The notes under the pieces: generated by a model
The model's database searches: none
Seen by the model: the letters and a program-made list of their open reading frames with translations, nothing else
Told to the model about the DNA's origin: nothing
Position numbers and translations under genes: made by a program
Source of the DNA: a virus
Taxonomy: Duplodnaviria; Caudoviricetes
IMG/VR virus record: IMGVR_UViG_3300029914_000023
Coordinates: 908 to 64,907 of that record
DNA: 64,000 nucleotides
Direction: 5' to 3' (one strand)
Part shown: positions 1 through 64,000 of the stretch, piece by piece
How the letters are laid out: the number at the start of each line of letters is the position of its first letter
Numbering within the stretch: position 1 is the first letter of the stretch

Positions 1-2
1 CC

Positions 3-626
3 ACATCCAACAAGATTCATTGGATTCTGTATCCGGTTCTCGCTGCGGTTGTTCTGCTCCTGGTGTGGCTGTGGCATGACACGCAAGTTCGTGACGCAGC
101 CCTCATTCAGACAGTAGCATCCGCGAAGGTTACCCAAGCGGCGGTAGATAAACAGGCCAACGCCACTATCACGCAAACTAATCAAGACCTTCAGAAACAG
201 AACGCAGGCCTGCAAGCCTCTTTGCAAAAGGCAAAGACTACTGCCCAGCAAGTCGCACTGATTAACCAACGGGTGGGGACGCACCTACAAGTGCAGCCGG
301 GGGCTCCAAACACAGACCACCAGGCTGACAACCCCTCCCAGTTAACGCAACCTGTAGTGACAGTAAGTCCCGAGGATGTGCAATCAATCGCCAAACAGAC
401 TATCGACTTTACGGAAGCCCAGAATCAAGTGGCTGCCGACAAGGTGGTTATCGCGGCGAAGGACCAGCAGATTGAAGCGCGGGATACCACTATCAAGGAT
501 CAAGGTCAAGAGATCACAGCCCTGAAGGGCGGGTCACACTGGAAGAGATTCTGGACCGCGACGAAACATGTCGCTATTGGAGTGGCTATCGGTGTCGCAG
601 TTGATGAAGCGGTGAAAAAGAAATGA
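3..626 (+). CDS. Spanin-like membrane-anchored coiled-coil protein (5' end outside window)
   Basis: Frame is open to the window start with a hydrophobic stretch (WILYPVLAAVVLLLVWLW) followed by a Q/A-rich coiled coil; lies next to a holin-like ORF. Confidence 0.5.
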   Translation, partial: TSNKIHWILYPVLAAVVLLLVWLWHDTQVRDAALIQTVASAKVTQAAVDKQANATITQTNQDLQKQNAGLQASLQKAKTTAQQVALINQRVGTHLQVQPGAPNTDHQADNPSQLTQPVVTVSPEDVQSIAKQTIDFTEAQNQVAADKVVIAAKDQQIEARDTTIKDQGQEITALKGGSHWKRFWTATKHVAIGVAIGVAVDEAVKKK

Positions 627-898
627 ACCTAAAAGACGCTCTCTTAAAGTGTCTTTCGAGCAGCGACGAGGTATCTTTCGGGCGCACAATGTCTGCTATT
701 GCATTCTTGTCGTGTATCCTGTGGGATACCTCTTTTGTTTTGTATGCTATGTTTAAGCTCGATCTGACACACATGGGCATTCACGACATCCTACCTACGT
801 CCGAGCAACTACAGGGCCAGGTTTGGTTCTGTGGTGCGTGTTACGGTATCAACAAGATTACCGAGATTTTCTCGGCGTTCTCAAATCGGCAGAGGTAA
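623..898 (+). CDS. Putative holin / small membrane protein
   Basis: 91 aa with two hydrophobic segments; ATGA overlap with the upstream gene. Confidence 0.5.
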   Translation: MNLKDALLKCLSSSDEVSFGRTMSAIAFLSCILWDTSFVLYAMFKLDLTHMGIHDILPTSEQLQGQVWFCGACYGINKITEIFSAFSNRQR

Positions 899-899
899 G

Positions 900-3800
900 A
901 TGTTCAAGCGATTTCTACAACTCGTCTTTCTATTTTCTATTTCCGCAAGTGCCCAGACTTATGTCTATCCCGCACTCTCTACGAATAATGTCTTTACGGG
1001 TAGTAATACGTTTCAAGCTCCTGTATATTTTCCAAACGTAACACCCAATCTTTGCCTTACAGTTGATCCTACAACTTTCCAGTTAAAGACAGTAACTTGT
1101 GGATTTCCCGGCTGGACCGTAACGGGGTCCGGGGCTTCACAGGTCGTTACTGCGCCGGGCACCGTCGTGGCTGGCAGTGAGACGCTTGGATCGCCATTGC
1201 TTCTGGCGTCGGGCGGCACGGGCGCAACCACGGCAGCGGGGGCGCTGACGAACCTGGGTGGCCTTCCCCTCACTGGCGGCACGCTGACCGGCCCACTAAA
1301 CGGCACCAGCGCATCGTTCCCTGGCACCGTCGCGGCAGCCGCTGTAGTAGCAGGCATTAACGGCGGAATCTCTACGCAACAGCAAGGTTCGACTCTCAAG
1401 CAGGATGCGCGGCGCTGTAATGACATTTCGGCGACGAACGGCAGCGCGGTGGTCACGTCGGCAACCTGTGCTCAGTTTACGGCGGCGGATGTGGGCAGGT
1501 ACATGCGCCTTGCGTATACGGCTGGCGGCGTCGCTTTCATTGGCCCAATTCTCTCAGTGCAATCTGCGACTCAAGCCACACTCGCCGCTAACTACACAGG
1601 CACAAATATCAGCGGAAATGGGCAAGCTATTATTTTAAGCGATGACGGAGCGGCGATGAATTCTTTGATCTCTTCGCAGATCACTGCGCTCTCATCCAAA
1701 GGCCCACTCTCCTTGGATAACCGGCCAATTGGTACGACCATTCCCATCGTAATTTCAGGCGGGCGCGGCACGCAGGTCGAGGGCTCTGGATTGGCATCTG
1801 GCATTGTGACAGGATTGGGCGCCGGCGCAGCGAACGGCACAACTATCATATGGATGGGACAATCAAGTCCAATCACGCTCGCCGAATCCGGCCATACGGC
1901 AACCGCGACGTGGACCTCTGGGTCAAATCCATGGTACGGAACTTCCTGCACCGGCTCTTTCAGTTTGTGCTTCTTCGATGTGGAAGGCACGACGCAGAGC
2001 GGGTACGAGGGAACGCACTTAATTCTTAATCCCAACACAATGACCACAACAAGCATCCAGTTTTATGTCTCTGCTACAGGACTGAGCGCTGATGCGGGTT
2101 ATACGCCTACACAGGACGTGATGAGGGTCGAGAGTTGTGAGGGCTGCTCTGTCAGCAATCTAAACATTCTTGGCAGCGATCAACCGAGCACAAAGCCTCG
2201 CGCCTGTATCGACATGCTCGACGTTAGCACCAACGGTCCCTATCCGAACTCTTTAAATAACGTCGAAAATGTGGCTTGCGGCGATCTTGGTGGCATCTTC
2301 GAGTTCAACCTGCCTCACGCGATTGCATCTACGGCGCAGTTCGGCATTCTGGCAGACCCGGCTGCACTCCAGGATGACAGGAACAATGTATCCAACTTCA
2401 ACGCTGGCGCAGTCGATGCCTGTTTCGCGTGGGAAGGTAACGCTCAGGCTCAGGACTGGACGATCAACAAAGAAAACACATGTGCATTCAGCGGCGCGGC
2501 GATGATTTCGGTTGGCGGCGGCAGCGGAAATCAGGTGGCGGGAACTCTGGAGACGCTGCAAAACGGAGTTAATTTTGTAATTGGAAATGGTGCTCACCTT
2601 GATGTAGCTCGTTACAACGACGAAACAGACGGCCCCGCGCGTGTAAACGCGCCACAGGTGGGCGGGCCTGGAGATGTGGCAGGAACCTCGATGCTTGCAG
2701 AAGCTATTAGTGGAGGGGGCGGCATTCCAGACGGAACGTTGACCATAGATCATGGATTTTACGATGCAAGTTCCGCTCTCAACTCTAATGGGGACATGAT
2801 GTGGCAGGACGGCGGGGGCGTTACTTTTAACTTTGGCGATGATTTTGTGTGGACTTTTTCGAACGCATCGCCACCGACAGTGGTTCCCATCATCGACCTG
2901 AGCGTGACCGGCGGCTCACATAAGCTGGCCTTCAATTGCGGACTTTGTTTCGGACTTGCGGCGGCAAACTTCAACGTCGCATCGAGTGGCACGGCACTTC
3001 AAACTACAACGCTTACAGGGAAGATTACAAACCCAAACGGCAACGGACTGCCTCTGCTGTGGCAGAACGTGCTGCAAGGCGGCGATTCTGCTGGAGTAGA
3101 TATGGGCAGATTCGACAGCCCTGGTGGGGTGCGTGCAATTGGCGGCCCCGTCCACTCCGGGCAGGTCACATCTCCGGCTAATGTATTCAATCTGACTTGC
3201 ACGACCAGCGGCTCGCACACTTACTACTACAAGCTCACGAGTCTTTCCGGTGCTGGCGAGTCAGTGCCAATCAGCGAGTACAGCGTAGCGTCTTGCGCCT
3301 CGGCTGGCTCAGGTAATGCGATCAATGGCAGCTTCTACGGCGTAACCGGGGCGCATCCGGGCTACAAGGTTTATCGCAGCACAGCGACGGGCGGTAGCGG
3401 CAGCGAGCATTACGCTTTCACAATCCCGGCCAACAACAACAACGTTAACATAACCATACCGGGCGGGGGCAACCCAAACTCATTCACGGACACGCTTGCC
3501 GATACGTCCCTTGGCACGGCGACGCCGCCTACAGCAAACGGCACTGGAGCTTTAGAGTCCTATATCCTTCGTCCGTTGCTTTCAACGGTTACTCAGAGCG
3601 CGGCTTGCCAGATCGCAGGGGACATATTCTTTGGGTTGGATGGTACGAATGGAGTATGCGGCAGTGGGTTGACGATTGGGCCGCTGAATGCAGGAACTGC
3701 CTCAAATGTCAGCGGCACTCCGTCTCTCCCAAATGGGACAACCGCGACCACACAGTCAAATGGGGATAGCACGACAAAGTTGGCGACCGATGCCTTTGTC

Positions 3801-4301
3801 GCTTCTGCCGTTGCTGGTTTGGTATCAAGCAGTGGTTGTGGCACAACTAATTCCAAATGCCTCTACGATGTCGGGATTCAAAGCCCAACGTCCATGACGG
3901 GAAGTTGGGCAACGCTTACAGGCGGCAGCTATACACTCCCAGCAAACACCCTTGCCGCTTCTGGATGTGTTGATTTTAGGTTTGCACTAAGTCACAGCAG
4001 CGGAGTGTCGAGCAGCACTATCAACCTCACAGCCGGATCAACGTCTATATCTTTTACGGGAGGCACAGGGTCTGGGATCCAGTCATTCACCGCTCATTAC
4101 TGCAATACAGGGTCAACAAGCGCGGGTGGACAATACGAGCAAACCGATTTCACTAGCGGCGGTCCATCGGGATCAGTAGGCACTCAGATAGCCACTGTAA
4201 GCCAAGCATCCACATCGTCTATTACATTCAACCTTCGTGTAAATGCTACTTCTGGAGATGCATGGACGCTCGACAACGAAGTTGTCAGTTTGCAGCAGTA
4301 G
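900..4301 (+). CDS. Tail fibre/spike-like protein with probable beta-helix and FN3-like region
   Basis: G/S/T-rich, ~1130 aa; fibre-type motifs (GGTGATTAAGALTNLG, LPLTGGTLTG, DSTTKLATDAFV). ATG at 900 preferred over 831. Confidence 0.7.
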   Translation: MFKRFLQLVFLFSISASAQTYVYPALSTNNVFTGSNTFQAPVYFPNVTPNLCLTVDPTTFQLKTVTCGFPGWTVTGSGASQVVTAPGTVVAGSETLGSPLLLASGGTGATTAAGALTNLGGLPLTGGTLTGPLNGTSASFPGTVAAAAVVAGINGGISTQQQGSTLKQDARRCNDISATNGSAVVTSATCAQFTAADVGRYMRLAYTAGGVAFIGPILSVQSATQATLAANYTGTNISGNGQAIILSDDGAAMNSLISSQITALSSKGPLSLDNRPIGTTIPIVISGGRGTQVEGSGLASGIVTGLGAGAANGTTIIWMGQSSPITLAESGHTATATWTSGSNPWYGTSCTGSFSLCFFDVEGTTQSGYEGTHLILNPNTMTTTSIQFYVSATGLSADAGYTPTQDVMRVESCEGCSVSNLNILGSDQPSTKPRACIDMLDVSTNGPYPNSLNNVENVACGDLGGIFEFNLPHAIASTAQFGILADPAALQDDRNNVSNFNAGAVDACFAWEGNAQAQDWTINKENTCAFSGAAMISVGGGSGNQVAGTLETLQNGVNFVIGNGAHLDVARYNDETDGPARVNAPQVGGPGDVAGTSMLAEAISGGGGIPDGTLTIDHGFYDASSALNSNGDMMWQDGGGVTFNFGDDFVWTFSNASPPTVVPIIDLSVTGGSHKLAFNCGLCFGLAAANFNVASSGTALQTTTLTGKITNPNGNGLPLLWQNVLQGGDSAGVDMGRFDSPGGVRAIGGPVHSGQVTSPANVFNLTCTTSGSHTYYYKLTSLSGAGESVPISEYSVASCASAGSGNAINGSFYGVTGAHPGYKVYRSTATGGSGSEHYAFTIPANNNNVNITIPGGGNPNSFTDTLADTSLGTATPPTANGTGALESYILRPLLSTVTQSAACQIAGDIFFGLDGTNGVCGSGLTIGPLNAGTASNVSGTPSLPNGTTATTQSNGDSTTKLATDAFVASAVAGLVSSSGCGTTNSKCLYDVGIQSPTSMTGSWATLTGGSYTLPANTLAASGCVDFRFALSHSSGVSSSTINLTAGSTSISFTGGTGSGIQSFTAHYCNTGSTSAGGQYEQTDFTSGGPSGSVGTQIATVSQASTSSITFNLRVNATSGDAWTLDNEVVSLQQ

Positions 4302-4352
4302 CATCGTCGCTGCATACAGCAAAGGGGTACTAAAACGATGATGAGAGCAACC

Positions 4353-4568
4353 TCAATCCGGCAGATACTTGGGAAGGTGGACGAAGAACTCTTGCTTGAG
4401 CCGTTCGGGGTCGCCGTGCAGGTATCTCATGGTCGTTCCAAGGTGCACATGCCCCATCTGCTGCTTGATTGCCAGGATGCCAGTTCCGCTGTGCATGAGA
4501 TTGGTGGCGAGGCTGTGACGGATCAGGTGAGGGTAGACACGCTTGCGGATGCCAGCACGCTCAACACT
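4353..4568 (-). pseudogene. C-terminal fragment of a XerC/D-type tyrosine recombinase
   Basis: VYPHLIRHSLATNL...MGH...TTMRYLH (box II and catalytic Tyr); no N-terminal or box I region upstream. Confidence 0.75.
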
Positions 4569-4747
4569 GGCACCGCGACGACCTACATTGTGGTCACCTT
4601 GCAAAACTCTGTGAGCGCGGATAGCTGCTATGTGAGCAGCGGTAGTGTTGCTGTGGCCGAAGGGGTAGTAACGCCGCATACACGACGGTACCTGAGCAGG
4701 ACCGGCATCTACGATAGAGGTATAGGCCAAAGGAGGGCCTGAGCAAC

Positions 4748-4924
4748 ATGGCAAACAATCTCCCGGCATCCATATTGCCCTACTTGATATTGGGCAGCAC
4801 AACTCCGAACGTAGTCAACGGTACGAACGGAAACTTTTCAGGTACCGTCGCGGTTACGGCTGGAGCAGGAACAATGCACGTTCACGTTGAATGCGTTTGG
4901 GATAACAGTACCTATCATTGGTAA
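4748..4924 (+). CDS. Small 58-aa ORF resembling a fibre C-terminal segment
   Basis: ATG preceded by AAGGAGG; MANNLPASILPYL...ECVWDNSTYHW. Confidence 0.35.
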   Translation: MANNLPASILPYLILGSTTPNVVNGTNGNFSGTVAVTAGAGTMHVHVECVWDNSTYHW

Positions 4925-4986
4925 ACGATGTAGGCAATACGCACTGAGTAACCGCCCGTCGTGGGCAGAGACAAGGACTGAATTGT

Positions 4987-6477
4987 ATGTCTGAAATTCA
5001 AGCACAGGATGTTGTTAATGCGGTGATTCAGGATTCGCAGAATCAAACCACAAACCGTACAGCTCTGTACGATTATGTGGACCGAATCCACCAGCGGATT
5101 CTTCGGGAATCGCAGTGGCGCTTCTTGTTGTCCGATCCGCAGACATTCGTCACAATGCCGGGGGTTAGCTCCTATACGCTAGTCTCCGGTACTCCCCCCA
5201 TCGGGTCATTCCAAACCCCCCTTGGCCTAACAGATTTCAATAACATCGCACCGGGTAGTGTTTTCGATTTGTCTACATGGACCAAGATTGAGGAAGACTC
5301 AGATAGCAATACGAGCCTAAACTACATAGTTAATCGGGATGGCTCACTTCGATCCGGGCAACCAAGAACGTACAGCAACTCGCTACTTAGTCCCGGAACC
5401 ATCGCATTAAAACCGGTACCCGACAGCCAGAATTTGTATTATCCCGTGCCAGAAACTCCCGTGGTAACTTACGCCCCCCTAAGTGGGTGCCTGTTACCTA
5501 CCCGAGTGTATTACGGAGTTGTAACTTTTGTAGATAGTTTGGGGGGTGAAAGTACCCAGAGCAACATTCCCTTCGTAATCACTGTTCCAGCGGGCTGCGT
5601 TCTCACCGTGGAATCTCCTAACTCTACGCTCGGGGGCATCTCGGGAGACCAAGCAGTCTACGGATTCTGGAATCTCTATGTTGGATACAGCCGGGGGGTC
5701 TGGTACCGCCAGAACTCTGCTCCGATTCCCGTCGGAACTTCTTGGGTAGAGACTACCTACGGGATTAATTCGGGAGCGCTACAAGTTCCAAGCGCTGTTT
5801 ATCTGCCCCCAGCTGGAAATGCAGTATTAGCCATTACCAACTCTGGCTTCTTAACTACTACAACCTATAGTGCTTCTCAAGCTCTCCCTACTTTCTGGGG
5901 ACTACAGGATAATCTAGGGGGCGTCTGGCAGGTTACCACAAACGGAGCAGGTCAACTAGAGGCGATAAGCCTTCTGGGTTATACCGGAGCCATTAATATT
6001 TTACCCTACGTGCTTCTAACCGACCTCTCCGGAATTTCTACTTGGAAAATCACAGTAACCCCCGCTGGATTTTTACAAGCGGTCTTGTATTCAACTCCAC
6101 CTGCTACAGCCGCTATTAACAGTCAACCCCCTCAAACCTCAACGATTCAACCGCTGAATGCTTACGTCATCCAGTTCCGCTACTACAGGATGCGCAACCC
6201 AATCGTCAACCCAACCGACGTACTTCAAATCCCCTACATGTACAAGGACATCGTAATCGCTGGCGTGAACTACCTAGCCAACCTTTACATGAACCGCAAT
6301 GACGGGGTTCAGCCATCGGCCAAGTCGAACATCTGGAAGCGCGACTTCGAGCAAGGACTGGCTCAGATTCGTAGGGACCTACGCATCAACTACCGCAAGA
6401 CAGACTTCATCAGTCCCGACCCTGCTTCGCAGTACGTCGTGGGCAATCAACAAGGCATTCCAACTATGGGGTGGTGA
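4987..6477 (+). CDS. Head-tail adaptor-like virion protein with large insertion
   Basis: N- and C-termini resemble 6566-7213 (QDVVNA...VDRI; IAGVN); position before nozzle gene. Confidence 0.55.
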   Translation: MSEIQAQDVVNAVIQDSQNQTTNRTALYDYVDRIHQRILRESQWRFLLSDPQTFVTMPGVSSYTLVSGTPPIGSFQTPLGLTDFNNIAPGSVFDLSTWTKIEEDSDSNTSLNYIVNRDGSLRSGQPRTYSNSLLSPGTIALKPVPDSQNLYYPVPETPVVTYAPLSGCLLPTRVYYGVVTFVDSLGGESTQSNIPFVITVPAGCVLTVESPNSTLGGISGDQAVYGFWNLYVGYSRGVWYRQNSAPIPVGTSWVETTYGINSGALQVPSAVYLPPAGNAVLAITNSGFLTTTTYSASQALPTFWGLQDNLGGVWQVTTNGAGQLEAISLLGYTGAINILPYVLLTDLSGISTWKITVTPAGFLQAVLYSTPPATAAINSQPPQTSTIQPLNAYVIQFRYYRMRNPIVNPTDVLQIPYMYKDIVIAGVNYLANLYMNRNDGVQPSAKSNIWKRDFEQGLAQIRRDLRINYRKTDFISPDPASQYVVGNQQGIPTMGW

Positions 6478-6565
6478 CAAGTTACTGATTCTATGAACTT
6501 TGTAGCTATACCCATTTTGAGGGATTAACCCCGCCAGGCTACTAACCCCTCCCACGGATTATCGA

Positions 6566-7213
6566 ATGGTCGTTCAAGACATCATCAACGCATCTTCTAC
6601 GGACTTCCGCAGTGTCCTAGCGAGTTCGTCTCCGGACTCTGCCCTGTTCGTTTCGTGGGTAGACCGAATCCAGAAGGATGCTCTACATACCGGTATCTAC
6701 AACCCGCTGCTATTCGTGACCTCCACGATCAACGTTACCAGTGGTACATCACTGTACAGTATCTCGGTGACGGGCGGCGCAATTCGGCGCATCCAATTGG
6801 TCTATGATCGCACCTTCGACCGCATCCTAATGCCAATCGAGTCGATCATCTACCCGACTTCTCAGGGTGATGGAGAATCTCCGAGACAGCCTCTTCAAAC
6901 GCCAAAGCCAATGCTAACCGCAACTACGATGGAGCAGTGGCCGGAGTATTACAAGCGTGAGGGGACTTCCAATATCATCCTCTTCCCGGCTCCCCAGAAG
7001 GCGAACTTCAACGGGACTTACGAGATTCATTACGAGATGCAGGTGCCCGATCTCACGGCTACCACATCTACACTCATGCTGCCTGACGATGCGATGGATA
7101 TGATGGTCGCTGGCGTCAATATGTACGTGGCCCAGTTCCTGCACTTGGACACTGAAGCCCAGTTCTGGCAGCAGCACTACGAGATGCTCAAGAGAGGGGC
7201 AGCTAATCAGTAA
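6566..7213 (+). CDS. Head-tail adaptor-like protein
   Basis: 215 aa; adaptor-like pattern (P.YY...I.LFPAP...Y.I.Y); position. Confidence 0.55.
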   Translation: MVVQDIINASSTDFRSVLASSSPDSALFVSWVDRIQKDALHTGIYNPLLFVTSTINVTSGTSLYSISVTGGAIRRIQLVYDRTFDRILMPIESIIYPTSQGDGESPRQPLQTPKPMLTATTMEQWPEYYKREGTSNIILFPAPQKANFNGTYEIHYEMQVPDLTATTSTLMLPDDAMDMMVAGVNMYVAQFLHLDTEAQFWQQHYEMLKRGAANQ

Positions 7214-9897
7214 TGCCATATACTACTCAAACATCGGACTTCTGGGGCTGGTATTTACGGCATAACAATAGAGTCATCTGGAAGCACCTGTTTGATGCAG
7301 GATTGGACCTCTTCGCTTCCGGTCCCAACAACAATTCGCAAGCCTTCCTTCAGCTAGACAATGTTCTTCCTGCAATGGATGGGGGCTTCAATGCGCGTTG
7401 GGGCTGGAACAGCGTGTTTCAGGGTGGTTCTCCTTACGGTATAAATCAGATTATCCCGACTCGTGTGTTCACGTATCAGCAACCCCAATTGGCTAATGAT
7501 CCCACGAACACAGCAACCACTAACCTCTGGCTAACGACCGACGATGCAACCATCCAGGGGTGGACAGATAACGGAACAGTTCCTACGAATTACCTCCCGA
7601 GCAGCTTCTCCAGCACGCCCGGTGCCTCTGTTCAGGCAGTCACAAGTCGGGGCTGGTTCTACTACAGCAACAACAAGACCAAAGAGCGCAAGATCAACCC
7701 AAGTTATATCACAAAGAACACTGACAGTTTGATAGGGATTGATCTGCCTCGTAGTCTCGGTGGAACCTATGCTTTAAATTACGAGACGACTGATACTTTT
7801 TTAGATTATCCATCAGTTTGGTTAAATACATCCAATTATATTGGGCGAACCACCTACTCGGAGTCCTCGGGTTACGGATATACTACCCCCCCTTCGTGTA
7901 CTATTCTTGATCCATCAGGAACAGGTTCTGGCGCTAATATAACTCTGGGTTTGGGAGCTAACGGAGAAGTTGCCTCCTATGCTATTATATCTGGGGGTGC
8001 CAACTATACATCGGCTACGGCTACTATAACAGCGCCCCCCACCGGGGGTGTGCAAGCGAGCTTGGTTTTGTATGTCCAGACGAACTCCGCAGCCCCTCGG
8101 TATGGACAAGTAGTCGGTGCTGATTTTGCTGGACCTATGTCCTTCGTAGTAGGTCGTCAGTATGCAGTCGCCCTACAGAATAGCTTGACTGGGCATACTT
8201 CTGATGTATATACAACAAACCTTCCTATTTCACCAAAATCTAGTATCTTTCTCGATGGATTAACTAGCAGTTATACAACAGAGCAGTTGATATCGGGAAC
8301 GGACGTTCCTGTGTATTTAGCTTCTCCGAATATAACGGCAGGATACACCCAGATCGAAACCATTATATCGATACCAGCTTCCGGGATTGATCCTCAAGTA
8401 GATACTGTTGTTCTCCTAGCGACTTCAGATGGTGGCGGAGTTGGAACTTTATATCAAGTAGCAACATTTCCATTAACGGCTTTTACGCTAGCGAGTGGCT
8501 ATTACCAGATGTACTATTTGGATACGCTACCTGACAGCTACAACGACACCAACACAACCGGAAATACTCTGCTTGAAGCTGATCTCTGGGCCTATACAGA
8601 CACAGACGGAACATCTTATGGTATCATCGAGAACACTCCGCCGACTACGGGTGGATTCTTGTACCCCACGTTGCATCAAGGGCGCATGTTCGCAACTGAC
8701 GGCAGGACGGTCTTTTACTCTAAGAGCCTCGACGAGGTTACGACCTCCACCGGCTTGATTACCTCGAAGTGGGAAGAGTGCTGGCCCGGCGACTACCAGT
8801 TGGCTATCGCGTTGAACAACGAGACCATCCTGGGTCTCAAGTCCGACGGGACCAACCTGCACATCGGGACTGACAAGAGCATCTACACTCTCTACGGGGA
8901 CGGACCAACGAACTTCTCCGTACCGGCAGTGGCCTTCGCTCAGACCGGTATCCTCTCAAACGATTGCTGGAGCGCAGTCTACGCCGAGGGCCAACCTTCC
9001 GGGTTCGTGTGGATAACACAAGACCTGAAGGTGATGTTCTCCGACTTCTCTACTTACAGGGACATCGGGACTCAAATCTACCCGGCCTTGAAGAACGTCG
9101 ATCTCAACAAGCTCGCCAGCATGAAGTTCACATCGCTGACGAAGGGGCCATACAATCTGGCCTTCCTGCAACTCTGGTCAAAGACTGATGGCTACGTCGC
9201 AACTGACACATATCCCATCAATTCCTACCCCGAGTTCTACGTCTGGGAGTCCCGGTTAAACAAGTGGTTCCGTTGGAAGATCGCTAGTGGCCGGGGCTGG
9301 GAGACCGGTGGTCCGACTGGTACGGCTCAACCCCTACAAGGAATTGGCGCTGCCTTCGTCTATCAATACCCTGGCGCGACATCCGCAGTCGATCAATTTG
9401 GCACAGCAATCGCCCCCGGAGCAGCCTATCTCTTCATGCTGACTTGCAACAAGGGACTTGGCACACCGTACTATACGTGGATCGACTTCCTCGATCCTAG
9501 TATACCGAACGATGGACCTCAGGGTGGATGGATTCCCTGGAGCGTTCAAACTTCATGGCAGGACATGGGTGACCCGCAAGCAATCAAGATCGTTAACGAA
9601 GTAGAGTTCACGAGCGCGATCAACTACCCCGGTGCCACCAACGTCACAGTCTCGCTGTACGGCGCGTCGAGTGAGATTGACTTTGCCCAGTTCGCAGCCG
9701 GAACACTGGCTCCGCTCAAGACGGGACTTGGCGTCATCGGCCCAATTGCTTCACTTCGCTCGAACAAGTTGTATTGTGCGGGCGTCCCAACGGCAGCGAA
9801 GTATTACTCCGTTGCTTTCTCGGGTAACACTCAATACGGGAACAATCACGTACTGTCGAGCTTCTCGGTTGAGACATATCCAATGGCGAGAATCTAA
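7213..9897 (+). CDS. Tail nozzle / tubular protein B-like (P22 gp10-like)
   Basis: 894 aa, beta-rich; HQGRMFA...VFYS propeller-like motif; follows adaptor and precedes ejection genes. Confidence 0.55.
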   Translation: MPYTTQTSDFWGWYLRHNNRVIWKHLFDAGLDLFASGPNNNSQAFLQLDNVLPAMDGGFNARWGWNSVFQGGSPYGINQIIPTRVFTYQQPQLANDPTNTATTNLWLTTDDATIQGWTDNGTVPTNYLPSSFSSTPGASVQAVTSRGWFYYSNNKTKERKINPSYITKNTDSLIGIDLPRSLGGTYALNYETTDTFLDYPSVWLNTSNYIGRTTYSESSGYGYTTPPSCTILDPSGTGSGANITLGLGANGEVASYAIISGGANYTSATATITAPPTGGVQASLVLYVQTNSAAPRYGQVVGADFAGPMSFVVGRQYAVALQNSLTGHTSDVYTTNLPISPKSSIFLDGLTSSYTTEQLISGTDVPVYLASPNITAGYTQIETIISIPASGIDPQVDTVVLLATSDGGGVGTLYQVATFPLTAFTLASGYYQMYYLDTLPDSYNDTNTTGNTLLEADLWAYTDTDGTSYGIIENTPPTTGGFLYPTLHQGRMFATDGRTVFYSKSLDEVTTSTGLITSKWEECWPGDYQLAIALNNETILGLKSDGTNLHIGTDKSIYTLYGDGPTNFSVPAVAFAQTGILSNDCWSAVYAEGQPSGFVWITQDLKVMFSDFSTYRDIGTQIYPALKNVDLNKLASMKFTSLTKGPYNLAFLQLWSKTDGYVATDTYPINSYPEFYVWESRLNKWFRWKIASGRGWETGGPTGTAQPLQGIGAAFVYQYPGATSAVDQFGTAIAPGAAYLFMLTCNKGLGTPYYTWIDFLDPSIPNDGPQGGWIPWSVQTSWQDMGDPQAIKIVNEVEFTSAINYPGATNVTVSLYGASSEIDFAQFAAGTLAPLKTGLGVIGPIASLRSNKLYCAGVPTAAKYYSVAFSGNTQYGNNHVLSSFSVETYPMARI

Positions 9898-10067
9898 TGC
9901 TTAAACTACGCTTGCCGGGTGGACACCCGGATTCTCCAGTCATTCACAGGTGGGCCGCTGATAAAGAGGCCCTCCTCGACAATCACGGTAAGGACATCAC
10001 CCGCATTCAGGGTATCCTGAAAACCATCCTGACGAACAACCCAGAGCTAGGAAAGCCAAAGAACTAA
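9897..10067 (+). CDS. Hypothetical protein (56 aa)
   Basis: TAATG coupling at both ends. Confidence 0.5.
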   Translation: MLKLRLPGGHPDSPVIHRWAADKEALLDNHGKDITRIQGILKTILTNNPELGKPKN

Positions 10068-10294
10068 TGGACAACTGGATCAAGATGGCCTCCGCAATCT
10101 ACTACACTGGTGTGGGGGCGGTGCTGCTAGGCACGACCATCCGATTCCTATATCGCCTAGTTAAGGGGTACGATCAGGATCGGGAATTCCTGGATGAACT
10201 CAAAGAGGTTCATCTCACAAACATTTACACGGCTCTGCAACAGATTGCTGAGAAGCTGAACATCAGCCTGGACCTGAAAACACCAGGCTTATAA
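10067..10294 (+). CDS. Small membrane protein
   Basis: N-terminal hydrophobic helix; coupled start. Confidence 0.55.
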   Translation: MDNWIKMASAIYYTGVGAVLLGTTIRFLYRLVKGYDQDREFLDELKEVHLTNIYTALQQIAEKLNISLDLKTPGL

Positions 10295-10312
10295 CCCCTC
10301 CCAGAGGACTGC

Positions 10313-10657
10313 TTGTATATGGATACGATTCGTTTGGCTACGCAACAAGAAGTAGAAGAAAAACAGCATCTAATGGATGTGACCCCCGCTAGTACCGTGA
10401 TTACTATGGGCGGAAAGGATTTTGCCGTCCTTCGTAACTGCTTCGAGTTGGACCCCGTAATTTTCGATGAGAACACTGGAGATAAGAGGAAGCTGTTCTT
10501 TCTAACCAATCTGGAAACTGCAATGCGGTTGCAGGGAGTCAGAGAAATCTACTTCAATATCAAAGCCGATGACGAGGCGTGGATGAACATCGCTAAGCAT
10601 TGGGGAGCCGAACCGACCAGTCCGCAACCGGAGATTCGCTTTAAGAAGGTTCTATAA
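10313..10657 (+). CDS. Hypothetical protein, possibly GNAT-like (T7 gp13 position)
   Basis: Position before ejection genes; C-terminal pattern like GNAT-fold virion assembly proteins. Confidence 0.4.
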   Translation: MYMDTIRLATQQEVEEKQHLMDVTPASTVITMGGKDFAVLRNCFELDPVIFDENTGDKRKLFFLTNLETAMRLQGVREIYFNIKADDEAWMNIAKHWGAEPTSPQPEIRFKKVL

Positions 10658-11271
10658 TGGGTACTAAGACAAATACGCAATCGACGAACCAGTACAATAC
10701 TGCGGGGCTCAATGCGTATAACGCATTTCAACCGCAGATTATGTCGCAGTTAATGCAGATGGCGCAAAATCCGCTGGGCAATAGTTATTTCCAACACCAG
10801 CTTGCGCAGCAGCAATCGGCTGCCCAGCAGATCAGTCAGCGAAGTCAGTCTAATTCTTTACAGAATCTACGGACTGGAGGCGGCGTCCTGAGCAACTCGG
10901 GGGGCGTCGCCGCATCGCTTATCAATCGGAATCAGATGCAAGGTTCCGCTCTGCAATCCAACGCATTCAATTCGGCCATGAACTCGGCCCTGCAAAATCG
11001 TAACATGGCTCTGATGTCAATGGAGTCTTACCAGCCGCTACAGACTGGCTCGACATCAACTCAATCGACTAGTGGTCTAGGTACATGGCTACCGCAGGTT
11101 GCGGGTATGGCCATGAACATGGCCGCTCCCGGTCTCGGCTCTATGATGGGCGGAGGCAGTTTCAGTGGCGGGTATCAAAGTCAAGGCGGCGGTGGAGGCT
11201 ATTCGGCTCCACGTCCAGCGGCACAATCGAACCCGTGGTATAACAACAACCCCGGTGGGTTCCCATACTAA
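10657..11271 (+). CDS. Putative DNA ejection / internal virion protein
   Basis: Q/N/S/G-rich; podovirus gene order. Confidence 0.55.
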   Translation: MGTKTNTQSTNQYNTAGLNAYNAFQPQIMSQLMQMAQNPLGNSYFQHQLAQQQSAAQQISQRSQSNSLQNLRTGGGVLSNSGGVAASLINRNQMQGSALQSNAFNSAMNSALQNRNMALMSMESYQPLQTGSTSTQSTSGLGTWLPQVAGMAMNMAAPGLGSMMGGGSFSGGYQSQGGGGGYSAPRPAAQSNPWYNNNPGGFPY

Positions 11272-11280
11272 GGAGTGTCA

Positions 11281-12618
11281 ATGGCAGGCGAATTCGTAAG
11301 TAATCCATTGGTGGCTTCCATCGGCGCTCATCTAGGACTCGGTGGACTGCTGGGCAGCGGCACAGAAGCGGCTACCCAGACAGCCGTCCCTACTCAGATT
11401 ACTCCGCCCAAGAGCGGCGCAACGATGGCCACTATGCGGGATGAGCGGCTGCAAGAGAACCTGTCACGTCCCAAGACCGTTGCACGAGCGGCGAGTACGA
11501 GGGGTTCTCAGCCTGGTGCTGTACCCAATATGCCAGGGATGATGGACTCCTCCACTCTGATGAATCCGGCGGTTCAAGCTATTCTCAGCCAGTATGGCCA
11601 GTCTCCGGAAAGTATTCAGCATACTGTGCAGAACGCAAGCCCCGATCTATTCATTACGAACCCGGCTGCTCACGCTAATCACCCAGTTCTATCTGGTATG
11701 GTGGAGCGAGCACTCGAAGGTCTGGCGTTTACCCACGGTGGCAACACGGTCGGCGAGAGCCTGAGCAACATCGCTCAAGGTATGCTGACAGCCCAGCAAG
11801 CTCGGGCAGAGAAGTACAACAACCAGTTGATGATGCCGTTCGCGCAAGCGCAGCAAGTGGCTAACCTGCAAGGGACCAGCCTGCATCAACAGTATGAGGA
11901 CGCTGAAGCAAAGCGGGCGAACGCCCAGGCTGAGATGTACAATCAAATGCCTGCCTATCGCCAAGGTCTGCTGGACTTGAGGACTCAACAGGAGTCAGAC
12001 AAGTCGTCTTATCAGGCTGGGATGAACCACCTGAAGTTGCAGCTTGACCCTCGGTTCAGCGCGATGAGTCCTGAGCACAGCACGGCTTTCCAATCGGCTA
12101 TCCAAGAGGCTGGCGGGTTGGGTAAGCTGTCAGACGAGGACATCGAGAAGTGGGCACAGATCGGAGTAGCCGATAAGCAGGCTGCTGAGACTGCCGCCAA
12201 GCTCAAGGTCAAGGGTGCGCCGAGTGGTGCAACCGGTGGCCGTGGACGCGGTGGAGTGGCTTCTGGGAAGACCCCCGAAGCGGCTGAGTATTCGGCGGCT
12301 GGGAAAGACCTTGGTGCCTTTGATAAACGGTACCCGTTCCTGTTTGACTCCCAAGCAACTACAGTGCCGGACCCCGATGCAAAGGGTAGCGTTATTATGC
12401 GCGGTGGAACTCGATGGAAAGAGCTTTTGGCGAAACGAACAGAGAAAGATGCTCGTGGGCAGAAAGCAAAAGCCGCTTATGAAGCGCAGCAACAAGGAAT
12501 GGCTATCCCCGGTAGTGGGATGACCAACCAAGATGGGGGTGGTGCTCGTCCAGCGCCAGTCGGCTACCGTGATCCAGCCTCCGGCCTAACCAAACAAGCA
12601 GATGGGACTTGGAAGTAA
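11281..12618 (+). CDS. Putative DNA ejection / internal virion protein
   Basis: A/Q-rich helical protein; position. Confidence 0.55.
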   Translation: MAGEFVSNPLVASIGAHLGLGGLLGSGTEAATQTAVPTQITPPKSGATMATMRDERLQENLSRPKTVARAASTRGSQPGAVPNMPGMMDSSTLMNPAVQAILSQYGQSPESIQHTVQNASPDLFITNPAAHANHPVLSGMVERALEGLAFTHGGNTVGESLSNIAQGMLTAQQARAEKYNNQLMMPFAQAQQVANLQGTSLHQQYEDAEAKRANAQAEMYNQMPAYRQGLLDLRTQQESDKSSYQAGMNHLKLQLDPRFSAMSPEHSTAFQSAIQEAGGLGKLSDEDIEKWAQIGVADKQAAETAAKLKVKGAPSGATGGRGRGGVASGKTPEAAEYSAAGKDLGAFDKRYPFLFDSQATTVPDPDAKGSVIMRGGTRWKELLAKRTEKDARGQKAKAAYEAQQQGMAIPGSGMTNQDGGGARPAPVGYRDPASGLTKQADGTWK

Positions 12619-15600
12619 TGCCTAAATATACTGATCTACCCTCCACTAACGGACCGCAGTACACGGACCTTCCGTCCTCTGGAGGGCCTCAGTACACTGA
12701 TCTACCGCAGGCCGCACCCCAAAAACCCGCTGCCACGGGCGCTGGTCCCCACAATGCCACAGTCAGCGCCTACACTCCCGGCTTCTGGGAGTCGGCACGC
12801 AACATGATTTTCAATACGTCGGTTGGCGATGCCATCCGTCGGAACGTGCCTATTGCACCCGACTGGATGAAGTCGCACCTGAATCCCCAGACCGAAGACG
12901 CCGAGCGTCAGCACGGTCAGACTCTCTCCTTCGAGGAGATGGGTCGCTGGGGTCAGAGCGGTGCTGAACGTCCTTCTGGTCCACGTCAAGCTACAACTCG
13001 TGTTCTTCAGGCAGCTAGTGGTTTCACTACTCCCGGTATGATGCTCGGAGCAGCTATGCTCGGGCCTGCCGCAGAAGTTGTTGCTGGCGCGACTCCCGTT
13101 ATTGCTCCAGTTGCTGAGCACGCCATACCTCTTGCATTTACTGGAATGGCTGCTTATGGAGCAGGAAAGGGGGTTGTCAATGAAGCTCAGTACGGAGAGG
13201 CCTATCTAAAGGCAAAAGGTCTTCTCGAAGAAGCTCAGCAAAAGGGTGATACTGATCGAGCCGATGAGATTCAGAAATACCTTACCCACCTTCACGACGC
13301 AATGTGGCAGACGGGCGGAGATGTTGCGGCGAACGCGGCGATGGCCTATCTGGGCCGTCGGGGTCTGCCGGAAATGATTAAGGGATTTAAGGGCGAGGGG
13401 AAGTTTATTGGCCCGCGCGTAGACCCCGCAGATCACGCTTACTGGGAGGGAATGATTCCGGGAAGCTTGCGTAGTCAGTGGGCAGCGGGAAATACAGAGG
13501 CTACCCCGCAAACCGCAAGGAATCCTTGGGGTAATCTCACCAAAGGGTCCGGTCCAGGAATGCCGCCACCCCCAAACGTCCCACCGATTATAAATCCTCA
13601 GCAGTTGAATCTGCCGCTTGTAAGGAACTTAATCCCCGATCCACCGGCCCAGGGATCGTTCGACTTCTCGCAGCTACCCGAACAACGGCTCGCAGCGCGT
13701 GGTCCCGAAGTAGAAGCCAACGGGCAGCTAAGGCTGTTCCCGAACGAGCCTCGCCAGATGGAGCTACGCCCAGAAGAGCGGCCAGCGGGTGTACCGGAAG
13801 GTCCCTCGGCGCAGACCGCATTCCAGTTCCCCGAGAATCCGTGGCAGATGCCACTAGACTTCAACCAGCCCGCACCGAAGGCACGTCCGGCAGAACCGGT
13901 TGCGCCCAAGGTCGAGCCACAGGCGGAGACTGCCCAGACTAACCCCGCTGAGGCAGCACCCCACCAGGCTACAAACCCCTCCCCCGAAACGGAGCCGACT
14001 GCCAAGCCGACCCTGAAGAAGAGAGGGAATGTCGCACAAGCGAAGTTGCTAGAAAATAGTGTTCTTCGGCCTATTATTCAGACTGTACAGAAGTTGGTTG
14101 CGCTGCATCAGGCTGGAGAGGATCGGATGCACGTTGATCGTGCAGTCCGAGCATCTACGCAAAGTCTGTTTACGCAGGCGGACCTCGACGAGTTTCGTAA
14201 AGTCGATCCTAACTTTACAATTCCCCGCACTGCGGACAGGCCCTTTCTTGATACGACGACTTCTTTTGATAACTTAGATGCTTCTGAACAGCAGACTGTA
14301 CGAACTGTTGCGAAGCATCTTGGTATCGAACCGGAAGACCTTCAGCAGGAAAATGGCGAATGGCGCATCTCTGACGATCAGCTTCACAAACTGGACGCGA
14401 TGCTGGAGGACGGAAAGAAGCCAACTTCCAGCGGAGAAATTGCCCCTCTTGCCCGAATTGATGCGGGGAATGCTGCTGTTGCTGGTCTGAAGAACAGTCG
14501 GAGTTTGCGGGAGCTAATGACTCCCGAAGCGAAGGCCGCGCTTGAAGCCGAAGAAGCAGCAACTCCTACTCGGGCTACTCCGGAAGATTCTATGGCTTCT
14601 GTGGTTGCGGGAGACCTTGATCCGCAAACTAGAGACGCCATAAAAGTTAGTCAGGCGCAAACTTATGGGCTGTCTGATGCGAACCTTTTGGGTCTCACGG
14701 AAGATAACCCGGCTCTTTACGAGGCGCGTCTACGCGGACTTCAGGGAGTCTTACAGGCTGCTATCGATCGTGGGGTGCAAGCACTACGTGAACGCATTCC
14801 TGAATGGGAACAAAAGCGCAGTGGAACATCTAAGCCCAGTTCTCTAGCTCAAGAAGTTGATGCACTGCCGGACGCCGTTAAAGCGCAGTTGCCGAAGGAA
14901 CTCTATGACCCGAAACATACTGGAGCCTCGCCCGGCGACACCGCCGAGACCGGCAACGTTCAAGAACCCGTTCAAGGAGCCACGGCAACCGAGACGGCAC
15001 CAGCCGCCCAAGCCGCCACTCAGCCTACGAACGCGAAAGGTACAGGCTCCAACCTTGTAGAGAAAGTACATTCTCTGGCGCAATCTCTCCGCGAACAGCA
15101 CGGAGATCAGGTAGCAGGAGCGCTGTCTAAGATATGGGGTGCGATTAAAGAGAAGTATTCCGACCCCGATTCGATTGCCAAAATCGTACATCGAGCACTA
15201 CTTCATTATCAGAAGAATCTTCAGAGCGGAATTGAGAATCCTCTCGATTCTACTTTAGCGGCTATCGAAAGGATGCCGGGAGAATCTGGTGCTCAAACTA
15301 CACTGCATTCCAATCCGTTGGGTGAAGTATGGGATCGGGCGATGAAACTTGAAGCTCCAATCGGAGCAGAAATGCCCCCTGGTTTGGAGCCGCATCCGCT
15401 AGAACATCCTATTGATTCTTTGATGGATGGCTTGGGTACTCCAAAGAGTCGCACAGTCTTTCAGCGAATTGGGAATTGGGTATCTTCGGAAGTTCTGAAA
15501 GCAACACGTATTGCTCGTGCTCTGACTCCTGACTTGGAAGGACAATGGGCGGCTGCTAAGATTGGCTTTGATAAAATACGAGATGCCCTAAAGAATCCCC

Positions 15601-18236
15601 TGGAAACGTGGCGCGAATTGCGCTATCGTCTGGCCCCCGGACCAAGTGCTTTTCAGGCTCTAAAGTTTCAACGGCAGGTTGACCTACTTGAAGCTTCGCA
15701 GCACTTGATGTCATTTGGTAAGAAGCTAGTAGAAGCGATTCCTGACAAGTTAGAACGTTCGGGGTTTGCTGTTTGGGCTGAAGCTCATAGAGGACCGGCA
15801 GGTCCACTTCAAGAAGGACAGGAATCCCTGCGACTTTCTGATCAGGAAGCGGAGCAGACTGTTCGGGAGCAACTTGCTCGACTCGAAGCTCGGCCTGGTG
15901 GAAAGAATTCTTACGAGGCTAAAGTATGGAGAGCAGCACTCAACCTCAGCAAAGAATCCAAGGACTTTCTTCAAAGCTATCAAAACTACGACAAGCTATT
16001 AGGACAGCAAGAAACAGACGCCGGGGTTCCCCACGAGATGCTAGAAGATTACTGGCAACACGTATGGAAACAACCCGGCTTAGTTAATTCAATTGTGGGA
16101 GCTTTCAAGTCCTCGGTTGGCTGGCAGACGAAGGCATCATTCCAAAAGATGAGGACTCACATGTCCTACTTCGATGGAATTATGGCAGGGCTAGAGCCGG
16201 TGGACCTTGATGCGAACTTCCTTATCCAGAACAGAGCTACTGCTTCGGCGAAGGTTGTTGCTAATAGGCACTTTATCGAGGGTCTTCGCACTGTGAAGTG
16301 GGAAGACGGCTTGCCCCTGGCGCAGCTAAAAGGCTCGGGAGTACCTGTTCCGAATAATGCTACTCCCGGAGCAGGCGTTCTTATTAAGCCAGACATCACG
16401 TCGGGTGCCAAAACAGCCGACGGAACTCCATATGTTACAAGTCCCCATCCATCACTTCGGGGATGGAAGTGGATGGCGAATGCTCCAGATGGAACTCCTG
16501 TATTTGGACAAGCCGATGTAGAGATTCATCCGGCGGCCTGGAAGCAGATGAAGGCGGACTTCGAGTCTAGCTGGTGGAAGTCAAATCCCATCGGACGCGC
16601 TTTGATGAAGTCCAACCTCGCGCTTAAAACCTCCAAGCTGGCTTACTCCGTTTTTCACCCGGTTGCTTTGGAACAACACGCTGCCGCAAGAACAGTTCTG
16701 GCTAAGCTGCGAGGTATTAATACCTCGATTGAACTCCCGGACGGAACTAAGATCGATCCCTCTATCCGAATGCTAATGCCGTGGGATAAAGAGTTTAAGA
16801 TCGATCCGAGCGACCCGCTACAGCGCATGGGATTACTCTCTGGCCTGAACATTAGTCCCGAGAATCTCCAGAGTATGTACGGTGGTGGTGGACCGGGTAT
16901 TTCTAAGGTCCCCTTCCTTGGGGCTATCAATTCGGTTATTCACGACTACACTACGCACTCAGTCATTCCGAAGTTCGCTATGGGATCGTATATTACGAAT
17001 TTCCATACAAACCTGGCCCGCTTCTACACAGACTTTCAAGGACGAGCGCTAAAAGAAATGGGGTATGATTCCATCTCTTCAGCACCCCAGGAAGCAGTGA
17101 AGAACGCTAACGATGCCGCGATGTGGCAGATCAGCCGCATGAGTGCCAAACAGGCGAACTACTCAAACGGCCTTACTCCGCTTACCGATATTCCCGGATT
17201 TCGGGGAGCAACCGCCGCAGATACCGCGAGGTTCTTCTTGCTGGCCCCGCAATTCCTGTTTAATCGTGGAATGCTGATGCTGGACGCTGCCAAACCAGGT
17301 GGCGCTCAGACTCTTCAGTCTATGGCGGTTCAGGGCCTAGCTACCTTCGCCTTCTGCTACGCTGTAAATAGGCAGACTCAGGGTGACGATTGGGAACCGG
17401 ACGTTCATACTTGGAACAAGATTGTGGTGGGTAAAGAGGGTGAAGCTCGTCATGAATTTACCATGCGTTCAGAGCTATCTGACGCGGTGGATATGTATGA
17501 CGATCCTCGCCGCTTTATGCAGTACCGTCTCGCACCTTCAGAGCGGCCTGTCGCAGATGCCTTAACGGGCAAAGATGTCTATGGGAATCAGATCACAAAG
17601 ACTCAAATGTCCTTGGACGCGATAACCGCAGGCTCTCCTATTCCAATTGAGGGCTTTGCTGATCTCCTGGCACCCCATTATGATGCCACGCTAAGAGCCA
17701 CAAAAGGCTCCGACGCTGTGTTTAATGGATTAGCTGCGGGTCTTGGTTTTCGTAGAGGGCAATACAGAACAGCGACGGAGCGCCTGATAAACCAGAACTT
17801 CAACGCTATCAAAGCTCCTCAGACCACCGACGAGCTTGCATTAGAGCAGAAGGCAACCTTTCGTCAGTTGCGAGACAAGTACCGGCAGGGGCAGTTACAG
17901 CCTGATGATATTGAAAAGGCTGTGAATGATCCTAACGGTAATTTGAAAGTATCAGAGATTCCCTACCTGTTCCGTACAGCAACCCAACCTAGATTCGTAA
18001 CCCAAGCAGAACATCTGGAGTATGGTCAGGTCCTTGCTGCTTGGCAAAAAGGCACTACCCTAGAGAAGTACGCTCTTCTTCCTGTTCTGGAAAAGAAAGT
18101 CGCAACCCTCGCACCTTCTGTACAAGCAGAAGCGCTAGACCGGCTGGAGAATTTCCAAAACTCACTGTCTGAAGAGAAACAAGCAGAACTTCAGACGCTG
18201 CTTCAAAAGAAACTAGAAGTGGAGAATCCTAAGTGA
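12618..18236 (+). CDS. Large internal virion / ejection protein
   Basis: ~1870 aa, helical; TAATG-coupled start; last large gene of the virion operon. Confidence 0.6.
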   Translation: MPKYTDLPSTNGPQYTDLPSSGGPQYTDLPQAAPQKPAATGAGPHNATVSAYTPGFWESARNMIFNTSVGDAIRRNVPIAPDWMKSHLNPQTEDAERQHGQTLSFEEMGRWGQSGAERPSGPRQATTRVLQAASGFTTPGMMLGAAMLGPAAEVVAGATPVIAPVAEHAIPLAFTGMAAYGAGKGVVNEAQYGEAYLKAKGLLEEAQQKGDTDRADEIQKYLTHLHDAMWQTGGDVAANAAMAYLGRRGLPEMIKGFKGEGKFIGPRVDPADHAYWEGMIPGSLRSQWAAGNTEATPQTARNPWGNLTKGSGPGMPPPPNVPPIINPQQLNLPLVRNLIPDPPAQGSFDFSQLPEQRLAARGPEVEANGQLRLFPNEPRQMELRPEERPAGVPEGPSAQTAFQFPENPWQMPLDFNQPAPKARPAEPVAPKVEPQAETAQTNPAEAAPHQATNPSPETEPTAKPTLKKRGNVAQAKLLENSVLRPIIQTVQKLVALHQAGEDRMHVDRAVRASTQSLFTQADLDEFRKVDPNFTIPRTADRPFLDTTTSFDNLDASEQQTVRTVAKHLGIEPEDLQQENGEWRISDDQLHKLDAMLEDGKKPTSSGEIAPLARIDAGNAAVAGLKNSRSLRELMTPEAKAALEAEEAATPTRATPEDSMASVVAGDLDPQTRDAIKVSQAQTYGLSDANLLGLTEDNPALYEARLRGLQGVLQAAIDRGVQALRERIPEWEQKRSGTSKPSSLAQEVDALPDAVKAQLPKELYDPKHTGASPGDTAETGNVQEPVQGATATETAPAAQAATQPTNAKGTGSNLVEKVHSLAQSLREQHGDQVAGALSKIWGAIKEKYSDPDSIAKIVHRALLHYQKNLQSGIENPLDSTLAAIERMPGESGAQTTLHSNPLGEVWDRAMKLEAPIGAEMPPGLEPHPLEHPIDSLMDGLGTPKSRTVFQRIGNWVSSEVLKATRIARALTPDLEGQWAAAKIGFDKIRDALKNPLETWRELRYRLAPGPSAFQALKFQRQVDLLEASQHLMSFGKKLVEAIPDKLERSGFAVWAEAHRGPAGPLQEGQESLRLSDQEAEQTVREQLARLEARPGGKNSYEAKVWRAALNLSKESKDFLQSYQNYDKLLGQQETDAGVPHEMLEDYWQHVWKQPGLVNSIVGAFKSSVGWQTKASFQKMRTHMSYFDGIMAGLEPVDLDANFLIQNRATASAKVVANRHFIEGLRTVKWEDGLPLAQLKGSGVPVPNNATPGAGVLIKPDITSGAKTADGTPYVTSPHPSLRGWKWMANAPDGTPVFGQADVEIHPAAWKQMKADFESSWWKSNPIGRALMKSNLALKTSKLAYSVFHPVALEQHAAARTVLAKLRGINTSIELPDGTKIDPSIRMLMPWDKEFKIDPSDPLQRMGLLSGLNISPENLQSMYGGGGPGISKVPFLGAINSVIHDYTTHSVIPKFAMGSYITNFHTNLARFYTDFQGRALKEMGYDSISSAPQEAVKNANDAAMWQISRMSAKQANYSNGLTPLTDIPGFRGATAADTARFFLLAPQFLFNRGMLMLDAAKPGGAQTLQSMAVQGLATFAFCYAVNRQTQGDDWEPDVHTWNKIVVGKEGEARHEFTMRSELSDAVDMYDDPRRFMQYRLAPSERPVADALTGKDVYGNQITKTQMSLDAITAGSPIPIEGFADLLAPHYDATLRATKGSDAVFNGLAAGLGFRRGQYRTATERLINQNFNAIKAPQTTDELALEQKATFRQLRDKYRQGQLQPDDIEKAVNDPNGNLKVSEIPYLFRTATQPRFVTQAEHLEYGQVLAAWQKGTTLEKYALLPVLEKKVATLAPSVQAEALDRLENFQNSLSEEKQAELQTLLQKKLEVENPK

Positions 18237-18616
18237 AATACGAACAAGCGACTGGTCGTCTACTTGAAGACGATGGAAAAGTAATTGGCTACGGGTGGGC
18301 GGGTCACTTGCAAGGCCGTAACAATCCTGCGATGCAAGATGTCAAAGGTGTTGGGCCTCTTCCGAAGGGAAAGTACATGGTGGGGGACCCCGAAGATGGA
18401 ACACATCTGGGGCCTCTAGCCTTCCCTCTAACCCCTGATCCCGCGAACGAGATGTTCGGTCGTAACGCATTCTTCATTCACGGAGCGAGTGCAGAACACC
18501 CGGCGCTATCCAGCGACGGCTGCATCATCCAAGGTCGAATCGCCCGCGAATATGTGAAGATAAAAACAGGGCAGGCCCCGAAGGACTCTACCCTAAGACA
18601 ACTCGAAGTTGTATAA
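18233..18616 (+). CDS. DUF2778/Tlde1-like L,D-transpeptidase-fold peptidoglycan enzyme
   Basis: GPLPKGKY...GRNAFFIHG...SDGCI motifs. Confidence 0.75.
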   Translation: MKYEQATGRLLEDDGKVIGYGWAGHLQGRNNPAMQDVKGVGPLPKGKYMVGDPEDGTHLGPLAFPLTPDPANEMFGRNAFFIHGASAEHPALSSDGCIIQGRIAREYVKIKTGQAPKDSTLRQLEVV

Positions 18617-18617
18617 A

Positions 18618-18653
18618 CAAGAATGCCCCGGCTAATCACCGGGGCTTTTCTTT
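18618..18653. terminator. Probable bidirectional intrinsic terminator
   Basis: GCCCCGG-ctaatca-CCGGGGC hairpin followed by TTTTCTTT, between convergent operons. Confidence 0.75.
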
Positions 18654-18686
18654 GTCTAAAATATGGGAGGGGTTTTAAGCCTGGTG

Positions 18687-18950
18687 TTATGCACCTGGTC
18701 CGTATGGCCCCTTCTTCGCTTCCTTCTCTAGGAGAGTTCGTCTGAGCTTCTCCAGAGCTTTGGCGTTCTTACCCTTGATTAGTTTGTAAGCATTCTTCCA
18801 AGCCTTCTTGGGATGCTGCCCGGTCGCAATGACCGGACTCATCTCAGTGGGCCAGAAGATGCAGAACCCTTGTAGCGCATTGTAGCCTGTACAACCAGCT
18901 TCCGGAAATGCGTCCCGGACCTCCTGCATCATTTCACGTAGGTCTGGCAT
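18687..18950 (-). CDS. Hypothetical protein downstream of recombinase
   Basis: GAGG SD; overlaps recombinase stop. Confidence 0.55.
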   Translation of the reverse strand: MPDLREMMQEVRDAFPEAGCTGYNALQGFCIFWPTEMSPVIATGQHPKKAWKNAYKLIKGKNAKALEKLRRTLLEKEAKKGPYGPGA

Positions 18951-19800
18951 CGCGGTATTCCTCGGGGACCGGAAGCCGATTCACGGCGTCTCGGGTTGTT
19001 TGACTGTCGGCGGGTGTGAGGTACTTGCTCGTCGTAGATATGTTTTTATGTCCAAGCAAATCCTGCACGAGTTTGAGATCGGCTCCTGATCTAAGCAGGG
19101 TAGTAGCGAATGATCTTCGTGCCGTTCTAATTCCTCGCGGCTGTATGCCCGCCCTGCGGCAAATGGCATTCCAGTGGTAACGGATGCTGGCCGCGTCTTT
19201 CGCGTACCCTTCAAAGATTCGACCATCCGGAATATTCTCCACTGTCTTTATAACCCAAGCCGGAAGCGGAATCTCATGGTTCCGTCCAGTCTTCATTTTA
19301 GTCGCTGGTATCGATAAGCAAAGGCGTTCGTAATCTATATCGGATTTTTCCAGAGCCGCCAATGTCTCTCCCCTCAAGCCAGTATTCAGAGACAAAGCAA
19401 CCAAAATGTGATCCTGCGAAGAGAAGCAACCTTTTTGAAGGTCCATCTGTTCGGAAACACTTAAGGAGGTCTTCGGAGGTTCCTTCTCGCGCAGACGCTT
19501 GACTTGGGAGACCGGATTCCAGCATACCCTCTCCATTTGGAGGAGCCAGTTCCAGAATGCCCGGATGACTCCTAGTTCATAGTTTATGGTGCGAGGACTC
19601 ACTCCATCCCGAAGCCGCCAGATGCGGAAGTCTTCGACATCACGTCGAGTGAAGTCCTCTGGTTTAGTTCGGTCGGGGAAGCGAGAGAAGAAAGATGTAA
19701 GAGACTTGCAGTACCGCTCGGCAGTCCGCTGAGTTGTTGTCAGCGTGACGTAACGCTCGAACGATGCTTGCAGGTCGTGAAGTTCTGATCGCTTAACCAC
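18934..19800 (-). CDS. Tyrosine recombinase (XerC/D-like, with SAM-like N-terminal domain)
   Basis: TGLR (box I), KTG, RTARRSFAT (HxxR His replaced by Arg), LLGH...TSKY. Confidence 0.9.
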   Translation of the reverse strand: MVKRSELHDLQASFERYVTLTTTQRTAERYCKSLTSFFSRFPDRTKPEDFTRRDVEDFRIWRLRDGVSPRTINYELGVIRAFWNWLLQMERVCWNPVSQVKRLREKEPPKTSLSVSEQMDLQKGCFSSQDHILVALSLNTGLRGETLAALEKSDIDYERLCLSIPATKMKTGRNHEIPLPAWVIKTVENIPDGRIFEGYAKDAASIRYHWNAICRRAGIQPRGIRTARRSFATTLLRSGADLKLVQDLLGHKNISTTSKYLTPADSQTTRDAVNRLPVPEEYRDARPT

Positions 19801-19907
19801 CAGGCTGTAAACCCCTCCCTAGAAACGGCTTGCGCGTCCGCGAAGCCATCCGATGTTGTAGATGCCCCATGCAATGAGGATGAGTCCGGGTGTGATTAGA
19901 ATTTCCA

Positions 19908-20186
19908 TTAGTGTAATACCTCGACTAAGACTTGGGCGACTCCGGCCTTCTTCATTCCAAGACAAGTCGCCGCCGCCTCAGAGATGTCAAGGTCTCGGTT
20001 CTTACACCACGGACCTCGGTCGTTAATTCTTACTACCACCGACTTCCCCGTCTGGAAAAAGGTTAGCTTGATACGGGTTCCAAACGGGAGTGTCTTGTGG
20101 GCTGCTGTCAACAAGGACGGGTCGTAACGCTCCCCCGATGCTGTCCGCTTCCCATTGAACTTCTTGCCGTACCAACTCGCTGTCAT
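19908..20186 (-). CDS. RlpA-like double-psi beta-barrel lytic transglycosylase
   Basis: ASWYG...TASGE...TAAHKTLPFGT...VRINDRGP...DLDIS. Confidence 0.85.
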   Translation of the reverse strand: MTASWYGKKFNGKRTASGERYDPSLLTAAHKTLPFGTRIKLTFFQTGKSVVVRINDRGPWCKNRDLDISEAAATCLGMKKAGVAQVLVEVLH

Positions 20187-20487
20187 CAGCAACGGCTGCT
20201 TCGAGTTCGAGTTGTAGCTTTGCAAGTGCTCGCCATGCGACCTTCGTACTGTGCCGAACCCCGTCGGTGTCCACAGTACCGCTATCAAGAAGATGGCGGA
20301 GAATAGTATCCTCTTGATCGGTAGACTTCTCCCTCGCCCAGTGGAGGGGTTGTCCTGGATTGTGCTGTAAATTGCCAATGTAGGATAACCTCGCAACTTC
20401 CACCAAAGCATCCGGGAAGTATTCGAATAACCCAGACCAGAGAGGAATAGTCTTCCGCTCTTTGGCCTCGGTCGGTAGATGTGCCAT
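20023..20487 (-). CDS. DUF5664 dATP/dGTP diphosphohydrolase-like protein
   Basis: FPDALVEVARLS..G..HNPGQPLHW...RHL...H...AWRALA. Confidence 0.75.
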   Translation of the reverse strand: MAHLPTEAKERKTIPLWSGLFEYFPDALVEVARLSYIGNLQHNPGQPLHWAREKSTDQEDTILRHLLDSGTVDTDGVRHSTKVAWRALAKLQLELEAAVADDSELVRQEVQWEADSIGGALRPVLVDSSPQDTPVWNPYQANLFPDGEVGGSKN

Positions 20488-21074
20488 TATTCCATCTCCT
20501 GAATCTTCGCCGTGAACTCTCCGAAGTCCTTCACCCGAGTCCAGTGACTAGGGATTTCATAGTCGGCATTGTGTGATTGATTCATCAGGAAGATTTTAGT
20601 CTTGCCCTCTGTGGCCTTGTCGATGTCGATTAGATTCTCGATCTTGTCGTCTACGAAGGCGTCTAGCTTGAGGGCGGCGGATATTGGTCCCTTGTCACGT
20701 TCAACCAGCACAGTCGGGAACTGAACCCCAAGCTCGCTGATATGTAGCTGAGTCTGCTTCTGTACAGAGAAGCCCGCAGTCGGAATGCGGGCGGTGATGA
20801 AGTAAACATCATGTTCCTCTACTAGCCAAGGTAGATTCTCTGAAACGAATGGAAGCGTGACGCAGTTGTAAAAGAACCAGTTGTCGGTTTCTTTGATGTG
20901 GTCCCAGACCTTCTCAATGTCGGCCCGCGTGATCTTCCAATTCTTGAAAGACCAACTGCCAGGTGGCAATGGGAAGCGCCGCCCGAGGACGATCTCCGCT
21001 TCTTGGCGGAAGGCAGAGATGAAGTCCACGAGTACGTCGTCCACATCGACTCCGATTCTAAGTCTTCGCGCCAT
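20487..21074 (-). CDS. HAD 5'(3')-deoxyribonucleotidase-like protein
   Basis: IGVDVDDVL, ITAR, FVDD motifs. Confidence 0.85.
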   Translation of the reverse strand: MARRLRIGVDVDDVLVDFISAFRQEAEIVLGRRFPLPPGSWSFKNWKITRADIEKVWDHIKETDNWFFYNCVTLPFVSENLPWLVEEHDVYFITARIPTAGFSVQKQTQLHISELGVQFPTVLVERDKGPISAALKLDAFVDDKIENLIDIDKATEGKTKIFLMNQSHNADYEIPSHWTRVKDFGEFTAKIQEME

Positions 21075-21849
21075 ACACCGTACCACCAAACGAAAATTTC
21101 CCGTTACTGACGATTACAGGATACACGTTGAAGTTGCTGTTCTTCTTCTCCGGTTCTTGCAATTCCACAATAGTGAATCCATTCACCCAAGCGGTTGGCC
21201 TATTCTGTAGGTAACTCGGGTTGGTGCTACAGGCCGCTGGAGAACTCCAAGCGATCCATTTGTCCCTCGCGCTATGCGGTAGGACCTTGGTGTAGCTCTG
21301 CGCTGTATGGAGATGACCATACAGAACCGATGTACAGAAGGATTCCACTGCTCGCTTCGAGTGGTACACAGAGGCTTGGTTGCCAATGCCAGTCAGACCT
21401 TCGCCGTGAACTGCGATCAACTTACCAAGCTGTTTCACTTCACCGAGTTTGAGGACTTCCCAGCCACGATCCTCTAGGCCGAGAAGCAGTGGCCGTTCGA
21501 TGGTGCCCTGAAGTTCTGGCTGTTTCTCGATAAGCTGGGTTTCCCAAGCATCGTGATTGCCTGTGATCCACACTCTTTCTGCGGCATCGGGAAGCAGCGC
21601 TTCGATGGGAGATAGGACATTCACGTTGAACCCCAAGGTGTTAGCCTTGTAGGAACCAGTAGGCCGGAACAACGGCTTCCCTGCGGACCAGTGTCCAATC
21701 TCCTCGTTGTCAAGCTGATCTCCACCGAACAGGAAGCCAGCGATCTTACCTGAATTCCGTCCGACGAAATCCAAGATTGCATCCCAAGTCGGTTTGTGAA
21801 TCTTGGGATAATGGATGTCGTAGACGGCAACCCATATATTACGAGGCAT
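21058..21849 (-). CDS. Calcineurin-like metallophosphoesterase
   Basis: DIH, GGDQLD, GNHD, HG, GHLH motifs. Confidence 0.85.
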   Translation of the reverse strand: MPRNIWVAVYDIHYPKIHKPTWDAILDFVGRNSGKIAGFLFGGDQLDNEEIGHWSAGKPLFRPTGSYKANTLGFNVNVLSPIEALLPDAAERVWITGNHDAWETQLIEKQPELQGTIERPLLLGLEDRGWEVLKLGEVKQLGKLIAVHGEGLTGIGNQASVYHSKRAVESFCTSVLYGHLHTAQSYTKVLPHSARDKWIAWSSPAACSTNPSYLQNRPTAWVNGFTIVELQEPEKKNSNFNVYPVIVSNGKFSFGGTVYGAKT

Positions 21850-21863
21850 TTAGTATCCTTTGA

Positions 21864-22226
21864 TTAGTGAGGAAAGGGTAATGTTGGTTGCGCATTGGCT
21901 TTAAGTGCGGCTTTGGAATCGGCGGACAGAACGTACCGCTTGTTTGCAGCATCTTCGCGGAGGTCTTGGACGAAGCTCTCGAACTCCACAGTACGCTTGG
22001 CTTGCTCGAAGCGAGTCTCAAGCTGTTCCAGTGGGAACTCTTCCTCGCGGTATTCGATTCCATTTTGTGTGACCACAGGACGAGTGATGATAGCGTACTC
22101 TCGAATCTCAACAGTCGCTTCGGTGAGAGGAAATGCCTTTGTAGTGAAGCCCTTCACAAAGACCGGCTCTCCGGTTGTGATGATCTGGGCGAGGCCCTTC
22201 TTTACCGTGTATTTTGCTTTACTCAA
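21864..22226 (-). CDS. Hypothetical protein
   Basis: GGGAG SD; fits the operon. Confidence 0.55.
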   Translation of the reverse strand: MSKAKYTVKKGLAQIITTGEPVFVKGFTTKAFPLTEATVEIREYAIITRPVVTQNGIEYREEEFPLEQLETRFEQAKRTVEFESFVQDLREDAANKRYVLSADSKAALKANAQPTLPFPH

Positions 22227-22737
22227 TATCTAACTCCCGTTGAGGAGCGAACTCCTCAAAGTATTTTTGTTCCGCTACTATACGAGCACTCTTAGCTTCA
22301 TCGAAGGATGCGTAATAGCCGAGGTTAATCTTCTTCTGATTGTACATAAGAGTCGCTTTCCAGGGTTTCTTCAGATGCTTACGTAATTCCAGACCAGGAA
22401 AGCCAAGAGTATTATTCCTATTCAAGCCCTCCCGATTCCGACTATTCTGCGCAATTGAGGCTTTGCGCAGGTTAGAACGGGTGTTATTCAGCGTGTCATG
22501 ATCCACGTGATCGACTTGGAATCCATCTTTAGGAGAACAACCGGCGACAACCCGATGAAGAGCGTAGCATTCCCGCTGACCAGTTAAAGGGGACTTGATA
22601 TAAGTGATCGCGTAAGGATGATTTCGCTTGAATGTAACGAGCCAACGATACGCAAGTAACCAAATATAATCATCGTCAACGTTAGTAAGGAGGTGGCTAT
22701 TAGCTAAAGGAATCGTAATCACTGGCAATCCCCCCAC
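22219..22737 (-). CDS. HNH homing endonuclease with AP2 domain
   Basis: VDHVDHDTLNNTRSNLR; W.A...LGYY. Confidence 0.85.
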   Translation of the reverse strand: MGGLPVITIPLANSHLLTNVDDDYIWLLAYRWLVTFKRNHPYAITYIKSPLTGQRECYALHRVVAGCSPKDGFQVDHVDHDTLNNTRSNLRKASIAQNSRNREGLNRNNTLGFPGLELRKHLKKPWKATLMYNQKKINLGYYASFDEAKSARIVAEQKYFEEFAPQRELDIE

Positions 22738-25166
22738 GAATCACCGATCTCAACTGCGACCGGCAGACTTAGACCCTTTAGTTCTGGCCACGGCTGGGTC
22801 ATAACCGTCCGGAGTGTACCCACAACAGCAGCTACCACTTCCGGTTTGCAGTCCACCACAAGTTCGTCGTGGACCTGAATGAACAGGATTGCACCTTCAG
22901 GCAGCGGCTGGAGCACAGGGCAAACCTTACGCGCCCACTCTTCCGGCCATCCAATGCGCTCGTACATCATCCCAATCATGGCGCGGAAGATAACGTCTGC
23001 CGCTGTTGACTGGGGATAGAAGCTGACGGCTTCTGGACCTGAACCGCTGGTCCATATCCATAGCTTCCGATGGAACGGATTCTCAACCCGCCCAGTTCTG
23101 TTAGCCTCGCCCATCACTCGATTCTGCCAAGTAATAGTGTCAGCGATCTCAGCCTTCCACGCAGCCTGAACCTTCTTGACTGTGTTGAAGTCCATATCGA
23201 ACTGTTCGGAAATCTTACGTGCACCCATCACTCGGTCAGAACCGTGGACGATGATCTTGCAGATCGCGTAAGGCGAATCCTTGTCGTGCGACTTCTCGAC
23301 CTGATCGTAAGGGATGTCGAAGAACTTCGACACCAGATACTTGTGCTCGGAGAACTTGGGGTCCTCTAAGCGAATTGCCCGAGCCTTGTCATTGGCCAAG
23401 AAGCAGGTGAGACGGTTCTCGATTCCAGAGAAGTCAGCCGCTACGATCTTCCCGCCAGGAAAGCGAGAGACGTACATGTACCGGACTTTGCCCGGCTGAT
23501 TCTGGATGTTCGGTCCCGAAGAACTGAGACGACCAGCAGCGGTTCCGTGGACATTGAAGGATGGGTGGAGTTCGTCCTTACCCTCTAGGTCTTCCTTAGC
23601 AAAGCCTGAAAGTAGCGTAGCGAACTTACTCATCTCTTTCAACAGCTTCAGAACTGGATGCTTAGTCTTGTGGTACAGCTTGTCCAAGGCACCCTTGTCT
23701 GTCGTCGGTTCTTTAGTCTTGATGTGACGCTGAACGGGTAGTCCGAGAGTCTCGTAAAGGTACTTCTTCTTCACGTCCGAACTACGCCAAGGAGTGATTT
23801 TCTCCTGATACTCTTGGTAGACAAACTTGACGGGCTTGCCCTTGTCATTCACCGTGCCCGGTGGTGCAGGCAAACGCTTGCGCCGGGTAACGTAGAAAGC
23901 CTTGAGTTCATCGGGGAGTTGCTTCTCAAGCTCCTCAATCTGCTTCAGATAGTCAAGCCGAAGTTCCTTGAGGCGATTCCCGTTCATGGTTACGCCAGCG
24001 TCAGTCATGCTCTTGCAGATCAACGCTAACGGCCAAGAGATATATGTGTACACATCTAATAGATGTGCTTGCTCAAGTAGTTCCTTGAGCGGTTGGAAAC
24101 AACGAAAGGTGACATCGGTATCACGCGCGTTGTAAATCTCGAAGATCGCCTTGTCAGCTTTCCACGCGCCTTTGTTAGTGAACTGCTTACCGATGAACTC
24201 CAAGTCATGCGGGAACTGGGGGAAGCGTAGGTGGTGCATCAACATGGTGTCCCAGACCTTGCATTCCTTCGGCCCGCGAATCGTAATACCCTGCCGCTTC
24301 AGAATCGGGAGATCGAACTGCAAGCAGTTCTGACCGATTACTTCTGTCGCAGAATGGAATATACGCCGCAACTCAGTAATATACTCGCCGGTAAAAGGGA
24401 CAACCAAGGAGTGATACGGAGTTGCTGACAAACCGACCATGCTAACATCGTCGTGATTCCAGCGATTGCATTCAAGATCAAAAGCAAACTTCGTTGCTCT
24501 AAACGCCTTAACTTGTTCCAGCGTTGGATAGATGTCATAGTGCTCTGGCTCAACCTCCAGCGTCTTTCGCAAATCATTAATCACGACCGGAATCATATCC
24601 TGCTCACGCGCGATATGCAACGGATGGAAAGTCGGAATAGCAATCGGAGTGGGGCCAAGGGATTCGACGGGCAGCAACGACCCCCGCCATGTTGAAACCC
24701 CACCCGATTTTTTAAGAAGGAATTTAAGAGGCTTATCCCCAAAAGTATCTATACGTTCCCAGGGACGGCTCTTCAAGAAAGGTTCTACATGATGCTCTAT
24801 ACAATGGGCCACGGCCTTAAAAGCATCACTGTCTGTAATATAAGTTCTAGACTCTTTATCAGTTGGAAATTGATGCTCGGGTACTGGAATAGAACTCTTA
24901 TGGTGGCATTGAATCACATGACAAGCTGAATTATCAGCTTCTTTTAATCCCGCTTTTCCATAAAAGACTTTAAGCCAACGCCCCGAACCACCGGAAAAAC
25001 ACTGTCCGCTTTCGGCATCTGCTTGTCCGGGAGCTTCTCCAATTTCCAGTCGAAGATTATTTCCCTCACGCGGAGGAATAAAGACCCGCTCTGGATACTG
25101 AGACCGCAGAGGGCAGCCTTCGCACCCTGATACTTCACTTACTGTTCTAAGCGTTCCTGAACTAAT
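22719..25166 (-). CDS. Family A DNA polymerase with N-terminal UDG-like and 3'-5' exonuclease domains (start uncertain, possibly ATT)
   Basis: CEGCPL...IGEAPG...FHP (UDG-like); FDLE, QNCLQFD, YNARD (exo); GRLSSSGPNIQN, ADFSGIE, QVHDE (polA). Confidence 0.9.
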   Translation of the reverse strand: MSSGTLRTVSEVSGCEGCPLRSQYPERVFIPPREGNNLRLEIGEAPGQADAESGQCFSGGSGRWLKVFYGKAGLKEADNSACHVIQCHHKSSIPVPEHQFPTDKESRTYITDSDAFKAVAHCIEHHVEPFLKSRPWERIDTFGDKPLKFLLKKSGGVSTWRGSLLPVESLGPTPIAIPTFHPLHIAREQDMIPVVINDLRKTLEVEPEHYDIYPTLEQVKAFRATKFAFDLECNRWNHDDVSMVGLSATPYHSLVVPFTGEYITELRRIFHSATEVIGQNCLQFDLPILKRQGITIRGPKECKVWDTMLMHHLRFPQFPHDLEFIGKQFTNKGAWKADKAIFEIYNARDTDVTFRCFQPLKELLEQAHLLDVYTYISWPLALICKSMTDAGVTMNGNRLKELRLDYLKQIEELEKQLPDELKAFYVTRRKRLPAPPGTVNDKGKPVKFVYQEYQEKITPWRSSDVKKKYLYETLGLPVQRHIKTKEPTTDKGALDKLYHKTKHPVLKLLKEMSKFATLLSGFAKEDLEGKDELHPSFNVHGTAAGRLSSSGPNIQNQPGKVRYMYVSRFPGGKIVAADFSGIENRLTCFLANDKARAIRLEDPKFSEHKYLVSKFFDIPYDQVEKSHDKDSPYAICKIIVHGSDRVMGARKISEQFDMDFNTVKKVQAAWKAEIADTITWQNRVMGEANRTGRVENPFHRKLWIWTSGSGPEAVSFYPQSTAADVIFRAMIGMMYERIGWPEEWARKVCPVLQPLPEGAILFIQVHDELVVDCKPEVVAAVVGTLRTVMTQPWPELKGLSLPVAVEIGDSWGDCQ

Positions 25167-25660
25167 TGTTTCAAGTCCTCCCAGGCTACGGGAGTGTAGT
25201 CAACAACTTCCACACTCACATTCACATACTGCTTTCCGAAGTGGTCAGGTCCGACATTGTTGTGGACATGCCCATGCACATTGGCTATCGCTTTACCTAG
25301 ACTCAGAGGATGAATCGGGATGTGGGATAGCAGCAACTTGTCAAGCAGCCGGGTAGAGTAGATGTCCTCGAAGTACGGCTGATACAGCCGCATGTTCGGG
25401 TAGTCGTGGTTGCCAAGGATCAACCGCTTGCGCCCCTGCAACCGGCCAAGCAGTGTCCAGTCATCGCCCTTAACGATCAGATCGCCAAGGTGGTATATCT
25501 TGTCTTCGGGCCTAACAACTGAGTTCCAGCGTTCGATCATGTGTTCGTTCATCTGATCGACATCCTCGAACACACGGAGCGACTGCCCTTCTACATTCTT
25601 GAAGTTCAAGATGTTCTTGTGCCCGAAGTGTGTATCGCTGATAACGAAGATGTTAGCCAT
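25139..25660 (-). CDS. Metallophosphoesterase
   Basis: SDTHFGH, HLGD, GNHD, HGHVH. Confidence 0.85.
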   Translation of the reverse strand: MANIFVISDTHFGHKNILNFKNVEGQSLRVFEDVDQMNEHMIERWNSVVRPEDKIYHLGDLIVKGDDWTLLGRLQGRKRLILGNHDYPNMRLYQPYFEDIYSTRLLDKLLLSHIPIHPLSLGKAIANVHGHVHNNVGPDHFGKQYVNVSVEVVDYTPVAWEDLKQLVQERLEQ

Positions 25661-25931
25661 TGTAGAACCTGAGTCCTGACTTGTCCAGTGGAATCAGTTC
25701 GCCGTCCTCAACCATCTCTTGCACGAGGTCGCGCACTTCCACGTAAGGATAGTCAGGATGCCTACGCAGAAAGGGAGCGAGAAGGAACTGTCCTTCAGGG
25801 TCGATACTGAACTTTATCTCTGATCGAAGCGGCATCAATCCTCCGAATGTTGGGAGGGGTTTTAAGCCTGGTGTACCTGGCTAATGTAGTTCAGTCCAGC
25901 GCACACACCAGGCCGTAACCCCTCCAAGGGA

Positions 25932-26099
25932 TTAGAGCTTAACGGTCAGCTTGCCGAGTTCGGTCTTGACGGCAGCGAGGACGTTGTCCTCAGTCTGCTT
26001 CAGGAGTAGCTCGATCTTTGCCAGAAGACGTGCGCCGAAAATCTCGTCAAGCACGACGCCAGCAGCGAACACTCCGACGTATCCTAGAAATGTACCCAT
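25932..26099 (-). CDS. Small membrane protein (55 aa)
   Basis: GAGG SD; hydrophobic N-terminus. Confidence 0.45.
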   Translation of the reverse strand: MGTFLGYVGVFAAGVVLDEIFGARLLAKIELLLKQTEDNVLAAVKTELGKLTVKL

Positions 26100-26101
26100 G
26101 T

Positions 26102-26743
26102 CTATACCTCAACAACAGTTGGCTCATGCACCGGATGGTATCCATCGTTCAGCATGGCTGCGTTAACAAACTTCGTGCCGTTGGCCTCTGCCTGTCCATG
26201 CCCAATGTGGACATGACCAAAGACGTGCAGTTTGGGTTTAATCATTTGGACGTAGTTCGCAAGAATTGGATCGCCATACCCACTATCGAGAACGTGCTTC
26301 GGTGGACCGTGTGTGACAAGGATGTCACAGTTGGGAGCATAGCGCCAGTGCCGACTGGTGGTTCCGTCTAGCATGTAGGCTCTCGCGCCTGCACGATAGA
26401 GGGGATTGAAGGGAAGGGCAGACGACCCGAACACTGTCAGCTTGCGGTCTTCTACCTCGATCTCTGTCTTGGACCCGCACAGATAAATCAGCGGGGTACG
26501 ATCCTTGTACGGCTTGAACTGTTCATCGAATAGGATCGGCAATTCCGCTAAAGCGTTGTCGTGGTTCCCACCGATGACGATCTTGTACTTGTGCGGAAAC
26601 TTCCGCAGCCAAGCTAAGGCGGACTGAATCTCGTGGACTTCTCCACAGAGGCTTAGATCGCCCGCATGGATAAGAATTTCGCCATCAGGCAAATCGGACG
26701 GTTGGTTAATCCCGTGAGTATCAGATAGACATACTACTCGCAT
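26102..26743 (-). CDS. Metallophosphoesterase (MPPED/239FB-like)
   Basis: SDTH, IHAGD, GNHD, THGPP, FGHVH. Confidence 0.85.
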   Translation of the reverse strand: MRVVCLSDTHGINQPSDLPDGEILIHAGDLSLCGEVHEIQSALAWLRKFPHKYKIVIGGNHDNALAELPILFDEQFKPYKDRTPLIYLCGSKTEIEVEDRKLTVFGSSALPFNPLYRAGARAYMLDGTTSRHWRYAPNCDILVTHGPPKHVLDSGYGDPILANYVQMIKPKLHVFGHVHIGHGQAEANGTKFVNAAMLNDGYHPVHEPTVVEV

Positions 26744-26749
26744 CTTTCC

Positions 26750-26887
26750 TCACTTCTTGGGAGCTTTCTTCGGGAGCTTCTTGCCCTCGGAAGCGGCGTC
26801 CCATTCTTTCACCGAGACGCCCTGCTTCTCAAGTTCCTTCTTGTGCGTGTGGAAATAGGCTGCTTGCGCCTGACTCTTGTACGGCAT
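26750..26887 (-). CDS. Small basic phage protein (45 aa)
   Basis: MPYKSQAQAAYFH...; TAATG coupling. Confidence 0.55.
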   Translation of the reverse strand: MPYKSQAQAAYFHTHKKELEKQGVSVKEWDAASEGKKLPKKAPKK

Positions 26888-27312
26888 TAGGCAGCCACAG
26901 GAACCGGCTTGACCTTGAACACCGCCAACTCAGCCTTGGTGTTGGTCTCGCCCTCGTTGTTCGTGTACGTGCGGTGCTTGATGTCCGAGATGAACTTGCC
27001 ACCGGTCACACTGTTGAGGTACTCAACTGGGTCCTGCCCAGTCTCAATCGCCGTTCCCGTGTTCTTCGATAGAGCGATTTCAAGGCGTTTGAACGCGCCG
27101 ACCATTGCAGGAACCTTCTCAGGATCGCCATAAGAGAAATAAACGACCCTTCCAGCAAACTCACCCTCGTCGATCTTCGCGCCGACTTCAATCTTGTTCG
27201 GGTTCCACTGCGAATACTTCGCGCCGGATAGCAGGGCAAACACGTACTTGCCCTCCGGAATCAGTTCCATGTCCGCGCTTACACCCTGTAGATCAATCTC
27301 ATTCCAACTCAT
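26887..27312 (-). CDS. DUF669-like putative single-stranded DNA-binding protein
   Basis: IPEGKY...GEFAGR pattern; replication cluster. Confidence 0.55.
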   Translation of the reverse strand: MSWNEIDLQGVSADMELIPEGKYVFALLSGAKYSQWNPNKIEVGAKIDEGEFAGRVVYFSYGDPEKVPAMVGAFKRLEIALSKNTGTAIETGQDPVEYLNSVTGGKFISDIKHRTYTNNEGETNTKAELAVFKVKPVPVAA

Positions 27313-27377
27313 ACTTTGCTTTTCCCTTTAGTGTTTTAGAAATTGCAAAGACCCCAACAGACGCCTCTGCAAACTTG

Positions 27378-27451
27378 TGGCTCCCTCCCCACGACTCGAA
27401 CGTGGATTCGCGGCTCCAAAGACCGCTGTCCTACCATTAGACGAAAAGGGA
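27378..27451 (-). tRNA. tRNA-Gln(TTG)
   Basis: Cloverleaf; loop CT-TTG-GA; TTCGAG T-loop; encoded CCA. Confidence 0.9.
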
Positions 27452-27452
27452 A

Positions 27453-27529
27453 TGGTCTGGATGGAGTGATTTGAACACTCGTGGTCTCGCTCCCAAAGCG
27501 AGTGCGTGACCGGGCTACGCTACGTCCAG
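27453..27529 (-). tRNA. tRNA-Pro(TGG)
   Basis: Cloverleaf; loop TT-TGG-GA; encoded CCA. Confidence 0.9.
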
Positions 27530-27541
27530 TTATAAAAAGTA

Positions 27542-27655
27542 TACAGCCGCCGGGCTATGCGCCGGTTTCTCGTGCAAGAGCGAACGATTTGCTGCGACCA
27601 ATTGCACTTGGTTCCGCTATTGTCGTTCCTATTAACGTCGTATATAACGGCTGTA
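27542..27655 (-). ncRNA. Unidentified structured RNA within the tRNA cluster
   Basis: Terminal 8-bp stem TACAGCCG/CGGCTGTA with internal hairpins; exactly fills the gap between two tRNAs. Confidence 0.5.
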
Positions 27656-27658
27656 ATG

Positions 27659-27745
27659 TGGTGTTCAGGGCGGGACTTGCACCCGCACGGGATAAAACCC
27701 ACGGCATTCTAAGTGCCGCTCGGCTGCTGATTACGACACCTGAAC
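27659..27745 (-). tRNA. tRNA-Leu(TAG), atypical D/T loops
   Basis: Loop CT-TAG-AA; long variable arm; encoded CCA. Confidence 0.8.
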
Positions 27746-28242
27746 TACGGAAAATTTAGGTAGGCGAATTCGCCAAAATACTCTTTTGCTGCGGAATCAT
27801 AGGCTCTAGCTGCTTCTTCTCTGGTACTAAAGTAACCCAGATGCTTATGATGCCCGTTCTGTGTCATTCCAGCAACCCATTTCTTACCCGAAGCATACCA
27901 GGATACTCCCTTGTAACCAGACTTATTATCCCGTCGAGGACCGGTATTACCTTGATTCTGTTTAAGAGTTGCTTTACGTAAGTTGCTCCGTTGGTTGTTC
28001 AAGGTATCCTTGTAATCTATATGATCGACGATACCTTCGTCGGGATTAATTCCTAGAACTTCACGGTGCATATAAACCGTAATATTCTTCCTACCCGGCT
28101 CAGTTACTTTTTGCTTGTACACGGCATAAGGCGCTCCAGTAGACGGGTTAAATTTTACATACCAAGAACGTTTGCTCAAACGTTCGTAGTCCTCGTCATC
28201 CACCCTAGCAACGTATCCGCGAGTAAGAGGTATTGTTTTCAT
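27745..28242 (-). CDS. HNH homing endonuclease with AP2 domain
   Basis: MHREV...VDHI...NNQRSNLR; SGYKGV...HLGYF...EAARAYD. Confidence 0.9.
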   Translation of the reverse strand: MKTIPLTRGYVARVDDEDYERLSKRSWYVKFNPSTGAPYAVYKQKVTEPGRKNITVYMHREVLGINPDEGIVDHIDYKDTLNNQRSNLRKATLKQNQGNTGPRRDNKSGYKGVSWYASGKKWVAGMTQNGHHKHLGYFSTREEAARAYDSAAKEYFGEFAYLNFP

Positions 28243-28460
28243 TTCAGAAAAGGGGGTCTGTGGTGGTGATTCGCTGTTGGGGCAAGTGGCACCAGGCACC
28301 ATGTCGCAAACCCCTCAGCAAGCGTTGCATGGATTTATTAACCACTCTATAACCAAAAGCTTACAATCACCAGGCCACAAACCCCTCAATCCACTCGCCC
28401 GGATCAGTTTACATCACTGCAAACCCGCAGACAAGTGGAATGGTTTATTTCCCTTTGACA

Positions 28461-28494
28461 CTATATTAGACGCTAGAAACGTGAATTTTACCCA
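28461..28494 (-). promoter_or_regulatory. Candidate phage-sigma promoter TGGGTAAAA-N13-CGTCTAATATAG
   Basis: One of four intergenic copies, all pointing into operons. Confidence 0.65.
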
Positions 28495-28533
28495 CTTTTT
28501 CGGAAATTATTTTCTTCTTGAGGTAAGAAAATA

Positions 28534-28608
28534 TGGAGCCGTCGGCCCGACTTGAACGGGTAACCGTCTGATTACAGATCAGATGCTCTACCATTGAGCT
28601 ACGACGGC
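28534..28608 (-). tRNA. tRNA-Thr(TGT)
   Basis: Cloverleaf; loop TC-TGT-AA; encoded CCA. Confidence 0.85.
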
Positions 28609-28609
28609 T

Positions 28610-28924
28610 TTACCATAATCCATTAAAAGCGCCCGCCGCTGCGAGACGTTTCATGATCTTATCGAATCTACGGGAATGCCTACCGCTTCCTTGAACTCGG
28701 TTAAGCCGGTCTTCGATATGGGCCATCTCGTGTAGCAATGTCATGGTTCCTACCTGCGCCCACTTGCCTTTGAAGTCATCAGATAGTTCAATGAGCCGCT
28801 TGAGATGCCAGACTCGACCCCAGACCTTCGGAAGCGTGACGAATCGGACTCGATACTTGGGAAGTCGTCCCCCAAAGTACCGTCGATTCGCTATATTGAA
28901 TCGTGTGTTTGGATACCAACGCAT
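28610..28924 (-). CDS. SprT-like zinc metalloprotease
   Basis: NRRYFGGRLP...TLLHEMAH...H...F. Confidence 0.75.
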   Translation of the reverse strand: MRWYPNTRFNIANRRYFGGRLPKYRVRFVTLPKVWGRVWHLKRLIELSDDFKGKWAQVGTMTLLHEMAHIEDRLNRVQGSGRHSRRFDKIMKRLAAAGAFNGLW

Positions 28925-29094
28925 AGATTAACTCGCTTGCTCCATGTCACCATGCTTGTCGTGGACCCACTTCTCTATCGCAGCGAATCGCTTTCCACGC
29001 ATCCAGCCGAATATCGGAGCCGCTTGAATTACGACTCCCTCATCGTTCACAAAGATGCCAGCACAAGCGTAAGACAAATCGATCCACCACAAGA

Positions 29095-29847
29095 TCATAG
29101 CCAGTCCTTCTCGGTTGTCTTCGGGTAGATCATACTTACAACCTTGAGGAAGTTGCAGTCCTTACCCGTAAGGACGACGTTCTTCAAGTCCTTATTTGCT
29201 CGGCAGTCCATGAACGTCAGAGAGAACTGGTCAACGCCATCCTTCTTGATGTCCCGGTCGGCCCGGAGTTCCACCTGAACGTCGAAGCCAATATCCCCGA
29301 AGCCCGACCGCTCAAAGCGATTCGTCTTTTGGTCGTTCACGTACTCAGGTTTCACCTTATGAGACAACACGACATTCTTCCCGCATGTAAGCAGAAGCTG
29401 TAGCAACTGGCGGAACTCCGCGTTGACCGCCGCGTACTGGATAGGCATGACCTGAGTCAGCTTGCCCAATCGGGCGACACGCAGCAAGTCCCATAGCTCG
29501 CTACCCGTGTCAATGAAGATGCTTGGGATTGAAGGGTCTTTGATAGCTTCGCGCAGAGAGAGAATAGCTTTCTTCCACTGCTCGGCAGCCGCTCCTGCCA
29601 GAAGAGTAAAGGGTTCTCCTGGGAGCTTCTCGGTGTAGGGAATCTGTATGTCCTGAACGTACAGTGACTTACCGGCTTCTACATGCTTCTCGTAGACGCC
29701 AACCAGCCCCCAGTTCAGATTCAAGATAAAAATATCACCGGGCATCGACAGGCCGAACTCTGTCTTGCCACACTTCTGTTGCCCTTCGATAGACATCAGG
29801 ATACCCTTCGGCTTGGTATCCTTTACCAACAGGTCTTTCAACACCAA
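29095..29847 (-). CDS. AAA_24/Sak4-like P-loop ATPase (recombination)
   Basis: GQQKCGKT Walker A; IFIDT Walker B; next to exonuclease. Confidence 0.7.
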   Translation of the reverse strand: MVLKDLLVKDTKPKGILMSIEGQQKCGKTEFGLSMPGDIFILNLNWGLVGVYEKHVEAGKSLYVQDIQIPYTEKLPGEPFTLLAGAAAEQWKKAILSLREAIKDPSIPSIFIDTGSELWDLLRVARLGKLTQVMPIQYAAVNAEFRQLLQLLLTCGKNVVLSHKVKPEYVNDQKTNRFERSGFGDIGFDVQVELRADRDIKKDGVDQFSLTFMDCRANKDLKNVVLTGKDCNFLKVVSMIYPKTTEKDWL

Positions 29848-30038
29848 CTAATCGTCCTCCTCAACCTCGGCAGACTCATCGTCAGCAACTGCGACAGCCC
29901 CAACGACATCTACAAAGGCGTCCGAGCTATATTCGTCGATGCAATCCTGAGTTGCATTCTCCTCAGCTTCTTCCAGAGAGCGTGCAACTGTGCTATACTG
30001 CTTGACCACTTCTGCGGTGATCTCGACCAACCAATTCT

Positions 30039-30791
30039 TCAGTTCAGCCATTCCTTCTTTACCTCAGCCTCGCGTCTATAGATATTCACGGCACTTTCGA
30101 ACGCTCGATAGTCCCTCTCAATAGTTTCCTCTGGGAGGAGACGAGGCTCAACGATTCCGGTTTCTTTGTCAATACGAACAAGCCAGCGATGCGGAATCTT
30201 CTCACCGAACTCGTTCTCTAGCGCCCGCAGGTATGCAGCAGTCTGATAGGCGTAAGTAGAATGTAGAGACTTGCTAGTCTTCCAGTCTGGCACGGCCAGC
30301 ACTCCATTGATACGTGCGTACCAATCGCAAATACCAGCAACGCCAAGTTCCGGAATGTAGATTTGATGTTCAATTGCGATACTCTCCCACTTAACGGATT
30401 TGACCCACTGGAGAGCTGCCTCAGCAGAACGCCGAGCGTGTGGATCGGTAGGCCAGTCGGGGTCTTCGCCTTTGAGATAGCGTTCAACCCAATCGTGAGC
30501 GGTCGTACCGATTGATGCAGCTTCGTCGCGTGCAGCCTTCCATGCTGTCTTAGCTCCCATCAGAACGAACTCTGTGTCCTGTGGGTCTATGAAGCAAGGT
30601 TCCTCTGGCGAGGATGATTGCGGAAGGTTCGCCCGCGCGTAATCGACGGCACAATTAACGGCCCACTGCGTAATCGCGTCCCCTTTGGAGATCGCACCGA
30701 GTGCGGTCGTTACACCAAGCAGGCGTTTGCCATCGTAATAATGCCCGTGATTATTGGGATTGAATGTTAGAAGGGTTCTATCGTAGTTCAA
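30039..30791 (-). CDS. PD-(D/E)XK exonuclease
   Basis: GTTAH...E...AGICD...DWKTS...YQTAAY. Confidence 0.8.
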   Translation of the reverse strand: MNYDRTLLTFNPNNHGHYYDGKRLLGVTTALGAISKGDAITQWAVNCAVDYARANLPQSSSPEEPCFIDPQDTEFVLMGAKTAWKAARDEAASIGTTAHDWVERYLKGEDPDWPTDPHARRSAEAALQWVKSVKWESIAIEHQIYIPELGVAGICDWYARINGVLAVPDWKTSKSLHSTYAYQTAAYLRALENEFGEKIPHRWLVRIDKETGIVEPRLLPEETIERDYRAFESAVNIYRREAEVKKEWLN

Positions 30792-30808
30792 AGAAGCTTC
30801 CTTTTGAA

Positions 30809-31063
30809 TTATGCGGATGGCTCAACGATTTTATATCTTTGTATACAACTCGTGGGAATAATGAGAGGGCTAATCACACCGCCCGAATCTGAGCGGCCAG
30901 ATGTTATGGCAATAGCATCATCGTCTACGGAGACGACAAAGCCAACGGACTCAATCACTTTGGGCTGGGCTACGAGATCGTCGTAAACCCAGCCGTGAAG
31001 ATTGGCGGAATCGAACCAGACAAGATAGATAGTCTGGCCCTTCTCGGCTTGAATTGTTGTCAC
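30809..31063 (-). CDS. Hypothetical phage protein
   Basis: VWFDS...GW...SVGF pattern common in phage small proteins. Confidence 0.55.
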   Translation of the reverse strand: MTTIQAEKGQTIYLVWFDSANLHGWVYDDLVAQPKVIESVGFVVSVDDDAIAITSGRSDSGGVISPLIIPTSCIQRYKIVEPSA

Positions 31064-31070
31064 TCTTCAC

Positions 31071-31104
31071 CTATATTAGACGCAAGAGAGTGGACTTTTA
31101 CCCA
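31071..31104 (-). promoter_or_regulatory. Candidate phage-sigma promoter
   Basis: TGGGTAAAA-N13-CGTCTAATATAG directly upstream of 30809-31063. Confidence 0.65.
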
Positions 31105-31126
31105 CTTTACGCCAAAAAATTCCAAA

Positions 31127-32353
31127 CTATTCCTGCTCGTTCGTCCATCCCTCCGGGCCACAAGGCTGAAACAGTAGGCCATCGTACAGAACAAGAGAGC
31201 CGGGTCGGTCTGCGCCGCCCTCTGCTACTCGAACTCTCAGGATATTGCGCACCCGCTCGTTGATGATCTGGCCTTGGGGAACACGCCAAACATATCGTGT
31301 GCCCTGCACTCCAGTGCGGATGGTGTTACAGCGGATATGCGGGTCCCACTGACGACCAGACCGACCCCAGATAGTGACGTGAGAACCACGATCACCCGTA
31401 GGGAAGGGCTGCCAAGAACCCGCCTGAAGCGGTGTCCCTCTATCACGAACAGCTTGCCGCAATTCGGCCCGCTCTTCCGTAGTCGGAACTCGTGTTGGAT
31501 TGTTCGTGAAGGACATGTACAGTCCCTCAATCTCGAAGACAGTTGGAGACATTACTGTTGGTGTCTCCCGCTCCGCTCTAGCCGCATCCTCGCGGGCCTT
31601 CTCCTCCTTCCAATGAGGGTCTTCCTTCACCGGTTGTACTTTCCACACGTTCCGCAAGTCGCGGTCCGGCTTCACACTGAGCTTCTTCCCCAGCATACCG
31701 GCTCCGAGAATCCAGTCCACGTCGTCATCCTTGTGACGGAATCTCTCGAAGAACGCTTGCAACTTCTTGGAGGACGGCTCTAACGCCGAACCGAGAACGG
31801 CTCTGGGCGCTTCGGGGTCCACCATAATCAGCTTGGTGCCGATCAAGCACAGCTTCGTCACCCGCTGAGAGAACAACCACGAAGGCATAGTCCGATACTC
31901 GAAGTGACCATGCTCCGTGCGAATGTCGCCATAGTGTCCATACGTGCTACGCCGACGCTCAACGCACTCTGTCTGAGGCAGAATGTCCAGCCCCTCCAGA
32001 TGCTGCGTGAACAAATCCAATGCGTCACGTTGTGCCTTCGTACAAGAAGGCCGGTCCACATGAACGTGACCGCCAAGCGTGATAGTCCGCTCAGGTGCAT
32101 GAATCCACGCACCAGCCCGCCACTTCCCAGTCGGGGTGACGGTTGCAAAATCATTGAAGGAAACCTTGAGGTTCTGAATCAACTTGCGAACAGAGAACTC
32201 CGGCTTCGGGTGCGGCTCGATAACCCAGTTGCTGTGGTCCAGGCCCCACGGAACATTCATCTCCGGTCGGCCCGTGAACTGCTTGATGTGACCTTCCTCA
32301 ACCACGATGAACTCCGGGTCAGCACCCAGAAGGAAGTCATTTAACAAAGGCAT
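31127..32353 (-). CDS. phiEco32-like COOH.NH2 ligase type 2
   Basis: LGADPEF...E..P.P...GGHVH...R...YG..G..R...EYRT. Confidence 0.8.
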   Translation of the reverse strand: MPLLNDFLLGADPEFIVVEEGHIKQFTGRPEMNVPWGLDHSNWVIEPHPKPEFSVRKLIQNLKVSFNDFATVTPTGKWRAGAWIHAPERTITLGGHVHVDRPSCTKAQRDALDLFTQHLEGLDILPQTECVERRRSTYGHYGDIRTEHGHFEYRTMPSWLFSQRVTKLCLIGTKLIMVDPEAPRAVLGSALEPSSKKLQAFFERFRHKDDDVDWILGAGMLGKKLSVKPDRDLRNVWKVQPVKEDPHWKEEKAREDAARAERETPTVMSPTVFEIEGLYMSFTNNPTRVPTTEERAELRQAVRDRGTPLQAGSWQPFPTGDRGSHVTIWGRSGRQWDPHIRCNTIRTGVQGTRYVWRVPQGQIINERVRNILRVRVAEGGADRPGSLVLYDGLLFQPCGPEGWTNEQE

Positions 32354-32927
32354 GACGTAGCGTCCTCGTAATCCGCTCCCATTTACGCGAGAGTGTCTGT
32401 TGAGGAATCCCCAAAGTCTCAGATGCTTCCTGTTGGGTCTTCCCCTGCAAAGCAAGCTCCTCGAAAATCTCGTAGTCTTCCGTACTTAGAAGCTGCTCTA
32501 CTGTCAGCAGAACATCCATAAGCTCGGGACTGGAGTCCCCCGGAAGATCAAACCCCGGAACATCCAGAGAGACTTCTTTTCTCCGGCGCTCCAAACGGCG
32601 CTGATCGTACATGACCCCCATCATAATACGATGCACCCATGTAGTGAACAGGCTCTCCCCCCGGAACGTCTCCAGGTTCATCATCACCTTGTCCACCGCC
32701 TCCGTCAGCAAGTCCGGGTCCGACTTGCGAAGGATAACGTACATTACAGCCTGAGCGTGCTGCTCCAGAATGGTTCGCAACTCGTGCTCGATGGTCTCTT
32801 GAATGGGACCGCCGTCAGCCTTCTTGAGCCACTGGTCGTATAGATAGTTCTCAAGGTCGCGCCGGATGTCCTTAGAGTCCAGACCAGGATCGTCCGTAAG
32901 CACCGCCGACAGATTCGTAACATTCAT
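32337..32927 (-). CDS. ECF-type sigma-70 factor
   Basis: FRGESLFTTWVHRI (region 2); GKTQQEASETLGI (region 4 HTH). Confidence 0.85.
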   Translation of the reverse strand: MNVTNLSAVLTDDPGLDSKDIRRDLENYLYDQWLKKADGGPIQETIEHELRTILEQHAQAVMYVILRKSDPDLLTEAVDKVMMNLETFRGESLFTTWVHRIMMGVMYDQRRLERRRKEVSLDVPGFDLPGDSSPELMDVLLTVEQLLSTEDYEIFEELALQGKTQQEASETLGIPQQTLSRKWERITRTLRHAFVK

Positions 32928-33252
32928 CACAGACTCCCTCGACCCGGTGACTTGAGCACACGGGTAAGCCGCAGATGTCGCAGGCTTTAACAAACTTGTC
33001 AGACTGGCAACGAGCGCAAGATTCCTTGTCTACCGCAACGAGCACAGGACCATTGTTGATCCACTTCTCGAAGCACTGAAGGCAAGTCCACACGGGGTCA
33101 CGAGCCACGTAGTTGTTGTTGTAGATCGTGTAGTATGGAACCGGCTTCACGGTCCCATGCTCGGAGCAGATAATCAGGTGCTCCTCTCTCCCTTGCGAAT
33201 AGCGAGTAACCTCACCGTTCGCCTTGCAAAAGTGCGCGATGCGGAATGGCAT
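32872..33252 (-). CDS. Cys-rich zinc-finger protein
   Basis: Multiple CxxC pairs. Confidence 0.5.
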   Translation of the reverse strand: MPFRIAHFCKANGEVTRYSQGREEHLIICSEHGTVKPVPYYTIYNNNYVARDPVWTCLQCFEKWINNGPVLVAVDKESCARCQSDKFVKACDICGLPVCSSHRVEGVCDECYESVGGAYGRSWSGL

Positions 33253-33582
33253 TTATCGGCCCTCCGTGGGAGGGGTTTTACGCCTGGTGTTGCCGTTCAC
33301 CCACCGCACAGCATCCCGGTATTCCCGGTCAGCCATCGGGTTCTGAATCCGCAACTCCCGTAGATTTCCCGCCCCGTCACCAATGCTCTTTCGCATGGTC
33401 TGATACAGGAAGACGATGCGCTTCCGCCATCCACCTTCCGGCATCTTCAGGTTGCGCAGGGTGATACCGAAGTGGCCCTGCTTCTGGTAATACTCGTAGG
33501 ACGAAACCAGCTTGTAAAAGGCGGCTGGTCCTATGAAGATCGCTGTCCCCGTACTCAGGACGAAGTGCCGCTTGATACCCAT
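33253..33582 (-). CDS. Hypothetical protein
   Basis: GGAGGAG SD; lies within an inverted motif pair. Confidence 0.55.
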   Translation of the reverse strand: MGIKRHFVLSTGTAIFIGPAAFYKLVSSYEYYQKQGHFGITLRNLKMPEGGWRKRIVFLYQTMRKSIGDGAGNLRELRIQNPMADREYRDAVRWVNGNTRRKTPPTEGR

Positions 33583-34099
33583 GAACTCCTCCGATTGTTT
33601 CAGGGCCTGGTAACTAGAAGACCCACTAGATCAGCGACTGCCACGCCTCAGCGGACAGATACGCCTTTACACCAGGCCCCAAACCCCTCGATCAGAACGT
33701 CACTGCACTAATTAGCACAGCGGATGCCAGCCAGTACAGACTGTGCCGGATGTCCCCGGCGAATCCGTAGCGGAGTGAAGCCGCCGCGCTCAGGGCTATC
33801 ATGCAGCACGGAAAGAACTTATCGCTCAGAAGTAACATTCGTGTCCTCACTCCCACTTCTTTCAATCGAGACAACAGGAGAGGTACTGATGAGCCGGTAG
33901 GTTGCGCCCTCGATATACGGAGGCGCTGTGATGTTAACACGGCATCCCACTTCGATCTCGCTGACATAGATGAAAGGCCCGCTGGTAGACCGAAGGTCGA
34001 AGGTTCCGTCGTTGTCGTGTCCGGCTTCCAGTTGGGTCCAAGTCTTGTTGTCATAGTCGATCTCGTAGGTGCTCTCGTGCTCAGTCTTGAAGACAGTCT

Positions 34100-34873
34100 T
34101 CATGCTTCCCTCACGGGGCAGCCGTTCGCAATCCAGCGGACGACTCGATTGGTGAGCTTCACGATACAACTGCGATGCTCGTCAGACACACCGGGAGCGG
34201 AGTTGACTTCCAGTACAGTCGCGTGAACGTCCGTATGCTGTTCATCTTCCCACTTGCCCAGCACATCAACCGCGCCGAAGTCCAAGCCAAGTGCAGCCAC
34301 GGCCCGCTTGGATACGTCTCGTACACTCTCGGGGATGTCATCCGTACCGAGTGCATGGAACGTCCAACCGTTCGCGCGGTTCCTTCCAAACTTGGTGTTG
34401 TTCTCCGGCTCCGTTAGCCGCTTCTCGTACACCGCGAGTACCCTTTTGCGATACACCCAGACCCGGTACTCCGTGTCGGAATCGACGATGGGAGTGAAGA
34501 ACTCGCGGCCCTTTGCCACAGCCAGTGCAACCTGTCGGGCATTCTTGCAGACGCGGATGTCCTTCCCCTTGGCGTGCTTGATCTTGCGACCGACCACCGG
34601 AAGTGATGCCACGATGCGGTCAGTCTCGTTGGCTGGGATGATGATGAGAGACTCTTCATTCCCAGCAAATTCACGGAACAAGGCAACGCCCTGCTCCATC
34701 TTGTTCCTGGAAGTGCAGCGAGCATTCAATGCAGGCTGCGGACCGGTGTAGCCAACGCCGTAGCAAACCACAGCGTTGGGTTCAGGAATGTTCTCGGCTT
34801 GCAACTTCTCACGGACAAGACGTTCAAGCATCTGGCCCGTAACCCGAGCGGCCTTCGCAACACGGAATTCCAT
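34100..34873 (-). CDS. ATP-grasp ligase (RimK/YheC-like)
   Basis: EYRVWV...ALGLDFGAVD...VLEVNSAPG. Confidence 0.85.
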   Translation of the reverse strand: MEFRVAKAARVTGQMLERLVREKLQAENIPEPNAVVCYGVGYTGPQPALNARCTSRNKMEQGVALFREFAGNEESLIIIPANETDRIVASLPVVGRKIKHAKGKDIRVCKNARQVALAVAKGREFFTPIVDSDTEYRVWVYRKRVLAVYEKRLTEPENNTKFGRNRANGWTFHALGTDDIPESVRDVSKRAVAALGLDFGAVDVLGKWEDEQHTDVHATVLEVNSAPGVSDEHRSCIVKLTNRVVRWIANGCPVREA

Positions 34874-35925
34874 TACGCCCCCAGTGATCCACCGCAGTCA
34901 GCACAGGTAAGCGACTTCCACGGGAGACCCTTCTCGTTCTGGTTACCCTTGCCACAAGCAGGACATTTCACCACCGCACCCTTGAGTGCCAGATCGGGTG
35001 TGGCGGTTTGGGTAGGGTTCAGCCGCACAGCAGCCGGACCTATCACGGTGCTCGTGGTGGTCGTGGCGGTTGTCGTTGTGGTAGCCTTCGCTCGCTTTGC
35101 ATCCCGCTTGGCGGTCCGCATCTTCGAGTGGTAGCTCTCGCGTCCCTTGCTGTAGTCCGGCTGCCGGTAGTACGTGCAGGTGCTGAACTTCGAGTGGAAC
35201 TCAATCTCGTTCGCGCCGAACACCCACGCGGTATCGTCAGGCAGACTGCCAACACTTACGTTGGCTTTGGTGTCTTGCACCCAGATGCCCCGGATCAACC
35301 GGAACGGCTTGCACGCCTTGATGATAGCTTGGGCCTCGGAAGCCCAATACAACTTGTCGCCGTCATCCGTGAAGCCAAAGCACAGCGGAGAACCGCTACG
35401 CGCCAGCATCAACTTGTCAGGATAGCGGGTAGAGATAGCAGCAATGGCCGCGGATCCCGCCATCTTGTTCAACTCCCGGACACCCTTCTCGTCCATGCCG
35501 TGCTCTGCGATAATAGCCCGGATGATGTCCGAGTCAGTCTCACACGAGCGTTCGTATTTGCCCTGCGTGAACAAATACGTGTGGTTGTTGATGCAGCCGT
35601 TATGCACGACCGCCGTCTCCCCATCCCACATCGGATGATTGTTCTCGTTGACTTCCGGACTTCCAACCGTATACCAACGAGTATGCAGCAACGCAGTCCG
35701 AGTGTTCTCGGTCAGGTGTTGGGTAAGGAAGTCCTCAAACTCTTTGGACTTCGTAAACTTCCACGCAGGCTCAGGAGCCTTGAAGACGTGGATTCCATCG
35801 GGGTTCTCCAGTGCAATACCGGTCGCGTGCTGCCCTCGATGCTCGATGGAGCACAGAAGGAGCACCAGTTCTTCACCGGTTATCGGAGTCGTCCCGAATC
35901 TCCGCACTCCAGCGATTCCACACAT
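34873..35925 (-). CDS. Class II glutamine amidotransferase
   Basis: MCGIAG, RG..ATG, HTR, NNHP, HNG, ETDSD. Confidence 0.9.
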   Translation of the reverse strand: MCGIAGVRRFGTTPITGEELVLLLCSIEHRGQHATGIALENPDGIHVFKAPEPAWKFTKSKEFEDFLTQHLTENTRTALLHTRWYTVGSPEVNENNHPMWDGETAVVHNGCINNHTYLFTQGKYERSCETDSDIIRAIIAEHGMDEKGVRELNKMAGSAAIAAISTRYPDKLMLARSGSPLCFGFTDDGDKLYWASEAQAIIKACKPFRLIRGIWVQDTKANVSVGSLPDDTAWVFGANEIEFHSKFSTCTYYRQPDYSKGRESYHSKMRTAKRDAKRAKATTTTTATTTTSTVIGPAAVRLNPTQTATPDLALKGAVVKCPACGKGNQNEKGLPWKSLTCADCGGSLGA

Positions 35926-37418
35926 TAGTAAGTCCTCCAGGTTCGCGCTTCCGCAACCTTCTTTTTGGTCTCAAGCCACTTCGCCATCGAGTCCTTCTGC
36001 ACGCTCTCCACTGTCCACAGAGGGAACAGTCCAGAGTTCACAAGAATCGCCCGGAAGCCGGAGATAGTCTGAGCCTGACACAGGGGCTTTGGTACGGTGA
36101 TCGCGGTGCCGTTCTCCCGATCCATACCCTTGCTCGAAATGAAAACGTGGGGGTAGTACCGGCGCAGCAACTCTTTGTCTGAGGGGGACCAAAGGGCTGG
36201 CAACTTTCCGGTGATCTTGAACTCACCCGCGTTGTTATAGTCCCAATAGATGTCCATGTCCCGGTGCCCAACCAAGTTGTGCAGCAGGTCTCCGAAGCCG
36301 GACCGACGCCCCGGATTAACATGCAAAGGCAGCCACTTGTAGCCCGCGCTCTTTGGAATGGCTGACTGGAAGTTCGGCGGAAATGTCTGGAACGTCAACG
36401 GGATACCCATCAACAAATGGTTCCGCATCTCCGCAATCTCGTCGGGGTCCGGCTGGATGCACGCAGGCAGAATCATCTCGGCCTCGTCATTCGTCAAACC
36501 CCGGTCCCTGGGGATGCCCCAGCTAGGCGCAAAGTCCGCCTCGTAATCGAATACAAACGGAGCATCCCCACTTCTCGTAAGAAGATGGTACAAAATGTAC
36601 GCATCGTCGTCCCGGCCCTTGTACAGCTTGGCCAGTCCGCGAAGCAGATTCCTTGCCGTTGCTTCCGGCGTCTTCTCTTTCCAGCTAGTCGTAATCTCCG
36701 GATCAAGGATAGCCAGCTTCGACGTACATACAGCTATAAAAGCGGTGGTAGGCGATTGAAGCCATGACGGAAGACTCCGGTACTCATACCCATGCTTCTG
36801 AATACGGAAGTCTCCGGGCAATCCATAAGGAGCATTGTGAAATTGATCTCCTCGCATCCGTCGATCCCATTCGCGCACCGGGAACAGCCCGCTGGTCTTG
36901 AGCACGCGAGCGAGTCCGTCGAGAGCGGCGACTTCTTCGGTTCTAGTAGGACGCTTCCGACCAAAATGGACATGCCCTCCCATCCCATCTCCGGCGAAGT
37001 ACGCACCGGCTCTCCACAGGAAAGCACCCGCCCGAGCATTATACACTCGGTACAGCCAGCGCAACTCGGTCAGGATACTTGCCACATGCTCCACAACTGA
37101 GGGGGAGGGCCAAGGGCGAAGCTCCACAAGCCGTTCATTCTGGTCCGCGCCAGCCGCCAGTCCCACCCTGAGACCGCAGCTTGCCGCTTCAATGCGATTC
37201 CCATCGTTGTCCCGGAAGCAAAACTCCGGGTCGGAACCTACACAAAAGTGGTTGAGATACCTTCCTGTGGCAGTGAAGGTTGAGGGCGACAGCAGTGGTT
37301 CGTGAGTCATGGCCCAAGAAGCCATCGCCTGATCCCGTGATGTAACGATCTCGGGGTTCTCACCCATCAAGATAGCCCGCAAGAAAGTCTGTCTGTTCAT
37401 TGGAGTTACGCTCTCCAC
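35925..37418 (-). CDS. phiEco32-like COOH.NH2 ligase type 2
   Basis: VGSDPEF, ELRP, GGHVHFG, GYEYRSL. Confidence 0.8.
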   Translation of the reverse strand: MESVTPMNRQTFLRAILMGENPEIVTSRDQAMASWAMTHEPLLSPSTFTATGRYLNHFCVGSDPEFCFRDNDGNRIEAASCGLRVGLAAGADQNERLVELRPWPSPSVVEHVASILTELRWLYRVYNARAGAFLWRAGAYFAGDGMGGHVHFGRKRPTRTEEVAALDGLARVLKTSGLFPVREWDRRMRGDQFHNAPYGLPGDFRIQKHGYEYRSLPSWLQSPTTAFIAVCTSKLAILDPEITTSWKEKTPEATARNLLRGLAKLYKGRDDDAYILYHLLTRSGDAPFVFDYEADFAPSWGIPRDRGLTNDEAEMILPACIQPDPDEIAEMRNHLLMGIPLTFQTFPPNFQSAIPKSAGYKWLPLHVNPGRRSGFGDLLHNLVGHRDMDIYWDYNNAGEFKITGKLPALWSPSDKELLRRYYPHVFISSKGMDRENGTAITVPKPLCQAQTISGFRAILVNSGLFPLWTVESVQKDSMAKWLETKKKVAEARTWRTY

Positions 37419-38452
37419 TCAGCGTCAGGTTCGATGCCTAGTTCTTGTGCTAGATAGAAGTCCGCGTACATATTCCGCGCCCTCGCAAGTTCTTCTCTCT
37501 GATGATTGCGGGCTTCCTCTTGCTGTGCTCTCTCCACCGCGTTGCGCTGGTTGACGAATTCATTTAATCCCCAGCCGATTGCCGTGCCTACCGCACCTTC
37601 CGTGGGCATCTGCTGCACCTGAATCGGATCACCCCACGCGCCTAAAGCATTGGCGGTGAAGTAAACCTGTTGCCCTCGGGCCTCGGGAACCACCTGTTGT
37701 AAGGTCTGCGCTGGCATTGCCCCAGGCGGAGCCGGAGCGGTCTCAATGTCCATAGCTACCGGTGGAACCGTGGGTGTCGGTGGAAACATGGCCTCAACGT
37801 CCATCGGCCTCGGCATTCGTCCAGTCGGCGGGAACGGCGTAGGTACTGCCCGTTCTCTCGCTCGGCGTTGTCTCCGATTCGGCGGAGGCTGCGGAGTCAC
37901 CGGAGGTAACGTCCATCGTCCTACGCACTTACGGTCGATGAACTCCGCAATCTCTACATACTCATCCTCGGTAAACCACCTACGACCCAGCCGAGCATGA
38001 ACCGCATCTCGCGTCATTTTGCGAGCCTTCTCTTCCCACGCGGTGTCCTTCCAGAACCGATTCGTATACGCGGGGATTCCATCCACCACGATAGACTCGC
38101 GGTCCAACATCGCAAGGGTCCGGCCCACTCTGCCGAGATAGTCCCAGAACAACTGGGGCATCGGGAAGTACAGATCAGCAAATGTGCTGGCCTGATTCAA
38201 ACCGCCGCCCCGCAACTCCCGCACAACCCCATTCTGATCGAACTCAGTGATGATGAGATTATTCACATTGCCACCGACACGGAGGAACCGGCGTCCCACC
38301 AAATCCTTCAAAGAAGGAACCGGCTTCCCCACATACTCGAAGTTCAGATTCCCACGAGTCGTCCTGATCCGCATTCTCGTAGGATAGGCTCCCGGAAAAG
38401 GACGTGGGGCAGGAGACACGCCGGAAAGCCGCTCGAATTTTTCGTAGCTCAT
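37406..38452 (-). CDS. Hypothetical protein, Pro-rich linker
   Basis: 348-aa ORF in operon. Confidence 0.55.
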   Translation of the reverse strand: MSYEKFERLSGVSPAPRPFPGAYPTRMRIRTTRGNLNFEYVGKPVPSLKDLVGRRFLRVGGNVNNLIITEFDQNGVVRELRGGGLNQASTFADLYFPMPQLFWDYLGRVGRTLAMLDRESIVVDGIPAYTNRFWKDTAWEEKARKMTRDAVHARLGRRWFTEDEYVEIAEFIDRKCVGRWTLPPVTPQPPPNRRQRRARERAVPTPFPPTGRMPRPMDVEAMFPPTPTVPPVAMDIETAPAPPGAMPAQTLQQVVPEARGQQVYFTANALGAWGDPIQVQQMPTEGAVGTAIGWGLNEFVNQRNAVERAQQEEARNHQREELARARNMYADFYLAQELGIEPDAEWRA

Positions 38453-38463
38453 CGCGTACCATC

Positions 38464-39072
38464 CTACTCAGAACCTTGGAAAAACGTCTGCACATTCTTC
38501 ACAGACTTCGCAGCCCGTGCAGTGTCTTCCTTCTCTAGTTCCTCTTTGGTGATCGCCATCTCAAACTCGAAGGCGTCCGGGTTGTGACGCTCCCAAATGT
38601 ACATGCAATTCTCATCGCACACTGGAACGTCGTTGTAGTCCTGATCCACCTTGATCTTATCGATAGGCTGCTCGCAGATGGCGCATAGCCCATCCTTGAC
38701 CATCTTCTTTAGCGTCAAGCTAATCGCCTTGTAGCAAGCGATGTGCTCCGAACGCTTCGAGCCGGTCTCAGCAACCTCACCGCAATAGCGGCAGATCACC
38801 CGCTCCTTATCATCCACTAGGAAGAAGAAGCGACGAAGATACGGAGTGCTCTCAAATAGATTCACTCCGTCTGCAACCTTGGTATGGCAAGTCGTTGAAA
38901 CGCATGAGCTAATCACACGCGAAGCATCGGCTTCCTTCTTGTCGGGGGTGACAACCTTACCTTTGTCATCCAGGATCACCCCTTCCCATTTGGGGAGTCG
39001 ATGACTGGTCGGGTACACCTTCTGGTGTAGCAGCGGAATCGGTACTCTCAACGCTTTGTACGGCTCAGTCAT
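38464..39072 (-). CDS. Cys-rich hypothetical protein
   Basis: AGGAG SD; CxxC motifs. Confidence 0.55.
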   Translation of the reverse strand: MTEPYKALRVPIPLLHQKVYPTSHRLPKWEGVILDDKGKVVTPDKKEADASRVISSCVSTTCHTKVADGVNLFESTPYLRRFFFLVDDKERVICRYCGEVAETGSKRSEHIACYKAISLTLKKMVKDGLCAICEQPIDKIKVDQDYNDVPVCDENCMYIWERHNPDAFEFEMAITKEELEKEDTARAAKSVKNVQTFFQGSE

Positions 39073-39089
39073 CTCGTCTCCTAATCCTG

Positions 39090-39690
39090 ATGGGGGCATC
39101 AACCCTCTCCGACAGAGAGCATATATCCCCCGTGGCAGTACAGGTGCTTTTTGCGTGCAAAGCGCACATTACGGAGAGCATGGGATTGGCCATTCCCACT
39201 CCTGTAGTGTAGGTACTTGGGGCACATGAGAGCGCCGCTTTCCCCTCAACTCCGTCTAAGCCCGAGAGGTCCCGAGCCTAGAATTTTTTGGTTCACTGAA
39301 GTTGTCGTCCGATTCGATGCTCCTCAGCACCGCAGTCAAACTGATTCCAGTGTCCCAAGTAGCTGCGAGTGATATTCGTCAGTAACCCGGTGTTCATCGC
39401 AGCATCTCATCAAAACTTATTGGAGGAGCCTCGCAGAAGCGTGTCCTCAAAGCTCACCCTCGGCAATCGCCCGAATGTGTAGTAGCAGCATGTTATGCAG
39501 GAGCCTATCCTTCGGTAGTTGAAAGACGCAATGCTTTCGTTAACCTACGCAGACCTCTCCTAACAGAGACTTTACTTGCCACACCCATCTTATCACCGGA
39601 GCGTAGATTCCTAACCCATTGTATAATCAATGTTTGACCCCAACAGGCACCAGTCATGAATCGCTTTGGCGTGTCGCTCTGAATACTCCT
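39090..39690 (-). ncRNA. Candidate large structured ncRNA (~600 nt)
   Basis: No minus-strand ORF of 60 aa or more; many complementary segments. Strand inferred from flanking genes. Confidence 0.5.
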
Positions 39691-39696
39691 CCAATC

Positions 39697-40047
39697 TTAT
39701 TCTGCCCAGCGTCCGTCGTAGTTCTCCCAACTTTGCCAGCCACGGCGATAGTTGGGATACGACGGTATCCCCCGCTCAGCAGTTACCTTGTCCTCGGCAG
39801 TATCCGCACGCAAATCAGTGAGACAGGACTTCTTGCCGCAGTACAGGTAAGAATCTGAAGACTTCGTTGTCACTGGCGCACCACACGCGCACTTGTGACT
39901 CGTCACGATAATTCCACGCCCCTTACACAGGGAGCAAGTTGAGAACAGCCCCGTGTGTGGGGAGAATACTCGACCATTTGCACACACGGAGCACCGTTCA
40001 TATTCGTACTTTACTTCGTCGGAAGCCGCCTGCATAACGCTCTCCAC
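39697..40047 (-). CDS. DnaJ-type zinc-finger small protein
   Basis: CxxCxxG...CxxCxGxG. Confidence 0.55.
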   Translation of the reverse strand: MESVMQAASDEVKYEYERCSVCANGRVFSPHTGLFSTCSLCKGRGIIVTSHKCACGAPVTTKSSDSYLYCGKKSCLTDLRADTAEDKVTAERGIPSYPNYRRGWQSWENYDGRWAE

Positions 40048-41342
40048 GTCGCGCTCATCCCATTGGACTCACCCGACCAAGGGCCTTCCAGCACCCAGTT
40101 GCGTTCCACATCCTCGAAGTTCGGGAGCACAGCCTCGATGCCGCCCTCCACGATCATCTTGAATGCCCGCTCGCTGTTCGCATCACGAGTAACGCCGTCA
40201 TTGGCGAGCAACGTGTAGAACATCGACATGTGTTTGGTCACATATTCGCGTGCTGCTTTCACGTCGCAGAAGTTCACGATGTCACGAGCCGCCTGCTCGT
40301 CGATGTCAAGGTGGCTCCGATAGCCCGCCTTGCCCACCTTCAAGCCCGACCGCACGAGGTTGAGGACCAGATGCGCCACTTCAGGAGCCGCCAGCCACGC
40401 ATTCGACAGGACTCGATACTCCAATCCGTGCTTCGGCTTGCGATACTCACCGGCCCGGCCATAGAACTGCCGACGAACCGGAGTGTCCAGCGAAGCGAAC
40501 ATCGCCACCGCAGGAATCGCAGCAATCACATCACACGCCCGGACCATCTCAGCCGCATCCTCATCGTTCAGAGGCGCGATGCCAAAGTGAACATGCCCGC
40601 CAGCAAAGCGCAAGCGGAAGTCCCGTGCCGCCACCGGAAGCTCAGGGTTATCGCCATACGCATTCAGCGAAGGCATACAGCCCAAAGCGATGTCCTCGTC
40701 AGCCGCGCTGTTCATCGTGATGGCCGGAATGGTGAACGTGTTCTTCACCGTAAGCTGTGCCGTCCGATCAAATGCGCGAGCCGCCTTGATGACACTGTTG
40801 AGGCCATCCCGCAGATAATTGATGAGATAGCCGTGGCAATGCACCGGATGAATGTAGCATTCCGCTGCGAAGCCATCCCGATAGGAGTACGCCGTCAACC
40901 GGGAATCAATCGATCCGAACGAGGGCTTGATGTGGCTGTACTTCTTCTGCTGTTCTTCCTGCTTCGGAAGATACTTGAACGCTGGTAGCAAAGACTTATG
41001 GACCTTGCCACGAACCACGAAAATCTCGGGGTCACTGCCAGTGCAGGAGTTGATCCGCTGTGACACGGACATGATATAACGGTCCTGCGGAACTTCCGCC
41101 TGATCGTACACACGCACCTGCTGCCGGACGCTGTAACCCTTCCAGCGATAGTTCGGGTTCGCGGGATGCAGGGTGAGCGGCGAAGAAAGGTTCGCCAAGT
41201 TAAAAATCTCCCCCTGCTTCAACGTATACAGGGTGCCTACGGGTTGCCAGATTCTAAGATGGTCGCCCCAGCTTCCTCCGGGATTCGGCACATCGAATAC
41301 GGCACCCTCTTCCAGTTCGGTCCAGTCAATGTTACGCGACAC
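40011..41342 (-). CDS. phiEco32-like COOH.NH2 ligase type 2
   Basis: TGSDPEIF, DGFAAE, GC.P..NAY, AGGHVHFG, RRQFYGRAGEYR, LEYRVLSN. Confidence 0.9.
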   Translation of the reverse strand: MSRNIDWTELEEGAVFDVPNPGGSWGDHLRIWQPVGTLYTLKQGEIFNLANLSSPLTLHPANPNYRWKGYSVRQQVRVYDQAEVPQDRYIMSVSQRINSCTGSDPEIFVVRGKVHKSLLPAFKYLPKQEEQQKKYSHIKPSFGSIDSRLTAYSYRDGFAAECYIHPVHCHGYLINYLRDGLNSVIKAARAFDRTAQLTVKNTFTIPAITMNSAADEDIALGCMPSLNAYGDNPELPVAARDFRLRFAGGHVHFGIAPLNDEDAAEMVRACDVIAAIPAVAMFASLDTPVRRQFYGRAGEYRKPKHGLEYRVLSNAWLAAPEVAHLVLNLVRSGLKVGKAGYRSHLDIDEQAARDIVNFCDVKAAREYVTKHMSMFYTLLANDGVTRDANSERAFKMIVEGGIEAVLPNFEDVERNWVLEGPWSGESNGMSATWRALCRRLPTK

Positions 41343-42289
41343 TGAACTATCCTCCGAGGTATTCTTCTACGGGCATCTCGTCCACGTAGGTCAACGCTTC
41401 ATCCTGATACAGCAACTTCTCTGTACAGGTCGAACAATGAACAACCCCCGGCTGTGAGACACGGGGGTCGTCGAGTGGTGTTCCACATTTGGGACAAACA
41501 AGCGACACGGCCATACTACACCGCCATCGCAAGATCGTTAGCAAGCTGGCTCGCCAGAGCATACTTCGCCTGACTGAGCACCGCAGGGAGCCGCTCCGGG
41601 TCCAATCCGCCCTTCAACAGCGACTGACCGTAGTGTTCCACGAGCTTTGCCAGCAACTCTTCGATTTTCATATCGTGCTCCTTCGGCCCCATAGAGGGGT
41701 TTATAGCCTGGTGGAGTGTTGTGTCATGCCCCACAACGCTCAGGAAATCCGTCAGCGCCGCACCCCTGAAGCAACTGACGGTAAAGGAGGATCACACCAG
41801 GCTATAAACCCCTCCCTAGTTGGGAGAGGTCTCGGCTTCCACGAACTCCGGCTCAGGAACATAGTTATGGTTGGGAGTACGAAACTCTCCGCACTCGCAA
41901 CATTCGCCTTCTGTATCCCAGCAGGCACAATGACGATGGCAGTCCCGAGGGGTATCAGGTTCCTCTGAGTCCAGAAGAACTCTGATCGCTTCCTCCGGAT
42001 TTTCCGGAAACGGACCGTACATCTGGTAGCTCCTTGAACTTGTAGTAGAGATGCCGCTTTTCGTGCGTAATCTCTTCACAATTGCGTTCAATCCAGTCCA
42101 TCGCGTGCATACTAACGATAGCAAGATCAACAAGGTACTCACAGGTCAGCACGTCGAGGGAGGTAAGGGGATGGAACAAGTTCGTATCGTCCCGGTCCTG
42201 TCTCGACACGTTGAAGAGGACATAACCCCATAAATTCGGGGTTAGGTCGATCCGTACAATAGAAGACTGAAAGTGGGCTATAGAACGAC

Positions 42290-43639
42290 TCATGCCAGTT
42301 CTCCGAAGGCGTGTTCGTAGGCAGTGATGTAGTCAACAACGGCTTCACTCCAACCATCAATGTGATGGTAGTCGCCGTAGCAGACCCCGTTCTGGTAAGA
42401 AGCCACGTTGATGACGTAGCCCTTCTTGCCTTTACCCGGAGCGGGGACTGCCGTGTGCGACTGCTCGTCCGTGATGATGATAAGACGGTCGAAGCCTTCG
42501 GTCTTGGCAATGGTCACAGCGCGATCTGTGTTGGTCCCGCCACTGTGCCCGGAGTTCTTGATCGCATCCGCCAGAGCAAAGCCCCGACGCGGACGGATAA
42601 GACCCGCCGTCGAACCGAAGACAACCAATTGAACCTCTTCGCAGATTTCGCGCAGCAGCATGGCCAATCCTACCGCCGCATCGACACGCTGAAGTTCCGA
42701 CTTCATTGAAACCGGGCAACACATACTGCCCGAGTTGTCCACGCACAGCACAGTCTTCCCCGGCAGCTTCGGATGCCCCTGCAAGCAGGAGAACATCGCA
42801 GCTTCCAGTTCCGGCTCCAGCTTCGGAGCGTACCGTGCAGCCGTGATAAAGCGAAACGGAAGGACGCGCTCAGTGTTCATCGTCTTCAGGCCGTCACGGA
42901 TGGCCTCCATCGGAACACCAGCTTCCGTCATATTCCGCAAGTTGCGCAGCAGAGCCAACGCTCCGAGCTTCTTCTCCGCAAGGAGCCGCTCGAAGGTGCC
43001 CTTCTTGTCGGCACCACCCGAAAGCTGGACTTCCCATGTGTCTGGGGTTGTCAGCTTCCCGTCGATGAGCCGCTTCCAGAGCGCGTCCTGCTCGTCCCCC
43101 TTCGGTTTCGCATGGATAAGGAACAGCACATCGCGCAGTTTGATAGCGTCTCCCTGCCGGTCATACTTGGCCAGAGAGAATTCGTCGAACTTGCCAAACG
43201 CTCGCGCCAGACCCTTCTTCATCTGGTTCGGGAGCATCTTCTTGCCGCCCACCCAGAACAGGGAGATAAGCTCACCCAGTTCATCGGGACGGCCAATCGT
43301 GCGATAGATTGCATCCGAAAGGACCGCACGAGTCTCCTTCGTGTTGGCCCGTGCCAACGTAGCCAGCAGCCACAGCGGTGCATGGCGCAGCTTCATCGTG
43401 AAGCGAGCTTCGGTTGCCAGATCAGCCACGATCTTCTCCCCGTCCTTGCGCTTCAGAAGCTCCGCGACCTCGTGCATCATCCGGTCGGCAACGGAGATAC
43501 CATCCTCGTAGAAGGTATCCTCGAACAACATGCACGCCATAACAGTCCGGCGCAGTTGGTGGTAGGCGTCAATTCGGTCCGCTTTCGCACCTTCATGAGT
43601 GAAGATGGGCGGCTTCGCAATAGCGATGTTCGTTCGCAT
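42290..43639 (-). CDS. rsr: Ro60/Rsr TROVE-domain RNA-binding protein with vWA domain
   Basis: THEG...FEDTFYE...LAKY...TWE..LS...ALLRNLRNM...LPFRF...VDNSGSM...GGT...IITDEQ...GWSE; AAGGAG SD before ATG 43639. Confidence 0.92.
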   Translation of the reverse strand: MRTNIAIAKPPIFTHEGAKADRIDAYHQLRRTVMACMLFEDTFYEDGISVADRMMHEVAELLKRKDGEKIVADLATEARFTMKLRHAPLWLLATLARANTKETRAVLSDAIYRTIGRPDELGELISLFWVGGKKMLPNQMKKGLARAFGKFDEFSLAKYDRQGDAIKLRDVLFLIHAKPKGDEQDALWKRLIDGKLTTPDTWEVQLSGGADKKGTFERLLAEKKLGALALLRNLRNMTEAGVPMEAIRDGLKTMNTERVLPFRFITAARYAPKLEPELEAAMFSCLQGHPKLPGKTVLCVDNSGSMCCPVSMKSELQRVDAAVGLAMLLREICEEVQLVVFGSTAGLIRPRRGFALADAIKNSGHSGGTNTDRAVTIAKTEGFDRLIIITDEQSHTAVPAPGKGKKGYVINVASYQNGVCYGDYHHIDGWSEAVVDYITAYEHAFGELA

Positions 43640-43835
43640 AACGAGTCTCCTTGTTAATTGTTGACGTGAGAGGGGTTTACAGCCTGGTGCTTGGGAGTCG
43701 GGAATACCAAAGCCGTTCCTCGTATTCCTGCCGTCGTTTAAGACTCGCCGTAACGGACAGAGAGTCTCCCAAGTGCGAGTCACCAAGATTCCAATGACTG
43801 CCAGTTCGCGGGACCCACCAGGCTGTAAACCCCTC

Positions 43836-44318
43836 CTACTTCTTCGGTCTGCCCACCAGCACCAAGTTTTTGCCAGTCATACGGAGAGTGAATTGCTCTA
43901 CCGTATGCGTAGGTTGGGCCAGACGCAGAAGATGTTGAATCCACGGTGTGAACGTCCTTGTGCCGTTGTACATCACAGCGTCGGGCTTCACACAGCATGG
44001 GCACACCACGAATGGAACCTTGTTCCTCGCGGCGTACATAATGATGTGGTCGGTTGCCTCGTCCGGGTGCATCCCCAAGACGAGCGAGTACCGATCCATG
44101 CAATCAAACTTGAAGTAACCCCACTTCTGTCCGGGGCGACCCTTGGACAACCGGTGCCGTTTATCAATGACGGTCACATGCCGGAAGCCGTGTTCATACA
44201 AGGCCATGCGGAGGTAGCCTTTACCACCTGCAACGTCGGCGACCTTGGCTTGTACATGCTGGGGGAACTGGGAGGCTACCAACTTAGCCATCAAATCGAA
44301 ACGTCGGCGGTCTCCCAT
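43836..44318 (-). CDS. SAM-dependent methyltransferase
   Basis: VADVAGGKG motif I; GMHPDEAT...VCPCC; GGAGG SD. Confidence 0.75.
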   Translation of the reverse strand: MGDRRRFDLMAKLVASQFPQHVQAKVADVAGGKGYLRMALYEHGFRHVTVIDKRHRLSKGRPGQKWGYFKFDCMDRYSLVLGMHPDEATDHIIMYAARNKVPFVVCPCCVKPDAVMYNGTRTFTPWIQHLLRLAQPTHTVEQFTLRMTGKNLVLVGRPKK

Positions 44319-44333
44319 ACTTCCTCCTGATTC

Positions 44334-44475
44334 ATTGGGTGGAACAGGCGTAGCAGTAACGTAGCGCTTTGCCAATTAAGCTACAGTCCCCATTGATTTT
44401 GGGGGGACCGACAGGACTCGAACCTGCAATCTCTCTATTAACAGTAGAAGTAACTGCCACTATCACCAACCCAAT
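44334..44475 (-). ncRNA. YrlA-like Y RNA containing a circularly permuted tRNA domain
   Basis: Terminal stem AUUGGGU/ACCCAAU plus GUGGCAGU/ACUGCUAC encloses an anticodon-like arm, T arm (GCAGG-UUCGAGU-CCUGU), loop-closed acceptor stem (CGGUCCCC/GGGGACUG) and D arm. Confidence 0.85.
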
Positions 44476-44479
44476 CTCT

Positions 44480-44565
44480 TTCCGGTGGAATAAGCGCAAC
44501 GGTACATTTTTTGTCCTGGGTTAGAGGACATTTTTCAGAAGTAACCGTTACTTCACCAACCGGAA
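44480..44565 (-). ncRNA. Y-RNA-like ncRNA 2
   Basis: Same bipartite terminal stem and GUUACUUC motif. Confidence 0.75.
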
Positions 44566-44624
44566 TCCTGTTACCTCGGCATCCCACTTCTGCTGATGGG
44601 GTGTCATGGTTGCACCAGAAGTCA

Positions 44625-44697
44625 TGAGCGGAGAACTGGCGATGCGGCACGTTTTATCGCCCAATGATGAAGTAACCGCATCTTTCACTACCGCTCA
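44625..44697 (-). ncRNA. Y-RNA-like ncRNA 3
   Basis: UGAGCGG/CCGCUCA and GAUGCGGU/GCCGCAUC stems; UAGUGA / GUUCU internal loop. Confidence 0.8.
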
Positions 44698-44702
44698 ACT
44701 CG

Positions 44703-45074
44703 TTACAGGGCCTCGACCAGAACGCGAACGGTCCTGCCCGTGTTGTGATTCTTGACGCGCTGGATTGTGTCCTTGGCCTGATTGGTTGCCCGTTTCAGGT
44801 TGTCCACGTTGACGGTCAACGCGCGGAAGTCGGTTCCAGGGAGCTTTTTGCCCCAGGTCTTGCCAAGGGGAGCGCCCCCGAGTGTGAAGCCTGCTGCCTT
44901 GAGGGGCAGCGCCGATGTGCGGACCAGCAATGTGAGCGCACGGTGAGTCGGGGCATTGGCGGCGGCGAGGATAAAGTCATTGTTTGCCTTCGCTTCCTTC
45001 CCTACACGAACGGCGAATTCGTCGTTCACGGTGGTTGTGAATCCGTAAGCGCCAGGTGCTTTACGTTTGCACAT
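44703..45074 (-). CDS. Hypothetical basic protein inside the Y RNA array
   Basis: AAAGGAG SD before ATG 45074. Confidence 0.55.
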   Translation of the reverse strand: MCKRKAPGAYGFTTTVNDEFAVRVGKEAKANNDFILAAANAPTHRALTLLVRTSALPLKAAGFTLGGAPLGKTWGKKLPGTDFRALTVNVDNLKRATNQAKDTIQRVKNHNTGRTVRVLVEAL

Positions 45075-45096
45075 GGTATCTCCTTTGGGTTCAATC

Positions 45097-45167
45097 ATTC
45101 CGAGAGAACAAACGCTGCGGTCGTTTTTCATTGCGAGTGAAGTAACCGCAACTACACTACCCAGAAT
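45097..45167 (-). ncRNA. Y-RNA-like ncRNA 4
   Basis: AUUCUGGG/CUCGGAAU and GUUGCGGU/ACCGCAGC stems; same conserved loops. Confidence 0.8.
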
Positions 45168-45172
45168 CTTTA

Positions 45173-45260
45173 TGCCGGAGAACAGGCGGAACAGTTGCCC
45201 CCAGCCGAAGCTGGGATTTTCGCCAAATGAAAGAAGTAACTGTTCCTATCACTACCGGCA
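45173..45260 (-). ncRNA. Y-RNA-like ncRNA 5
   Basis: UGCCGG/CCGGCA and GGAACAGUU/AACUGUUCC stems; extra UUCG tetraloop hairpin. Confidence 0.8.
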
Positions 45261-46069
45261 AGCTCGTTATTTGCAGGTGAACTGTGTCTTACAACGGGGG
45301 CAGATCACCTGCTGTGCCTTCCCACGCGCCGAAACGGTGATGGGAGGATTGTCATTCGGTTTGTCCCGCTGGCAGGAGGGACAGTACGCCACCCAGTGAT
45401 GTCCGGGCTTGATGTTCTTCGGGTTCTTCGCAGTTGCCATGATGTCTCCTTAAAGCGGTGGGTGCTTTCATCCGTTAGGAAGTGGCGAGAGTCAGCCTCA
45501 GCACCCATAATCTTCACACCCCTCTAGGGCCTTATCGCCCTAGAAGCTATTCCCCAAACAGCGAGGTCGGTTCCCGTCATTAGCGGGGCCTAGAGGGGGC
45601 AAACCTTACCAGAGGCACTTTGAGCCACAACTAAGGCCACGAAACATCCACAGTCCAAGTGACGGCACCAAAGGCTTGGTTCGGTTTGGGGACTCAAACC
45701 TTTTTGTGGGCCACATGCCAGTCGGGGCAGTAGCGACAAGCATACGCTACCATCTCCTCTTCTGGATGCAGCTTCTTGAGTGCTCGAATGTGGGCCTCAG
45801 CCGCTCCCTTGCTTCGGTGAGGATGCTTCCGAGCGCAAGAATGCTTCATATCGCGGTAGAGCAGCAGTCGGCCTACACTCATTACAGGCCCCGCTTCTTC
45901 AGCGCATCCTTCTTCTTACGCTTAAGAGCGCGATATGCTTCCTTCTCCTGCTGCGGGGTGTCGAACTGCTTCCCCGTTCTCTTGCGATCACGCTTGGCAG
46001 CGGCTTTGGTGCCGTACCGACGACGAGCAGCTTTCCCTGTTGCGGTTGCCATGTTGTCTCCTCCAAACT

Positions 46070-46144
46070 TGGGGTGTACGGCAGGGGTCGAACCTGCATG
46101 ATCGAGTGCCACAGACTCGCGCCTTACCGGTCGGCCACGCACAC
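46070..46144 (-). tRNA. tRNA-His(GTG)
   Basis: Loop CT-GTG-GC; GGTTCGAC T-loop; C73 and CCA. Confidence 0.9.
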
Positions 46145-46403
46145 TTAAAGGGTGATCTTGATCTCCGTACCCTTCGTAACTCTCTCGAATCCATGTGTGG
46201 ACATGAATCCATTCTCGCCGCAACCCCGAATCGTCCCCTCTTTAAGGTTGAAAGTCACAAAAGACGTAGGGCCAGTCCGAACAATAATGGTCTCGGAGTC
46301 GTCGATGTCGGAGTGGGAGCGTACTGCTTCTCCCACTCGCAAGTCCTTCAGATGAGCCACCGGAACAGGACCGGTACTACATGTGATCTGCATGATACTC
46401 CTT

Positions 46404-47579
46404 TTACGAAGGATCATCGTCATTGTCCCTGTACGACGGATTGAGGAGCTTCACGATCAACGGTGTCCCGTTCTCCGTGAACTTCAGTTCCTCGTGCCGA
46501 AGTACAACGCCCTTACGGATATGCAGCGCCTTGCCGCTCACCGTCTCGTCTCCGCTACGCAGCGGAAGAATCGTGTTGAGATCATACTTGCCCTGATAAA
46601 TCAGCGGCACCCAGTTCGGGAAATAGGTATGATACCCTGCATCAGTACCGTTCATGATAACGCGAAAGGTCAGCACGGTCACATGATCCTTACCGTAACT
46701 GTATCCCTTCTGGAACGGAATGACTTCACCGAACACTTGGAACTCCGTGTCCGAATCCTTGGGCCAGTTGCTCAAGTATCCAATGATGCCGGAGTTGTAC
46801 GCTGCCTGCCAATACATATTACGAGCAGGCTTGATGCCCTTGGCCTTGCGGATCAGCCAGTGAATGAGGTTGCGAACCCGTGTGGTGAACTTACGGCCAT
46901 ACCACCACGGATCGGCCAGAATCTCCTCAATCACAAAGCCGCGCTCCGATGCGCCCTTGGACGAAACTGTGATAACGTCGTTGCGGTCACGAGCAATGCA
47001 AATCTGCGAGCCATGAATCTTCTCCGTCACCGTAACGATGTCGTCCGGCTTGAAGTAGGACTCGAAGATGCGGAACTGCTCCACATCGTGCGTATAGAAT
47101 GTCTTGAACGAAGACACAGACTCACGCGGCACCCAACCAGTCGCCGCACCACGTCCACGTCCGTCGCGCTGGACTGCAAGCTCGGGGAAATACTCCGTAA
47201 TCCCCAGCAGCCCCGAAATGTCCTCACCCAACTGCCATTCCCAAGCATCATGCTCGTTGAACAGGCTGTCGAGCTTGTCTCCCACCCAGTCAGAGGGCAA
47301 CACAACGCCCTCGCTGAGTTCACCGCGTAGCCGAATGCTGCGTACACGGTTCGCTTCGGGTCCACCCAGATAAGATGCTCCGTTCGGACCCACATAGAGC
47401 TTGGCTAAGTCTGGCGGAAGAATGCTCCTCTTCGGCGCAAAGACGATAATCTCTCCACTCTTGTACTCGTTACGACCCACCACAACCTGATAGTCTCCGA
47501 GTTTTCCAAGAGCCAGCCGATCAGCGTTAGGGTGCGGGAATAGCTCAATCGCACTCGCAAATACCTTCCAATTACTCAT
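46404..47579 (-). CDS. RNA ligase, DRB0094/Rnl5 family
   Basis: N-terminal OB domain (HPNADRL...RLRGELSEG); TEKIHGS, VFGEV, KGVV, VKLLNPSY. Confidence 0.85.
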   Translation of the reverse strand: MSNWKVFASAIELFPHPNADRLALGKLGDYQVVVGRNEYKSGEIIVFAPKRSILPPDLAKLYVGPNGASYLGGPEANRVRSIRLRGELSEGVVLPSDWVGDKLDSLFNEHDAWEWQLGEDISGLLGITEYFPELAVQRDGRGRGAATGWVPRESVSSFKTFYTHDVEQFRIFESYFKPDDIVTVTEKIHGSQICIARDRNDVITVSSKGASERGFVIEEILADPWWYGRKFTTRVRNLIHWLIRKAKGIKPARNMYWQAAYNSGIIGYLSNWPKDSDTEFQVFGEVIPFQKGYSYGKDHVTVLTFRVIMNGTDAGYHTYFPNWVPLIYQGKYDLNTILPLRSGDETVSGKALHIRKGVVLRHEELKFTENGTPLIVKLLNPSYRDNDDDPS

Positions 47580-47987
47580 GATTGAATAGCTCCAACGGAA
47601 GTTCTCCCGCCGTATTCAAGTGATTCACGACTTACTCTTTTACTAATTTGAAATTGCCCCACTCTGGAGTGTCGTTGTGAGTTGTGAGTGTCTTTTGTGA
47701 TGCCCCAGTGGTGCGGTCGCGCTGATCGATGATGATGAAGAACCTATCGCTTTGCCAGATGTATTCCCACCATCCAGAAACAGTGCGTTTACCGTTAGTC
47801 CACCGGGCTTTGTGCATTCGGTCTGTTCGCGGTCTAAACATCATCTCACCAAGCCCCAACGAGTTGCACCCTCAGAAGGAGAATAGCAGATCATCCATTG
47901 TTCCTTCCGACGCGGCTTACCCACTCGACGCCCGGCAAGTACATCTTCAATCTGCCACTCAACCTTAGATCTGTTATTGAAACATGC

Positions 47988-48404
47988 TTACCCTGTAGTC
48001 TCCGCAGCCCACTTCGCAGACTTCGCAGCATACTTCGCAGCAGCCTCCGCAGCAGACTCCGCATACTCCGCAGCAGCCTTCGCAGCAGCCTCCGCAGCAT
48101 ACTCCGCATACTCCGCAGCACGCTTCGCACGCTCCGCAGTCTCCGCAGCCTCCGTAGTCTCCGCAGCCCACTTCGCAGACTTCGCAGCATACTTCGCAGC
48201 AGCCTCCGCATACTTCGCAGCATACTCCGCATACTCCGCAGCACGCTTCGCACGCTCCGCAGTCTCCGCAGCCTCCGTAGCCTCCGCAGCCCACTTCGCA
48301 GACTTCGCAGCATACTTCGCAGCATACTCCGCATACTCCGCAGCACGCTTCGCACGCTCCGCAGTCTCCGCAGCCTTCACACGCTCCGTAGTAGATTCTG
48401 CCAT
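47988..48404 (-). CDS. Ala/Glu/Tyr/Lys tandem-repeat protein
   Basis: GAAGGAGG SD; about three repeats of AAETAERAKRAAEYAEYAA...KYAAKSAKW. Confidence 0.6.
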   Translation of the reverse strand: MAESTTERVKAAETAERAKRAAEYAEYAAKYAAKSAKWAAEATEAAETAERAKRAAEYAEYAAKYAEAAAKYAAKSAKWAAETTEAAETAERAKRAAEYAEYAAEAAAKAAAEYAESAAEAAAKYAAKSAKWAAETTG

Positions 48405-48784
48405 AATGTGCCTCCTTCAGCTACAAACTTAACGTGTGGAGCAGGCTGGTTTGCCTGCATCTTCATTCTCCCCAGCAGCCCTATCCTTATCAGATAAGGG
48501 CAACAGGATACGACCAGTCCCGCCGCAGCGAGAGCAGGTATAGACGTGACACTTCTCACGCAGATCAGCGTTCACATACCGACGCAGCAGCTTGCCCTTG
48601 CCAGAGCAAGCCAAACAAACTGTTAAGGGCATGGTGCGCCTCCGACGAGGGGTTATAAGCCTGGTGGAGCGGCTTGGTGGAGACAGACCAGCGGCTCAGT
48701 AGCGTGAAAGGAGGTCACAAAGCGCTACTCCCATACACCAGGCTTATAACCCCTCCCACCCATTCTTCAAGTAGGTTTTACACA

Positions 48785-48817
48785 CAAAAAAGGGACCAGG
48801 CGTGAACCTGATCCCTA
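48785..48817 (-). terminator. Intrinsic terminator
   Basis: AGGGATCAGG/CCTGGTCCCT hairpin followed by a T run on the minus strand. Confidence 0.65.
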
Positions 48818-49830
48818 GGTGGTGCAATCGTCAAGCTAGTTAAAAAAACAATTTTACGAGGATGTAAATCAGGAGCCCCACGGTTATCTCGATTCCCAAA
48901 CCGTTTATGCATCCTATCAGCGGGTGATTCTCATATTTGACAGGAGTCATATGTGTACCTCCCGCACCATAGGATGAAAACGACCGTCTTCGATGTAAGA
49001 CAGACGGGTTATTGTACCGGGCTTGGCGGCACGATGTAGCTTGCCGATTGCACCCTCGATGCTATCCTTCGTGGCCATCAGACTGTACTTCTTGCCCGGC
49101 TCACGGCGTTCGATAGCAAACGTGGCAGCACGGGGGTACGACACCACCCGACTACCGAGAACTGCTTGGAATTGCATGAGTGTCTCCTCTCACCGGTTCC
49201 GTTTGATGTAGTCAGCAACGGCTTGTTGCATGTCGTTGCGTGCTTGCTCTTCCATCCGCTGCTTGCGTGCTTCACGCATACGCAGGTAGATGTAAAGCAG
49301 TGTGAATGCAATGAGGCCCATCCACACGTCGTCCATAGCTAGGCGGCTTTCTTGCTCTTGTCCGCCCACTGAACGTGGTGGTGAATCTCACCCTTGGTGG
49401 CAGGCTCGGAAGCCAGCGAGCCAAGGCGGAAACGAACCATGCAACCGTTGGATGCGTCACGCTTGCTAATGGGAAGCAGCGTGAGTTGTCCGGCATCGGC
49501 TGCCCGTACAACTGACTGTGCAAATGCTGTCATGTCCATGTTGTCTCCTCTCCCTCTGCGTCCACCGACGGGCTTGGGACCGTCTCGCCGCATTGCGTAG
49601 GGGATTGCTCCCCTACTTTGGTTAACCGAGGAAGTGTCCTCCCTCATGCTCTTCGTTGTGGTCACCCGTATCCACGCTGGTACTCGTGGACATGAAACGC
49701 CGCCCGTTCTCATGCAGCATGTCACGTACAACCGCTTCAGCAATGTTCACGCTATCAGCGATAACGTACTCGGTTAAAGGTGCGCCATCTCCGTTCACAA
49801 CCACCTTGTACCTCACTTTCAACTCCCCGC

Positions 49831-50385
49831 TCACTTTGAATACTTGAGCTGTGACCGTTGATACGGGGTGAGACCGTCATCGGGTACGGCTTGTCTTGGG
49901 AACTTCTGTCCAGCCCGTCTCTTGGCTTTCTCTCGTTCCTGTAGCTCCTGAGCAACCATGTTCAGCCGGGTGACTACCCGTCTTTGCAAGTCCTCAATCT
50001 GCCGATTGTACGATGCGACCATGATCCAAGGGACAGTCTCTGTAAGCACGCCCCCATTGAGTGCTTGTTCGGCGATGGAGAGCAACTCCAAGAGTGAATC
50101 GTGTCTCTCCCGACTCATTCCCGGTGCTCCCTTGAGATCAGCCTCAACATCGGCCAATATCTGCGGGAGTGCTCGACCATCACGGGCCATATCGTTGTAC
50201 GACGTAAGCGCGTTCTCCAATGCCTCACGTTCGCTATCGCCAGTACCGTGTATCGTTAGCAGGTAGAACTTGCCATCCTGCTCCTGTATAAGAGCGCCCG
50301 GAAACTGACGCCTTATCAGGGAGAGCAGGTTCGACTGCGGGAGACCCGGTATGAGATGATTAGCTGGTAAGCTGGGTTCACTCAT
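49831..50385 (-). CDS. Hypothetical early protein
   Basis: AAGGGAG SD before MSEPSL. Confidence 0.5.
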   Translation of the reverse strand: MSEPSLPANHLIPGLPQSNLLSLIRRQFPGALIQEQDGKFYLLTIHGTGDSEREALENALTSYNDMARDGRALPQILADVEADLKGAPGMSRERHDSLLELLSIAEQALNGGVLTETVPWIMVASYNRQIEDLQRRVVTRLNMVAQELQEREKAKRRAGQKFPRQAVPDDGLTPYQRSQLKYSK

Positions 50386-50792
50386 AACTACGACTCCCTT
50401 CTCCCTATACACGGGTATGCGTAGCGTGCATGTACACGGGCACACGCGCCTGTGTGCGTATACGCATCATGCACGCATGTACAGCACACGCACACGATAC
50501 GCGCATACACATACGGGATGCACACGCACACATACGGGCGATTTTCGCCAGTGTGAGCGCACACGCATACCGGATTGTTTCGTGTGTTTCGCTCATGGTT
50601 CCCCCCATTCCGCCGGTAAAAGTCCGTATTCGCCCCGTAGAGCGATTTGCAGCCCGTTCAAGCCACTACCCTAGCTTGAACCTGCCAACTATCGCACCTT
50701 GAGCCGCTACAGGCCCGTTAAACGGCATTGCACAGAACGGCCAGACTGCCAATTTTGCCGCTCTGCTCTTGCCGCAACTTTGCCCCAAACGC

Positions 50793-50821
50793 AGAAAAGG
50801 CCCACCCCGTGGGGTGAGCCT
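50793..50821 (-). terminator. Intrinsic terminator
   Basis: AGGCTCACCCC/GGGTGGGCCT hairpin plus TTT downstream of 50842-51240. Confidence 0.55.
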
Positions 50822-50841
50822 AGTCTGTTACCGCGTGTGTG

Positions 50842-51240
50842 TTACTTGCGAGCTTGCTGTGCCTTCCATTCGCTGTAGGACAGCGCGGCCAGCTTCCGTT
50901 CCGTGGCCTTCGCTTCCACCTTGGATTGCTTGGGGATGGAGGCGTTGCCGTTCAGGAACCATTCCCGCGTGGTAGCGGTAGAACCGTCCGGGTCCGTGAA
51001 TGTCAGAGCCGCAAGCGGAACGCTGAAAGCAACCTGCAAACCGTTGCCCTTGCCGTTCGGCGTGACGAACGCGCCGATGCTGTGAAGTACTTCCGGAGTG
51101 AACAGGGCCGCAACCTGTTTTCCAAGGTTCGCCTGTGCCTTGCGCTGCTCGTCCGTATAGCCCACGCGTTCGCCGTCAGCTTTAAGCTGGGGCCGGTCGA
51201 TAAACTGGAGTTCGTGCATGGTATCCTCGTTTCTACCCAT
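50842..51240 (-). CDS. Hypothetical early protein
   Basis: GAGG SD before MHELQF; near the start of the leftward unit. Confidence 0.5.
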   Translation of the reverse strand: MGRNEDTMHELQFIDRPQLKADGERVGYTDEQRKAQANLGKQVAALFTPEVLHSIGAFVTPNGKGNGLQVAFSVPLAALTFTDPDGSTATTREWFLNGNASIPKQSKVEAKATERKLAALSYSEWKAQQARK

Positions 51241-52174
51241 TAGGGTTACTGGCCAGTCTCGATGAGATACTGGCAGTAGTCAAAGAGCGTTTCAAGGTAA
51301 CGCTCTGTCTCCGAGCTAATTGCAGTATGACTCTGCGATAAGCTCACTAATGCGCCAAACATGCCCTTGAGCATTCTTACATCATGCGACTCTGTTGAGA
51401 CATAGACTCGCATGTAAGCTAACTTGTCGGCGTCCAACGTGTCTCCTCTAGCAACTTTCCCGGCGTCCTATGCCTGTTACAGCTTTCCGTGTGTTCTGGA
51501 AGGGTGCGCCGCTTGGGGTTGCTTGCCGGTCGAGCCGATCGGCGACTTGCAAAACCCCGAAAAAATCCGGTGACCGGCGCTAAGTGGCAATTTTTTCAAC
51601 GACTTACGACGAATCGGGGCGAAAATTCGGCGAAAATTTTCTTGCGAATGGCACACGCGCAGTAGCTCCACCACGTGTCAGAGTGTCAAGTAAACTTTAC
51701 ATACACTCTAAAAAACACTGTCTGTAGCCTATTGATTCTAAAGGTATTTACGGTGAATGCTACATTCACGCTACAGCCAACACGCGCGATATAACGCACA
51801 CACACTAGCACGCTAAAAAACGCGCTATGTTATACATTCCGCGCGGTTTACGCGCACATCCCACGCGCACATCCCACGCCCGCCCGCGCGATTAAAGGCT
51901 TCCGCACGCGGGTTCAGAGTCTAACTAGGGTCCCATCTGCCAATACTGATTTTTCAAATTTAGGTTTTATTACTGTTCTATCTTATTGATTACAAAGAAC
52001 ATAGAGGGCAGAAGGGGGTCGGCTTTTTGACCCCCTGAAAGCCCTGTAACTGGTTTCAAATCTTTAATATGCGATTCTGCGTATAGAATTTTTAATTTTT
52101 AGAATTCTCTGGGAGGGGTTTATAGCCTGGTGTGGGTCATCTAGCCAGTTTATTTTAGTTTTTTACATTTCGGG

Positions 52175-52208
52175 TGGGTAAAAACCGAACTTCAGGCGTC
52201 TAATAGAG
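52175..52208 (+). promoter_or_regulatory. Candidate phage-sigma promoter
   Basis: TGGGTAAAA-N13-CGTCTAATAGAG upstream of 52231. Confidence 0.65.
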
Positions 52209-52230
52209 TGGAAATACAGAAAGCGGTGGT

Positions 52231-53178
52231 ATGGCAGCGGTCAGGTATTATGATTTGAACAGTCTTCCTCCTATTTGGGGCCGAGAAGAGAAACAAGAAT
52301 GGGTCATCGAAGGTTTTATACCTAAGAATGCCATTACAGTTCTTACGGGAGCTACTGGAAGCGGGAAATCCAGTGTCATGTTGGCGGCGGCAGCAGCGGT
52401 AGCCGCTGGAGAACCCTTCTTAGGACACACTACAGCGCAAACCAAGGTTTTATTTGTTGATCGAGAGAACCCATTATATGTATATTTAGAGCGATTTGCT
52501 CGTTTTGAGATTGAACCGACCGACCAAATTAACTTCTGGGGCACTTGGGACGTTGAACTAGAGCCTCAAGGACCTGATTATACTGGGATTATAAAGTATG
52601 TTGAGGAGCATCATCCTCTCATTGTCTTCGATTCGCTGGTTGCTTTCCATCCTGAGAGCGAGCAGGACGCCTCAGAGACGCGTCGGTATATGCAGTTATT
52701 TCGTAACTTGGCGTCTAAAGGGGCTTCTGTAGTAGTTATTCATCATACAGGAAAGAGTACCGAGGGCCAGAGCAAATTCTATCGGGGATCGAGCGATATT
52801 CCAGCCAATGCGGATGCGGGTTGGCTTTTGGAGCAAGAAGCGGGGGCTGGTGGAAAACGGCTTCAGAAGATGCTTTTAACCTGCTATAAATCCCGAGAGG
52901 GTGTTTTAGGCAAGTTGTACTTTGGCCTTGAAGGTACGAAATTCGTTGCTCATGAATTTTTGACAGACGATAATCCCATCTATAAAATGCTAGACGTATT
53001 CCTCGCTGACCACCCGAATAGTAACGTTAGTCAAATAGCCGCTGCTTTTCCCGATACAACTAGAGATAAACTGGATAAGGCTCTCGGCCTTGGACATTCA
53101 AAAGGCCGGTACTCCCGAGTTCGAGGACTCAACAATGCCCTAATTTACTCCCTGAGCAATACCCCAGTAGCTCAGTGA
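52231..53178 (+). CDS. AAA_25/RepA-like helicase ATPase
   Basis: GATGSGKS, IVFDSL, IHHTGK, YRGSS. Confidence 0.85.
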   Translation: MAAVRYYDLNSLPPIWGREEKQEWVIEGFIPKNAITVLTGATGSGKSSVMLAAAAAVAAGEPFLGHTTAQTKVLFVDRENPLYVYLERFARFEIEPTDQINFWGTWDVELEPQGPDYTGIIKYVEEHHPLIVFDSLVAFHPESEQDASETRRYMQLFRNLASKGASVVVIHHTGKSTEGQSKFYRGSSDIPANADAGWLLEQEAGAGGKRLQKMLLTCYKSREGVLGKLYFGLEGTKFVAHEFLTDDNPIYKMLDVFLADHPNSNVSQIAAAFPDTTRDKLDKALGLGHSKGRYSRVRGLNNALIYSLSNTPVAQ

Positions 53179-53370
53179 ATCGGTTTTTGAGACTCTTCAG
53201 AAACCGTCGGTTTAGACCGTTTAGAATCTAGGGTTTGGGTTTTTAAGCTCTAGGCAGTATGAATACCTGAAAAGTACTATTATTTGGTTTTTGAGTATAT
53301 CCTACGTGTAGGCGTTCAAAAACCGAAACCGAATCTTGGGGCGGGTTTTTATCTACCGCCCCTTGGAGAA

Positions 53371-53869
53371 TATGATGAAGACTATTGACGACCGGCGTTT
53401 GCTTCGAGCTGTAGTTCTGGAGCACTTAGGTGGAAAATGTGTTGTTTGCGGCTGGAATGACTATCGTGCGTTACAAATAGACCACATTCTAGGCGATGGC
53501 AGTCAAGAAAGGGCAACTCCGGGGTATGACCGATTCCGATTCCTGGTTGGACTGTTAGATGATCCGCAGCTTGCTGACAAGTATCAACTCCTTTGTGCCA
53601 ATCACAACTGGATAAAAAAGGTTGAAAACAACGAAATCAGGAAGCCAAGACCTCGTACCGGAGAAAAACGGCTGGATCAGATACTTACTTATGTATCTAA
53701 ACACCCAAAATGTATACAACAGGACATCGGTAAGTCCTTAAAAATTCCATCTGGTGCGCTAGTTGCCTGTATGAGGGAACTGACTTCTAGGAGCCTGGTT
53801 ACTTTCGAAATTGGACCCAGGAACTCCCACTTTTATACGGTTCGAACAGTACCAAAAATAAATTCCTAG
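53371..53869 (+). CDS. HNH endonuclease with C-terminal HTH
   Basis: LGGKCVVCG...LQIDHI...YQLLCANHN. Confidence 0.75.
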
Positions 53870-53873
53870 AAAA

Positions 53874-53908
53874 TGGGTAAAACAAGGTCCCTCAAGCGTC
53901 TAATATAG
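53874..53908 (+). promoter_or_regulatory. Candidate phage-sigma promoter
   Basis: TGGGTAAAA-N14-CGTCTAATATAG upstream of the terminase genes. Confidence 0.65.
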
Positions 53909-54351
53909 TGAAGGTGCAAGAGATGGCGAACAACACGATTCAAAGACAGGACTGGTACGAAAAGGCGGCAGCCGCAATCGTGCGCTCCGAGAAGACGTTG
54001 TTCCAGTTTTCGAACGAGAACAACCTGGGTCTGACCTCCACCGAGTGCCAGAACGTAGCTCGCACCAAAGAATTTCAAAGTGTCTTGCGTAGTGAACGCA
54101 ACAAGTTCTATAAAGAACTATCGACAGACCCTTCTAGGAGCCGCTCTACTGCTATTGGGCAGTTGCTATTTGCGGTGCAGAAGCTCCTTGAAGGTGAGCA
54201 GTATGACAAAGCAGTGACTGCTTTGGTCGCCCTAGCTAAGCTAGAGGGTTGGACTTCGGATCAAGCTCAGTTGAACATCTTCAACGATCTGAACGCAAAA
54301 GACATCGAGGGGCTTAAGCAAAAGCTCAAAGACAAGATGAAGGTACAATAA
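53908..54351 (+). CDS. Putative terminase small subunit
   Basis: Helical protein upstream of TerL. Confidence 0.5.
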   Translation: MKVQEMANNTIQRQDWYEKAAAAIVRSEKTLFQFSNENNLGLTSTECQNVARTKEFQSVLRSERNKFYKELSTDPSRSRSTAIGQLLFAVQKLLEGEQYDKAVTALVALAKLEGWTSDQAQLNIFNDLNAKDIEGLKQKLKDKMKVQ

Positions 54352-54518
54352 TGGGAACAGTCAAAGGCGACTTCTACGAGCGTCTTAAAGAGATTCAAGA
54401 TCAGATGAACAAGCTCCCGGCCCCCGCTCACGAGCGTCATTGTCCATACTGTGAACCCTGGCGCTGCCCGCACTGCGGTCGGCCCTTCACATATCCGCAA
54501 CCCGGAGTATGGATGTAA

Positions 54519-56048
54519 ATGGCAAATGTCGATGAGGTTCTTGAGAAACTGGAAGGGTTTTCTACTGAGGATGCTCTTGTCGTCCTGGAAGCGATTAGCG
54601 CCGACCGCAGAGACCGCCATTTTAGTAGATACTGGAGTTGTGATCCGAACCCGGAATATCAGACTTTCTTTAACGGGATTGAAGAAGAGTTCTCGAAGTT
54701 TACCTCCGACATCAAAATCTACGCCATGCTCGGCGGCAACCGATCCAGCAAGACAGAACGCGGAGCTTTTCTTGCCGTAGCGTGGCTGATGGGTAAAGAC
54801 TACTTTCTGAACGAACCTGCTTGGAGATACGTTAAAGACTTACCCATTCCAGAGCACGGAGTAAATGTCTGGGCCGTCGGCCTGGACTTTTCAGTTATTC
54901 AAGATGTGATCTGGCGCGAGAAACTGCGCTCCGGACATAAACATCCAGGACTGTTACCGAGGACGCCCTGTCCTCTAATAACAAGGATCAGCGACTCTTC
55001 TTTCCAAGTTGAAGTTGATGTAGAGGGCCGTAAGTCTATCCTTACTTGCAAGTCCGCCGACTCGGGACGAGAAAAGTTCCAGTCCGCTTCGGTAGACCTG
55101 GCTTGGATTGATGAAGAGATTGACGCTGAAGTCTTCGACGAGATTTATCAAAGAACATCCGACTGCGCGGGTAAGATTCTTCTTACCATGACACCACTTA
55201 ATGATATTGGTAGCGCCGCGAAGACTCCCTGGGTCTATGATCTATATAAAAGTTGGAAAGCCGGACAGAAGGATGTTTATTTCTCCAGTCTAAACACTCT
55301 GGAGAATCCCTTCATTCCCGACGATGAGAAGGAAAAGCTCAAGATCAAGTGGGCTGGTCATCCGGAAGAGCGTGCCCGCCTATACGGTGAATTTATCCAG
55401 CGTGCCGGACTTGTGTATCCCCAGTTCAACTGGGAAAAGCACGCGATTAAGCCCTTCCATATTCCTTCAGACTGGAAGCGTATCGGTTCAATTGATCCTG
55501 CGGCAACAGGACCGAACGCTTGTTTGTGGATGGCCGTACGGCCTAGTGGGGATATTATTGTTTATAGAGAGTATCTAGAAGCTAACAAGATCGTAAGTGA
55601 ACACGCTAAAGATATTCTCGTTCGTAATGGCGGTGACAAGATCGACATCTTTCTAATTGATCCCTTTTGGGGTTCGGCCCGACAGGCAGAAAACCACAAA
55701 CAGGGTTTCCAATTATGGAAAGAAGCAGGAATCCCGGTCAGGCTAGCACCGCGAACCGATGATTTCGGACGCGATGTCTTAGCCGAGTATCTAAGTGCTT
55801 CTTTAGACTCGACTAGTAGACACCCTAAAATCTTCTTCTTTAATACTTTAATAGAGACTAAGGCGGAACTCGAAACCTATGTGTGGGATTATGTGGCGCG
55901 AGGCCCTATGAAAGGGCTAAACAAAGGCAAGCCTATGAAGAAAAATGACCACTTAGTCAACGCACTTCAGTATGCCGTGAGTTTGAAGCCCCGTGCAAAG
56001 GTCGGACATTCCCAACCACCAAGTCCCAGCACGAACTCTTACACCTAG
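54519..56048 (+). CDS. terL: Terminase large subunit
   Basis: GGNRSSKT Walker A, WIDEE Walker B, TMTP, IDPA and DHLVNALQY nuclease motifs. Confidence 0.9.
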   Translation: MANVDEVLEKLEGFSTEDALVVLEAISADRRDRHFSRYWSCDPNPEYQTFFNGIEEEFSKFTSDIKIYAMLGGNRSSKTERGAFLAVAWLMGKDYFLNEPAWRYVKDLPIPEHGVNVWAVGLDFSVIQDVIWREKLRSGHKHPGLLPRTPCPLITRISDSSFQVEVDVEGRKSILTCKSADSGREKFQSASVDLAWIDEEIDAEVFDEIYQRTSDCAGKILLTMTPLNDIGSAAKTPWVYDLYKSWKAGQKDVYFSSLNTLENPFIPDDEKEKLKIKWAGHPEERARLYGEFIQRAGLVYPQFNWEKHAIKPFHIPSDWKRIGSIDPAATGPNACLWMAVRPSGDIIVYREYLEANKIVSEHAKDILVRNGGDKIDIFLIDPFWGSARQAENHKQGFQLWKEAGIPVRLAPRTDDFGRDVLAEYLSASLDSTSRHPKIFFFNTLIETKAELETYVWDYVARGPMKGLNKGKPMKKNDHLVNALQYAVSLKPRAKVGHSQPPSPSTNSYT

Positions 56049-56159
56049 TTTAACCCGCGAGGGGCGGGCAGCCACCAGGCTATAAACCCCTCCCATATGA
56101 CAGCCGTGGACTACAGGCTGACAAGTTGCGCTTAACGCAGCTTGACATGAGGAAAACAC

Positions 56160-56543
56160 ATGGCACTTACGATTACTAATCCGACGTTCCTAACCCAAGG
56201 ACCCACCAAGACCGGACAAGTGCTTGCTCCGAATGAGCAGAGTAACCTGGAGGGGGCATTCACAGGGACTTGTACTGTTACCCTGGATGGTACTCTGACT
56301 ACAGGCACGATCAACTGGATTGACGGCACACAGACTATTTTTGCAAATGGTGACGCTGCCGGTACTGTGACGGCTCCTCGTTTTGTTGAAGCTACCATTG
56401 TTGGTGGCACACAACATCAGACTGCCGGAACAGCCCTTGCTATTGCGGCAAGTTCTCCGACTACAACCGGTTTTACTTTCTATCTAAGCGCCGCAGGTAC
56501 TGCATCTAAAACAATCGTTGTCTTGTTCAACGCCTACAAGTAA
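56160..56543 (+). CDS. Putative virion decoration protein
   Basis: T/G/A-rich beta protein in head operon. Confidence 0.45.
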   Translation: MALTITNPTFLTQGPTKTGQVLAPNEQSNLEGAFTGTCTVTLDGTLTTGTINWIDGTQTIFANGDAAGTVTAPRFVEATIVGGTQHQTAGTALAIAASSPTTTGFTFYLSAAGTASKTIVVLFNAYK

Positions 56544-56555
56544 GAAGGAGGATTT

Positions 56556-56732
56556 ATGAGTCTATTCCGTAAGGAACAGGTCGCCGATCCCAACCTTCAG
56601 TTCAGCGATGCCTCTCTGCTTTCTGCTTCGGCTACTGCCGGGGCTACTCAAGCGGTTCCGGCCACCGTCAAGGGGTATATCATCATCCTTGTGAACGGCG
56701 TCCAGATGAAGGTTCCGTACTTTAGCGTCTAA
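56556..56732 (+). CDS. Small virion-like protein (58 aa)
   Basis: AAGGAGG SD; ends GYIIILVNG..MKVPYF. Confidence 0.5.
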   Translation: MSLFRKEQVADPNLQFSDASLLSASATAGATQAVPATVKGYIIILVNGVQMKVPYFSV

Positions 56733-57298
56733 GAGGTTCAATGATTGGTCGTATTCTTCTCGCAGTTGCGCTGATCTTTATGGCGGCGTTTGATGCCGAG
56801 CATACAAAGCGCAAGTTGGCGGAGTACGGCACGGAAATTGAGCTTAACCCCTTTATCCGTTTCCTGTGTAAACGGATCGGAATCGACTGGGGGGTGGACC
56901 TTGGTGTTCGCCTCCCGGCCTATTTCTGGGTAATCCTCGGGTGGTACTACTCGATGGTGCTCTCCTTCATTGTGGGCACTAAGGTTACACTCTTTTTAAT
57001 CCAGCAACGGGAGAGGCTGTATCGTGATTAAAGACATTCACAGAGAAGATTTTCAGAATCCGGATGCCCCTGTTGCTCCTCTTGGCGGGCAGCCAGAGTC
57101 TTTTGAAGTAAGGCGGCTTGATGCCGCAACGAACGACATTGTGGGTCCCGTGATTGTGGGTGGACGCGCAATGGCCGACTGTTTTCGCTACTATGATTCA
57201 GTACAGGCTGGCGTGTGCGATCCGAACGCCTATGGTAACCCTCCGGCAGCCAATGATGGCGATGCCGATGACATGCACATCCCCACGAGGCCCTGGTA

Positions 57299-57619
57299 AT
57301 GGCGCTTAGCGAACACGATAAGAATGACGTTCTCTCCGAGATTTTCAACTCCGAGAAGATCAACGTTAAGTGCGGCAGGCATCTGTACTTTGGCCCGGTG
57401 AAGGGCAACGCGCAAGTTCAACCCGAGATTGGCTGCGCGGACTGCTGGAAGGTATTCTTCACTCACGAACTTGCCACCACTCCCCCCGATGAACGGGGTA
57501 AGAAGCTGGAAGAGCTTGAGTTCGTTGTGAGAAACGCGAACCAGCTATTTGAGAGCGGTAAGTGGGACATCTCCATCAACCCACACGCCCAAATTACTAT
57601 CGAAAAGGATGCCGAATGA
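57299..57619 (+). CDS. Hypothetical protein
   Basis: Coupled ORF with CxxH/CxxC. Confidence 0.5.
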   Translation: MALSEHDKNDVLSEIFNSEKINVKCGRHLYFGPVKGNAQVQPEIGCADCWKVFFTHELATTPPDERGKKLEELEFVVRNANQLFESGKWDISINPHAQITIEKDAE

Positions 57620-57957
57620 AAACGCGGTACGAGCTAACCAAGATGCACAAAGTCTGGTATGCGAAGAATCGTTACCGGATGCGCCAGAAGAGACTCGAAA
57701 AGAAGCTGGAGGCTTTCAGGGTACTCGGCGATAAGTGTATGGTTTGCGGAGAGACTGACCACCGGTGCCTTCAAATAGATCATGTGCTAGGAGATGGATA
57801 TCTGGATCGTAGACTTAATGGTCGTAGTACCCGATCCGGGTATGGCTTGTACAAAGCAATCGTCGCTCATGAAGTCGATTTGTCAAGGTATCAACTACTT
57901 TGTGCCAACGATAATTGGCGCAAAATATGGGATAACGAGGAATTAAAGAGGATCTAA
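57616..57957 (+). CDS. HNH endonuclease (paralog of 53371-53869)
   Basis: LGDKCMVCG...LQIDHV...YQLLCANDN. Confidence 0.75.
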   Translation: MKTRYELTKMHKVWYAKNRYRMRQKRLEKKLEAFRVLGDKCMVCGETDHRCLQIDHVLGDGYLDRRLNGRSTRSGYGLYKAIVAHEVDLSRYQLLCANDNWRKIWDNEELKRI

Positions 57958-57958
57958 G

Positions 57959-58279
57959 ATGGCAGTATTTAAGTTCTACCCCGTTGCGCCGACTGGAACA
58001 GGTACGAGCGCCAACGTAATCTACGCCGGAACGCTTGCCGCCGCTGGTACTCAGACTATCACAGTGGGCAAGAACAACCTGTTCCGGATTGTCGCATCCC
58101 AGCCGATCACTATTCGATTTGGCGTTGCGGGCACAATCACTGCCGCTGGCGCTGGCGACATCTACATTCCGGGTAACATGCCGGAAATCTTTGACATGGG
58201 CAACCAGAACGACACGATCAACGTGTACTCATTCAACGCAAGCACGATTGTGACAGTCAATCAGGTCGTGAAGAACTAA
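57959..58279 (+). CDS. Putative virion protein
   Basis: Beta-rich; immediately before portal. Confidence 0.45.
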   Translation: MAVFKFYPVAPTGTGTSANVIYAGTLAAAGTQTITVGKNNLFRIVASQPITIRFGVAGTITAAGAGDIYIPGNMPEIFDMGNQNDTINVYSFNASTIVTVNQVVKN

Positions 58280-58294
58280 TAAAGGAACTGATCT

Positions 58295-60361
58295 ATGGAT
58301 TTGGTCGGCACTTCCGCGCTATCAGGAAGCCGTCTCCAGCGAGTACGTGGCAGCCTGCGTCGGATGACCGACTACAGACGCCAGTTCGATCAACGCCGGG
58401 CGATCTTCTACCGTCAGTACGTTGGTCAGCGCGATGCGCAAAAGTTTCCGGATAACGTAACAAACCGCGCTAATACCTTTGTTCCGTATCCTTTGTCTAA
58501 CGTCGAGACCATCGTATCCCGTGTGGACGATGCGTTCTTTAGCTTCGCGCCGTGGTTTGAAGTGGACGGCGTGACTTCCGTGGACGATCATGCTTCGGAA
58601 GCGATGCAGTTGATCCTGGACAAGAAACTCTCTCAGGCCAAGTTCAAGGCCAACTTCGAGGAGTTCGTCAGGACTTGCGCTATTTACGGCTTCGCCGGTC
58701 TCAAAGTTGATTGGGACTGGTCCTACAAAACACTCACAAAGCCCGTACCTACATTCGCTATGCAGAACGGGCAACCGATTCCTGATCCGAATACAGGCCA
58801 GCCTATCGTCGTTGGCTATCACCCGCAGACTTTCCAAGTCCCGGCGTGTTGCCCGAAGATTACGGCTATCGACATTTACGATCTTCTGGTGGACCCCGAT
58901 GGGGGTATCACCGCCTGTCTGACAGAACGAACGCTCGGCGAGATAAAGCAATACTGTGAAGCCTACAAGCAAGCCACAGGAAGCGACTATTTCTACCCGG
59001 AGTCTCTAGCACAACTAGAAGCACTCATCGTTGAGGCAGAGCCTGAGCAACCAGACAGCGTTCTGGTCCGCTACGCTGAGATGTGGGACAGCAACGATAA
59101 TAGCTGCACCATCGTCACATTCGGCGAAGACAAAGATGCGATTGCCTGGAAGGACCTCCGAGCCAGTTACAGGGCGACAGCCTACAGCCCGTACAAGCGG
59201 AAGCTGTATGACGGCCCTCCGATCATGCTCTGGACGGGTCCCAACCCATTCGATCACAAGCGGAATCCGATCCTCTTCACAAGTTACATCAAGCTGCCCA
59301 ACGAAGTTTACGGCGTGGGCGCTATCGAAGTCATCACTGACCTAACGGAGTCGATGAACAAGTTCGTCAATATGGTGACGGACAACTGGAACATGGCAAT
59401 CAATCGTCGGTACGCCTACGACTCGAACGCCGACATCGACCACGAGCAGTTGAATCAGGCAAACGTTCCCGGTGGGAAGGTAGCAGTCAACGGTAATCCT
59501 TCAGAGGTAATCTTCCCGTTGCCCTTCTTCACACCAACTCAGGGCGACTATGCGATCCTTGAATTGTACAAGGGCATGATCGAAATGGGTTCCGGTATCA
59601 GCGACTTCTATGGCAAGTCCGTAGGATCGCCCACCGGTAATCGTACAGCCACTGGCATTAACTCCGTTATTAACGAGAGCAACTACCGGTTCAAACTGTT
59701 CATCCGCAATCTCGAACTGGATATTCTTCAGCCGATGCTGGCAATGTGTACTAGTATGCTTCAGCAGTACATGTCCGACAAGGAAGAACTCCTAATCACT
59801 AAGTCGCAGCAAGGACCTCAGATTCCTAAATGGATGGTTATTGATCCTGAAGCTATCATTGGTAATTATGAGTTTAATCTGACAGCAGCTAACTATGCTA
59901 CTAATAAACAAGTTAGGCAGAGAAATCTAATGACTTTTGCTCAAGTGGCCCAGCAGACTCCTTATTGGAGAGCAGGTGAGGGACTTAGAGAAATTGCAAA
60001 AGTCCTTGAGATAAGAAACGCTGATGATCTGATTAAGTCCGAACAGGAAGTTCAAATGGAGCAGGCAGCAGCACAGCAACAGCAAATGCAAGTTGCGTTC
60101 ACTGAAAAGGTACTTGACACCGAAGCGGCGATTACCGTTGCCGAGGCGGGTGCTAAGATCAAAGCGGAAGCTGCAAAGGGGGCTACTTTCAAAAGCCCTC
60201 CGAAATCAAACCCTAACAAGCCTGCCTTGAATAGGCCACAGGGCAGGCCACAGCAGCACGAGGTTGCCTTAAAGGGTATCAGCAGTACAGAGTCTGATAC
60301 CCGAACCTTTGCTCAATCTAATGGGGGCAATGCCCTAGGAAGGGTTCCAGTTGGCATTTAA
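58295..60361 (+). CDS. Portal protein
   Basis: 688 aa; P22-like portal patterns (IYG.AGLKV.W, YGVG.IE, RTATG); between TerL and scaffold. Confidence 0.85.
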   Translation: MDLVGTSALSGSRLQRVRGSLRRMTDYRRQFDQRRAIFYRQYVGQRDAQKFPDNVTNRANTFVPYPLSNVETIVSRVDDAFFSFAPWFEVDGVTSVDDHASEAMQLILDKKLSQAKFKANFEEFVRTCAIYGFAGLKVDWDWSYKTLTKPVPTFAMQNGQPIPDPNTGQPIVVGYHPQTFQVPACCPKITAIDIYDLLVDPDGGITACLTERTLGEIKQYCEAYKQATGSDYFYPESLAQLEALIVEAEPEQPDSVLVRYAEMWDSNDNSCTIVTFGEDKDAIAWKDLRASYRATAYSPYKRKLYDGPPIMLWTGPNPFDHKRNPILFTSYIKLPNEVYGVGAIEVITDLTESMNKFVNMVTDNWNMAINRRYAYDSNADIDHEQLNQANVPGGKVAVNGNPSEVIFPLPFFTPTQGDYAILELYKGMIEMGSGISDFYGKSVGSPTGNRTATGINSVINESNYRFKLFIRNLELDILQPMLAMCTSMLQQYMSDKEELLITKSQQGPQIPKWMVIDPEAIIGNYEFNLTAANYATNKQVRQRNLMTFAQVAQQTPYWRAGEGLREIAKVLEIRNADDLIKSEQEVQMEQAAAQQQQMQVAFTEKVLDTEAAITVAEAGAKIKAEAAKGATFKSPPKSNPNKPALNRPQGRPQQHEVALKGISSTESDTRTFAQSNGGNALGRVPVGI

Positions 60362-60746
60362 TTGGTTACGCAAAATTACCAGGCCACAAACCCCTCCCCC
60401 GTGGCAAGTTGTAGAACTTGAAAAGCCAATCCCGGTGCAGCGTGAAGATGACGCTGCGGCTATTGCCTCCTTAAAGGGGCATCCGGGAATTGACGCACTC
60501 CTAAACAGACTTCGCTTGCAGCAAGCCGTTCTGGAGACGAAACTTAGAACGACTCGTTATAAGGAGTTGGCTGATGTATATTTGGATCAGTCTGGTTTGT
60601 TTGGGCTTAGGGTTGCTCAACTTGAGATCGCTGCCGCAACACAGAATCTCGACGAAAAGCATAAGCCCCGTAAAGCTACCTTCAACGAAATAGAACAGTT
60701 CGAAAAAATCAGAGCATCCATCGAATCGGTGAGACCCACTGAATGA
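60351..60746 (+). CDS. Hypothetical protein after portal
   Basis: Usual position between portal and scaffold. Confidence 0.55.
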   Translation: MAFNWLRKITRPQTPPPWQVVELEKPIPVQREDDAAAIASLKGHPGIDALLNRLRLQQAVLETKLRTTRYKELADVYLDQSGLFGLRVAQLEIAAATQNLDEKHKPRKATFNEIEQFEKIRASIESVRPTE

Positions 60747-60777
60747 TGGAGCCTAAAGTATTCCTACAAGGAAAAGC

Positions 60778-61665
60778 ATGACAGTACAGAATACCAGCCA
60801 GAGCACCGTGTTTGATTTTAGCGATGCGCCTGGTGGCGATTTGAATCTGGACGACATTTTCGGGGAGAATGCTCCAGCGCCGACAACGACGGAAATCAAC
60901 CCCAATCCGCAACCGACTATCACGGAGACAACTCCGCCCTCTACTGAACCAGTCATCAAGACGAAGACCGGGACAGTGTACAAGTCGATTGACGACGCCG
61001 TTCAGGGCATTGAGCACAAAGATGCGCTCATCGCCCAGCTTCGGGAACAAGTAAAGCAGCAGACGGGGGCAGACCCGCTCGCTGCACGGAAACCTGCATC
61101 GACACCCCAGCCTGACGGTCCAAAGAGCTACATCGAGGACCAGGAAAAATACTTCGAGGACATCGCTGACGCGGTAGCTAAGAAGGACACCAAGGCTTAT
61201 ATGAATGCACAGCAGAAGCTGATCTGGGATAGTCTAGGACCATTGGCTCCAACTATTACGGCTTTGTCTAAAGCTAATGCAGAGCGTGTCGTTGTGCAAG
61301 AGATTCCAGACTTTAGGGGCTTCCTTGGGTCAGAGCAGTTCAATCAGCTTGACCAATACAGCCCTCTTCTGGCAGACGCTATCCGCACGGCGGAGATGAA
61401 TCCGCAAGCGGCCAGCCAGCTACCAGAGCTTTATAAGGTCGCGTATCTTGCAACTCAGGGCCGTCGAGTCCCGGAACTACTTCAATCCGCGCGGGCAGAA
61501 ACTGCTCCCCCGGTTCAACCTCGACCTACGGTTCATTCCACTCAGATTACTCCACCGCCAACTACAGGGGTACAGCAAGTACAACCGAGTTTGGATACTA
61601 AAGAAGGCCGACAGGCCCTTATTAAGCAAATGGAAGCAAATGACATTGGAAACCGTAGATGGTAA
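60778..61665 (+). CDS. Capsid scaffolding protein
   Basis: Acidic, P/T-rich, helical; precedes capsid gene. Confidence 0.7.
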   Translation: MTVQNTSQSTVFDFSDAPGGDLNLDDIFGENAPAPTTTEINPNPQPTITETTPPSTEPVIKTKTGTVYKSIDDAVQGIEHKDALIAQLREQVKQQTGADPLAARKPASTPQPDGPKSYIEDQEKYFEDIADAVAKKDTKAYMNAQQKLIWDSLGPLAPTITALSKANAERVVVQEIPDFRGFLGSEQFNQLDQYSPLLADAIRTAEMNPQAASQLPELYKVAYLATQGRRVPELLQSARAETAPPVQPRPTVHSTQITPPPTTGVQQVQPSLDTKEGRQALIKQMEANDIGNRRW

Positions 61666-61680
61666 CATCTAAGGTAAATC

Positions 61681-63352
61681 ATGCTTAAGAATTTTTTGAA
61701 TTTCGCGTTCGGCCTTCTGGGTATGGGCGCTGACGTTGTAACTGTTACGACTGGTACTGCTGGCAACTCTGGCAACGTGGCAGCCGATCTACAGACTTAC
61801 TTCAGTGCGAAGCTACTGGAAGTCGCCGAGCTTAATACAATCCTGGATAACTAATTGGTCCAGATCGAATTGTCTGAATAATGCAATTTGGCGAGAAGGC
61901 CCCTGTGCCTAGCAACTCGTCTAAGACGATTCAGTTCGTTTAACAACATGGACGAACTTAAATTTCGCGGTATGCGAGAACCTCCTAAAACCTTTTGTCC
62001 TAATAGCGGCAAAATCAAAAGGATATTACAATGGACGATTCGCAGGCAACCTGCAAGTGGGCCTATTTAGCGGGCCTGATATTGGGAGATGGTTTTATCT
62101 CCATGATCCCTTATAGTAATCACAAGAAAAGTTCTTCTGGATTTACAGCCATTAGACCTCTTGTTTGTTTTACTAATGAGGATGCAACTATTATCAAATC
62201 AGTTACTGACTGGTATGACGAGAATGGCATAAAGTATTATTTGGAAACTAGAAATAATCAAGGATTGAGCAAGCGCCCTATCATGAATATTTCAGTTCTT
62301 CGTTTCGACTCTGTGACAACTATTCTAACAAACATGATTCCGTGGCTTGTTGGAGATAAGAAAGCCAGAGCAGAACTTCTTCTTCGGTATGTAGCGAAAG
62401 AACGAAGAGGTCGGAGAGAGTTCGATCCAGATGATGCAGAGATTATCAAAGCTTTTCTAGCGGTATCGCCTAATGCTAGAAAAGGAAAGCCCACACGACT
62501 TGCAGAAGTCCTCAGAGACTATGAGCGAAACTCGGGAGACCGAGATGATATAGCCCGATCTGCTTAGAGATATGCAGAGTCTAGCAGAAATGCCTAGACC
62601 TCTCGTAAGAGAGTAACAACAATGCGTGAAGAGAAATTTTCAACTTCCGCAACTCCTACTCAGTTGACCGAGGGTTTGCCCCCCGATGCAGTCGGGCTAA
62701 CTTTGAATCAATTCGACGCAATAATGGAGCAATACGGATTTTTAACGCGTATTTCGGACTTGGCGGAATTGACCGCGAAGCACCCTGTTGTTCAACGTAC
62801 CATGCACCTGCTTTCCTTGCAGGCCGCAGAAACGTACGATCAACTTATCTTCAATGTTTTGAACGCCGGAACACAGACGTTCTTCCCCAACAGCCGCGCC
62901 GGTATTAGCAGCGTACTCCCAACCGATCTTCCCAACTACAACGATCTGACATCCATCGAAGCTACGCTTCAGACTCTGGGTGCTCGTGGTCTTGAGGGTG
63001 GGGATTACGTGGCTGTCATGGCCCCCAACGCATACAACGCGCTCCTACGCGATCCTGACTGGAAGGCGTCTCACGCCCTAAGTTCTCCGGACAAGATTTG
63101 GCGTGGCGAGGTCGATGCGCTGGCTGGTATCCGTGTGGTCCGGTCGAACGCTCCTGGCTTCCTGCCTTACACCGGCAACGTGACAACTGGCACATCTACC
63201 AAGGTGTACTCCAGCTTCGTTATCGGTCGTTACGCATACCAGATCAGCGACCTGCAAAACCTCCGGGTTTATGTGGTTGCTCCTGGTGGTCAGACTGACC
63301 CGCTGCAACAGTCCCGCAAGTTGGGTTGGAAGTTCGCTTTCAAGGCGATCAT
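61681..63352 (+). CDS. Major capsid protein (N4 gp56-like); exons 61681-61848, 61884-61940, 62625-63352, continuing beyond window
   Basis: Joined exons read ...ELNTILD-QFGEKAPVPSNSSKTIQFV-REEKF...LTEG...QYG...GEV...G.R...DPLQQ...GWK. Confidence 0.85.
61849..61883 (+). other. 35-nt group-I-like mini-intron lacking a catalytic core
   Basis: Exon ends in U; CUGGAU/GUCCAG P1 with U-G pair; ends in G; removal restores the reading frame. Confidence 0.7.
61941..62624 (+). mobile_element. Group I intron 2 of the capsid gene
   Basis: P1 AGUUCGUU/GACGAACU; R (AGAGACUA) and S (GAUAUAGCCC) elements; terminal G; encodes a LAGLIDADG ORF. Confidence 0.9.
62031..62567 (+). CDS. LAGLIDADG homing endonuclease
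   Basis: WAYLAGLILGDGFI. Confidence 0.9.
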   Translation: MDDSQATCKWAYLAGLILGDGFISMIPYSNHKKSSSGFTAIRPLVCFTNEDATIIKSVTDWYDENGIKYYLETRNNQGLSKRPIMNISVLRFDSVTTILTNMIPWLVGDKKARAELLLRYVAKERRGRREFDPDDAEIIKAFLAVSPNARKGKPTRLAEVLRDYERNSGDRDDIARSA

Positions 63353-64000
63353 TAAAAAGGTCCTACGCTATTTCAGCTAGGGTCTTGTGGTGACCTTATA
63401 GAGGAATCTATATTGAATAACATGGCTATTTCGGAAAACCTCTCTGTATTGAGACAATTCCGAGGAAAGGCCCTCTGGACTGCATTAGCCGTACTCCTTG
63501 ACGGAGAAGGCTGCATTTCGATCCTAAAGAACAATCGTCCTGCTCCTCTACTCGTTCAATATTCAGTGAATTTGAATTTTACGAATACGAATGGTGAGTG
63601 GTTAGAAGCATGGCGACAACGACTGGAAAAAGGAAATCTCTTTACGCTAGAACAGCCTAAAGAGAGGAACTGGAAAGCTCGTTATAACTGGATTGTTGCA
63701 GACAAAGCTAGTGTAGTTTACATCCTGAAAAAGATTCAACCGTACTTGATTTGTAAGCGCGAACAAGCGCAAGTCGCAATCGACTTTATCCAAAATAAGG
63801 TGGTTCTACCTTTTGGAGAACGCAATCACGTGAGACCTTCCGAGTTGGAGCTAACTCGACGGGAAGAACTTTACAACAGAATGCGGCAGCTTAATAAAAA
63901 AGGCCGAAGGGAATCCGTAGAGACTATACGCCAAGACCCCAGAACGGGGTGTGATATAGTCCGTTCTCCTGAGCAACCAGGAGCGCAAGACGCTAACGTT
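63353..64000 (+). mobile_element. Group I intron 3 of the capsid gene (3' end beyond window)
   Basis: AUCAU/GUGGU P1; AGAGACUAUA and GAUAUAGUCC core elements near window end. Confidence 0.85.
63422..64000 (+). CDS. LAGLIDADG homing endonuclease (runs off window)
   Basis: ATG 63422; LWTALAVLLDGEGCI; IQPYLICKREQA. Confidence 0.85.
   Translation, partial: MAISENLSVLRQFRGKALWTALAVLLDGEGCISILKNNRPAPLLVQYSVNLNFTNTNGEWLEAWRQRLEKGNLFTLEQPKERNWKARYNWIVADKASVVYILKKIQPYLICKREQAQVAIDFIQNKVVLPFGERNHVRPSELELTRREELYNRMRQLNKKGRRESVETIRQDPRTGCDIVRSPEQPGAQDANV

Follow-up and report, generated by a model that had tools for sequence, protein, structure and literature searches.

Candidate palindromic intergenic elements with conserved arms and replaceable cargo in an uncultured peat phage

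The paired repeats of an uncultured peat phage look like a lineage-specific palindromic intergenic family of its phage group, a phage version of repeats known from bacteria. In the reading that we favor, with a probability of about 0.4, each unit is a palindromic element of the REP/Correia/ESAS kind that would form a 20-26-bp clamp in the transcript, likely serve as an RNase III substrate, and mark seams of genome mosaicism. The window, which is the entire 64-kb stretch of DNA analyzed, represents a complete 64.9-kb SU10/phiEco32-like phage.

A 20-nt motif recurs in pairs and alone around the genome

The arms of the units are copies of a conserved 20-nt motif, GAGGGGTTnnnnGCCTGGTG, which is asymmetric and not self-complementary. 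Scanning with the pattern GAGGGGTTTATAGCCTGGTG and allowing up to three mismatches gave 20 matches in the window against 0.01 expected, the mean of dinucleotide shuffles, and 20 copies were reached in 0/100 of these shuffles. Looser scans added degenerate copies at 25906(-), 28297(-), and 33593(+). The copies are spread around the whole genome as pairs and solo copies and are not confined to 41.7-48.8 kb. The following units are formed by pairs:

41694..41814, minus strand: clamp unit; arms 41694-41713/41795-41814, 20/20 complementary, 81-nt cargo
43670..43835, minus strand: clamp unit; arms 43670-43689/43816-43835, 20/20 complementary, 126-nt cargo
48647..48755, minus strand: clamp unit with 'type A' cargo; arms 48647-48666/48736-48755, 20/20 complementary, 69-nt cargo
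25854..25925, minus strand: imperfect clamp unit; arms 25857-25874/25905-25922, 78% complementary, rank I14, 32-nt cargo
33593..33689, minus strand: degenerate clamp unit; arms 33592-33611/33671-33690, 75% complementary, rank I10, 57-nt cargo

Units 41694, 43670, and 48647 rank I3, I1, and I2 among 43 inverted repeats in the window, in agreement with a preliminary description of this DNA that had reported ~20-bp stems in the three larger units. The further pair that it placed near 25852-25926 is present but imperfect. The arm centers vary, with TTTATA in 41694, TTTACA in 43670, and TTATAA in 48647, and are complementary within each pair. Solo copies genome-wide and inside genes, three of them in coding sequence, form a wider pattern that was absent from that description. 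The remaining sites are as follows:

318..337, minus strand: solo copy in coding sequence, read as HQADNPS, within a linker of poor conservation
6532..6551, minus strand: solo copy, 14 nt upstream of the adaptor gene ATG
10281..10300, minus strand: solo copy, 17 nt from and upstream of the ATG at 10313
11499..11518, plus strand: solo copy in gene 11275-12618, kept in G002 (24834+)
13962..13981, minus strand: solo copy in a 1875-aa gene, reading HQATNPS
18667..18686, plus strand: copy right after the last leftward gene's stop codon, partner of 19798
19798..19817, minus strand: copy over the GTG predicted to start the Xer-like recombinase gene
18934..19800, minus strand: gene for an Xer-like tyrosine recombinase, lying between the inverted copies at 18667 and 19798
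28368..28387, minus strand: solo copy upstream of an AP2-HNH gene
33270..33289, plus strand: solo copy, 17 nt upstream of the ATG at 33252
52113..52132, plus strand: copy in a divergent control region, with conserved counterparts in G001 (16912+) and G002 (450+)
56073..56092, minus strand: copy after the terminase gene; CCCCUC pairs with an upstream GAGGGG remnant
60377..60396, minus strand: copy after the portal gene; partner decayed

The 18667 and 19798 copies form 18/20 pairs by hand count and enclose the recombinase operon. The degenerate copy at 28297-28316 provides the SD and ATG of the AP2-HNH gene, and CCCUCC of the 33270 copy can pair with a downstream GGAGGG.

Units lie between genes and carry an oriented cargo

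The 5' arm begins 0-8 nt after the upstream stop codon in 13/15 units, and the next start codon lies 14-43 nt past the 3' arm. In the window, stops precede the 5' arm by 1, 0, and 6 nt in units 41694, 43670, and 25854. Unit 41694 sits between a stop at 41816-41818 and an SD/ATG at 41673. The 5' arm of 43670 is abutted by the stop of ORF 43836-44375, and the ATG (43639) of the Ro60 gene (42290-43639, TROVE/vWA) lies 30 nt past its 3' arm, so that this unit directly precedes Ro60 as had been noted. Upstream of 48647 is a non-coding stretch with no gene, and its ATG (48632) follows the arm by 14 nt. An SD/ATG at 33582 follows unit 33593-33689, where the stem includes three wobble pairs that hold in sense RNA only. 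In the window, SD and ATG lie 14-30 nt past the 3' arm, in line with the earlier view that units end just before an SD. The notion of a standard cassette shell, reused in the gap from one stop codon to the following ribosome site, was supported.

Many units share a cargo layout, with a 5' unpaired stretch, hairpin 1, and hairpin 2 set against the 3' arm, and the inner hairpins named previously were recovered in minimum-energy folds. The cargo of 41694 contains two hairpins and an unpaired CCUCCUUU. The type A cargo of 48647 consists, 5' to 3', of UAUGGGA, a variable hairpin 1 with loop CCUCCUU, and hairpin 2, which has the conserved loop CUGUCUCC and adjoins the 3' arm. The plus strand carries AAAGGAGG at 41783-41790 and 48707-48714, the two units in which it had been seen. 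Folding of the cargo alone had no clear advantage over shuffles, with z of -1.60, 0.06, -1.03, and -1.44 in sense and -2.72, -0.50, -2.92, and +0.78 in antisense; sense signals were weak, and antisense was stronger for two units.

Cargo orientation is locked to transcription: with units oriented by gene context, the CUGAR junction occurred in sense in 12/15 and in antisense in 2/15. Wobble pairs in the L051 stem likewise keep pairing only in sense RNA. This fixed orientation speaks against the earlier suggestion of invertible units, and no strand-changing joint was found in contigs of four runs, although contigs drop rare forms.

Place, strand, and arm pairing are conserved while cargo turns over

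Related phages carried 13 (G001), 8 (G002), 5 (G003), 5 (G007), 2 (G008), and 3 (G009) motif copies, compared to 0 for the reversed pattern used as a control. Copies occurred at the same place and on the same strand for 10/10 window sites in the covered part of G002 and for 6/7 in G001, both related IMG/VR phages whose flanking proteins are only ~30-85% identical to those of the window. Unit 41694 has orthologues in G001 (6547-6669) and L045, and 48647 has homologues in G001 (9565-9659), L050, and L051. The 318 copy has counterparts in G002 (14951) and, as a 19-nt copy partly in another reading frame, in G001. G002 also keeps the 13962 copy (27363-) in a protein without detectable similarity around it.

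The conserved arm spans 20 nt in the window and up to 24-26 nt in relatives. Arm centers covary in 3/3 perfect window pairs, both arms of the G001 pair 6547/6650 share a rare GGGG end, and outer flanks lengthen the stem by differing complements (CTAAC/GTTAG plus TACAC/GTGTA in one contig, ATATG/CATAT, and TGAC/GTCA). Two 'solo' window sites are full hairpins in relatives: 6532 in G002 and G009, and 60377 in G001, G002, and G003 (cargos of 14, 25, and 146 nt). The imperfect G001 pair 12030/12109 is wobble-compatible only in antisense. Covariation of arm centers and flanks, together with pairing of solo sites in relatives, indicates that the hairpin is under selection.

Within one genome, motif copies were more alike than copies at orthologous sites. 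TTTTGGG occurs in 6/8 copies of G002, whose two coding copies share 12 more nt, and flanks are genome-specific, with TGAC in G001 and G002 and TGG in the window. Such likeness suggests a DNA-level process, either copy-paste or gene conversion.

The earlier view of the cargos as unrelated needs correction, given the common layout and the CUGAR junction. Cargo conservation was mixed. At the 41694 locus, identity among orthologues in three phages was at chance. Type A cargos of four phages had double-sided changes in 8/29 pairs, identities of 0.61-0.67 where the 95th percentile of shuffles was 0.53-0.57, and the loop GUCUCC in 4/4 with compensatory stems. L053 and L054 have identical arms and flanks identical at 392/396 and 391/396 positions, while their cargos match at 34/60. 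Whole units also come and go. L046 has a unit where window genes abut, near 39072; L047 and the window are near-identical as far as a stop, after which L047 has a unit and a different gene; unit 43670 is absent from the syntenic interval of G001, whose units 10896 and 12030 lack counterparts in the window; and lake strain X9 lacks 48428-48772, an ORF plus unit. As judged from these comparisons, the arms are the conserved part of the unit and the cargo is replaceable.

A transcript clamp as the favored reading

We propose that the conserved 20-nt arm would be the functional part, with the cargo a compact two-hairpin filler kept in one orientation. The element would be co-transcribed with its operon, and its arms would form a perfect 20-26-bp clamp from after the upstream stop to before the next start. 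Closing of the clamp would therefore loop out the insert and keep the stop and the next ribosome site near each other, with a possible effect on translation. RNase III cuts duplexes of the type that a perfect 20-26-bp stem would present in polycistronic mRNA, and the clamp may be a substrate of the host enzyme; the complete phage genome encodes no RNase III gene. As such a substrate, the element would serve as mRNA punctuation or insulation, separating cistrons and giving all downstream messages a common short leader (AACCCCUC plus SD). We consider that the units probably punctuate mRNA. The RNA contigs listed for X15 and X16 lie outside the units. At the DNA level, identical arms could act as seams for exchange of cargo and adjacent accessory genes between phages.

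RNase III requires no particular sequence, so the strong arm conservation and the solo and in-gene copies are unexplained by the clamp model. Solo C-form copies also persist after loss of their partner, which pure pairing constraint does not predict. In phage T7, RNase III sites are intercistronic hairpins that separate messages in polycistronic mRNA. Those hairpins are ~60 nt long, contain an internal loop, and share no 20-nt sequence, whereas the units have a perfect duplex, a conserved sequence, and a branched cap.

Alternative readings

It is rather unlikely that the units are selfish MITE/REPIN-like DNA elements, with arms that would be 20-26-bp terminal inverted repeats copied or homogenized by a recombinase, for which the Xer-like enzyme is the candidate, or by recombination between copies. 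RNA effects would then be incidental, and survivors would be insertions that spared neighbor expression. The recombinase gene does lie between 18667(+) and 19798(-), a bracket also found in G002; each '+' copy around the genome is followed by a '-' copy (8/8; P ~0.01 for random circular order); copies are homogenized within a genome, flanks included; and in-frame copies occupy protein linkers. Presence and absence among relatives, cargo replacement between 99%-identical strains, and conserved arms around cargo at chance identity at orthologous loci fit as well. However, copies at the same places in genomes with 30-85% identical proteins limit recent mobility, and the locked cargo orientation is unlike free insertion. 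Correia elements carry a TA target duplication; by comparison, none was seen for the phage units, in which a direct flank repeat was found by eye in 1/18 (L050, GAAGG), orientation is fixed, and RNase III cleavage is putative. The motif, read directly, differs from the inverted-arm core site of tyrosine recombinases, and the complete genome has no Y1/RAYT transposase. Among at least 121 genome-contig matches listed, none had a convincing inverted second copy, and only L103 had a second, poorly matching copy on the opposite strand.

We regard as improbable that each unit is a cassette for a trans-acting small RNA, cut from the mRNA at the clamp, whose CCUCCUU(U) loops would mimic the 16S 3' end and bind Shine-Dalgarno sequences. 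The unpaired anti-SD-like stretch of 41694, the CCUCCUU loop of 48647, the GUCUCC loop with its compensatory stems, the fixed cargo orientation, and a clamp that would be an RNase III site are consistent with such a product. Against it, the 41694-locus cargo is at chance identity in three phages, near-identical strains swap cargo, several sites hold only 14-35 nt, and CTCC recurs inconsistently; the anti-SD stretches might just as well act in cis on the SD of the following gene.

Similarly long odds apply to the 20-mer being bound, as double-stranded DNA, by a sequence-specific protein of the phage or its host, with pairs simply two sites. Proposed roles are a stoperator-like regulator site, a T5/phiKMV-type nicking site, or a promoter for a phage ECF sigma factor. 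An asymmetric motif with genome-specific flanks, ~20 copies across the genome, in-gene solo copies conserved at the nucleotide and not the protein level, and phage genes for two HNH proteins and a sigma factor of the ECF type suit this view. Two protein sites, though, need neither covariation of centers and outer flanks within pairs nor oriented cargo with compensatory stems, and the copies ignore gene direction (~9/21 antisense by hand count), unlike promoters or stoperators. A sigma-70 scan of 40.5-52.5 kb found 5 sites against 5.9 expected and none at units, and inspection by eye revealed no spacing of the ECF or sigma-54 type.

That the Ro60-adjacent unit is that protein's Y RNA is barely credible. 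In its favor are the position of 43670 immediately before Ro60 and its long terminal stem. However, Rfam models of YrlA and Y_RNA, searched down to E = 10, matched none of the units, and a separate YrlA-like RNA was located at 44336-44469(-); that match includes a T-arm and a D-arm and scores 30.6 bits (E 0.0014), short of the gathering score of 69. L041, another Ro60 phage, has 0 motif copies and a YrlA-like RNA ahead of its Ro60 gene, and arms occur genome-wide, also in G001, where tblastx found no match to Ro60 or RNA ligase in the syntenic interval. The same data give no support to any tie of the units to Ro60, or to the circularization by the phage ligase suggested in the preliminary description, given the four units of G001.

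Comparison with known repeats

REP/BIME/REPIN sequences are short repeats of conserved sequence that mostly lie downstream of coding regions, with some copies in genes; they often form close inverted dimers that fold as larger hairpins, and are thought to be transcribed and act as RNA elements (PMC3733652). The units resemble them in repeats after genes, inverted pairs, in-gene copies, and inverted copies flanking a recombinase-type gene. Each REP is a 20-40-bp palindrome tagged with GTAG or CGTC, the flanked gene is a RAYT, and the carrier is a chromosome (PMC3733652); here the 20-mer is not self-complementary, the flanked gene encodes an Xer-like tyrosine recombinase and no RAYT, and a 65-kb phage carries copies enclosing two-hairpin cargo of 14-146 nt. 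Correia elements of Neisseria are ~100-150 bp with 26-bp inverted ends and mostly conserved locations between strains, and are transcribed as stem-loops that RNase III binds or cuts, altering adjacent gene expression (PMC2649163). They have a conserved core, can create promoters, and bind IHF (PMC2649163), whereas the core of the phage units is variable.

The SAS/ESAS repeats of Cluster K mycobacteriophages are lineage-specific asymmetric motifs that closely precede start codons; different subclusters have them at the same genes with differing consensus, and about half have 17-bp inverted repeats with a variable spacer (ESAS) (PMC3203893). Both these and the window units are lineage-specific phage repeats; their sequences are unrelated, ESAS spacers are 4-13 bp (PMC3203893) compared to 14-146 nt of structured cargo, and ESAS lie only in the non-structural half (PMC3203893), whereas window copies also occur in the structural block and genes. 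PeSL of T4-type phages are small conserved non-coding cassettes between accessory genes in hyperplastic regions, and recombination between them shuffles modules (PMC2839356). A PeSL combines a sigma-70 early promoter with a terminator stem-loop (PMC2839356), whereas the units have no promoter match and a stem without a U-tract.

The units differ from integron attC sites: RYYYAAC/GTTRRRY boxes are absent, and the window stems have no extrahelical bases; as an integron integrase, the recombinase scored 63.8 bits, far below a cut-off of 265. attC sites are imperfect inverted repeats with a variable center, right after cassette ORFs, and the cassettes vary between strains. The likeness to the units lies in repeats that follow ORFs near a tyrosine recombinase.

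Inverted pairs of one motif lie between genes

The preliminary description reported short cargos enclosed by inverted motif pairs, and these pairs proved genuine. With up to three mismatches allowed, the motif GAGGGGTTTATAGCCTGGTG occurs 20 times in the window, against 0.01 copies expected, and the three principal units described are the top three inverted repeats of the whole window. Units 25854-25925 and 33593-33689 were recovered as weaker inverted repeats in the window-wide search. Five close inverted pairs are thus present in the window, and 19 distinct units over all sources. We name the units by first position, and refer to a single motif without a close partner as a solo copy.

Motif units and solo copies in the window
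25854-25925, minus strand: unit
33593-33689, minus strand: unit
41694-41814, minus strand: unit
43670-43835, minus strand: unit before Ro60
48647-48755, minus strand: unit
318, 6532, 10281, 11499, 13962, 18667, 19798, 28368, 33270, 52113, 56073, 60377: solo copies (motif scan)

The arms, which are terminal inverted repeats, measure 20-26 bp. Their stem is perfect over 20 bp in three window units and reaches 24-26 bp in relatives; the best inverted repeat of the window, I1 (unit 43670), extends to 27 nt at 89%. On direct reading, GAGGGGTTnnnnGCCTGGTG has no internal dyad. A search for nearby partners of the solo copies found mostly none above a random-position null. Solo copies 52113 and 56073 can pair over a long range at 20/20 positions, and 19798 with 18667 at 18/20, a pattern we rejected as a general rule because it is not general in G002, a related phage record.

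Scanning IMG/VR with an exact pattern (16 specified bases) returned 35 loci. The multi-copy records were G001 (13 copies), G002 (8), G003 (5), G007 (5), G008 (2) and G009 (3); among other records, G014 had two matches, G017 three (an exact pair and a 2-mismatch copy) and five a single match each. The reversed-pattern control gave 0 in every record. With a pattern of this size, single-match records were treated as chance; the G017 pair (locus L002) is a genuine unit.

The motif is genome-wide and old, and the family keeps its positions across phages with proteins diverged to 30-85% identity. Relatives G001, G002 and G003 share synteny with the window, their tblastx segments being ~30-88% identical. 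In G002, all 10 window sites within the covered part have a copy at the matching place and strand, the counterpart of site 13962 being placed by interpolation between anchors ~2.7 kb apart. G001 has matching copies at 6 of 7 window sites, the absent one being the unit before Ro60. Copies also appear homogenised within a genome, as TTTTGGG occurs in 6 of 8 G002 copies and two G002 coding copies share 12 more nt.

We provisionally rejected a host-borne multi-copy repeat: genome contigs gave at least 121 scattered matches, with no convincing inverted second copy among those listed. Locus L103, with a weak second copy on the opposite strand, is the sole such case among the genome-contig matches listed, which include at least nine from Acidobacteriota that look like chance or coding matches. 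The family was not found in the literature, in a search not designed to establish absence from print.

Arms are conserved and cargos are exchanged

The variable centre of the arms is also complementary in the three perfect pairs, and the two arms of G001 pair 6547/6650 have a rare GGGG end in common. In other phages, differing complementary flanks lengthen the stem outward. One metagenome contig has both CTAAC/GTTAG and TACAC/GTGTA, another lineage has ATATG/CATAT, and G001, G002 and locus L056 have TGAC/GTCA. Since TGAC is also found before solo copies in G001 and G002, it belongs to the motif there. The hairpin is, in short, under selection beyond its conserved letters.

The three larger cargos had been described as folding into further hairpins. 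Such inner hairpins are present in minimum-energy folds, but cargo folding energy was not clearly better than that of shuffles (z-scores -1.60 to 0.06 in sense, -2.92 to +0.78 in antisense). Conservation of the cargo also depended on the locus. At that of unit 41694 (window, G001 6547 and L045, matched by their flanks), cargo identity was 0.49-0.51, equal to the shuffle median, and 32-40 of 40 arm positions were identical. Loci L053 and L054 have flanks identical at 392/396 and 391/396 positions and the same arms, with cargos agreeing at only 34/60 aligned columns. One cargo type is kept in four phages (window 48647, G001 9565, L050 and L051), with identities of 0.61-0.67 vs a shuffle 95th percentile of 0.53-0.57. 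Here both sides have changed in 8 of 29 predicted pairs, hairpin 1 is different in all four, and the loop GUCUCC and junction UA(A)UGGG are common to them. The arms matter, then, and the cargo is replaceable.

With units oriented by gene context alone, CUGA(A/G) was present in the sense strand of 12/15 units vs the antisense strand of 2/15, a set that includes orthologues and represents ~11 independent loci by our own count. The sequence lies at the junction between two cargo hairpins. Wobble pairing is biased to the sense RNA in unit 33593-33689 (three pairs) and L051, and to the antisense in one pair of G001 12030/12109. Taken together, the fixed orientation and the wobble bias modestly support action at the transcript level and speak against free inversion. 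The earlier suggestion that the units are invertible found no support: contigs from four runs contained no strand-change joints, and L053 and L054 are not mutual inversions.

Units sit between stop codon and ribosome site and mark exchange seams

Two units were said to begin exactly at the upstream stop codon, and in 13 of 15 units a long ORF does stop 0-8 nt before the 5' arm; the exceptions are L050 and window unit 48647, which is preceded by non-coding sequence that includes a terminator-like hairpin. As also described, units end before the SD of the next gene, with SD and start codon 14-30 nt past the 3' arm (43 nt in L053/L054). Closing of the stem would leave a stop-to-ribosome-site distance about that of genes without an insert.

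Units differ in presence between related genomes. L046 has a unit at the place where the window's own genes abut (window ~39072), and the difference between filled and empty site is not a simple insertion. L047 is near-identical to the window until the stop of ORF 49831-50445, after which come a unit and an unrelated gene. G001 units 10896 and 12030 are without window counterpart, and lake strain X9 lacks 48428-48772 (small ORF and unit). The interval between units 41694 and 48647 spans 6.8 kb in the window (Ro60, YrlA-like RNA, tRNA-His, RNA ligase) and 2.9 kb in G001, with partly different genes.

Genes of the window referred to here
18934-19800, minus strand: Xer-like tyrosine recombinase
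32337-32993, minus strand: ECF-type sigma factor
42290-43639, minus strand: Ro60
46404-47579, minus strand: DRB0094-type RNA ligase

In the same region, a DNA contig from run X3 continues from 41095 to 49045 through 4 letters of other sequence; either it is chimeric or the strain lacks the 7.9-kb accessory block. An 18-nt inverted repeat unrelated to the motif (48821-48838/49037-49054, 94%) surrounds most of ORF 48947-49177. RNA contigs of two runs start precisely at 48822/48823, which probably reflects a break of the assembly at this repeat. None of the assembled RNA contigs listed spans a unit. Because the shared contig end at 48822/48823 coincides with the 18-nt repeat and the terminator-like hairpin, it is uninformative on processing.

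The unit before Ro60 was rejected as a Y RNA since the YrlA-like match lies elsewhere, at 44336-44469 (minus strand); no unit gave a covariance match to YrlA (RF02553), a family with a tRNA-like module and a Ro-binding stem, at E up to 10. The YrlA-like match scored 30.6 bits (E 0.0014) against a gathering score of 69 and has a T-arm, D-arm and GUUACU stem. It lies ~700 nt upstream from Ro60 and overlaps ORF 43836-44375 at its annotated start; an internal Met is probably the true start of that ORF. In L041, a locus of another phage with a 45% identical Ro60, a YrlA-like RNA (E 2e-4) lies upstream of Ro60, more repeated GUUACUU-containing stretches stand immediately upstream of the gene (positions 1-400), and no copy of the unit motif was found.

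Copies inside genes and decayed pairs

Sites 318, 11499 and 13962 are coding and located in P/A/Q/T-rich linkers. At 13962, the motif is present in G002 although the flanking protein has no detectable similarity, and the G001 counterpart of site 318 is a 19-nt copy partly read in a different frame; what is conserved is therefore the nucleotides and not the peptide. A degenerate stretch resembling the C-form (right-hand arm) lies 28 nt upstream of coding copy 13962, and over this double stretch (13925-13981) the 1875-aa protein repeats the peptide Q(A)TNP(S/A).

Solo sites are often decayed hairpins. At site 60377, the spacer of the pair measures 25 nt (G002), 14 nt (G001) or 146 nt (G003), and in the window the left arm survives only in decayed form. 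The pairs at site 6532 in G002 and G009 have spacers of 35 and 33 nt, respectively, and at site 56073 CCCCUC pairs with a GAGGG(G) retained upstream. The surviving half at decayed sites is the C-form arm.

Some copies touch on start codons. An ORF in G003 apparently begins at the arm GTG and continues through the 146-nt cargo; a mini-ORF from the arm GTG was rejected, as its length and stop are not conserved (by eye). The SD and ATG of an AP2-HNH endonuclease gene (27745-28302, minus strand) are supplied by a degenerate motif copy at 28297-28316 (GAGGGGTTTGCGACATGGTG); 51 nt upstream of that copy stands a full one.

Comparison with known element and RNA classes

Bacterial chromosomes are well known to carry repeat families of this type, which have seldom been described in phages, whose genome space is tight. 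The phage units resemble REPINs in forming a hairpin from two close inverted copies. However, a REP unit is a short imperfect palindrome and the phage motif is not palindromic, and the gene flanked by repeats is a RAYT in REP/REPIN systems and a Xer-like tyrosine recombinase here. The Y1 HUH transposase profile PF01797 had 0 matches in the complete phage genome, with control genomes positive, so a REP-with-RAYT identity was rejected. Like MITEs, the units have terminal inverted repeats and vary in presence between related genomes. MITEs are flanked by a target-site duplication, whereas flanks of the phage units are inverted or unrelated, with a direct 5-nt repeat at L050 only (1/18, by eye). 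A MITE also has a parent transposase gene with matching ends; the candidate here would be the recombinase operon, which inverted copies bracket in the window and G002, which keeps to one place and whose enzyme is of no known transposase type.

The core boxes R''/R' of integron attC sites read RYYYAAC...GTTRRRY. Arm ends GAGGGGTT...AACCCCTC have the opposite purine/pyrimidine polarity, and the recombinase scored 63.8 bits against integron integrase TIGR02249 (cut-off 265), its best match being XerA-like (99.3 vs a cut-off of 220). With the boxes absent and the recombinase far under integron cut-offs, attC identity was rejected.

At gathering score, Rfam matched only tRNAs in the window, and nothing matched at the units in 41600-48900 at E up to 10. 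A hammerhead ribozyme was rejected since its core does not fit CUGAR (by eye). PeSL-type cassettes carry a strong sigma-70 promoter beside the stem-loop, which the phage units lack: 40500-52500 contains five sigma-70 promoter-like sites vs 5.9 expected, with 0 at a unit. ECF and sigma-54 promoters at units were rejected on spacing (by eye). Published passages on related repeats cover SAS/ESAS repeats (PMC3203893), PeSL (PMC2839356), Correia elements (PMC2649163), MITEs in viruses (PMC11602168) and REP families (PMC3733652).

Interpretation

Our preferred reading, held tentatively at a probability of roughly 0.4, is a domesticated palindromic element that serves as an mRNA clamp, with its arms as recombination seams. 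The element would act in the mRNA, where the arms would form a clamp that is probably an RNase III site or insulator and that would hold translation of adjacent genes close together; the identical arms could double as recombination seams. RNase III processing sites have a duplex of at least about 20 bp, a length that three window units and units of relatives reach. No phage-encoded RNase III was found in the genome, so any cutting would be the host enzyme's.

An mRNA clamp leaves unexplained why the arm sequence is conserved and not just its pairing, why the C-form half outlasts its partner, and why copies occur within genes and are homogenised within a genome. These four features keep two rivals alive. 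The first, somewhat unlikely, is a selfish DNA-level element linked to the Xer-like recombinase; inverted motif copies bracket the operon of this enzyme in the window and in G002 alike. The second, that the motif is the site of a sequence-specific DNA-binding protein, is considerably less probable.

The strong form of the preliminary description, in which trans-acting RNAs are excised from the units, seems equally doubtful: anti-SD-like loops are real in the folds, but the cargo is too replaceable. We also regard as improbable an RNA-level cassette holder, in which exchangeable Y-shaped small RNAs within operons would be cleaved out at the conserved 20-26-bp duplex, with the arms read by a dedicated factor (as RNA or folded ssDNA), the cargo swapped at the arms as in an integron for non-coding RNA, and some cargos mimicking the 16S tail (anti-SD).

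Units fit between stop codons and ribosome sites with single-nucleotide precision, copies persist in coding linkers, and units mark exchange seams for accessory genes (Ro60, RNA ligase, small ORFs) as well as for the 50-nt cargo. Should the mRNA clamp serve as a signal for RNA processing or insulation, it would be a natural portable part that renders newly acquired genes expressible within an operon; should the Xer-like recombinase maintain the units, such a pairing of repeat family and tyrosine recombinase would be new. Either outcome would inform the organisation of phage mosaicism.

Genome of the phage

The window covers positions 908-64907 of a single record of 64,907 bp, which is graded complete by IMG/VR and whose two ends overlap by 127 nt. 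The window encodes a tailed-phage gene set (SU10-type portal and adaptor, T4-type terminase, family A DNA polymerase), three phiEco32-type COOH-NH2 ligases with an amidotransferase, and five tRNAs. Genes run rightward from 52.2 kb to 18.6 kb, via the record ends, and leftward from 51.2 to 18.7 kb. The closest terminase relatives are ~26% identical. Megablast returned no isolated near-identical phage, and a prophage/host search with the portal protein gave no match; the phage sequence was found again in peat, soil and lake metagenomes. The 'inverted terminal repeats' assigned to G002 by IMG/VR are 26 nt at the contig ends and presumably derive from something like a library-adapter oligo, which they resemble, a biological feature being improbable.

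The three COOH-NH2 ligase genes lie at 31127-41342 (minus strand) with a glutamine amidotransferase and a RimK-like gene, and a dATP/dGTP diphosphohydrolase, NT5C and three metallophosphoesterases are encoded elsewhere in the window, a set associated with hypermodified DNA bases.

What the first reader, a model, noticed from the sequence alone, without database searches (positions are those of the whole stretch)
44334..45260. Each Y-like RNA displays a different anticodon stem-loop mimic
Seen: right after the conserved UUACUUC, four RNAs carry a short hairpin with a 7-nt loop, U at position 2 and a purine at position 6, as in tRNA U33/R37: CU-GUU-AA (Asn), AU-UGG-GC (Pro), CU-CGC-AA (Ala), AU-UUG-GC (Gln). 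The fifth has CU-AAC-CC further along, a weaker match. The Pro and Gln mimics have G37 like this phage's own tRNA-Pro and tRNA-Gln. Some stems are only 3-4 bp. Inference: a Ro60-scaffolded panel of anticodon decoys against anticodon nucleases/tRNA toxins, or codon-reading adaptors. I know of no description of this.
Basis: partly seen in the sequence, partly recalled or inferred. Interest (0 to 1): 0.9.

Follow-up and report, generated by a model that had tools for sequence, protein, structure and literature searches.

The report
Phage Y RNAs carrying anticodon arms

Summary
On the minus strand, upstream of a Ro60 gene, lie exactly five Y-like RNAs. Four carry a 3-5 bp hairpin with a 7-nt loop, U at loop position 2 and a purine at position 6, right after ACUUC (0 of 20,000 shuffles reach 4 of 5).

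RNA E is a YrlA-type RNA whose hairpin is a genuine anticodon-arm homologue, set 5 nt before the T arm as in tRNA.

An unbiased scan of IMG/VR gave 99 such RNAs. The free stem positions pair in 98 of 99. Of those 98, 97 have U33 and 97 have R37. Positions 34-35 are nearly free, and 36-37 are UA (70) or GG (21). Ro60 lies on the same strand in 92 of 114 loci.

The short RNAs A-C fit less well. Only about a third of short relatives keep a 7-nt loop, and A and C share a conserved UUGG motif. D has no adjacent hairpin.

YrlA tRNA mimicry, a "V" stem-loop at this position, and the idea that YrlA competes with an anticodon nuclease are all published. An explicit anticodon arm is not: Salmonella YrlA is described as lacking the anticodon loop.

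The decoy function remains untested. I rate this a new variant of a known kind.

The parts
42290..43786 (-). Ro60 orthologue (TROVE plus vWA domains), 498 aa
   Evidence: Pfam TROVE 1.8e-10 and VWA_2 7.6e-07. PHROG 850 RNA-binding protein 2.5e-44. 45-52% identical to Ro60 of Xanthomonas, Caulobacter and Brevundimonas phages.
43836..44330 (-). Small methyltransferase-like ORF between Ro60 and RNA E. It is not a conserved partner.
   Evidence: Pfam Methyltransf_32 4.8e-07. No tblastn match in 274 related loci.
44334..44475 (-). Y-like RNA E. It is YrlA-type, with a Ro-binding stem and a complete tRNA-like module opened between tRNA positions 26 and 27.
   Evidence: Rfam YrlA 30.6 bits (cut-off 69) and tRNA 27.8 bits (cut-off 29). 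Model R1 73.7 bits. The fold is supported by 93.8% paired cells and 18 of 24 pairs with changes on both sides in 12 homologues.
44433..44449 (-). Anticodon-arm homologue of E: UUCUA-CUGUUAA-UAGAG (triplet GUU)
   Evidence: It lies 5 nt (AGAUU) before the T stem, as in tRNA. The same loop occurs with 5 different stems in other phages.
44411..44427 (-). T arm of E: GCAGG-UUCGAGU-CCUGU
44384..44410 (-). Closed acceptor-like stem of E (8 bp). Its loop begins with CCA.
   Evidence: Read from the sequence. The helix covaries in homologues.
44366..44381 (-). D arm of E: GCUU-AAUUGGCA-AAGC
44480..44565 (-). Y-like RNA D (short). It has no hairpin next to ACUUC. The hairpin GUCCU-CUAACCC-AGGAC lies at 44513-44529.
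   Evidence: Model R1 61.5 bits with filters off. Hairpin in the minimum-energy structure. Loop position 6 is C.
44626..44696 (-). Y-like RNA C (short), with hairpin AUC-AUUGGGC-GAU at 44656-44668 followed by an A-rich tail
   Evidence: Model R1 82.6 bits. Hairpin in the minimum-energy structure.
44703..45074 (-). ORF of 123 aa inside the RNA array, preceded by AAGGAG, with no known family
   Evidence: No Pfam or PHROG match. No tblastn match in 274 related loci.
45098..45166 (-). Y-like RNA B (short), with hairpin UUCA-CUCGCAA-UGAA at 45127-45141 followed by an A-rich tail
   Evidence: Model R1 60.3 bits with filters off. Hairpin in the minimum-energy structure.
45174..45259 (-). Y-like RNA A, with hairpin UUUC-AUUUGGC-GAAA at 45218-45232 and a second hairpin with a UUCG loop at 45200-45215
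   Evidence: Model R1 71.5 bits. Fold z-score -4.0.

Best explanation
The five RNAs are Ro60-bound Y RNAs of the bacterial YrlA/YrlB kind, probably cut from one transcript that runs into the Ro60 gene. Their lower stems, with the motif GGU-R-GUGAUAG, are the Ro60 handle. The part after the conserved ACUUC is the effector end, and it is built from tRNA parts.

In RNA E the effector end is a whole tRNA body: anticodon arm, 5-nt variable loop, T arm, closed acceptor stem and D arm. The Ro60-binding stem joins it between tRNA positions 26 and 27. The anticodon arm is therefore kept as a free hairpin with the loop CUGUUAA. RNAs A, B and C look like cut-down forms that keep only this hairpin and an A-rich single strand.

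Shown here:
- the homology to the anticodon arm and its exact tRNA spacing;
- covariation of the stems;
- conservation of tRNA loop rules (U33, R37, A38, and U36 with A37 or G36 with G37) while positions 34-35 vary;
- linkage to Ro60.

Inferred: the loop is kept because a protein that reads anticodon loops binds it. I think the most likely role is to bait or compete for a host tRNA-targeting defence nuclease, so that the Ro60 particle acts as a tRNA decoy. I put that functional step at roughly 30%. That the hairpin is an anticodon-arm homologue under selection I put at about 85% for E and about 50% for A-C.
For: - Ro60 gene next to the RNAs. Exactly five model matches in the window.
- E matches Rfam YrlA and tRNA just below their cut-offs.
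- Among 41 tRNA-domain relatives, 17 have a 7-nt-loop hairpin 3-7 nt before the T stem. All 17 have U2 and R6.
- CUGUUAA recurs with the stems UUCUA/UAGAG, UUCGU/ACGAG, UUUUA/UAAAA, UCAA/UUGA and UUCGA/UCGAG, including cultured Xanthomonas and Caulobacter phages.
- Named-structure counts: 96% of cells paired, and 4 of 5 anticodon-stem pairs change on both sides. The partner-slide controls give 35-52%. For the whole fold: 93.8% paired, with 18 of 24 pairs changed on both sides.
- Census with the 11 nt between ACTTC and GAGAGGTC left free: 99 unique RNAs, with both free stem positions paired in 98. Of those 98, U33 in 97, R37 in 97, A38 in 90. Positions 34 and 35 carry 0.38 and 0.10 bits.
- Positions 36-37 across all 99: UA 70, GG 21.
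- Of the 80 rows printed for the variable-gap scan, 69 have gap 11.
- Ro60 on the same strand in 92 of 114 census loci, at a median distance of 351 nt.
- L109 and L121 are 139/149 identical, and within the first 70 nt they differ only at positions 34-35.

Context from papers (passages read):
- Hughes 2020 raises competitive inhibition of an anticodon nuclease by YrlA.
- PARIS AriB cuts tRNA-Lys(UUU), Thr(UGU) and Asn(GUU) and needs U36-A-A-U. GUU and UGU are the first and third commonest triplets in the census.
- A Ro60-like protein of phage Bas63 counters a defence system.
Against: - No expression, binding or cleavage data exist for this phage.
- Single-sequence thermodynamics do not favour the E hairpin. 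Its pair probability is about 0.2, and the proposed fold scores -36.5 against a minimum of -47.6 kcal/mol.
- RNAalifold on 12 homologues found the T, acceptor and D arms, but it paired CUUC with GAGG in a register shifted by two, not my anticodon stem.
- Short class: only 21 of 79 relatives and 15 of 47 have a 7-nt loop as the longest-stem hairpin.
- B's closest relative lacks U33.
- Streptomyces phage GiJojo has 5-, 9- and 11-nt loops at this place.
- Classical YrlAs without any hairpin sit in the same arrays.
- The census pattern fixes the outer stem, the variable loop and part of the T arm, so it samples one subfamily. Window E itself, with variable loop AGAUU, is not in it.
- Loops are almost only U36 or G36 types (92 of 99). 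This could reflect common descent rather than a panel.
- The window's RNA ligase and methyltransferase are not conserved neighbours (1 and 0 of 274 loci). No repair module travels with the RNAs.
Confidence: 0.45

Rival explanations
1. The anticodon arm is kept because host tRNA-modifying or tRNA-handling enzymes act on it. [quoted passage not shown] These would stabilise the RNA as a nuclease-proof tRNA look-alike, or the RNA would soak them up. On this view it is not a bait for defence nucleases.
For: - The 36-37 pairing (UA 70, GG 21 of 99) follows the rule that links U36 with t6A37 and G36 with m1G37. That rule is recalled knowledge, not from a call.
- YrlA is modified by TruB and DusA, and M. 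smegmatis YrlA is cut by RNase P and receives CCA (Chen 2014).
- Chen 2014 proposes that the tRNA fold protects the RNA from nucleases.
- E encodes CCA right after its acceptor 3' strand.
Against: - A purely protective fold does not explain why positions 34-35 change between near-identical RNAs.
- It does not explain why arrays carry several different triplets.
- Short RNAs keep the hairpin without the tRNA body.
Confidence: 0.25
2. The hairpins are leftovers of the tRNA genes from which Y RNAs arose (the dimeric-tRNA origin model). They serve only as a spacer or structural element. The loop identity has no function of its own.
For: - The dimeric-tRNA origin is proposed in Wang 2018.
- The first 70 nt of E score 27.8 bits as a tRNA.
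- GenBank annotates a tRNA-Gln and a tRNA-Arg(tct) over the 5' parts of such RNAs in CcrColossus and Gordonia phage VanLee.
- Many relatives have lost or altered the hairpin.
Against: - U33 in 97 of 98, R37 in 97 of 98 and A38 in 90 of 98, with freely changing stems and free positions 34-35, across phages whose Ro60 proteins are only about 45-52% identical. That is not what neutral decay gives.
- 7-nt loops are enriched over shuffles in three separate sets.
Confidence: 0.15
3. In the short RNAs A and C the conserved element is the sequence UUGG, not an anticodon-like geometry. It would pair with another RNA, for example the CCA end of a tRNA or the CCAAAA loop of RNA E.
For: - UUGG occurs within 18 nt of CUUC in 11 of 46 short relatives, against 2.2 +/- 1.4 in shuffles, maximum 7.
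- It sits in loops of 5, 6, 7 and 10 nt: AUUGG in GiJojo, AUUGGC in L119, UAUUUGGUUU in L035.
- E's acceptor loop reads CCAAAAUCAAU.
Against: - tRNA-domain RNAs with the loops UUUGGGA (4 cases), AUUGGGA and CUUUGGA exist in the census. UUGG can therefore simply be the G36-G37 type of anticodon loop.
- No covariation with a partner was tested.
Confidence: 0.1
4. [quoted passage not shown]
For: - Complete anticodon arm, T, D and acceptor arms.
- CCA is encoded after the acceptor 3' strand in E.
Against: - Most homologues close the acceptor stem with loops that lack CCA, for example GAAA in Olaya.
- A long Ro60-bound helix at position 26 would be hard to fit on a ribosome. This is inference.
- Chen 2014 considers aminoacylation unlikely to be general.
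Confidence: 0.04

Closest known systems
YrlA of Salmonella Typhimurium and relatives (Rfam RF02553; Chen 2014; crystal structure in Wang 2018)
   Same: - Encoded next to Ro60 on the same strand.
- A Ro-binding stem with a 5' purine-rich motif.
- T arm, closed acceptor stem and D arm in the same permuted order.
- A conserved Y-U-A/U-Y element before the T-arm region.
- Classical YrlAs of this kind sit in the same phage arrays.
   Different: - In Salmonella the Ro-binding stem continues the anticodon stem, and the RNA 'lacks the anticodon loop'.
- Here the anticodon arm is a separate, complete hairpin, and the Y stem joins at positions 26/27.
- E scores 30.6 bits, below the family cut-off of 69.
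The 'V' stem-loop of YrlA RNAs (Chen 2014)
   Same: A less conserved stem-loop just upstream of the T arm, begun by the conserved YUAY. This is the same position as the hairpin here.
   Different: - It was read as a variable arm.
- Here it has a 5-bp stem, a 7-nt loop with U33/R37/A38, and a further 5-nt variable loop before the T stem. That is anticodon-arm geometry.
- That study discarded hits overlapping annotated tandem tRNAs, which may have removed this class.
- I could not see its figures or supplements.
Deinococcus radiodurans Yrn1
   Same: A Y RNA with a T arm and a possible 'anticodon arm' with a 5-bp stem. It tethers Ro60 to PNPase.
   Different: Its loop is 6 nt, and the arms are arranged in a different order.
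Short second Y RNAs (YrlB of Salmonella and M. smegmatis; Yrl1 and Yrl2 of Thermus phage phiLo)
   Same: Short Ro60-linked hairpin RNAs encoded beside YrlA or Ro60. In M. smegmatis they are processed from a common precursor.
   Different: [quoted passage not shown]
- A-D here have a UUC...GAA hairpin and an A-rich tail.
- Five RNAs per array here, and up to about nine model matches in CcrColossus.
Phage tRNA variants that escape tRNA-targeting defences (T5 tRNAs against PARIS; van den Berg 2023, seen in a search listing only)
   Same: Phage-encoded RNAs with anticodon loops of the targeted types: Lys UUU, Thr UGU, Asn GUU.
   Different: Those are working tRNAs that replace cleaved host tRNAs. 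The RNAs here are Ro60-linked mimics that fail tRNA criteria. Any anti-defence role is inferred.

Membership tests
YrlA (Y RNA-like, RF02553) | Encoded within about 4 kb of a Ro60 orthologue on the same strand | tested here: met
   RNA E ends 548 nt upstream of the Ro60 start codon, on the same strand. Ro60 lies on the same strand in 92 of 114 loci with E-type RNAs.
YrlA (Y RNA-like, RF02553) | Score at or above Rfam's gathering cut-off (69 bits) | tested here: not met
   30.6 bits, E = 0.00058, over the full model length.
YrlA (Y RNA-like, RF02553) | T arm, closed acceptor-like stem and D arm in that order, with tRNA-like conserved loop bases | tested here: met
   GCAGG-UUCGAGU-CCUGU, an 8-bp closed stem, and GCUU-AAUUGGCA-AAGC. 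All three helices covary in 12 homologues.
YrlA (Y RNA-like, RF02553) | GNCGAAN(0-1)G motif near the 5' end (the proposed Ro60 contact) | tested here: inconclusive
   The five RNAs carry GGUGAUAG, AGUGAUAG, AGUGAAAG, GGUGAAG or AGUGUAG at that place. These resemble the motif but differ from it at 1-2 positions.
YrlA (Y RNA-like, RF02553) | The anticodon stem is continuous with the Ro-binding stem, with no anticodon loop (Salmonella structure) | tested here: not met
   E has a local hairpin, UUCUA-CUGUUAA-UAGAG, and no closing stem around the T-acceptor-D block. Wang 2018 states that YrlA lacks the anticodon loop.
YrlA (Y RNA-like, RF02553) | Bound by Ro60/Rsr in vivo | not testable with these tools
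   No RNA data are available for this virus record.
tRNA (RF00005) | Cloverleaf with its own paired 5' and 3' acceptor ends, recognised by tRNA finders | tested here: not met
   ARAGORN does not call it. Rfam tRNA gives 27.8 bits against a cut-off of 29, with mismatches in the acceptor and D stems.
tRNA (RF00005) | Anticodon arm: 5-bp stem, 7-nt loop with U33 and purine 37, followed by a 4-5 nt variable loop and the T stem | tested here: met
   E: 5 bp, CUGUUAA, AGAUU, then the T stem. In the family: U33 in 97 of 98 and R37 in 97 of 98.
Short Y RNAs (YrlB type) | A long hairpin with the Ro-binding motif and a small pyrimidine-rich loop, encoded beside YrlA | tested here: inconclusive
   A-D share the stems and the 5' motif with E. 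However, their apical regions are A-rich (GAAA in 19 of 46 relatives), not pyrimidine-rich.
Decoy or competitor of anticodon nucleases (functional class) | Binds or inhibits a tRNA-targeting nuclease | not testable with these tools
   Circumstantial only. The commonest triplets, GUU and UGU, are PARIS AriB target types. E carries U36-A-A-U, as AriB substrates do.

The most novel reading that the evidence does not exclude
Phage Ro60 particles are a programmable anti-defence device. Arrays of Y RNAs display anticodon arms whose frame (positions 32, 33, 36, 37 and 38) is held to tRNA rules. Positions 34-35 are swapped to match whichever host tRNAs the local defence nucleases attack. The bait captures or occupies the nuclease, perhaps handing it or its products to Ro60 and PNPase.
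Probability: 0.25. Interest if true: 0.9.

Novelty: new variant of a known kind. Interest (0 to 1): 0.7.

Why it matters
What the tRNA-like end of bacterial and phage Y RNAs is for has been open since 2014. The known examples lack an anticodon loop, so thinking has centred on the tRNA elbow.

Here there is a large, Ro60-linked class of phage Y RNAs with a complete anticodon arm. That arm obeys tRNA loop rules while its triplet changes. This points to a partner that reads anticodon loops, and it gives concrete, cheap experiments: cleavage and competition with known anticodon nucleases, modification mapping, and loop swaps in cultured phages such as CcrColossus or crAss001.

It also explains some 'tRNA genes' annotated beside phage Ro60 genes. 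It supplies intermediate forms for the proposed origin of Y RNAs from tandem tRNAs.

Tried and rejected
- **Chance.** Rejected by shuffles.

- **First pattern scan.** GTGAWAG-N5-GTTACTTC in IMG/VR was too loose. Most of the 80 listed loci were single chance matches and had to be filtered with the model. A tighter version added few new loci.

- **Lowest-energy hairpin rule.** Picking the lowest-energy isolated hairpin after ACUUC was noisy. It chose pairings that clash with the T arm, so I replaced it with fixed rules.

- **Rows dropped.**
  - L069, L004 and L079 (3 model hits, E 0.02-0.09) looked like coding sequence and were left out from then on.
  - Four of the 28 stretches printed were left out of the statistics because they are not standard model hits: L135:4624-4767 and L136:2013-2127, 2192-2266 and 2483-2546.
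  - 94 RNAs were reduced to 79 by merging those with 6 or fewer differences in 30 nt.
  - In one search, three hits without the motif were dropped and 49 were reduced to 47.

- **Secondary-structure prediction.** RNAalifold gave a shifted register for the anticodon stem, and single-sequence folding disfavours it. I keep my register because the inner pairs covary.

- **Conserved protein partners.** The window's methyltransferase, 123-aa ORF, zinc-ribbon ORF, 112-aa ORF and COOH-NH2 ligase have no match in 274 related loci. The RNA ligase has one. A fixed repair module is therefore rejected.

- **Promoter and terminator scan.** At chance level.

- **Ralstonia phage RsoM2USA locus L133.** It gave no model or YrlA hit, only a tRNA.

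- **YrlA family search in control genomes.** No cellular YrlA was found to compare with.

- **Match of the A and C triplets to the phage's own tRNA-Gln and tRNA-Pro.** By my hand estimate, 2 or more matches among 5 loops to 5 anticodons has P of about 0.05. I do not lean on it.

- **Papers.**
  - Sections or passages read: Chen 2014, Wang 2018 preprint, Hughes 2020, the phiLo Ro60 paper, Iyer 2021, the AriB preprint, the CKA15 paper and the PhageMaP preprint.
  - The two Sim and Wolin reviews are not held.
  - Figures and supplements of Chen 2014 could not be seen. They may show V stem-loops that already look like anticodon arms.
  - The statement that an explicit anticodon arm on Y RNAs is not in print rests on the searches, and on the passages above.
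Full report
**What is there.** The window is almost the whole of a complete 64.9-kb virus record with terminal repeats. On the minus strand an ORF at 42290-43786 encodes a Ro60 orthologue with TROVE and vWA domains.

Upstream of it lie a small methyltransferase-like ORF and then five RNAs that share a two-stem scaffold and the sequence GUUACUUC:
- E: 44334-44475
- D: 44480-44565
- C: 44626-44696
- B: 45098-45166
- A: 45174-45259

A 123-aa ORF of no known family sits between C and B. A covariance model built from the five RNAs finds exactly these five in the window when its filters are off, at 60-83 bits. RNA E matches Rfam's YrlA over the model's full length at 30.6 bits (cut-off 69). Its first 70 nt match the tRNA model at 27.8 bits (cut-off 29). 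ARAGORN does not call it.

**Checking the observation.** D has nothing next to ACUUC and carries GUCCU-CUAACCC-AGGAC further on.
- RNAfold puts the A-D hairpins in the minimum-energy structures.
- Four of five RNAs have such a hairpin with U at loop position 2 and a purine at position 6. This was reached by 0 of 20,000 shuffles.
- The phage's tRNA-Pro and tRNA-Gln loops do have G37.

**What the hairpin is in RNA E.** After the hairpin come five bases (AGAUU), a T arm, an 8-bp closed acceptor-like stem and a D arm. That is the exact spacing of a tRNA: arm 27-43, variable loop 44-48, T stem from 49. Counted from the first paired base of the RNA, the loop bases even fall at numbers 32-38.

In the published YrlA structure the Ro-binding stem continues the anticodon stem, and the RNA 'lacks the anticodon loop'. 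Here the anticodon arm is a closed local hairpin, and the Ro-binding stem joins between positions 26 and 27. Chen 2014 describes a less conserved 'V' stem-loop at this position and reads it as a variable arm. The geometry here is that of an anticodon arm followed by its own 5-nt variable loop.

**Relatives.** A DNA pattern from the scaffold, filtered with the model, gave Y-like RNAs in many IMG/VR phages, often in arrays. Cultured phages show the same, unannotated:
- five model matches upstream of Ro60 in Xanthomonas phage Olaya;
- about nine in Caulobacter phage CcrColossus;
- four in Brevundimonas phage Bambus;
- others in crAss001 and a Rhizobium phage.

Among 41 relatives with a T arm:
- 17 have a 7-nt-loop hairpin 3-7 nt before the T stem, all 17 with U2 and R6;
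- 8 have no hairpin (classical YrlA);
- 16 have other loops.

The loop CUGUUAA of E recurs with five different stems, including Olaya and CcrColossus. Counts on a named structure give 96% paired cells, and 4 of 5 anticodon-stem pairs change on both sides. Slid controls give 35-52%. For the whole E-type fold in 12 homologues, 93.8% of cells pair and 18 of 24 pairs change on both sides.

**An unbiased census.** I scanned IMG/VR for ACTTC, eleven free bases, GAGAGGTC, three free bases, GGTTC. There were 114 matches and 99 unique contexts. Both free stem positions pair in 98 of the 99. Among those 98:
- loop position 2 is U in 97;
- position 6 is a purine in 97 (A 75, G 22);
- position 7 is A in 90;
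- position 1 is never G;
- positions 3 and 4 carry 0.38 and 0.10 bits.

Across all 99, positions 36-37 are UA in 70 and GG in 21. The commonest triplets are GUU 20, GCU 17, UGU 12, UGG 6, UCU 5 and GAU 5.

With the gap allowed to vary from 6 to 16, 69 of the 80 printed rows have gap 11. Several of the other lengths still hold a 7-nt loop on a longer stem.

A Ro60 homologue lies on the same strand in 92 of 114 census loci, at a median distance of 351 nt. Many of the 22 loci without one have little flank. Two RNAs that are 139/149 identical differ, within their first 70 nt, only at positions 34-35 (GU against UC).

For this class it is passed. One limit applies: the pattern fixes the outer stem and the variable loop, so it samples one subfamily, and window E itself is outside it.

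**The short RNAs.** A-C look like cut-down forms. L026:4817-4895 matches L013:1907-2048 at both ends but lacks the T, acceptor and D arms.

In 79 non-redundant relatives, the longest-stem hairpin starting within 6 nt of CUUC has a 7-nt loop in 21, against 6.6 +/- 2.4 in shuffles. Sixteen of these have U2 and R6, against 0.8 +/- 0.9.

A second set was gathered through neighbouring E-type RNAs. There the figures are 15 of 47 (shuffles 3.5 +/- 1.9) and 10 with U2 and R6 (shuffles 0.42).

So the feature is enriched, but it holds for only about a third of short relatives:
- B's nearest relative has UGGCAAU.
- A and C belong to a group marked by UUGG: 11 of 46 against 2.2 +/- 1.4. That motif also sits in loops of 5, 6 and 10 nt.
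- The UUC...GAA pairing and an A-rich tail are the most constant features (GAAA in 19 of 46).
- D has lost the hairpin.

**Evidence against, stated plainly.**
- Single-sequence folding gives the E hairpin a probability of about 0.2 and prefers another fold by 11 kcal/mol.
- RNAalifold recovers the T, acceptor and D arms but closes the anticodon region in a register shifted by two.
- No expression data could be obtained.
- The window's RNA ligase, methyltransferase and small ORFs are not conserved neighbours.
- Nearly all census loops are of U36 or G36 type. This may reflect descent from a few ancestors.

**How it most likely works.**

Shown: Ro60-linked RNAs whose effector end is a tRNA module with an anticodon arm held to tRNA loop rules.

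Inferred: a protein that reads anticodon loops is the partner. Three published points make a counter-defence role the most likely:
- Hughes 2020 suggests that the YrlA tRNA-like domain could competitively inhibit an anticodon nuclease.
- PARIS AriB cuts tRNA-Lys(UUU), Thr(UGU) and Asn(GUU) and needs U36-A-A-U. E carries that sequence, and Olaya and CcrColossus carry it as UAAUC.
- A Ro60-like protein of phage Bas63 counters a defence system. Its authors guess that neighbouring 'tRNA genes' may be Y RNAs.

Abundant RNAs upstream of an Rsr-like gene are also reported for a Listeria phage.

The main rival is that tRNA-modifying or tRNA-processing enzymes act on the arm. The UA/GG rule at positions 36-37 fits that as well. 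I put the structural reading at about 85% for E and about 50% for A-C, and the decoy function at about 30%.

**Comparison and novelty.** Published already:
- YrlA tRNA mimicry, phage Ro60 genes and phage YrlAs;
- a V stem-loop at this position;
- the competitor idea.

I did not find in the searches or the passages read:
- a complete anticodon arm on Y RNAs;
- its tRNA-rule conservation with a variable triplet;
- the alternative joining point at positions 26/27;
- arrays of five to nine such RNAs.

Chen 2014 discarded hits overlapping annotated tandem tRNAs, which may explain the gap. I could not see that paper's figures or supplements, nor the two Sim and Wolin reviews.

Verdict: a new variant of a known kind.

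Noticed in passing
L132:2120-2293 (Caulobacter phage CcrColossus) and L138:1720-1830 (Gordonia phage VanLee): GenBank annotates a tRNA-Gln (L132 2128-2195) and a tRNA-Arg(tct) (L138 1720-1791). Each lies over the 5' two-thirds of a Y-like RNA that carries an anticodon arm (loops AUCUGGA and CUUCUAA). They are probably Y RNAs, not working tRNAs.
   Followed up: partly
L135:4624-4767 (Bacteroides phage crAss001, downstream of its TROVE gene): A 144-nt stretch scores 46.6 bits as a tRNA, with open acceptor ends, a D arm and a T arm. Where the anticodon arm should be, it holds a Y-RNA module in reversed order (the 3' UGUUC strand first, then GGUGUAGAAUAGAGUUACUUC). It looks like a tRNA with a Ro60 handle in place of its anticodon arm.
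   Followed up: no
L033:5049-5195 and L093:2842-2980: These are Y-like RNAs whose tRNA module is not permuted at the D, anticodon and T arms. The D arm, a full anticodon arm (loops UUCAUAC and CUUCUAA), the variable loop and the T arm follow in normal tRNA order after ACUUC. This is a third way of joining a tRNA to the Y stem.
   Followed up: partly
window 44384-44410 (-): In RNA E the acceptor 3' strand is followed by C then CCA, and a G precedes the 5' strand. Cleavage by RNase P and trimming could therefore leave a CCA end. Most homologues close this stem with loops that lack CCA.
   Followed up: partly
window 44403-44475 (-): The first 70 nt of E score 27.8 bits as a tRNA. In that alignment the Ro-binding strand stands in for the acceptor 5' strand and the D arm. 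This fits the published idea that YrlA arose from two tandem tRNAs, with the first tRNA's anticodon arm still intact here.
   Followed up: partly
L109:12118-12264 versus L121:11739-11887: These two RNAs are 139/149 identical. Within the first 70 nt they differ only at anticodon positions 34-35 (GU against UC). This hints at directed change of the triplet.
   Followed up: partly
window 44703-45074 (-): An ORF of 123 aa with a good ribosome-binding site sits inside the RNA array. It has no Pfam or PHROG family and no homologue in 274 related loci.
   Followed up: partly
window 31127-32455, 34873-35925, 35925-37418, 40011-41342 (-): There are three paralogous phiEco32-like COOH-NH2 ligases and a glutamine amidotransferase. 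This gene set may serve nucleic-acid or metabolite modification. It is unrelated to the finding.
   Followed up: no
L134:6849-7106 (Brevundimonas phage Bambus): A permuted tmRNA match (57.9 bits, cut-off 47) lies about 2.4 kb downstream of the phage Ro60 gene, next to a tRNA-Cys.
   Followed up: no
window 45441-45693: This is a stretch of about 250 nt between the zinc-ribbon ORF and the next ORF with no long ORF. It has a terminator-like hairpin on the plus strand at 45683-45700. It was not examined further.
   Followed up: no

What the first reader, a model, noticed from the sequence alone, without database searches (positions are those of the whole stretch)
61849..61883. 35-nt core-less group-I-like mini-intron in the essential capsid gene
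Seen: AACTAATTGGTCCAGATCGAATTGTCTGAATAATG interrupts ...ILD|QFG..., adding an in-frame TAA and a frameshift. It has a P1 with the U-G splice pair (CUGGAU/GUCCAG), P10 potential (AAUUG/CAAUU), a small hairpin and a 3' end (AAUAAUG) like that of intron 2 (AACAAUG), but no P3-P8 core. A full group I intron starts 57 nt downstream. Known: group I cores can act on P1 substrates in trans. Inference: a satellite intron spliced by the neighbouring ribozyme, which capsid synthesis would require.
Basis: partly seen in the sequence, partly recalled or inferred. Interest (0 to 1): 0.9.

Follow-up and report, generated by a model that had tools for sequence, protein, structure and literature searches.

The report
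Core-less group I mini-intron in capsid gene
A 35-base leftover of a self-splicing intron interrupts a peat phage's only major capsid gene, keeping just the splice-site pairings and no catalytic core, so it probably relies on a neighbouring intron's ribozyme for removal, although that splicing has not yet been seen in RNA.

Summary
Bases 61849-61883 interrupt ILD|QFG in the single N4-gp56-family major capsid gene of a complete 64.9-kb phage genome. They add an in-frame TAA and a +2 frame shift.

The insert is real DNA. A contig from another sample spans it without differences, and a diverged relative (L036) carries a homologous 38-nt insert.

It is an internally deleted group I intron. Relatives hold full introns of 557-570 nt with a LAGLIDADG gene, or compact inserts of 203 and 158 nt, at exactly this site.

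Three elements survive:
- a 6-7 bp P1 closed by the U.G splice pair;
- a 5-bp P10 guide;
- a terminal G.

Both helices show compensatory changes between the window and L036. All capsid exons have dN/dS near 0.05 while synonymous sites are saturated.

A second, independent 34-nt mini-insert of the same design sits at another capsid site (L031). It lies 50 nt upstream of a full intron; here the distance is 57 nt.

Best reading (about 0.55): the insert is excised by group I chemistry, with the core supplied by intron 2, in cis or as free RNA.

Excision itself is not shown. No RNA contig crosses the insert. Matched-codon bypass and a single frameshift fail on the sequence. Restart at the terminal ATG remains a weaker rival.

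The parts
61681..61848 (+). Capsid exon 1 (...AELNTILD). The true start may be the ATG at 61723, because relatives begin at the residues equivalent to MGADVV.
   Evidence: ORF; homology to P0001/P0006/P0122; dN/dS 0.059 against L036.
61843..61848 (+). P1 5' strand (CUGGAU). The last U is the splice-site U of the U.G pair.
   Evidence: Covariation with the guide across 7 same-site elements: 95.9% of cells paired, 2 pairs changed on both sides, U.G in 7 of 7.
61849..61883 (+). 35-nt core-less mini-intron. It begins AAC TAA (in-frame stop) and ends AUG, with G 61883 as the terminal guanosine.
   Evidence: No Rfam match over it.
61853..61857 (+). P10 guide AAUUG, the last 5 nt of the P1 loop. It is complementary to the first 5 nt of exon 2.
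   Evidence: In L036 the pair is AACUG/CAGUU, a change on both sides.
61858..61863 (+). P1 3' strand, the internal guide GUCCAG.
61864..61882 (+). Tail with no assigned pairing. It diverges more between the window and L036 than the P1/P10 block and the last 6 nt.
   Evidence: in the alignment printed there, my hand count is 5 substitutions and 3 indel nt in the middle. The script itself gives 3 differences in the first 15 nt and 0 in the last 6.
61884..61940 (+). Capsid exon 2 (QFGEKAPVPSNSSKTIQFV, 57 nt). Its first 5 nt, CAAUU, form the exon strand of P10.
   Evidence: Against L036: 12 nt differences, 1 amino-acid change, dN/dS 0.052.
61941..62624 (+). Intron 2, a full group I intron of 684 nt and the candidate helper. 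P1 is AGUUCGUU/GACGAACU with U.G, and the intron ends ...CAAUG.
   Evidence: Weak Rfam Intron_gpI match at 62372-62577 (17 bits, E 0.31); core motif at 62515; first 90 nt differ at 3 positions from L036; P1/P10. Its own splicing was not seen in RNA contigs.
62031..62567 (+). LAGLIDADG-type homing endonuclease ORF inside intron 2. The assignment rests on the LAGLILGDG motif read in the translation; no Pfam or NCBIfam family reached threshold.
   Evidence: ORF; 0 families; against L036 pS 0.717 and pN 0.067.
62625..63352 (+). Capsid exon 3.
   Evidence: Pfam Phage_capsid_4. The full-length relative P0006 matches TIGR04387, N4-gp56 major capsid, at 144.5 bits against a cutoff of 60. dN/dS 0.046.
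63353..64000 (+). Intron 3, a group I intron with a LAGLIDADG ORF. It runs 20 nt past the window end, to genome C1:147; exon 4 starts at C1:148.
   Evidence: Splicing shown in RNA: exon 3 contigs of X8, X9 and X10 continue at 63352 into the exon 4 sequence, and X10 has a circle joint..

Best explanation
The 35 nt are what remains of a mobile group I intron that once occupied the ILD|QFG site of the major capsid gene. An internal deletion removed the endonuclease gene and the whole catalytic core (P3-P9).

Only the substrate elements are left: a P1 hairpin that presents the splice-site U in a U.G pair, a 5-nt P10 guide in the P1 loop that aligns exon 2, and the terminal G.

Shown: the derivation, the selective maintenance of these elements, and a capsid gene that stays under strong purifying selection.

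Inferred: the insert is removed from the pre-mRNA by the usual two group I transesterifications, carried out by a core it no longer has. The most likely donor is intron 2, 57 nt downstream, acting on the same transcript or as free excised RNA. Intron 3 is the only other candidate in the genome.

On this reading, full-length capsid protein requires two splices that depend on one ribozyme.
For: (1) Origin. At the identical site, relatives carry full introns of 557-570 nt with a LAGLIDADG ORF (L042, L049, L085), a 203-nt insert (L065/66) and a 158-nt insert (L064). The last two match Rfam Intron_gpI at E 5e-7 and 2e-6. Their 5' ends align with the mini-insert.

(2) Splice-site elements. P1 with U.G, P10 and a terminal G fall exactly at the borders defined by protein homology. 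There is 1 hit in the window against 0.14 expected.

(3) Selection on the RNA pairings.
- The window and L036 mini-inserts align over their whole length.
- Synonymous sites of the flanking exons and of the intron-2 ORF are saturated (pS about 0.61-0.72; dS 1.3-2.3).
- The first 15 and last 6 nt of the insert differ at only 3 of 21 positions (binomial P 2e-5 at p = 0.6).
- Two of those three are matched by synonymous exon changes that restore pairing: CUG/CAG versus CUC/GAG in P1, and AAUUG/CAAUU versus AACUG/CAGUU in P10.

(4) The gene is alive. dN/dS is 0.059, 0.052 and 0.046 for exons 1, 2 and 3. There is a single capsid gene in the genome. The genome closes, with a 127-nt terminal overlap. 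9 of the 24 listed runs hold at least half of the sampled words of the stretch, of which only X3, X8, X9 and X10 were laid and confirmed. RNA contigs of three studies match the stretch at 99% or more, apart from one short X8 contig in intron 3.

(5) Association with a helper.
- Among 80 distinct capsid gene strings, 19 are interrupted and 2 have a mini-insert.
- Each mini-insert lies 50-57 nt upstream of a full intron.
- The L031 mini-insert is at a different site (q118). It has the same design: a 7-bp P1 with U.G, a 9-nt loop, a 6-bp P10 and a terminal G.
- The q60 intron is found only in the two genomes that carry the q41 mini-insert.

(6) Group I ribozymes of this phage are active in nature. 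Intron 3 is spliced in three RNA runs.

(7) Feasibility. An engineered group I ribozyme removes an intron in trans (PMC4094466, abstract read).
Against: - No RNA molecule with the GAT|CAA junction was seen.
- In all three RNA runs the exon 3 contigs continue upstream into the last 52-157 nt of intron 2. Two RNA contigs (X8, X10) run from exon 2 across the intron 2 5' splice site. No contig shows the exon 2-exon 3 junction either. Unspliced RNA, or DNA in these libraries, is therefore what was assembled there.
- Only two or three mini-inserts are known, so the link to a neighbouring intron rests on two independent sites.
- The window and L036 inserts both end in ATG in frame with exon 2. That fits a restart as well.
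- Very close relatives lack both the insert and intron 2 (P0122-P0124), so the state is not fixed.
- The recall-based claim that a group I core accepts a self-contained P1 hairpin together with an unlinked terminal G was not tested here.
Confidence: 0.55

Rival explanations
1. Split gene with restart. Translation stops at TAA 61852-54 and restarts at ATG 61881-83. The capsid protein is then made as a 57-residue N-arm peptide plus an M-QFGEK... chain (after intron 2 splicing) that assemble non-covalently. The insert is never removed.
For: Both the window and L036 inserts end in ATG in frame with exon 2. The stop and the start are 26-29 nt apart. The low-confidence model puts the junction at the end of the N-arm helix. 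Purifying selection on exons 1 and 2 would also be expected under this reading.
Against: It gives no reason for the compensatory maintenance of P1 and especially P10. No Shine-Dalgarno-like motif precedes ATG 61881, although the test was weak because the capsid start has none either. The L031 mini-insert has no ATG, GTG or TTG between its in-frame TAA and the next exon (sequence read), so a restart cannot be the general solution. All 61 uninterrupted relatives encode one chain.
Confidence: 0.12
2. Ribosomal recoding. The ribosome bypasses the 35 nt as in T4 gene 60, or shifts frame twice, helped by the hairpin at the take-off site.
For: It is a short untranslated gap in an essential phage gene. 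A hairpin includes the last sense codons, a stop lies one codon after GAT, and homing endonucleases are nearby. These features recall the gene 60 cassette (bioRxiv 10.1101/2022.08.31.505936, listing and abstract start only).
Against: In the exon 2 frame the codons before CAA are TGA ATA ATG, and GGG ATA ATG in L036. No GAY or AAY landing codon lies in frame for a peptidyl-tRNA leaving GAU or AAC/AAU. A single frameshift is impossible, because the exon 1 frame stops at 61852 before the last stop of the exon 2 frame at 61875-77. A double +1 shift would add about 12 residues that no relative has. The P10 pairing and terminal G have no role in bypassing.
Confidence: 0.05
3. Dead relic. The insert is not removed, the capsid gene is broken, and the assembled genomes are defective or depend on co-infecting relatives for capsid protein.
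For: No spliced RNA was seen. Insert-free close relatives coexist in public data. The genome is a metagenome assembly, not an isolate.
Against: Two lineages that differ at saturated synonymous sites share a homologous insert, yet all exons are open with dN/dS near 0.05. The P1/P10 pairings were repaired by double changes. The intron-2 endonuclease ORF and ribozyme are also conserved. 9 of 24 listed runs hold at least half of the sampled words (only four runs were laid), and RNA libraries of three studies contain the stretch.
Confidence: 0.08
4. RNA-level removal by a different catalyst. A protein endonuclease plus an RNA ligase (tRNA- or HAC1-like cut-and-join) recognises the hairpin, without any group I core.
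For: Only that a short structured insert must be removed and that no core is present in cis.
Against: No bulge-helix-bulge or twin-loop motif was seen in the folds. The conserved features are exactly those read by a group I core: the U.G pair, the P10 guide next to the P1 strand, and the terminal G. Both independent mini-inserts neighbour a full intron.
Confidence: 0.05

Closest known systems
Self-splicing group I introns with homing endonuclease genes in phage structural genes, for example the mycobacteriophage LittleE capsid and BAKA tail introns (PMC3706429, passages read); T4 td/nrdB and Twort orf142 are recalled
   Same: 5' exon ending in U paired with G in P1; a P10 guide in the same hairpin; a terminal G; a stop codon just inside the 5' border; and the same insertion site as full introns in relatives.
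   Different: No P3-P9 core and no G-binding helix, in only 35 nt. It cannot be self-splicing. The smallest same-site relative that still matches the Rfam core is 158 nt.
Engineered group I 'spliceozyme' and trans-splicing ribozymes (PMC4094466, abstract read; PMC2588497 and PMC2709566, listing only)
   Same: A group I core removes an intron it is not part of, recognising both splice sites by base pairing.
   Different: Those are designed, and the guide sequences sit on the ribozyme. Here the case is natural, the guide (P1 3' strand plus P10) sits on the mini-intron itself, and the presumed ribozyme is another intron of the same transcript.
Euglena chloroplast group III introns, which are degenerate group II introns
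   Same: Introns of a self-splicing class reduced to about 100 nt or less, keeping the boundary elements and presumed to rely on catalytic parts supplied in trans.
   Different: A different intron class and chemistry, and an organelle rather than a phage. As far as my searches reach, no group I counterpart has been described.
T4 gene 60 50-nt translational bypass element (bioRxiv 10.1101/2022.08.31.505936 and PMC3014915, listing only; details recalled)
   Same: A short non-coding gap in an essential phage gene, a hairpin at the 5' edge, a nearby stop codon, and a link to homing-endonuclease traffic.
   Different: No matched take-off and landing codons in frame. The features present are P1/P10 and a terminal G, and the ancestry is a group I intron.
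Deletion derivatives of the Streptococcus thermophilus phage lysin intron (Foley et al. 2000, seen only as a reference-list entry; content recalled)
   Same: Natural internal deletions of a phage group I intron.
   Different: As I recall, those deletions remove the ORF and leave the ribozyme self-splicing. Here the ribozyme itself is gone.

Membership tests
Group I intron (self-splicing ribozyme) | P1 helix between the 5' exon end and an internal guide, with U.G at the 5' splice site | tested here: met
   CUGGAU/GUCCAG, 6 bp with a terminal U.G. It is predicted in the minimum-energy fold. U.G is present in 7 of 7 same-site elements and 2 pairs covary.
Group I intron (self-splicing ribozyme) | Terminal guanosine at the 3' splice site, and P10 between the guide and the 3' exon | tested here: met
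   G 61883. P10 is AAUUG/CAAUU, 5 Watson-Crick pairs, and AACUG/CAGUU in L036.
Group I intron (self-splicing ribozyme) | Conserved catalytic core (P3-P8, P4-P6, P7 with the G-binding site) | tested here: not met
   Only 20 nt lie between P1 and the 3' end. No Rfam Intron_gpI match covers 61849-61883 at E up to 10. Same-site relatives of 158 and 203 nt do match.
Group I intron (self-splicing ribozyme) | Excision and exon ligation in RNA, dependent on guanosine | not testable with these tools
   The single read-laying run gave no RNA contig over the insert. Raw reads could not be queried.
Descendant of the mobile intron family at the ILD|QFG site | Same insertion point, and homologous 5' and 3' terminal sequences | tested here: met
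   The insertion point is identical, and the segment TGGTC.AG plus the upstream loop aligns with L042, L049, L085, L064 and L065.
T4 gene 60-type translational bypass element | Matched take-off and landing codons that restore the downstream frame | tested here: not met
   The exon 2 frame upstream of CAA reads TGA ATA ATG, and GGG ATA ATG in L036. There is no in-frame GAY or AAY.
T4 gene 60-type translational bypass element | Stop codon immediately 3' of the take-off codon, and a take-off hairpin | tested here: inconclusive
   The sequence reads GAT AAC TAA, so the stop follows AAC and not the conserved Asp codon. A hairpin is present, but it is the P1 helix.
N4-gp56 family major capsid protein (the host gene) | Match to TIGR04387 above the curated cutoff, across the interrupted site | tested here: met
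   The uninterrupted relative P0006 (86-88% identical) scores 144.5 bits against a cutoff of 60, residues 31-326. Window exon 3 alone scores 26.7 against 27 bits for Pfam PF25209.

The most novel reading that the evidence does not exclude
This would be a natural 'satellite' group I intron. It has given up its ribozyme and keeps only the guide hairpin and terminal G, and it is spliced by the core of another intron in the same gene. That is a division of labour between introns, the group I counterpart of the step thought to lead from group II introns to trans-acting splicing machinery. It has been maintained over a long divergence in an essential phage gene and has arisen at least twice.
Probability: 0.5. 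Interest if true: 0.9.

Novelty: new variant of a known kind. Interest (0 to 1): 0.8.

Why it matters
If the insert is spliced by a borrowed core, it would be the first natural group I intron known to depend on another intron's ribozyme. That would show self-splicing introns can evolve into a substrate-only element plus a shared catalyst, a transition so far argued mainly for group II introns and the spliceosome, and built only by design for group I.

It would also tie the fate of an essential capsid gene to one ribozyme. It would show how intron-rich phage genes can hide coding continuity from gene callers: here the capsid gene is called as separate fragments.

It gives a simple test system of about 1 kb of RNA for recognition in trans of a P1 hairpin and a terminal G. 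The mini-insert also destroys the homing site of the full intron at that position, so it may act as cheap immunity against re-invasion. That last point is inference.

Tried and rejected
**RNA evidence.** I laid three metatranscriptome runs (X8, X9, X10) and one DNA run (X3) on 61400-64000.
- No RNA contig covers 61813-61910. The upstream contigs end at 61807 (X8) and 61812 (X9). The next ones start at 61911 (X8) and 61916 (X10). X3 covers the stretch.
- This hole gives no verdict on splicing.
- The X8 contig starts exactly 30 nt before the intron 2 5' splice site. That is what a k=31 branch between spliced and unspliced forms would give, but I treat it as no more than a hint.

**Assembly collapse.** Rejected. 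An X3 contig spans the insert with 0 differences, and L036 has a homologous insert in an independent assembly.

**Matched-codon bypass.** This was my own first idea. It rested on a mis-indexing of codons, and re-reading one search shows no in-frame landing codon. A single frameshift is excluded by the stops at 61852-54 and 61875-77.

**A second capsid gene.** None. tblastn of P0006 on the genome finds only the four exon pieces.

**Other cores in the genome.**
- Rfam on the whole window at E up to 1 finds no group I hit.
- A family motif finds only introns 2 and 3.
- Rfam is weak on these ORF-bearing introns: 17 and 13.4 bits.
- Only 1 of 16 related loci reached the gathering score.

**More copies of the mini-insert.**
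- The exact 24-mer gave 0 hits in viral contigs.
- A degenerate pattern found only the L036 contig.
- The exon 2 53-mer gave 0 hits.
- An intron 2 30-mer found only the L036 contig.
- The metagenome contigs pattern gave 1 hit, a GC-rich stretch with only a weak chance match (E 0.034) to the capsid query.
- Genome contigs gave one 1961-nt contig of an archaeal MAG, with no host inference possible.
- The architecture scan of 664 kb of loci found the L031 and L036 mini-inserts plus one hit on the antisense strand of an uninterrupted capsid gene. About 1.5 chance hits were expected.

**DNA I could not fetch.** Proteins P0016, P0040 and P0086 start MREEKF/MREERF. That suggests more q60 introns ending in ATG. 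Their DNA could not be fetched, so I could not ask whether they also carry a mini-insert.

**Weak or empty tests.**
- The Shine-Dalgarno test for the restart rival was inconclusive.
- A PDB sequence search found nothing.
- The AlphaFold2 model of P0006 had mean pLDDT 60, below 50 over most of residues 14-83, which span the junction. It is too poor to use beyond a hint that the junction lies at the end of a predicted helix.
- The origin of the middle of the insert stays ambiguous. It can be aligned either with the P3/J3-4 5' segment or with the 3' terminal segment of full-length relatives.

**Literature.** Search terms included 'group I intron' with 'mini-intron', 'degenerate intron', 'truncated intron', 'intron remnant', 'lacks the catalytic core', 'spliced in trans by' and 'exon skipping'. 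They turned up no natural core-less group I intron. This covers the held library only.
Full report
**Where the window lies.** The window is bases 908-64907 of a single 64,907-bp contig whose ends overlap by 127 nt, so the phage genome is closed. Upstream of the finding lie a portal gene (SU10/P22 portal families) and a 295-residue ORF in the position expected for a scaffold protein (the role is inferred from position only). The interrupted gene is the major capsid gene. Its exon 3 hits Pfam Phage_capsid_4. The uninterrupted relative P0006, 86-88% identical, matches NCBIfam TIGR04387 (N4-gp56 family major capsid protein) at 144.5 bits against a cutoff of 60, over residues 31-326. That match runs across the interrupted site. 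tblastn of P0006 on the genome finds only four exon pieces and no second copy.

**The observation.** One search shows ...ATC CTG GAT | AACTAATTGGTCCAGATCGAATTGTCTGAATAATG | CAA TTT GGC... at 61849-61883.
- Uninterrupted homologues read ...(I/V)LDQFG(E/D)K...: P0001, P0122-P0124, P0004 and P0006.
- The intron-less relative L037 reads CTGGAT|CAGTTT and TTCGTG|CGCGAA at the two junctions.
- The gene structure is therefore: exon 1 61681-61848, insert 61849-61883, exon 2 61884-61940, intron 2 61941-62624 with a LAGLIDADG-type ORF, exon 3 62625-63352, and intron 3 from 63353 across the contig junction to C1:147. Exon 4 starts at C1:148.
- The insert brings an in-frame TAA and a +2 shift.
It is exactly the borders defined by homology. 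The mean in 100 shuffles was 0.14.

**It is real DNA.** A contig of DNA run X3, from a sample other than the likely source, covers 61729-62619 with no difference. 9 of the 24 runs listed hold at least half of the sampled words of the stretch; only four of them were laid.

**What it is.** I mapped the capsid gene in IMG/VR loci with tblastn.
- Of 80 distinct gene strings, 61 are uninterrupted and 19 are interrupted, at a dozen or so sites.
- At the very site of the finding (q41|42) there are full introns of 557-570 nt with a LAGLIDADG ORF (L042, L049, L085), a 203-nt insert (L065/66) and a 158-nt insert (L064).
- The two short inserts match Rfam Intron_gpI through P3-P9, at E 5e-7 and 2e-6. Both fall below the gathering score.
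- The 5' ends of all of these align with the mini-insert.
- The 35 nt are therefore the end point of a size series and an internally deleted group I intron. Only 20 nt separate P1 from the 3' end, and no Rfam match covers them, so the core is gone.

**A homologous insert in a diverged relative.** L036 is 88% identical in exon 3 protein. It has the same layout: a 38-nt insert, a 57-nt exon 2 and a 649-nt intron at q60.
- The two inserts align over their whole length. By my count on the alignment printed there are 8 substitutions and 3 indel nt, which suggests one ancestral deletion.
- The surrounding sequence is far more diverged at silent sites. pS is about 0.61-0.72 and dS 1.3-2.3 in the exons and in the intron-2 endonuclease ORF. 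dN/dS is 0.059, 0.052 and 0.046 for exons 1, 2 and 3.
- Within the insert, the first 15 nt (loop plus guide) and the last 6 nt differ at 3 of 21 positions. The binomial P is 2e-5 at a neutral difference of 0.6.
- Two of these three differences are matched by synonymous exon changes that restore pairing. P1 is CUGGAU/GUCCAG against CUCGAU/GUCGAG. P10 is AAUUG/CAAUU against AACUG/CAGUU.
- Across the seven same-site elements, P1 is paired in 95.9% of cells, U.G is invariant, and two pairs change on both sides. Only 2 of 500 shuffles reach the covariation score.
- The RNA pairings that a group I core reads are thus under selection even though the core is absent. The capsid gene has stayed functional while carrying the insert.

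**A second, independent case.** L031 (the same contig as L083) has a 34-nt insert at another capsid site (q118).
- Its layout is exon GGAGCGU | AAUUAUGGU GCGCUCC ...UAAG | ACCAUA....
- That is a 7-bp P1 with U.G, a 9-nt loop whose last nucleotides pair with the next exon over 6 bp, and a terminal G.
- It is followed by a 50-nt exon and a 591-nt intron with a LAGLIDADG ORF.
- Both independent mini-inserts therefore lie 50-57 nt upstream of a full intron.
- By my own estimate, a 60-nt window upstream of one intron in a gene of about 960 nt has roughly a 6% chance per case of holding a randomly placed insert.
- The q60 intron occurs only in the two genomes that have the q41 mini-insert.
- L064, with the 158-nt insert and no other intron in the gene, still has a core.
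- This pattern is what one expects if a core can be lost only where another core is at hand.

**Candidate helpers.** A family motif finds just two cores in the genome, introns 2 and 3, both in the capsid gene.
- The non-coding 5' 90 nt of intron 2 differ at 3 positions from L036. Its ORF has pN 0.067 and pS 0.717, so the ribozyme and the endonuclease are conserved.
- Its P1/P10 hairpin has the same design as the mini-insert: U.G next to a 10-nt loop that carries the P10 guide.
- L036 has no intron 3. That leaves the q60 intron as the only full intron in its capsid gene.

**RNA data.**
- Intron 3 is spliced in nature. In all three RNA runs the exon 3 contig runs on at 63352 into the exon 4 sequence. 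One X10 contig joins the intron's last base to its first, a full-length circle form.
- For the insert itself there is no contig, and therefore no verdict (see Tried and rejected).
- Against efficient splicing of intron 2 in these samples: the exon 3 contigs of all three runs continue upstream into the last 52-157 nt of intron 2. Contigs of X8 and X10 run from exon 2 into intron 2. No contig shows the exon 2-exon 3 junction. Contig building can drop short junction paths, and DNA may be present in RNA libraries.

**Mechanism and rivals.**
- The conserved features are the splice-site U.G, a guide that aligns both exons, and a terminal G. They are the substrate side of group I splicing. The simplest working model is excision by two transesterifications in a borrowed core. 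Intron 2 is the best candidate, acting in cis or as excised RNA.
- That group I cores can act on substrates supplied in trans is known from engineered systems (PMC4094466, abstract read; PMC2588497 and PMC2709566, listing only). Whether this core accepts this hairpin is untested.
- Restart at the terminal ATG remains possible for the window and L036. It does not explain the P1/P10 covariation, and it cannot work in L031, which has no start codon.
- Bypass with matched codons and a single frameshift are excluded by the reading frames.
- A dead gene is hard to reconcile with dN/dS near 0.05 in two lineages that share the insert.

**Novelty.** My literature searches found phage capsid introns of 265-819 nt that splice (PMC3706429, passages read) and engineered trans-acting group I ribozymes. 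They found no natural group I intron reduced to its splice-site elements. The nearest analogy is recalled and was not checked: the degenerate group II ('group III') introns of Euglena plastids. I rate the finding a new variant of a known kind, of high interest, with the central step (excision by a helper core) still to be shown.

Supplementary files of papers were not available.

Noticed in passing
window 63353-64000 plus genome C1:128-147: Intron 3 is spliced in three metatranscriptome runs: the exon 3 contigs continue into exon 4 at 63352. One X10 contig joins the intron's last base back to its first, which looks like a full-length circular intron RNA of 668 nt.
   Followed up: partly
L064:791-948: A 158-nt insert at the same ILD|QFG site matches the Rfam group I model through P3-P9 (30.8 bits, E 2.3e-6, below gathering). 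It is the only interruption of that capsid gene. If it self-splices it would be an unusually small group I intron.
   Followed up: partly
L031:5355-5388 (= L083:3328-3361): A second mini-insert of 34 nt lies at capsid site q118, with a 7-bp P1, a U.G pair, a 6-bp P10 and a terminal G. It sits 50 nt upstream of a 591-nt LAGLIDADG intron (L031:5439-6029) that resembles window intron 3.
   Followed up: yes
IMG/VR loci L001-L155 (capsid genes): This N4-gp56-family capsid gene is an intron hot spot. 19 of 80 distinct gene strings are interrupted, at sites near residues 35, 41, 44, 60, 86, 96-106, 111, 118, 132-137, 205, 266-285, 293 and 298-304 of the reference.
   Followed up: partly
window 62330-62573: RNA contigs of three runs end at 62330-62345 inside the intron 2 ORF; in X9 the end at 62345 runs into adapter sequence. 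Contigs resume at 62468-62573 with higher contig depth through exon 3. This may be a processing site or an internal transcript start, or an assembly effect.
   Followed up: no
L065:3741-3943 (= L066): The 203-nt insert at the ILD|QFG site matches the group I core (E 5e-7). By protein homology it ends ...GTCTA before CAG, so it has no terminal G at the expected 3' border.
   Followed up: no
proteins P0016, P0040, P0086, P0011 (no DNA available): Three capsid ORFs 65-66% identical to the window start MREEKF/MREERF, as expected downstream of a q60 intron ending in ATG. P0011 starts inside exon 2. Their contigs could not be fetched to look for mini-inserts.
   Followed up: no
window 44336-44469 (-) and 49548-49599 (-): Two sub-threshold Rfam matches: Y RNA-like YrlA (30.6 bits against 69) overlapping a weak tRNA-like hit, and type-P1 twister ribozyme (30.5 bits against 67.2). 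Four tRNA genes lie at 27381-27529, 28537-28608 and 46073-46144.
   Followed up: no
protein P0135: A capsid homologue of this phage family is filed in NCBI as an unnamed protein of the moss Sphagnum jensenii, on a 54.7-kb contig. It is probably phage DNA inside a plant assembly, which fits the peat origin of the runs.
   Followed up: no
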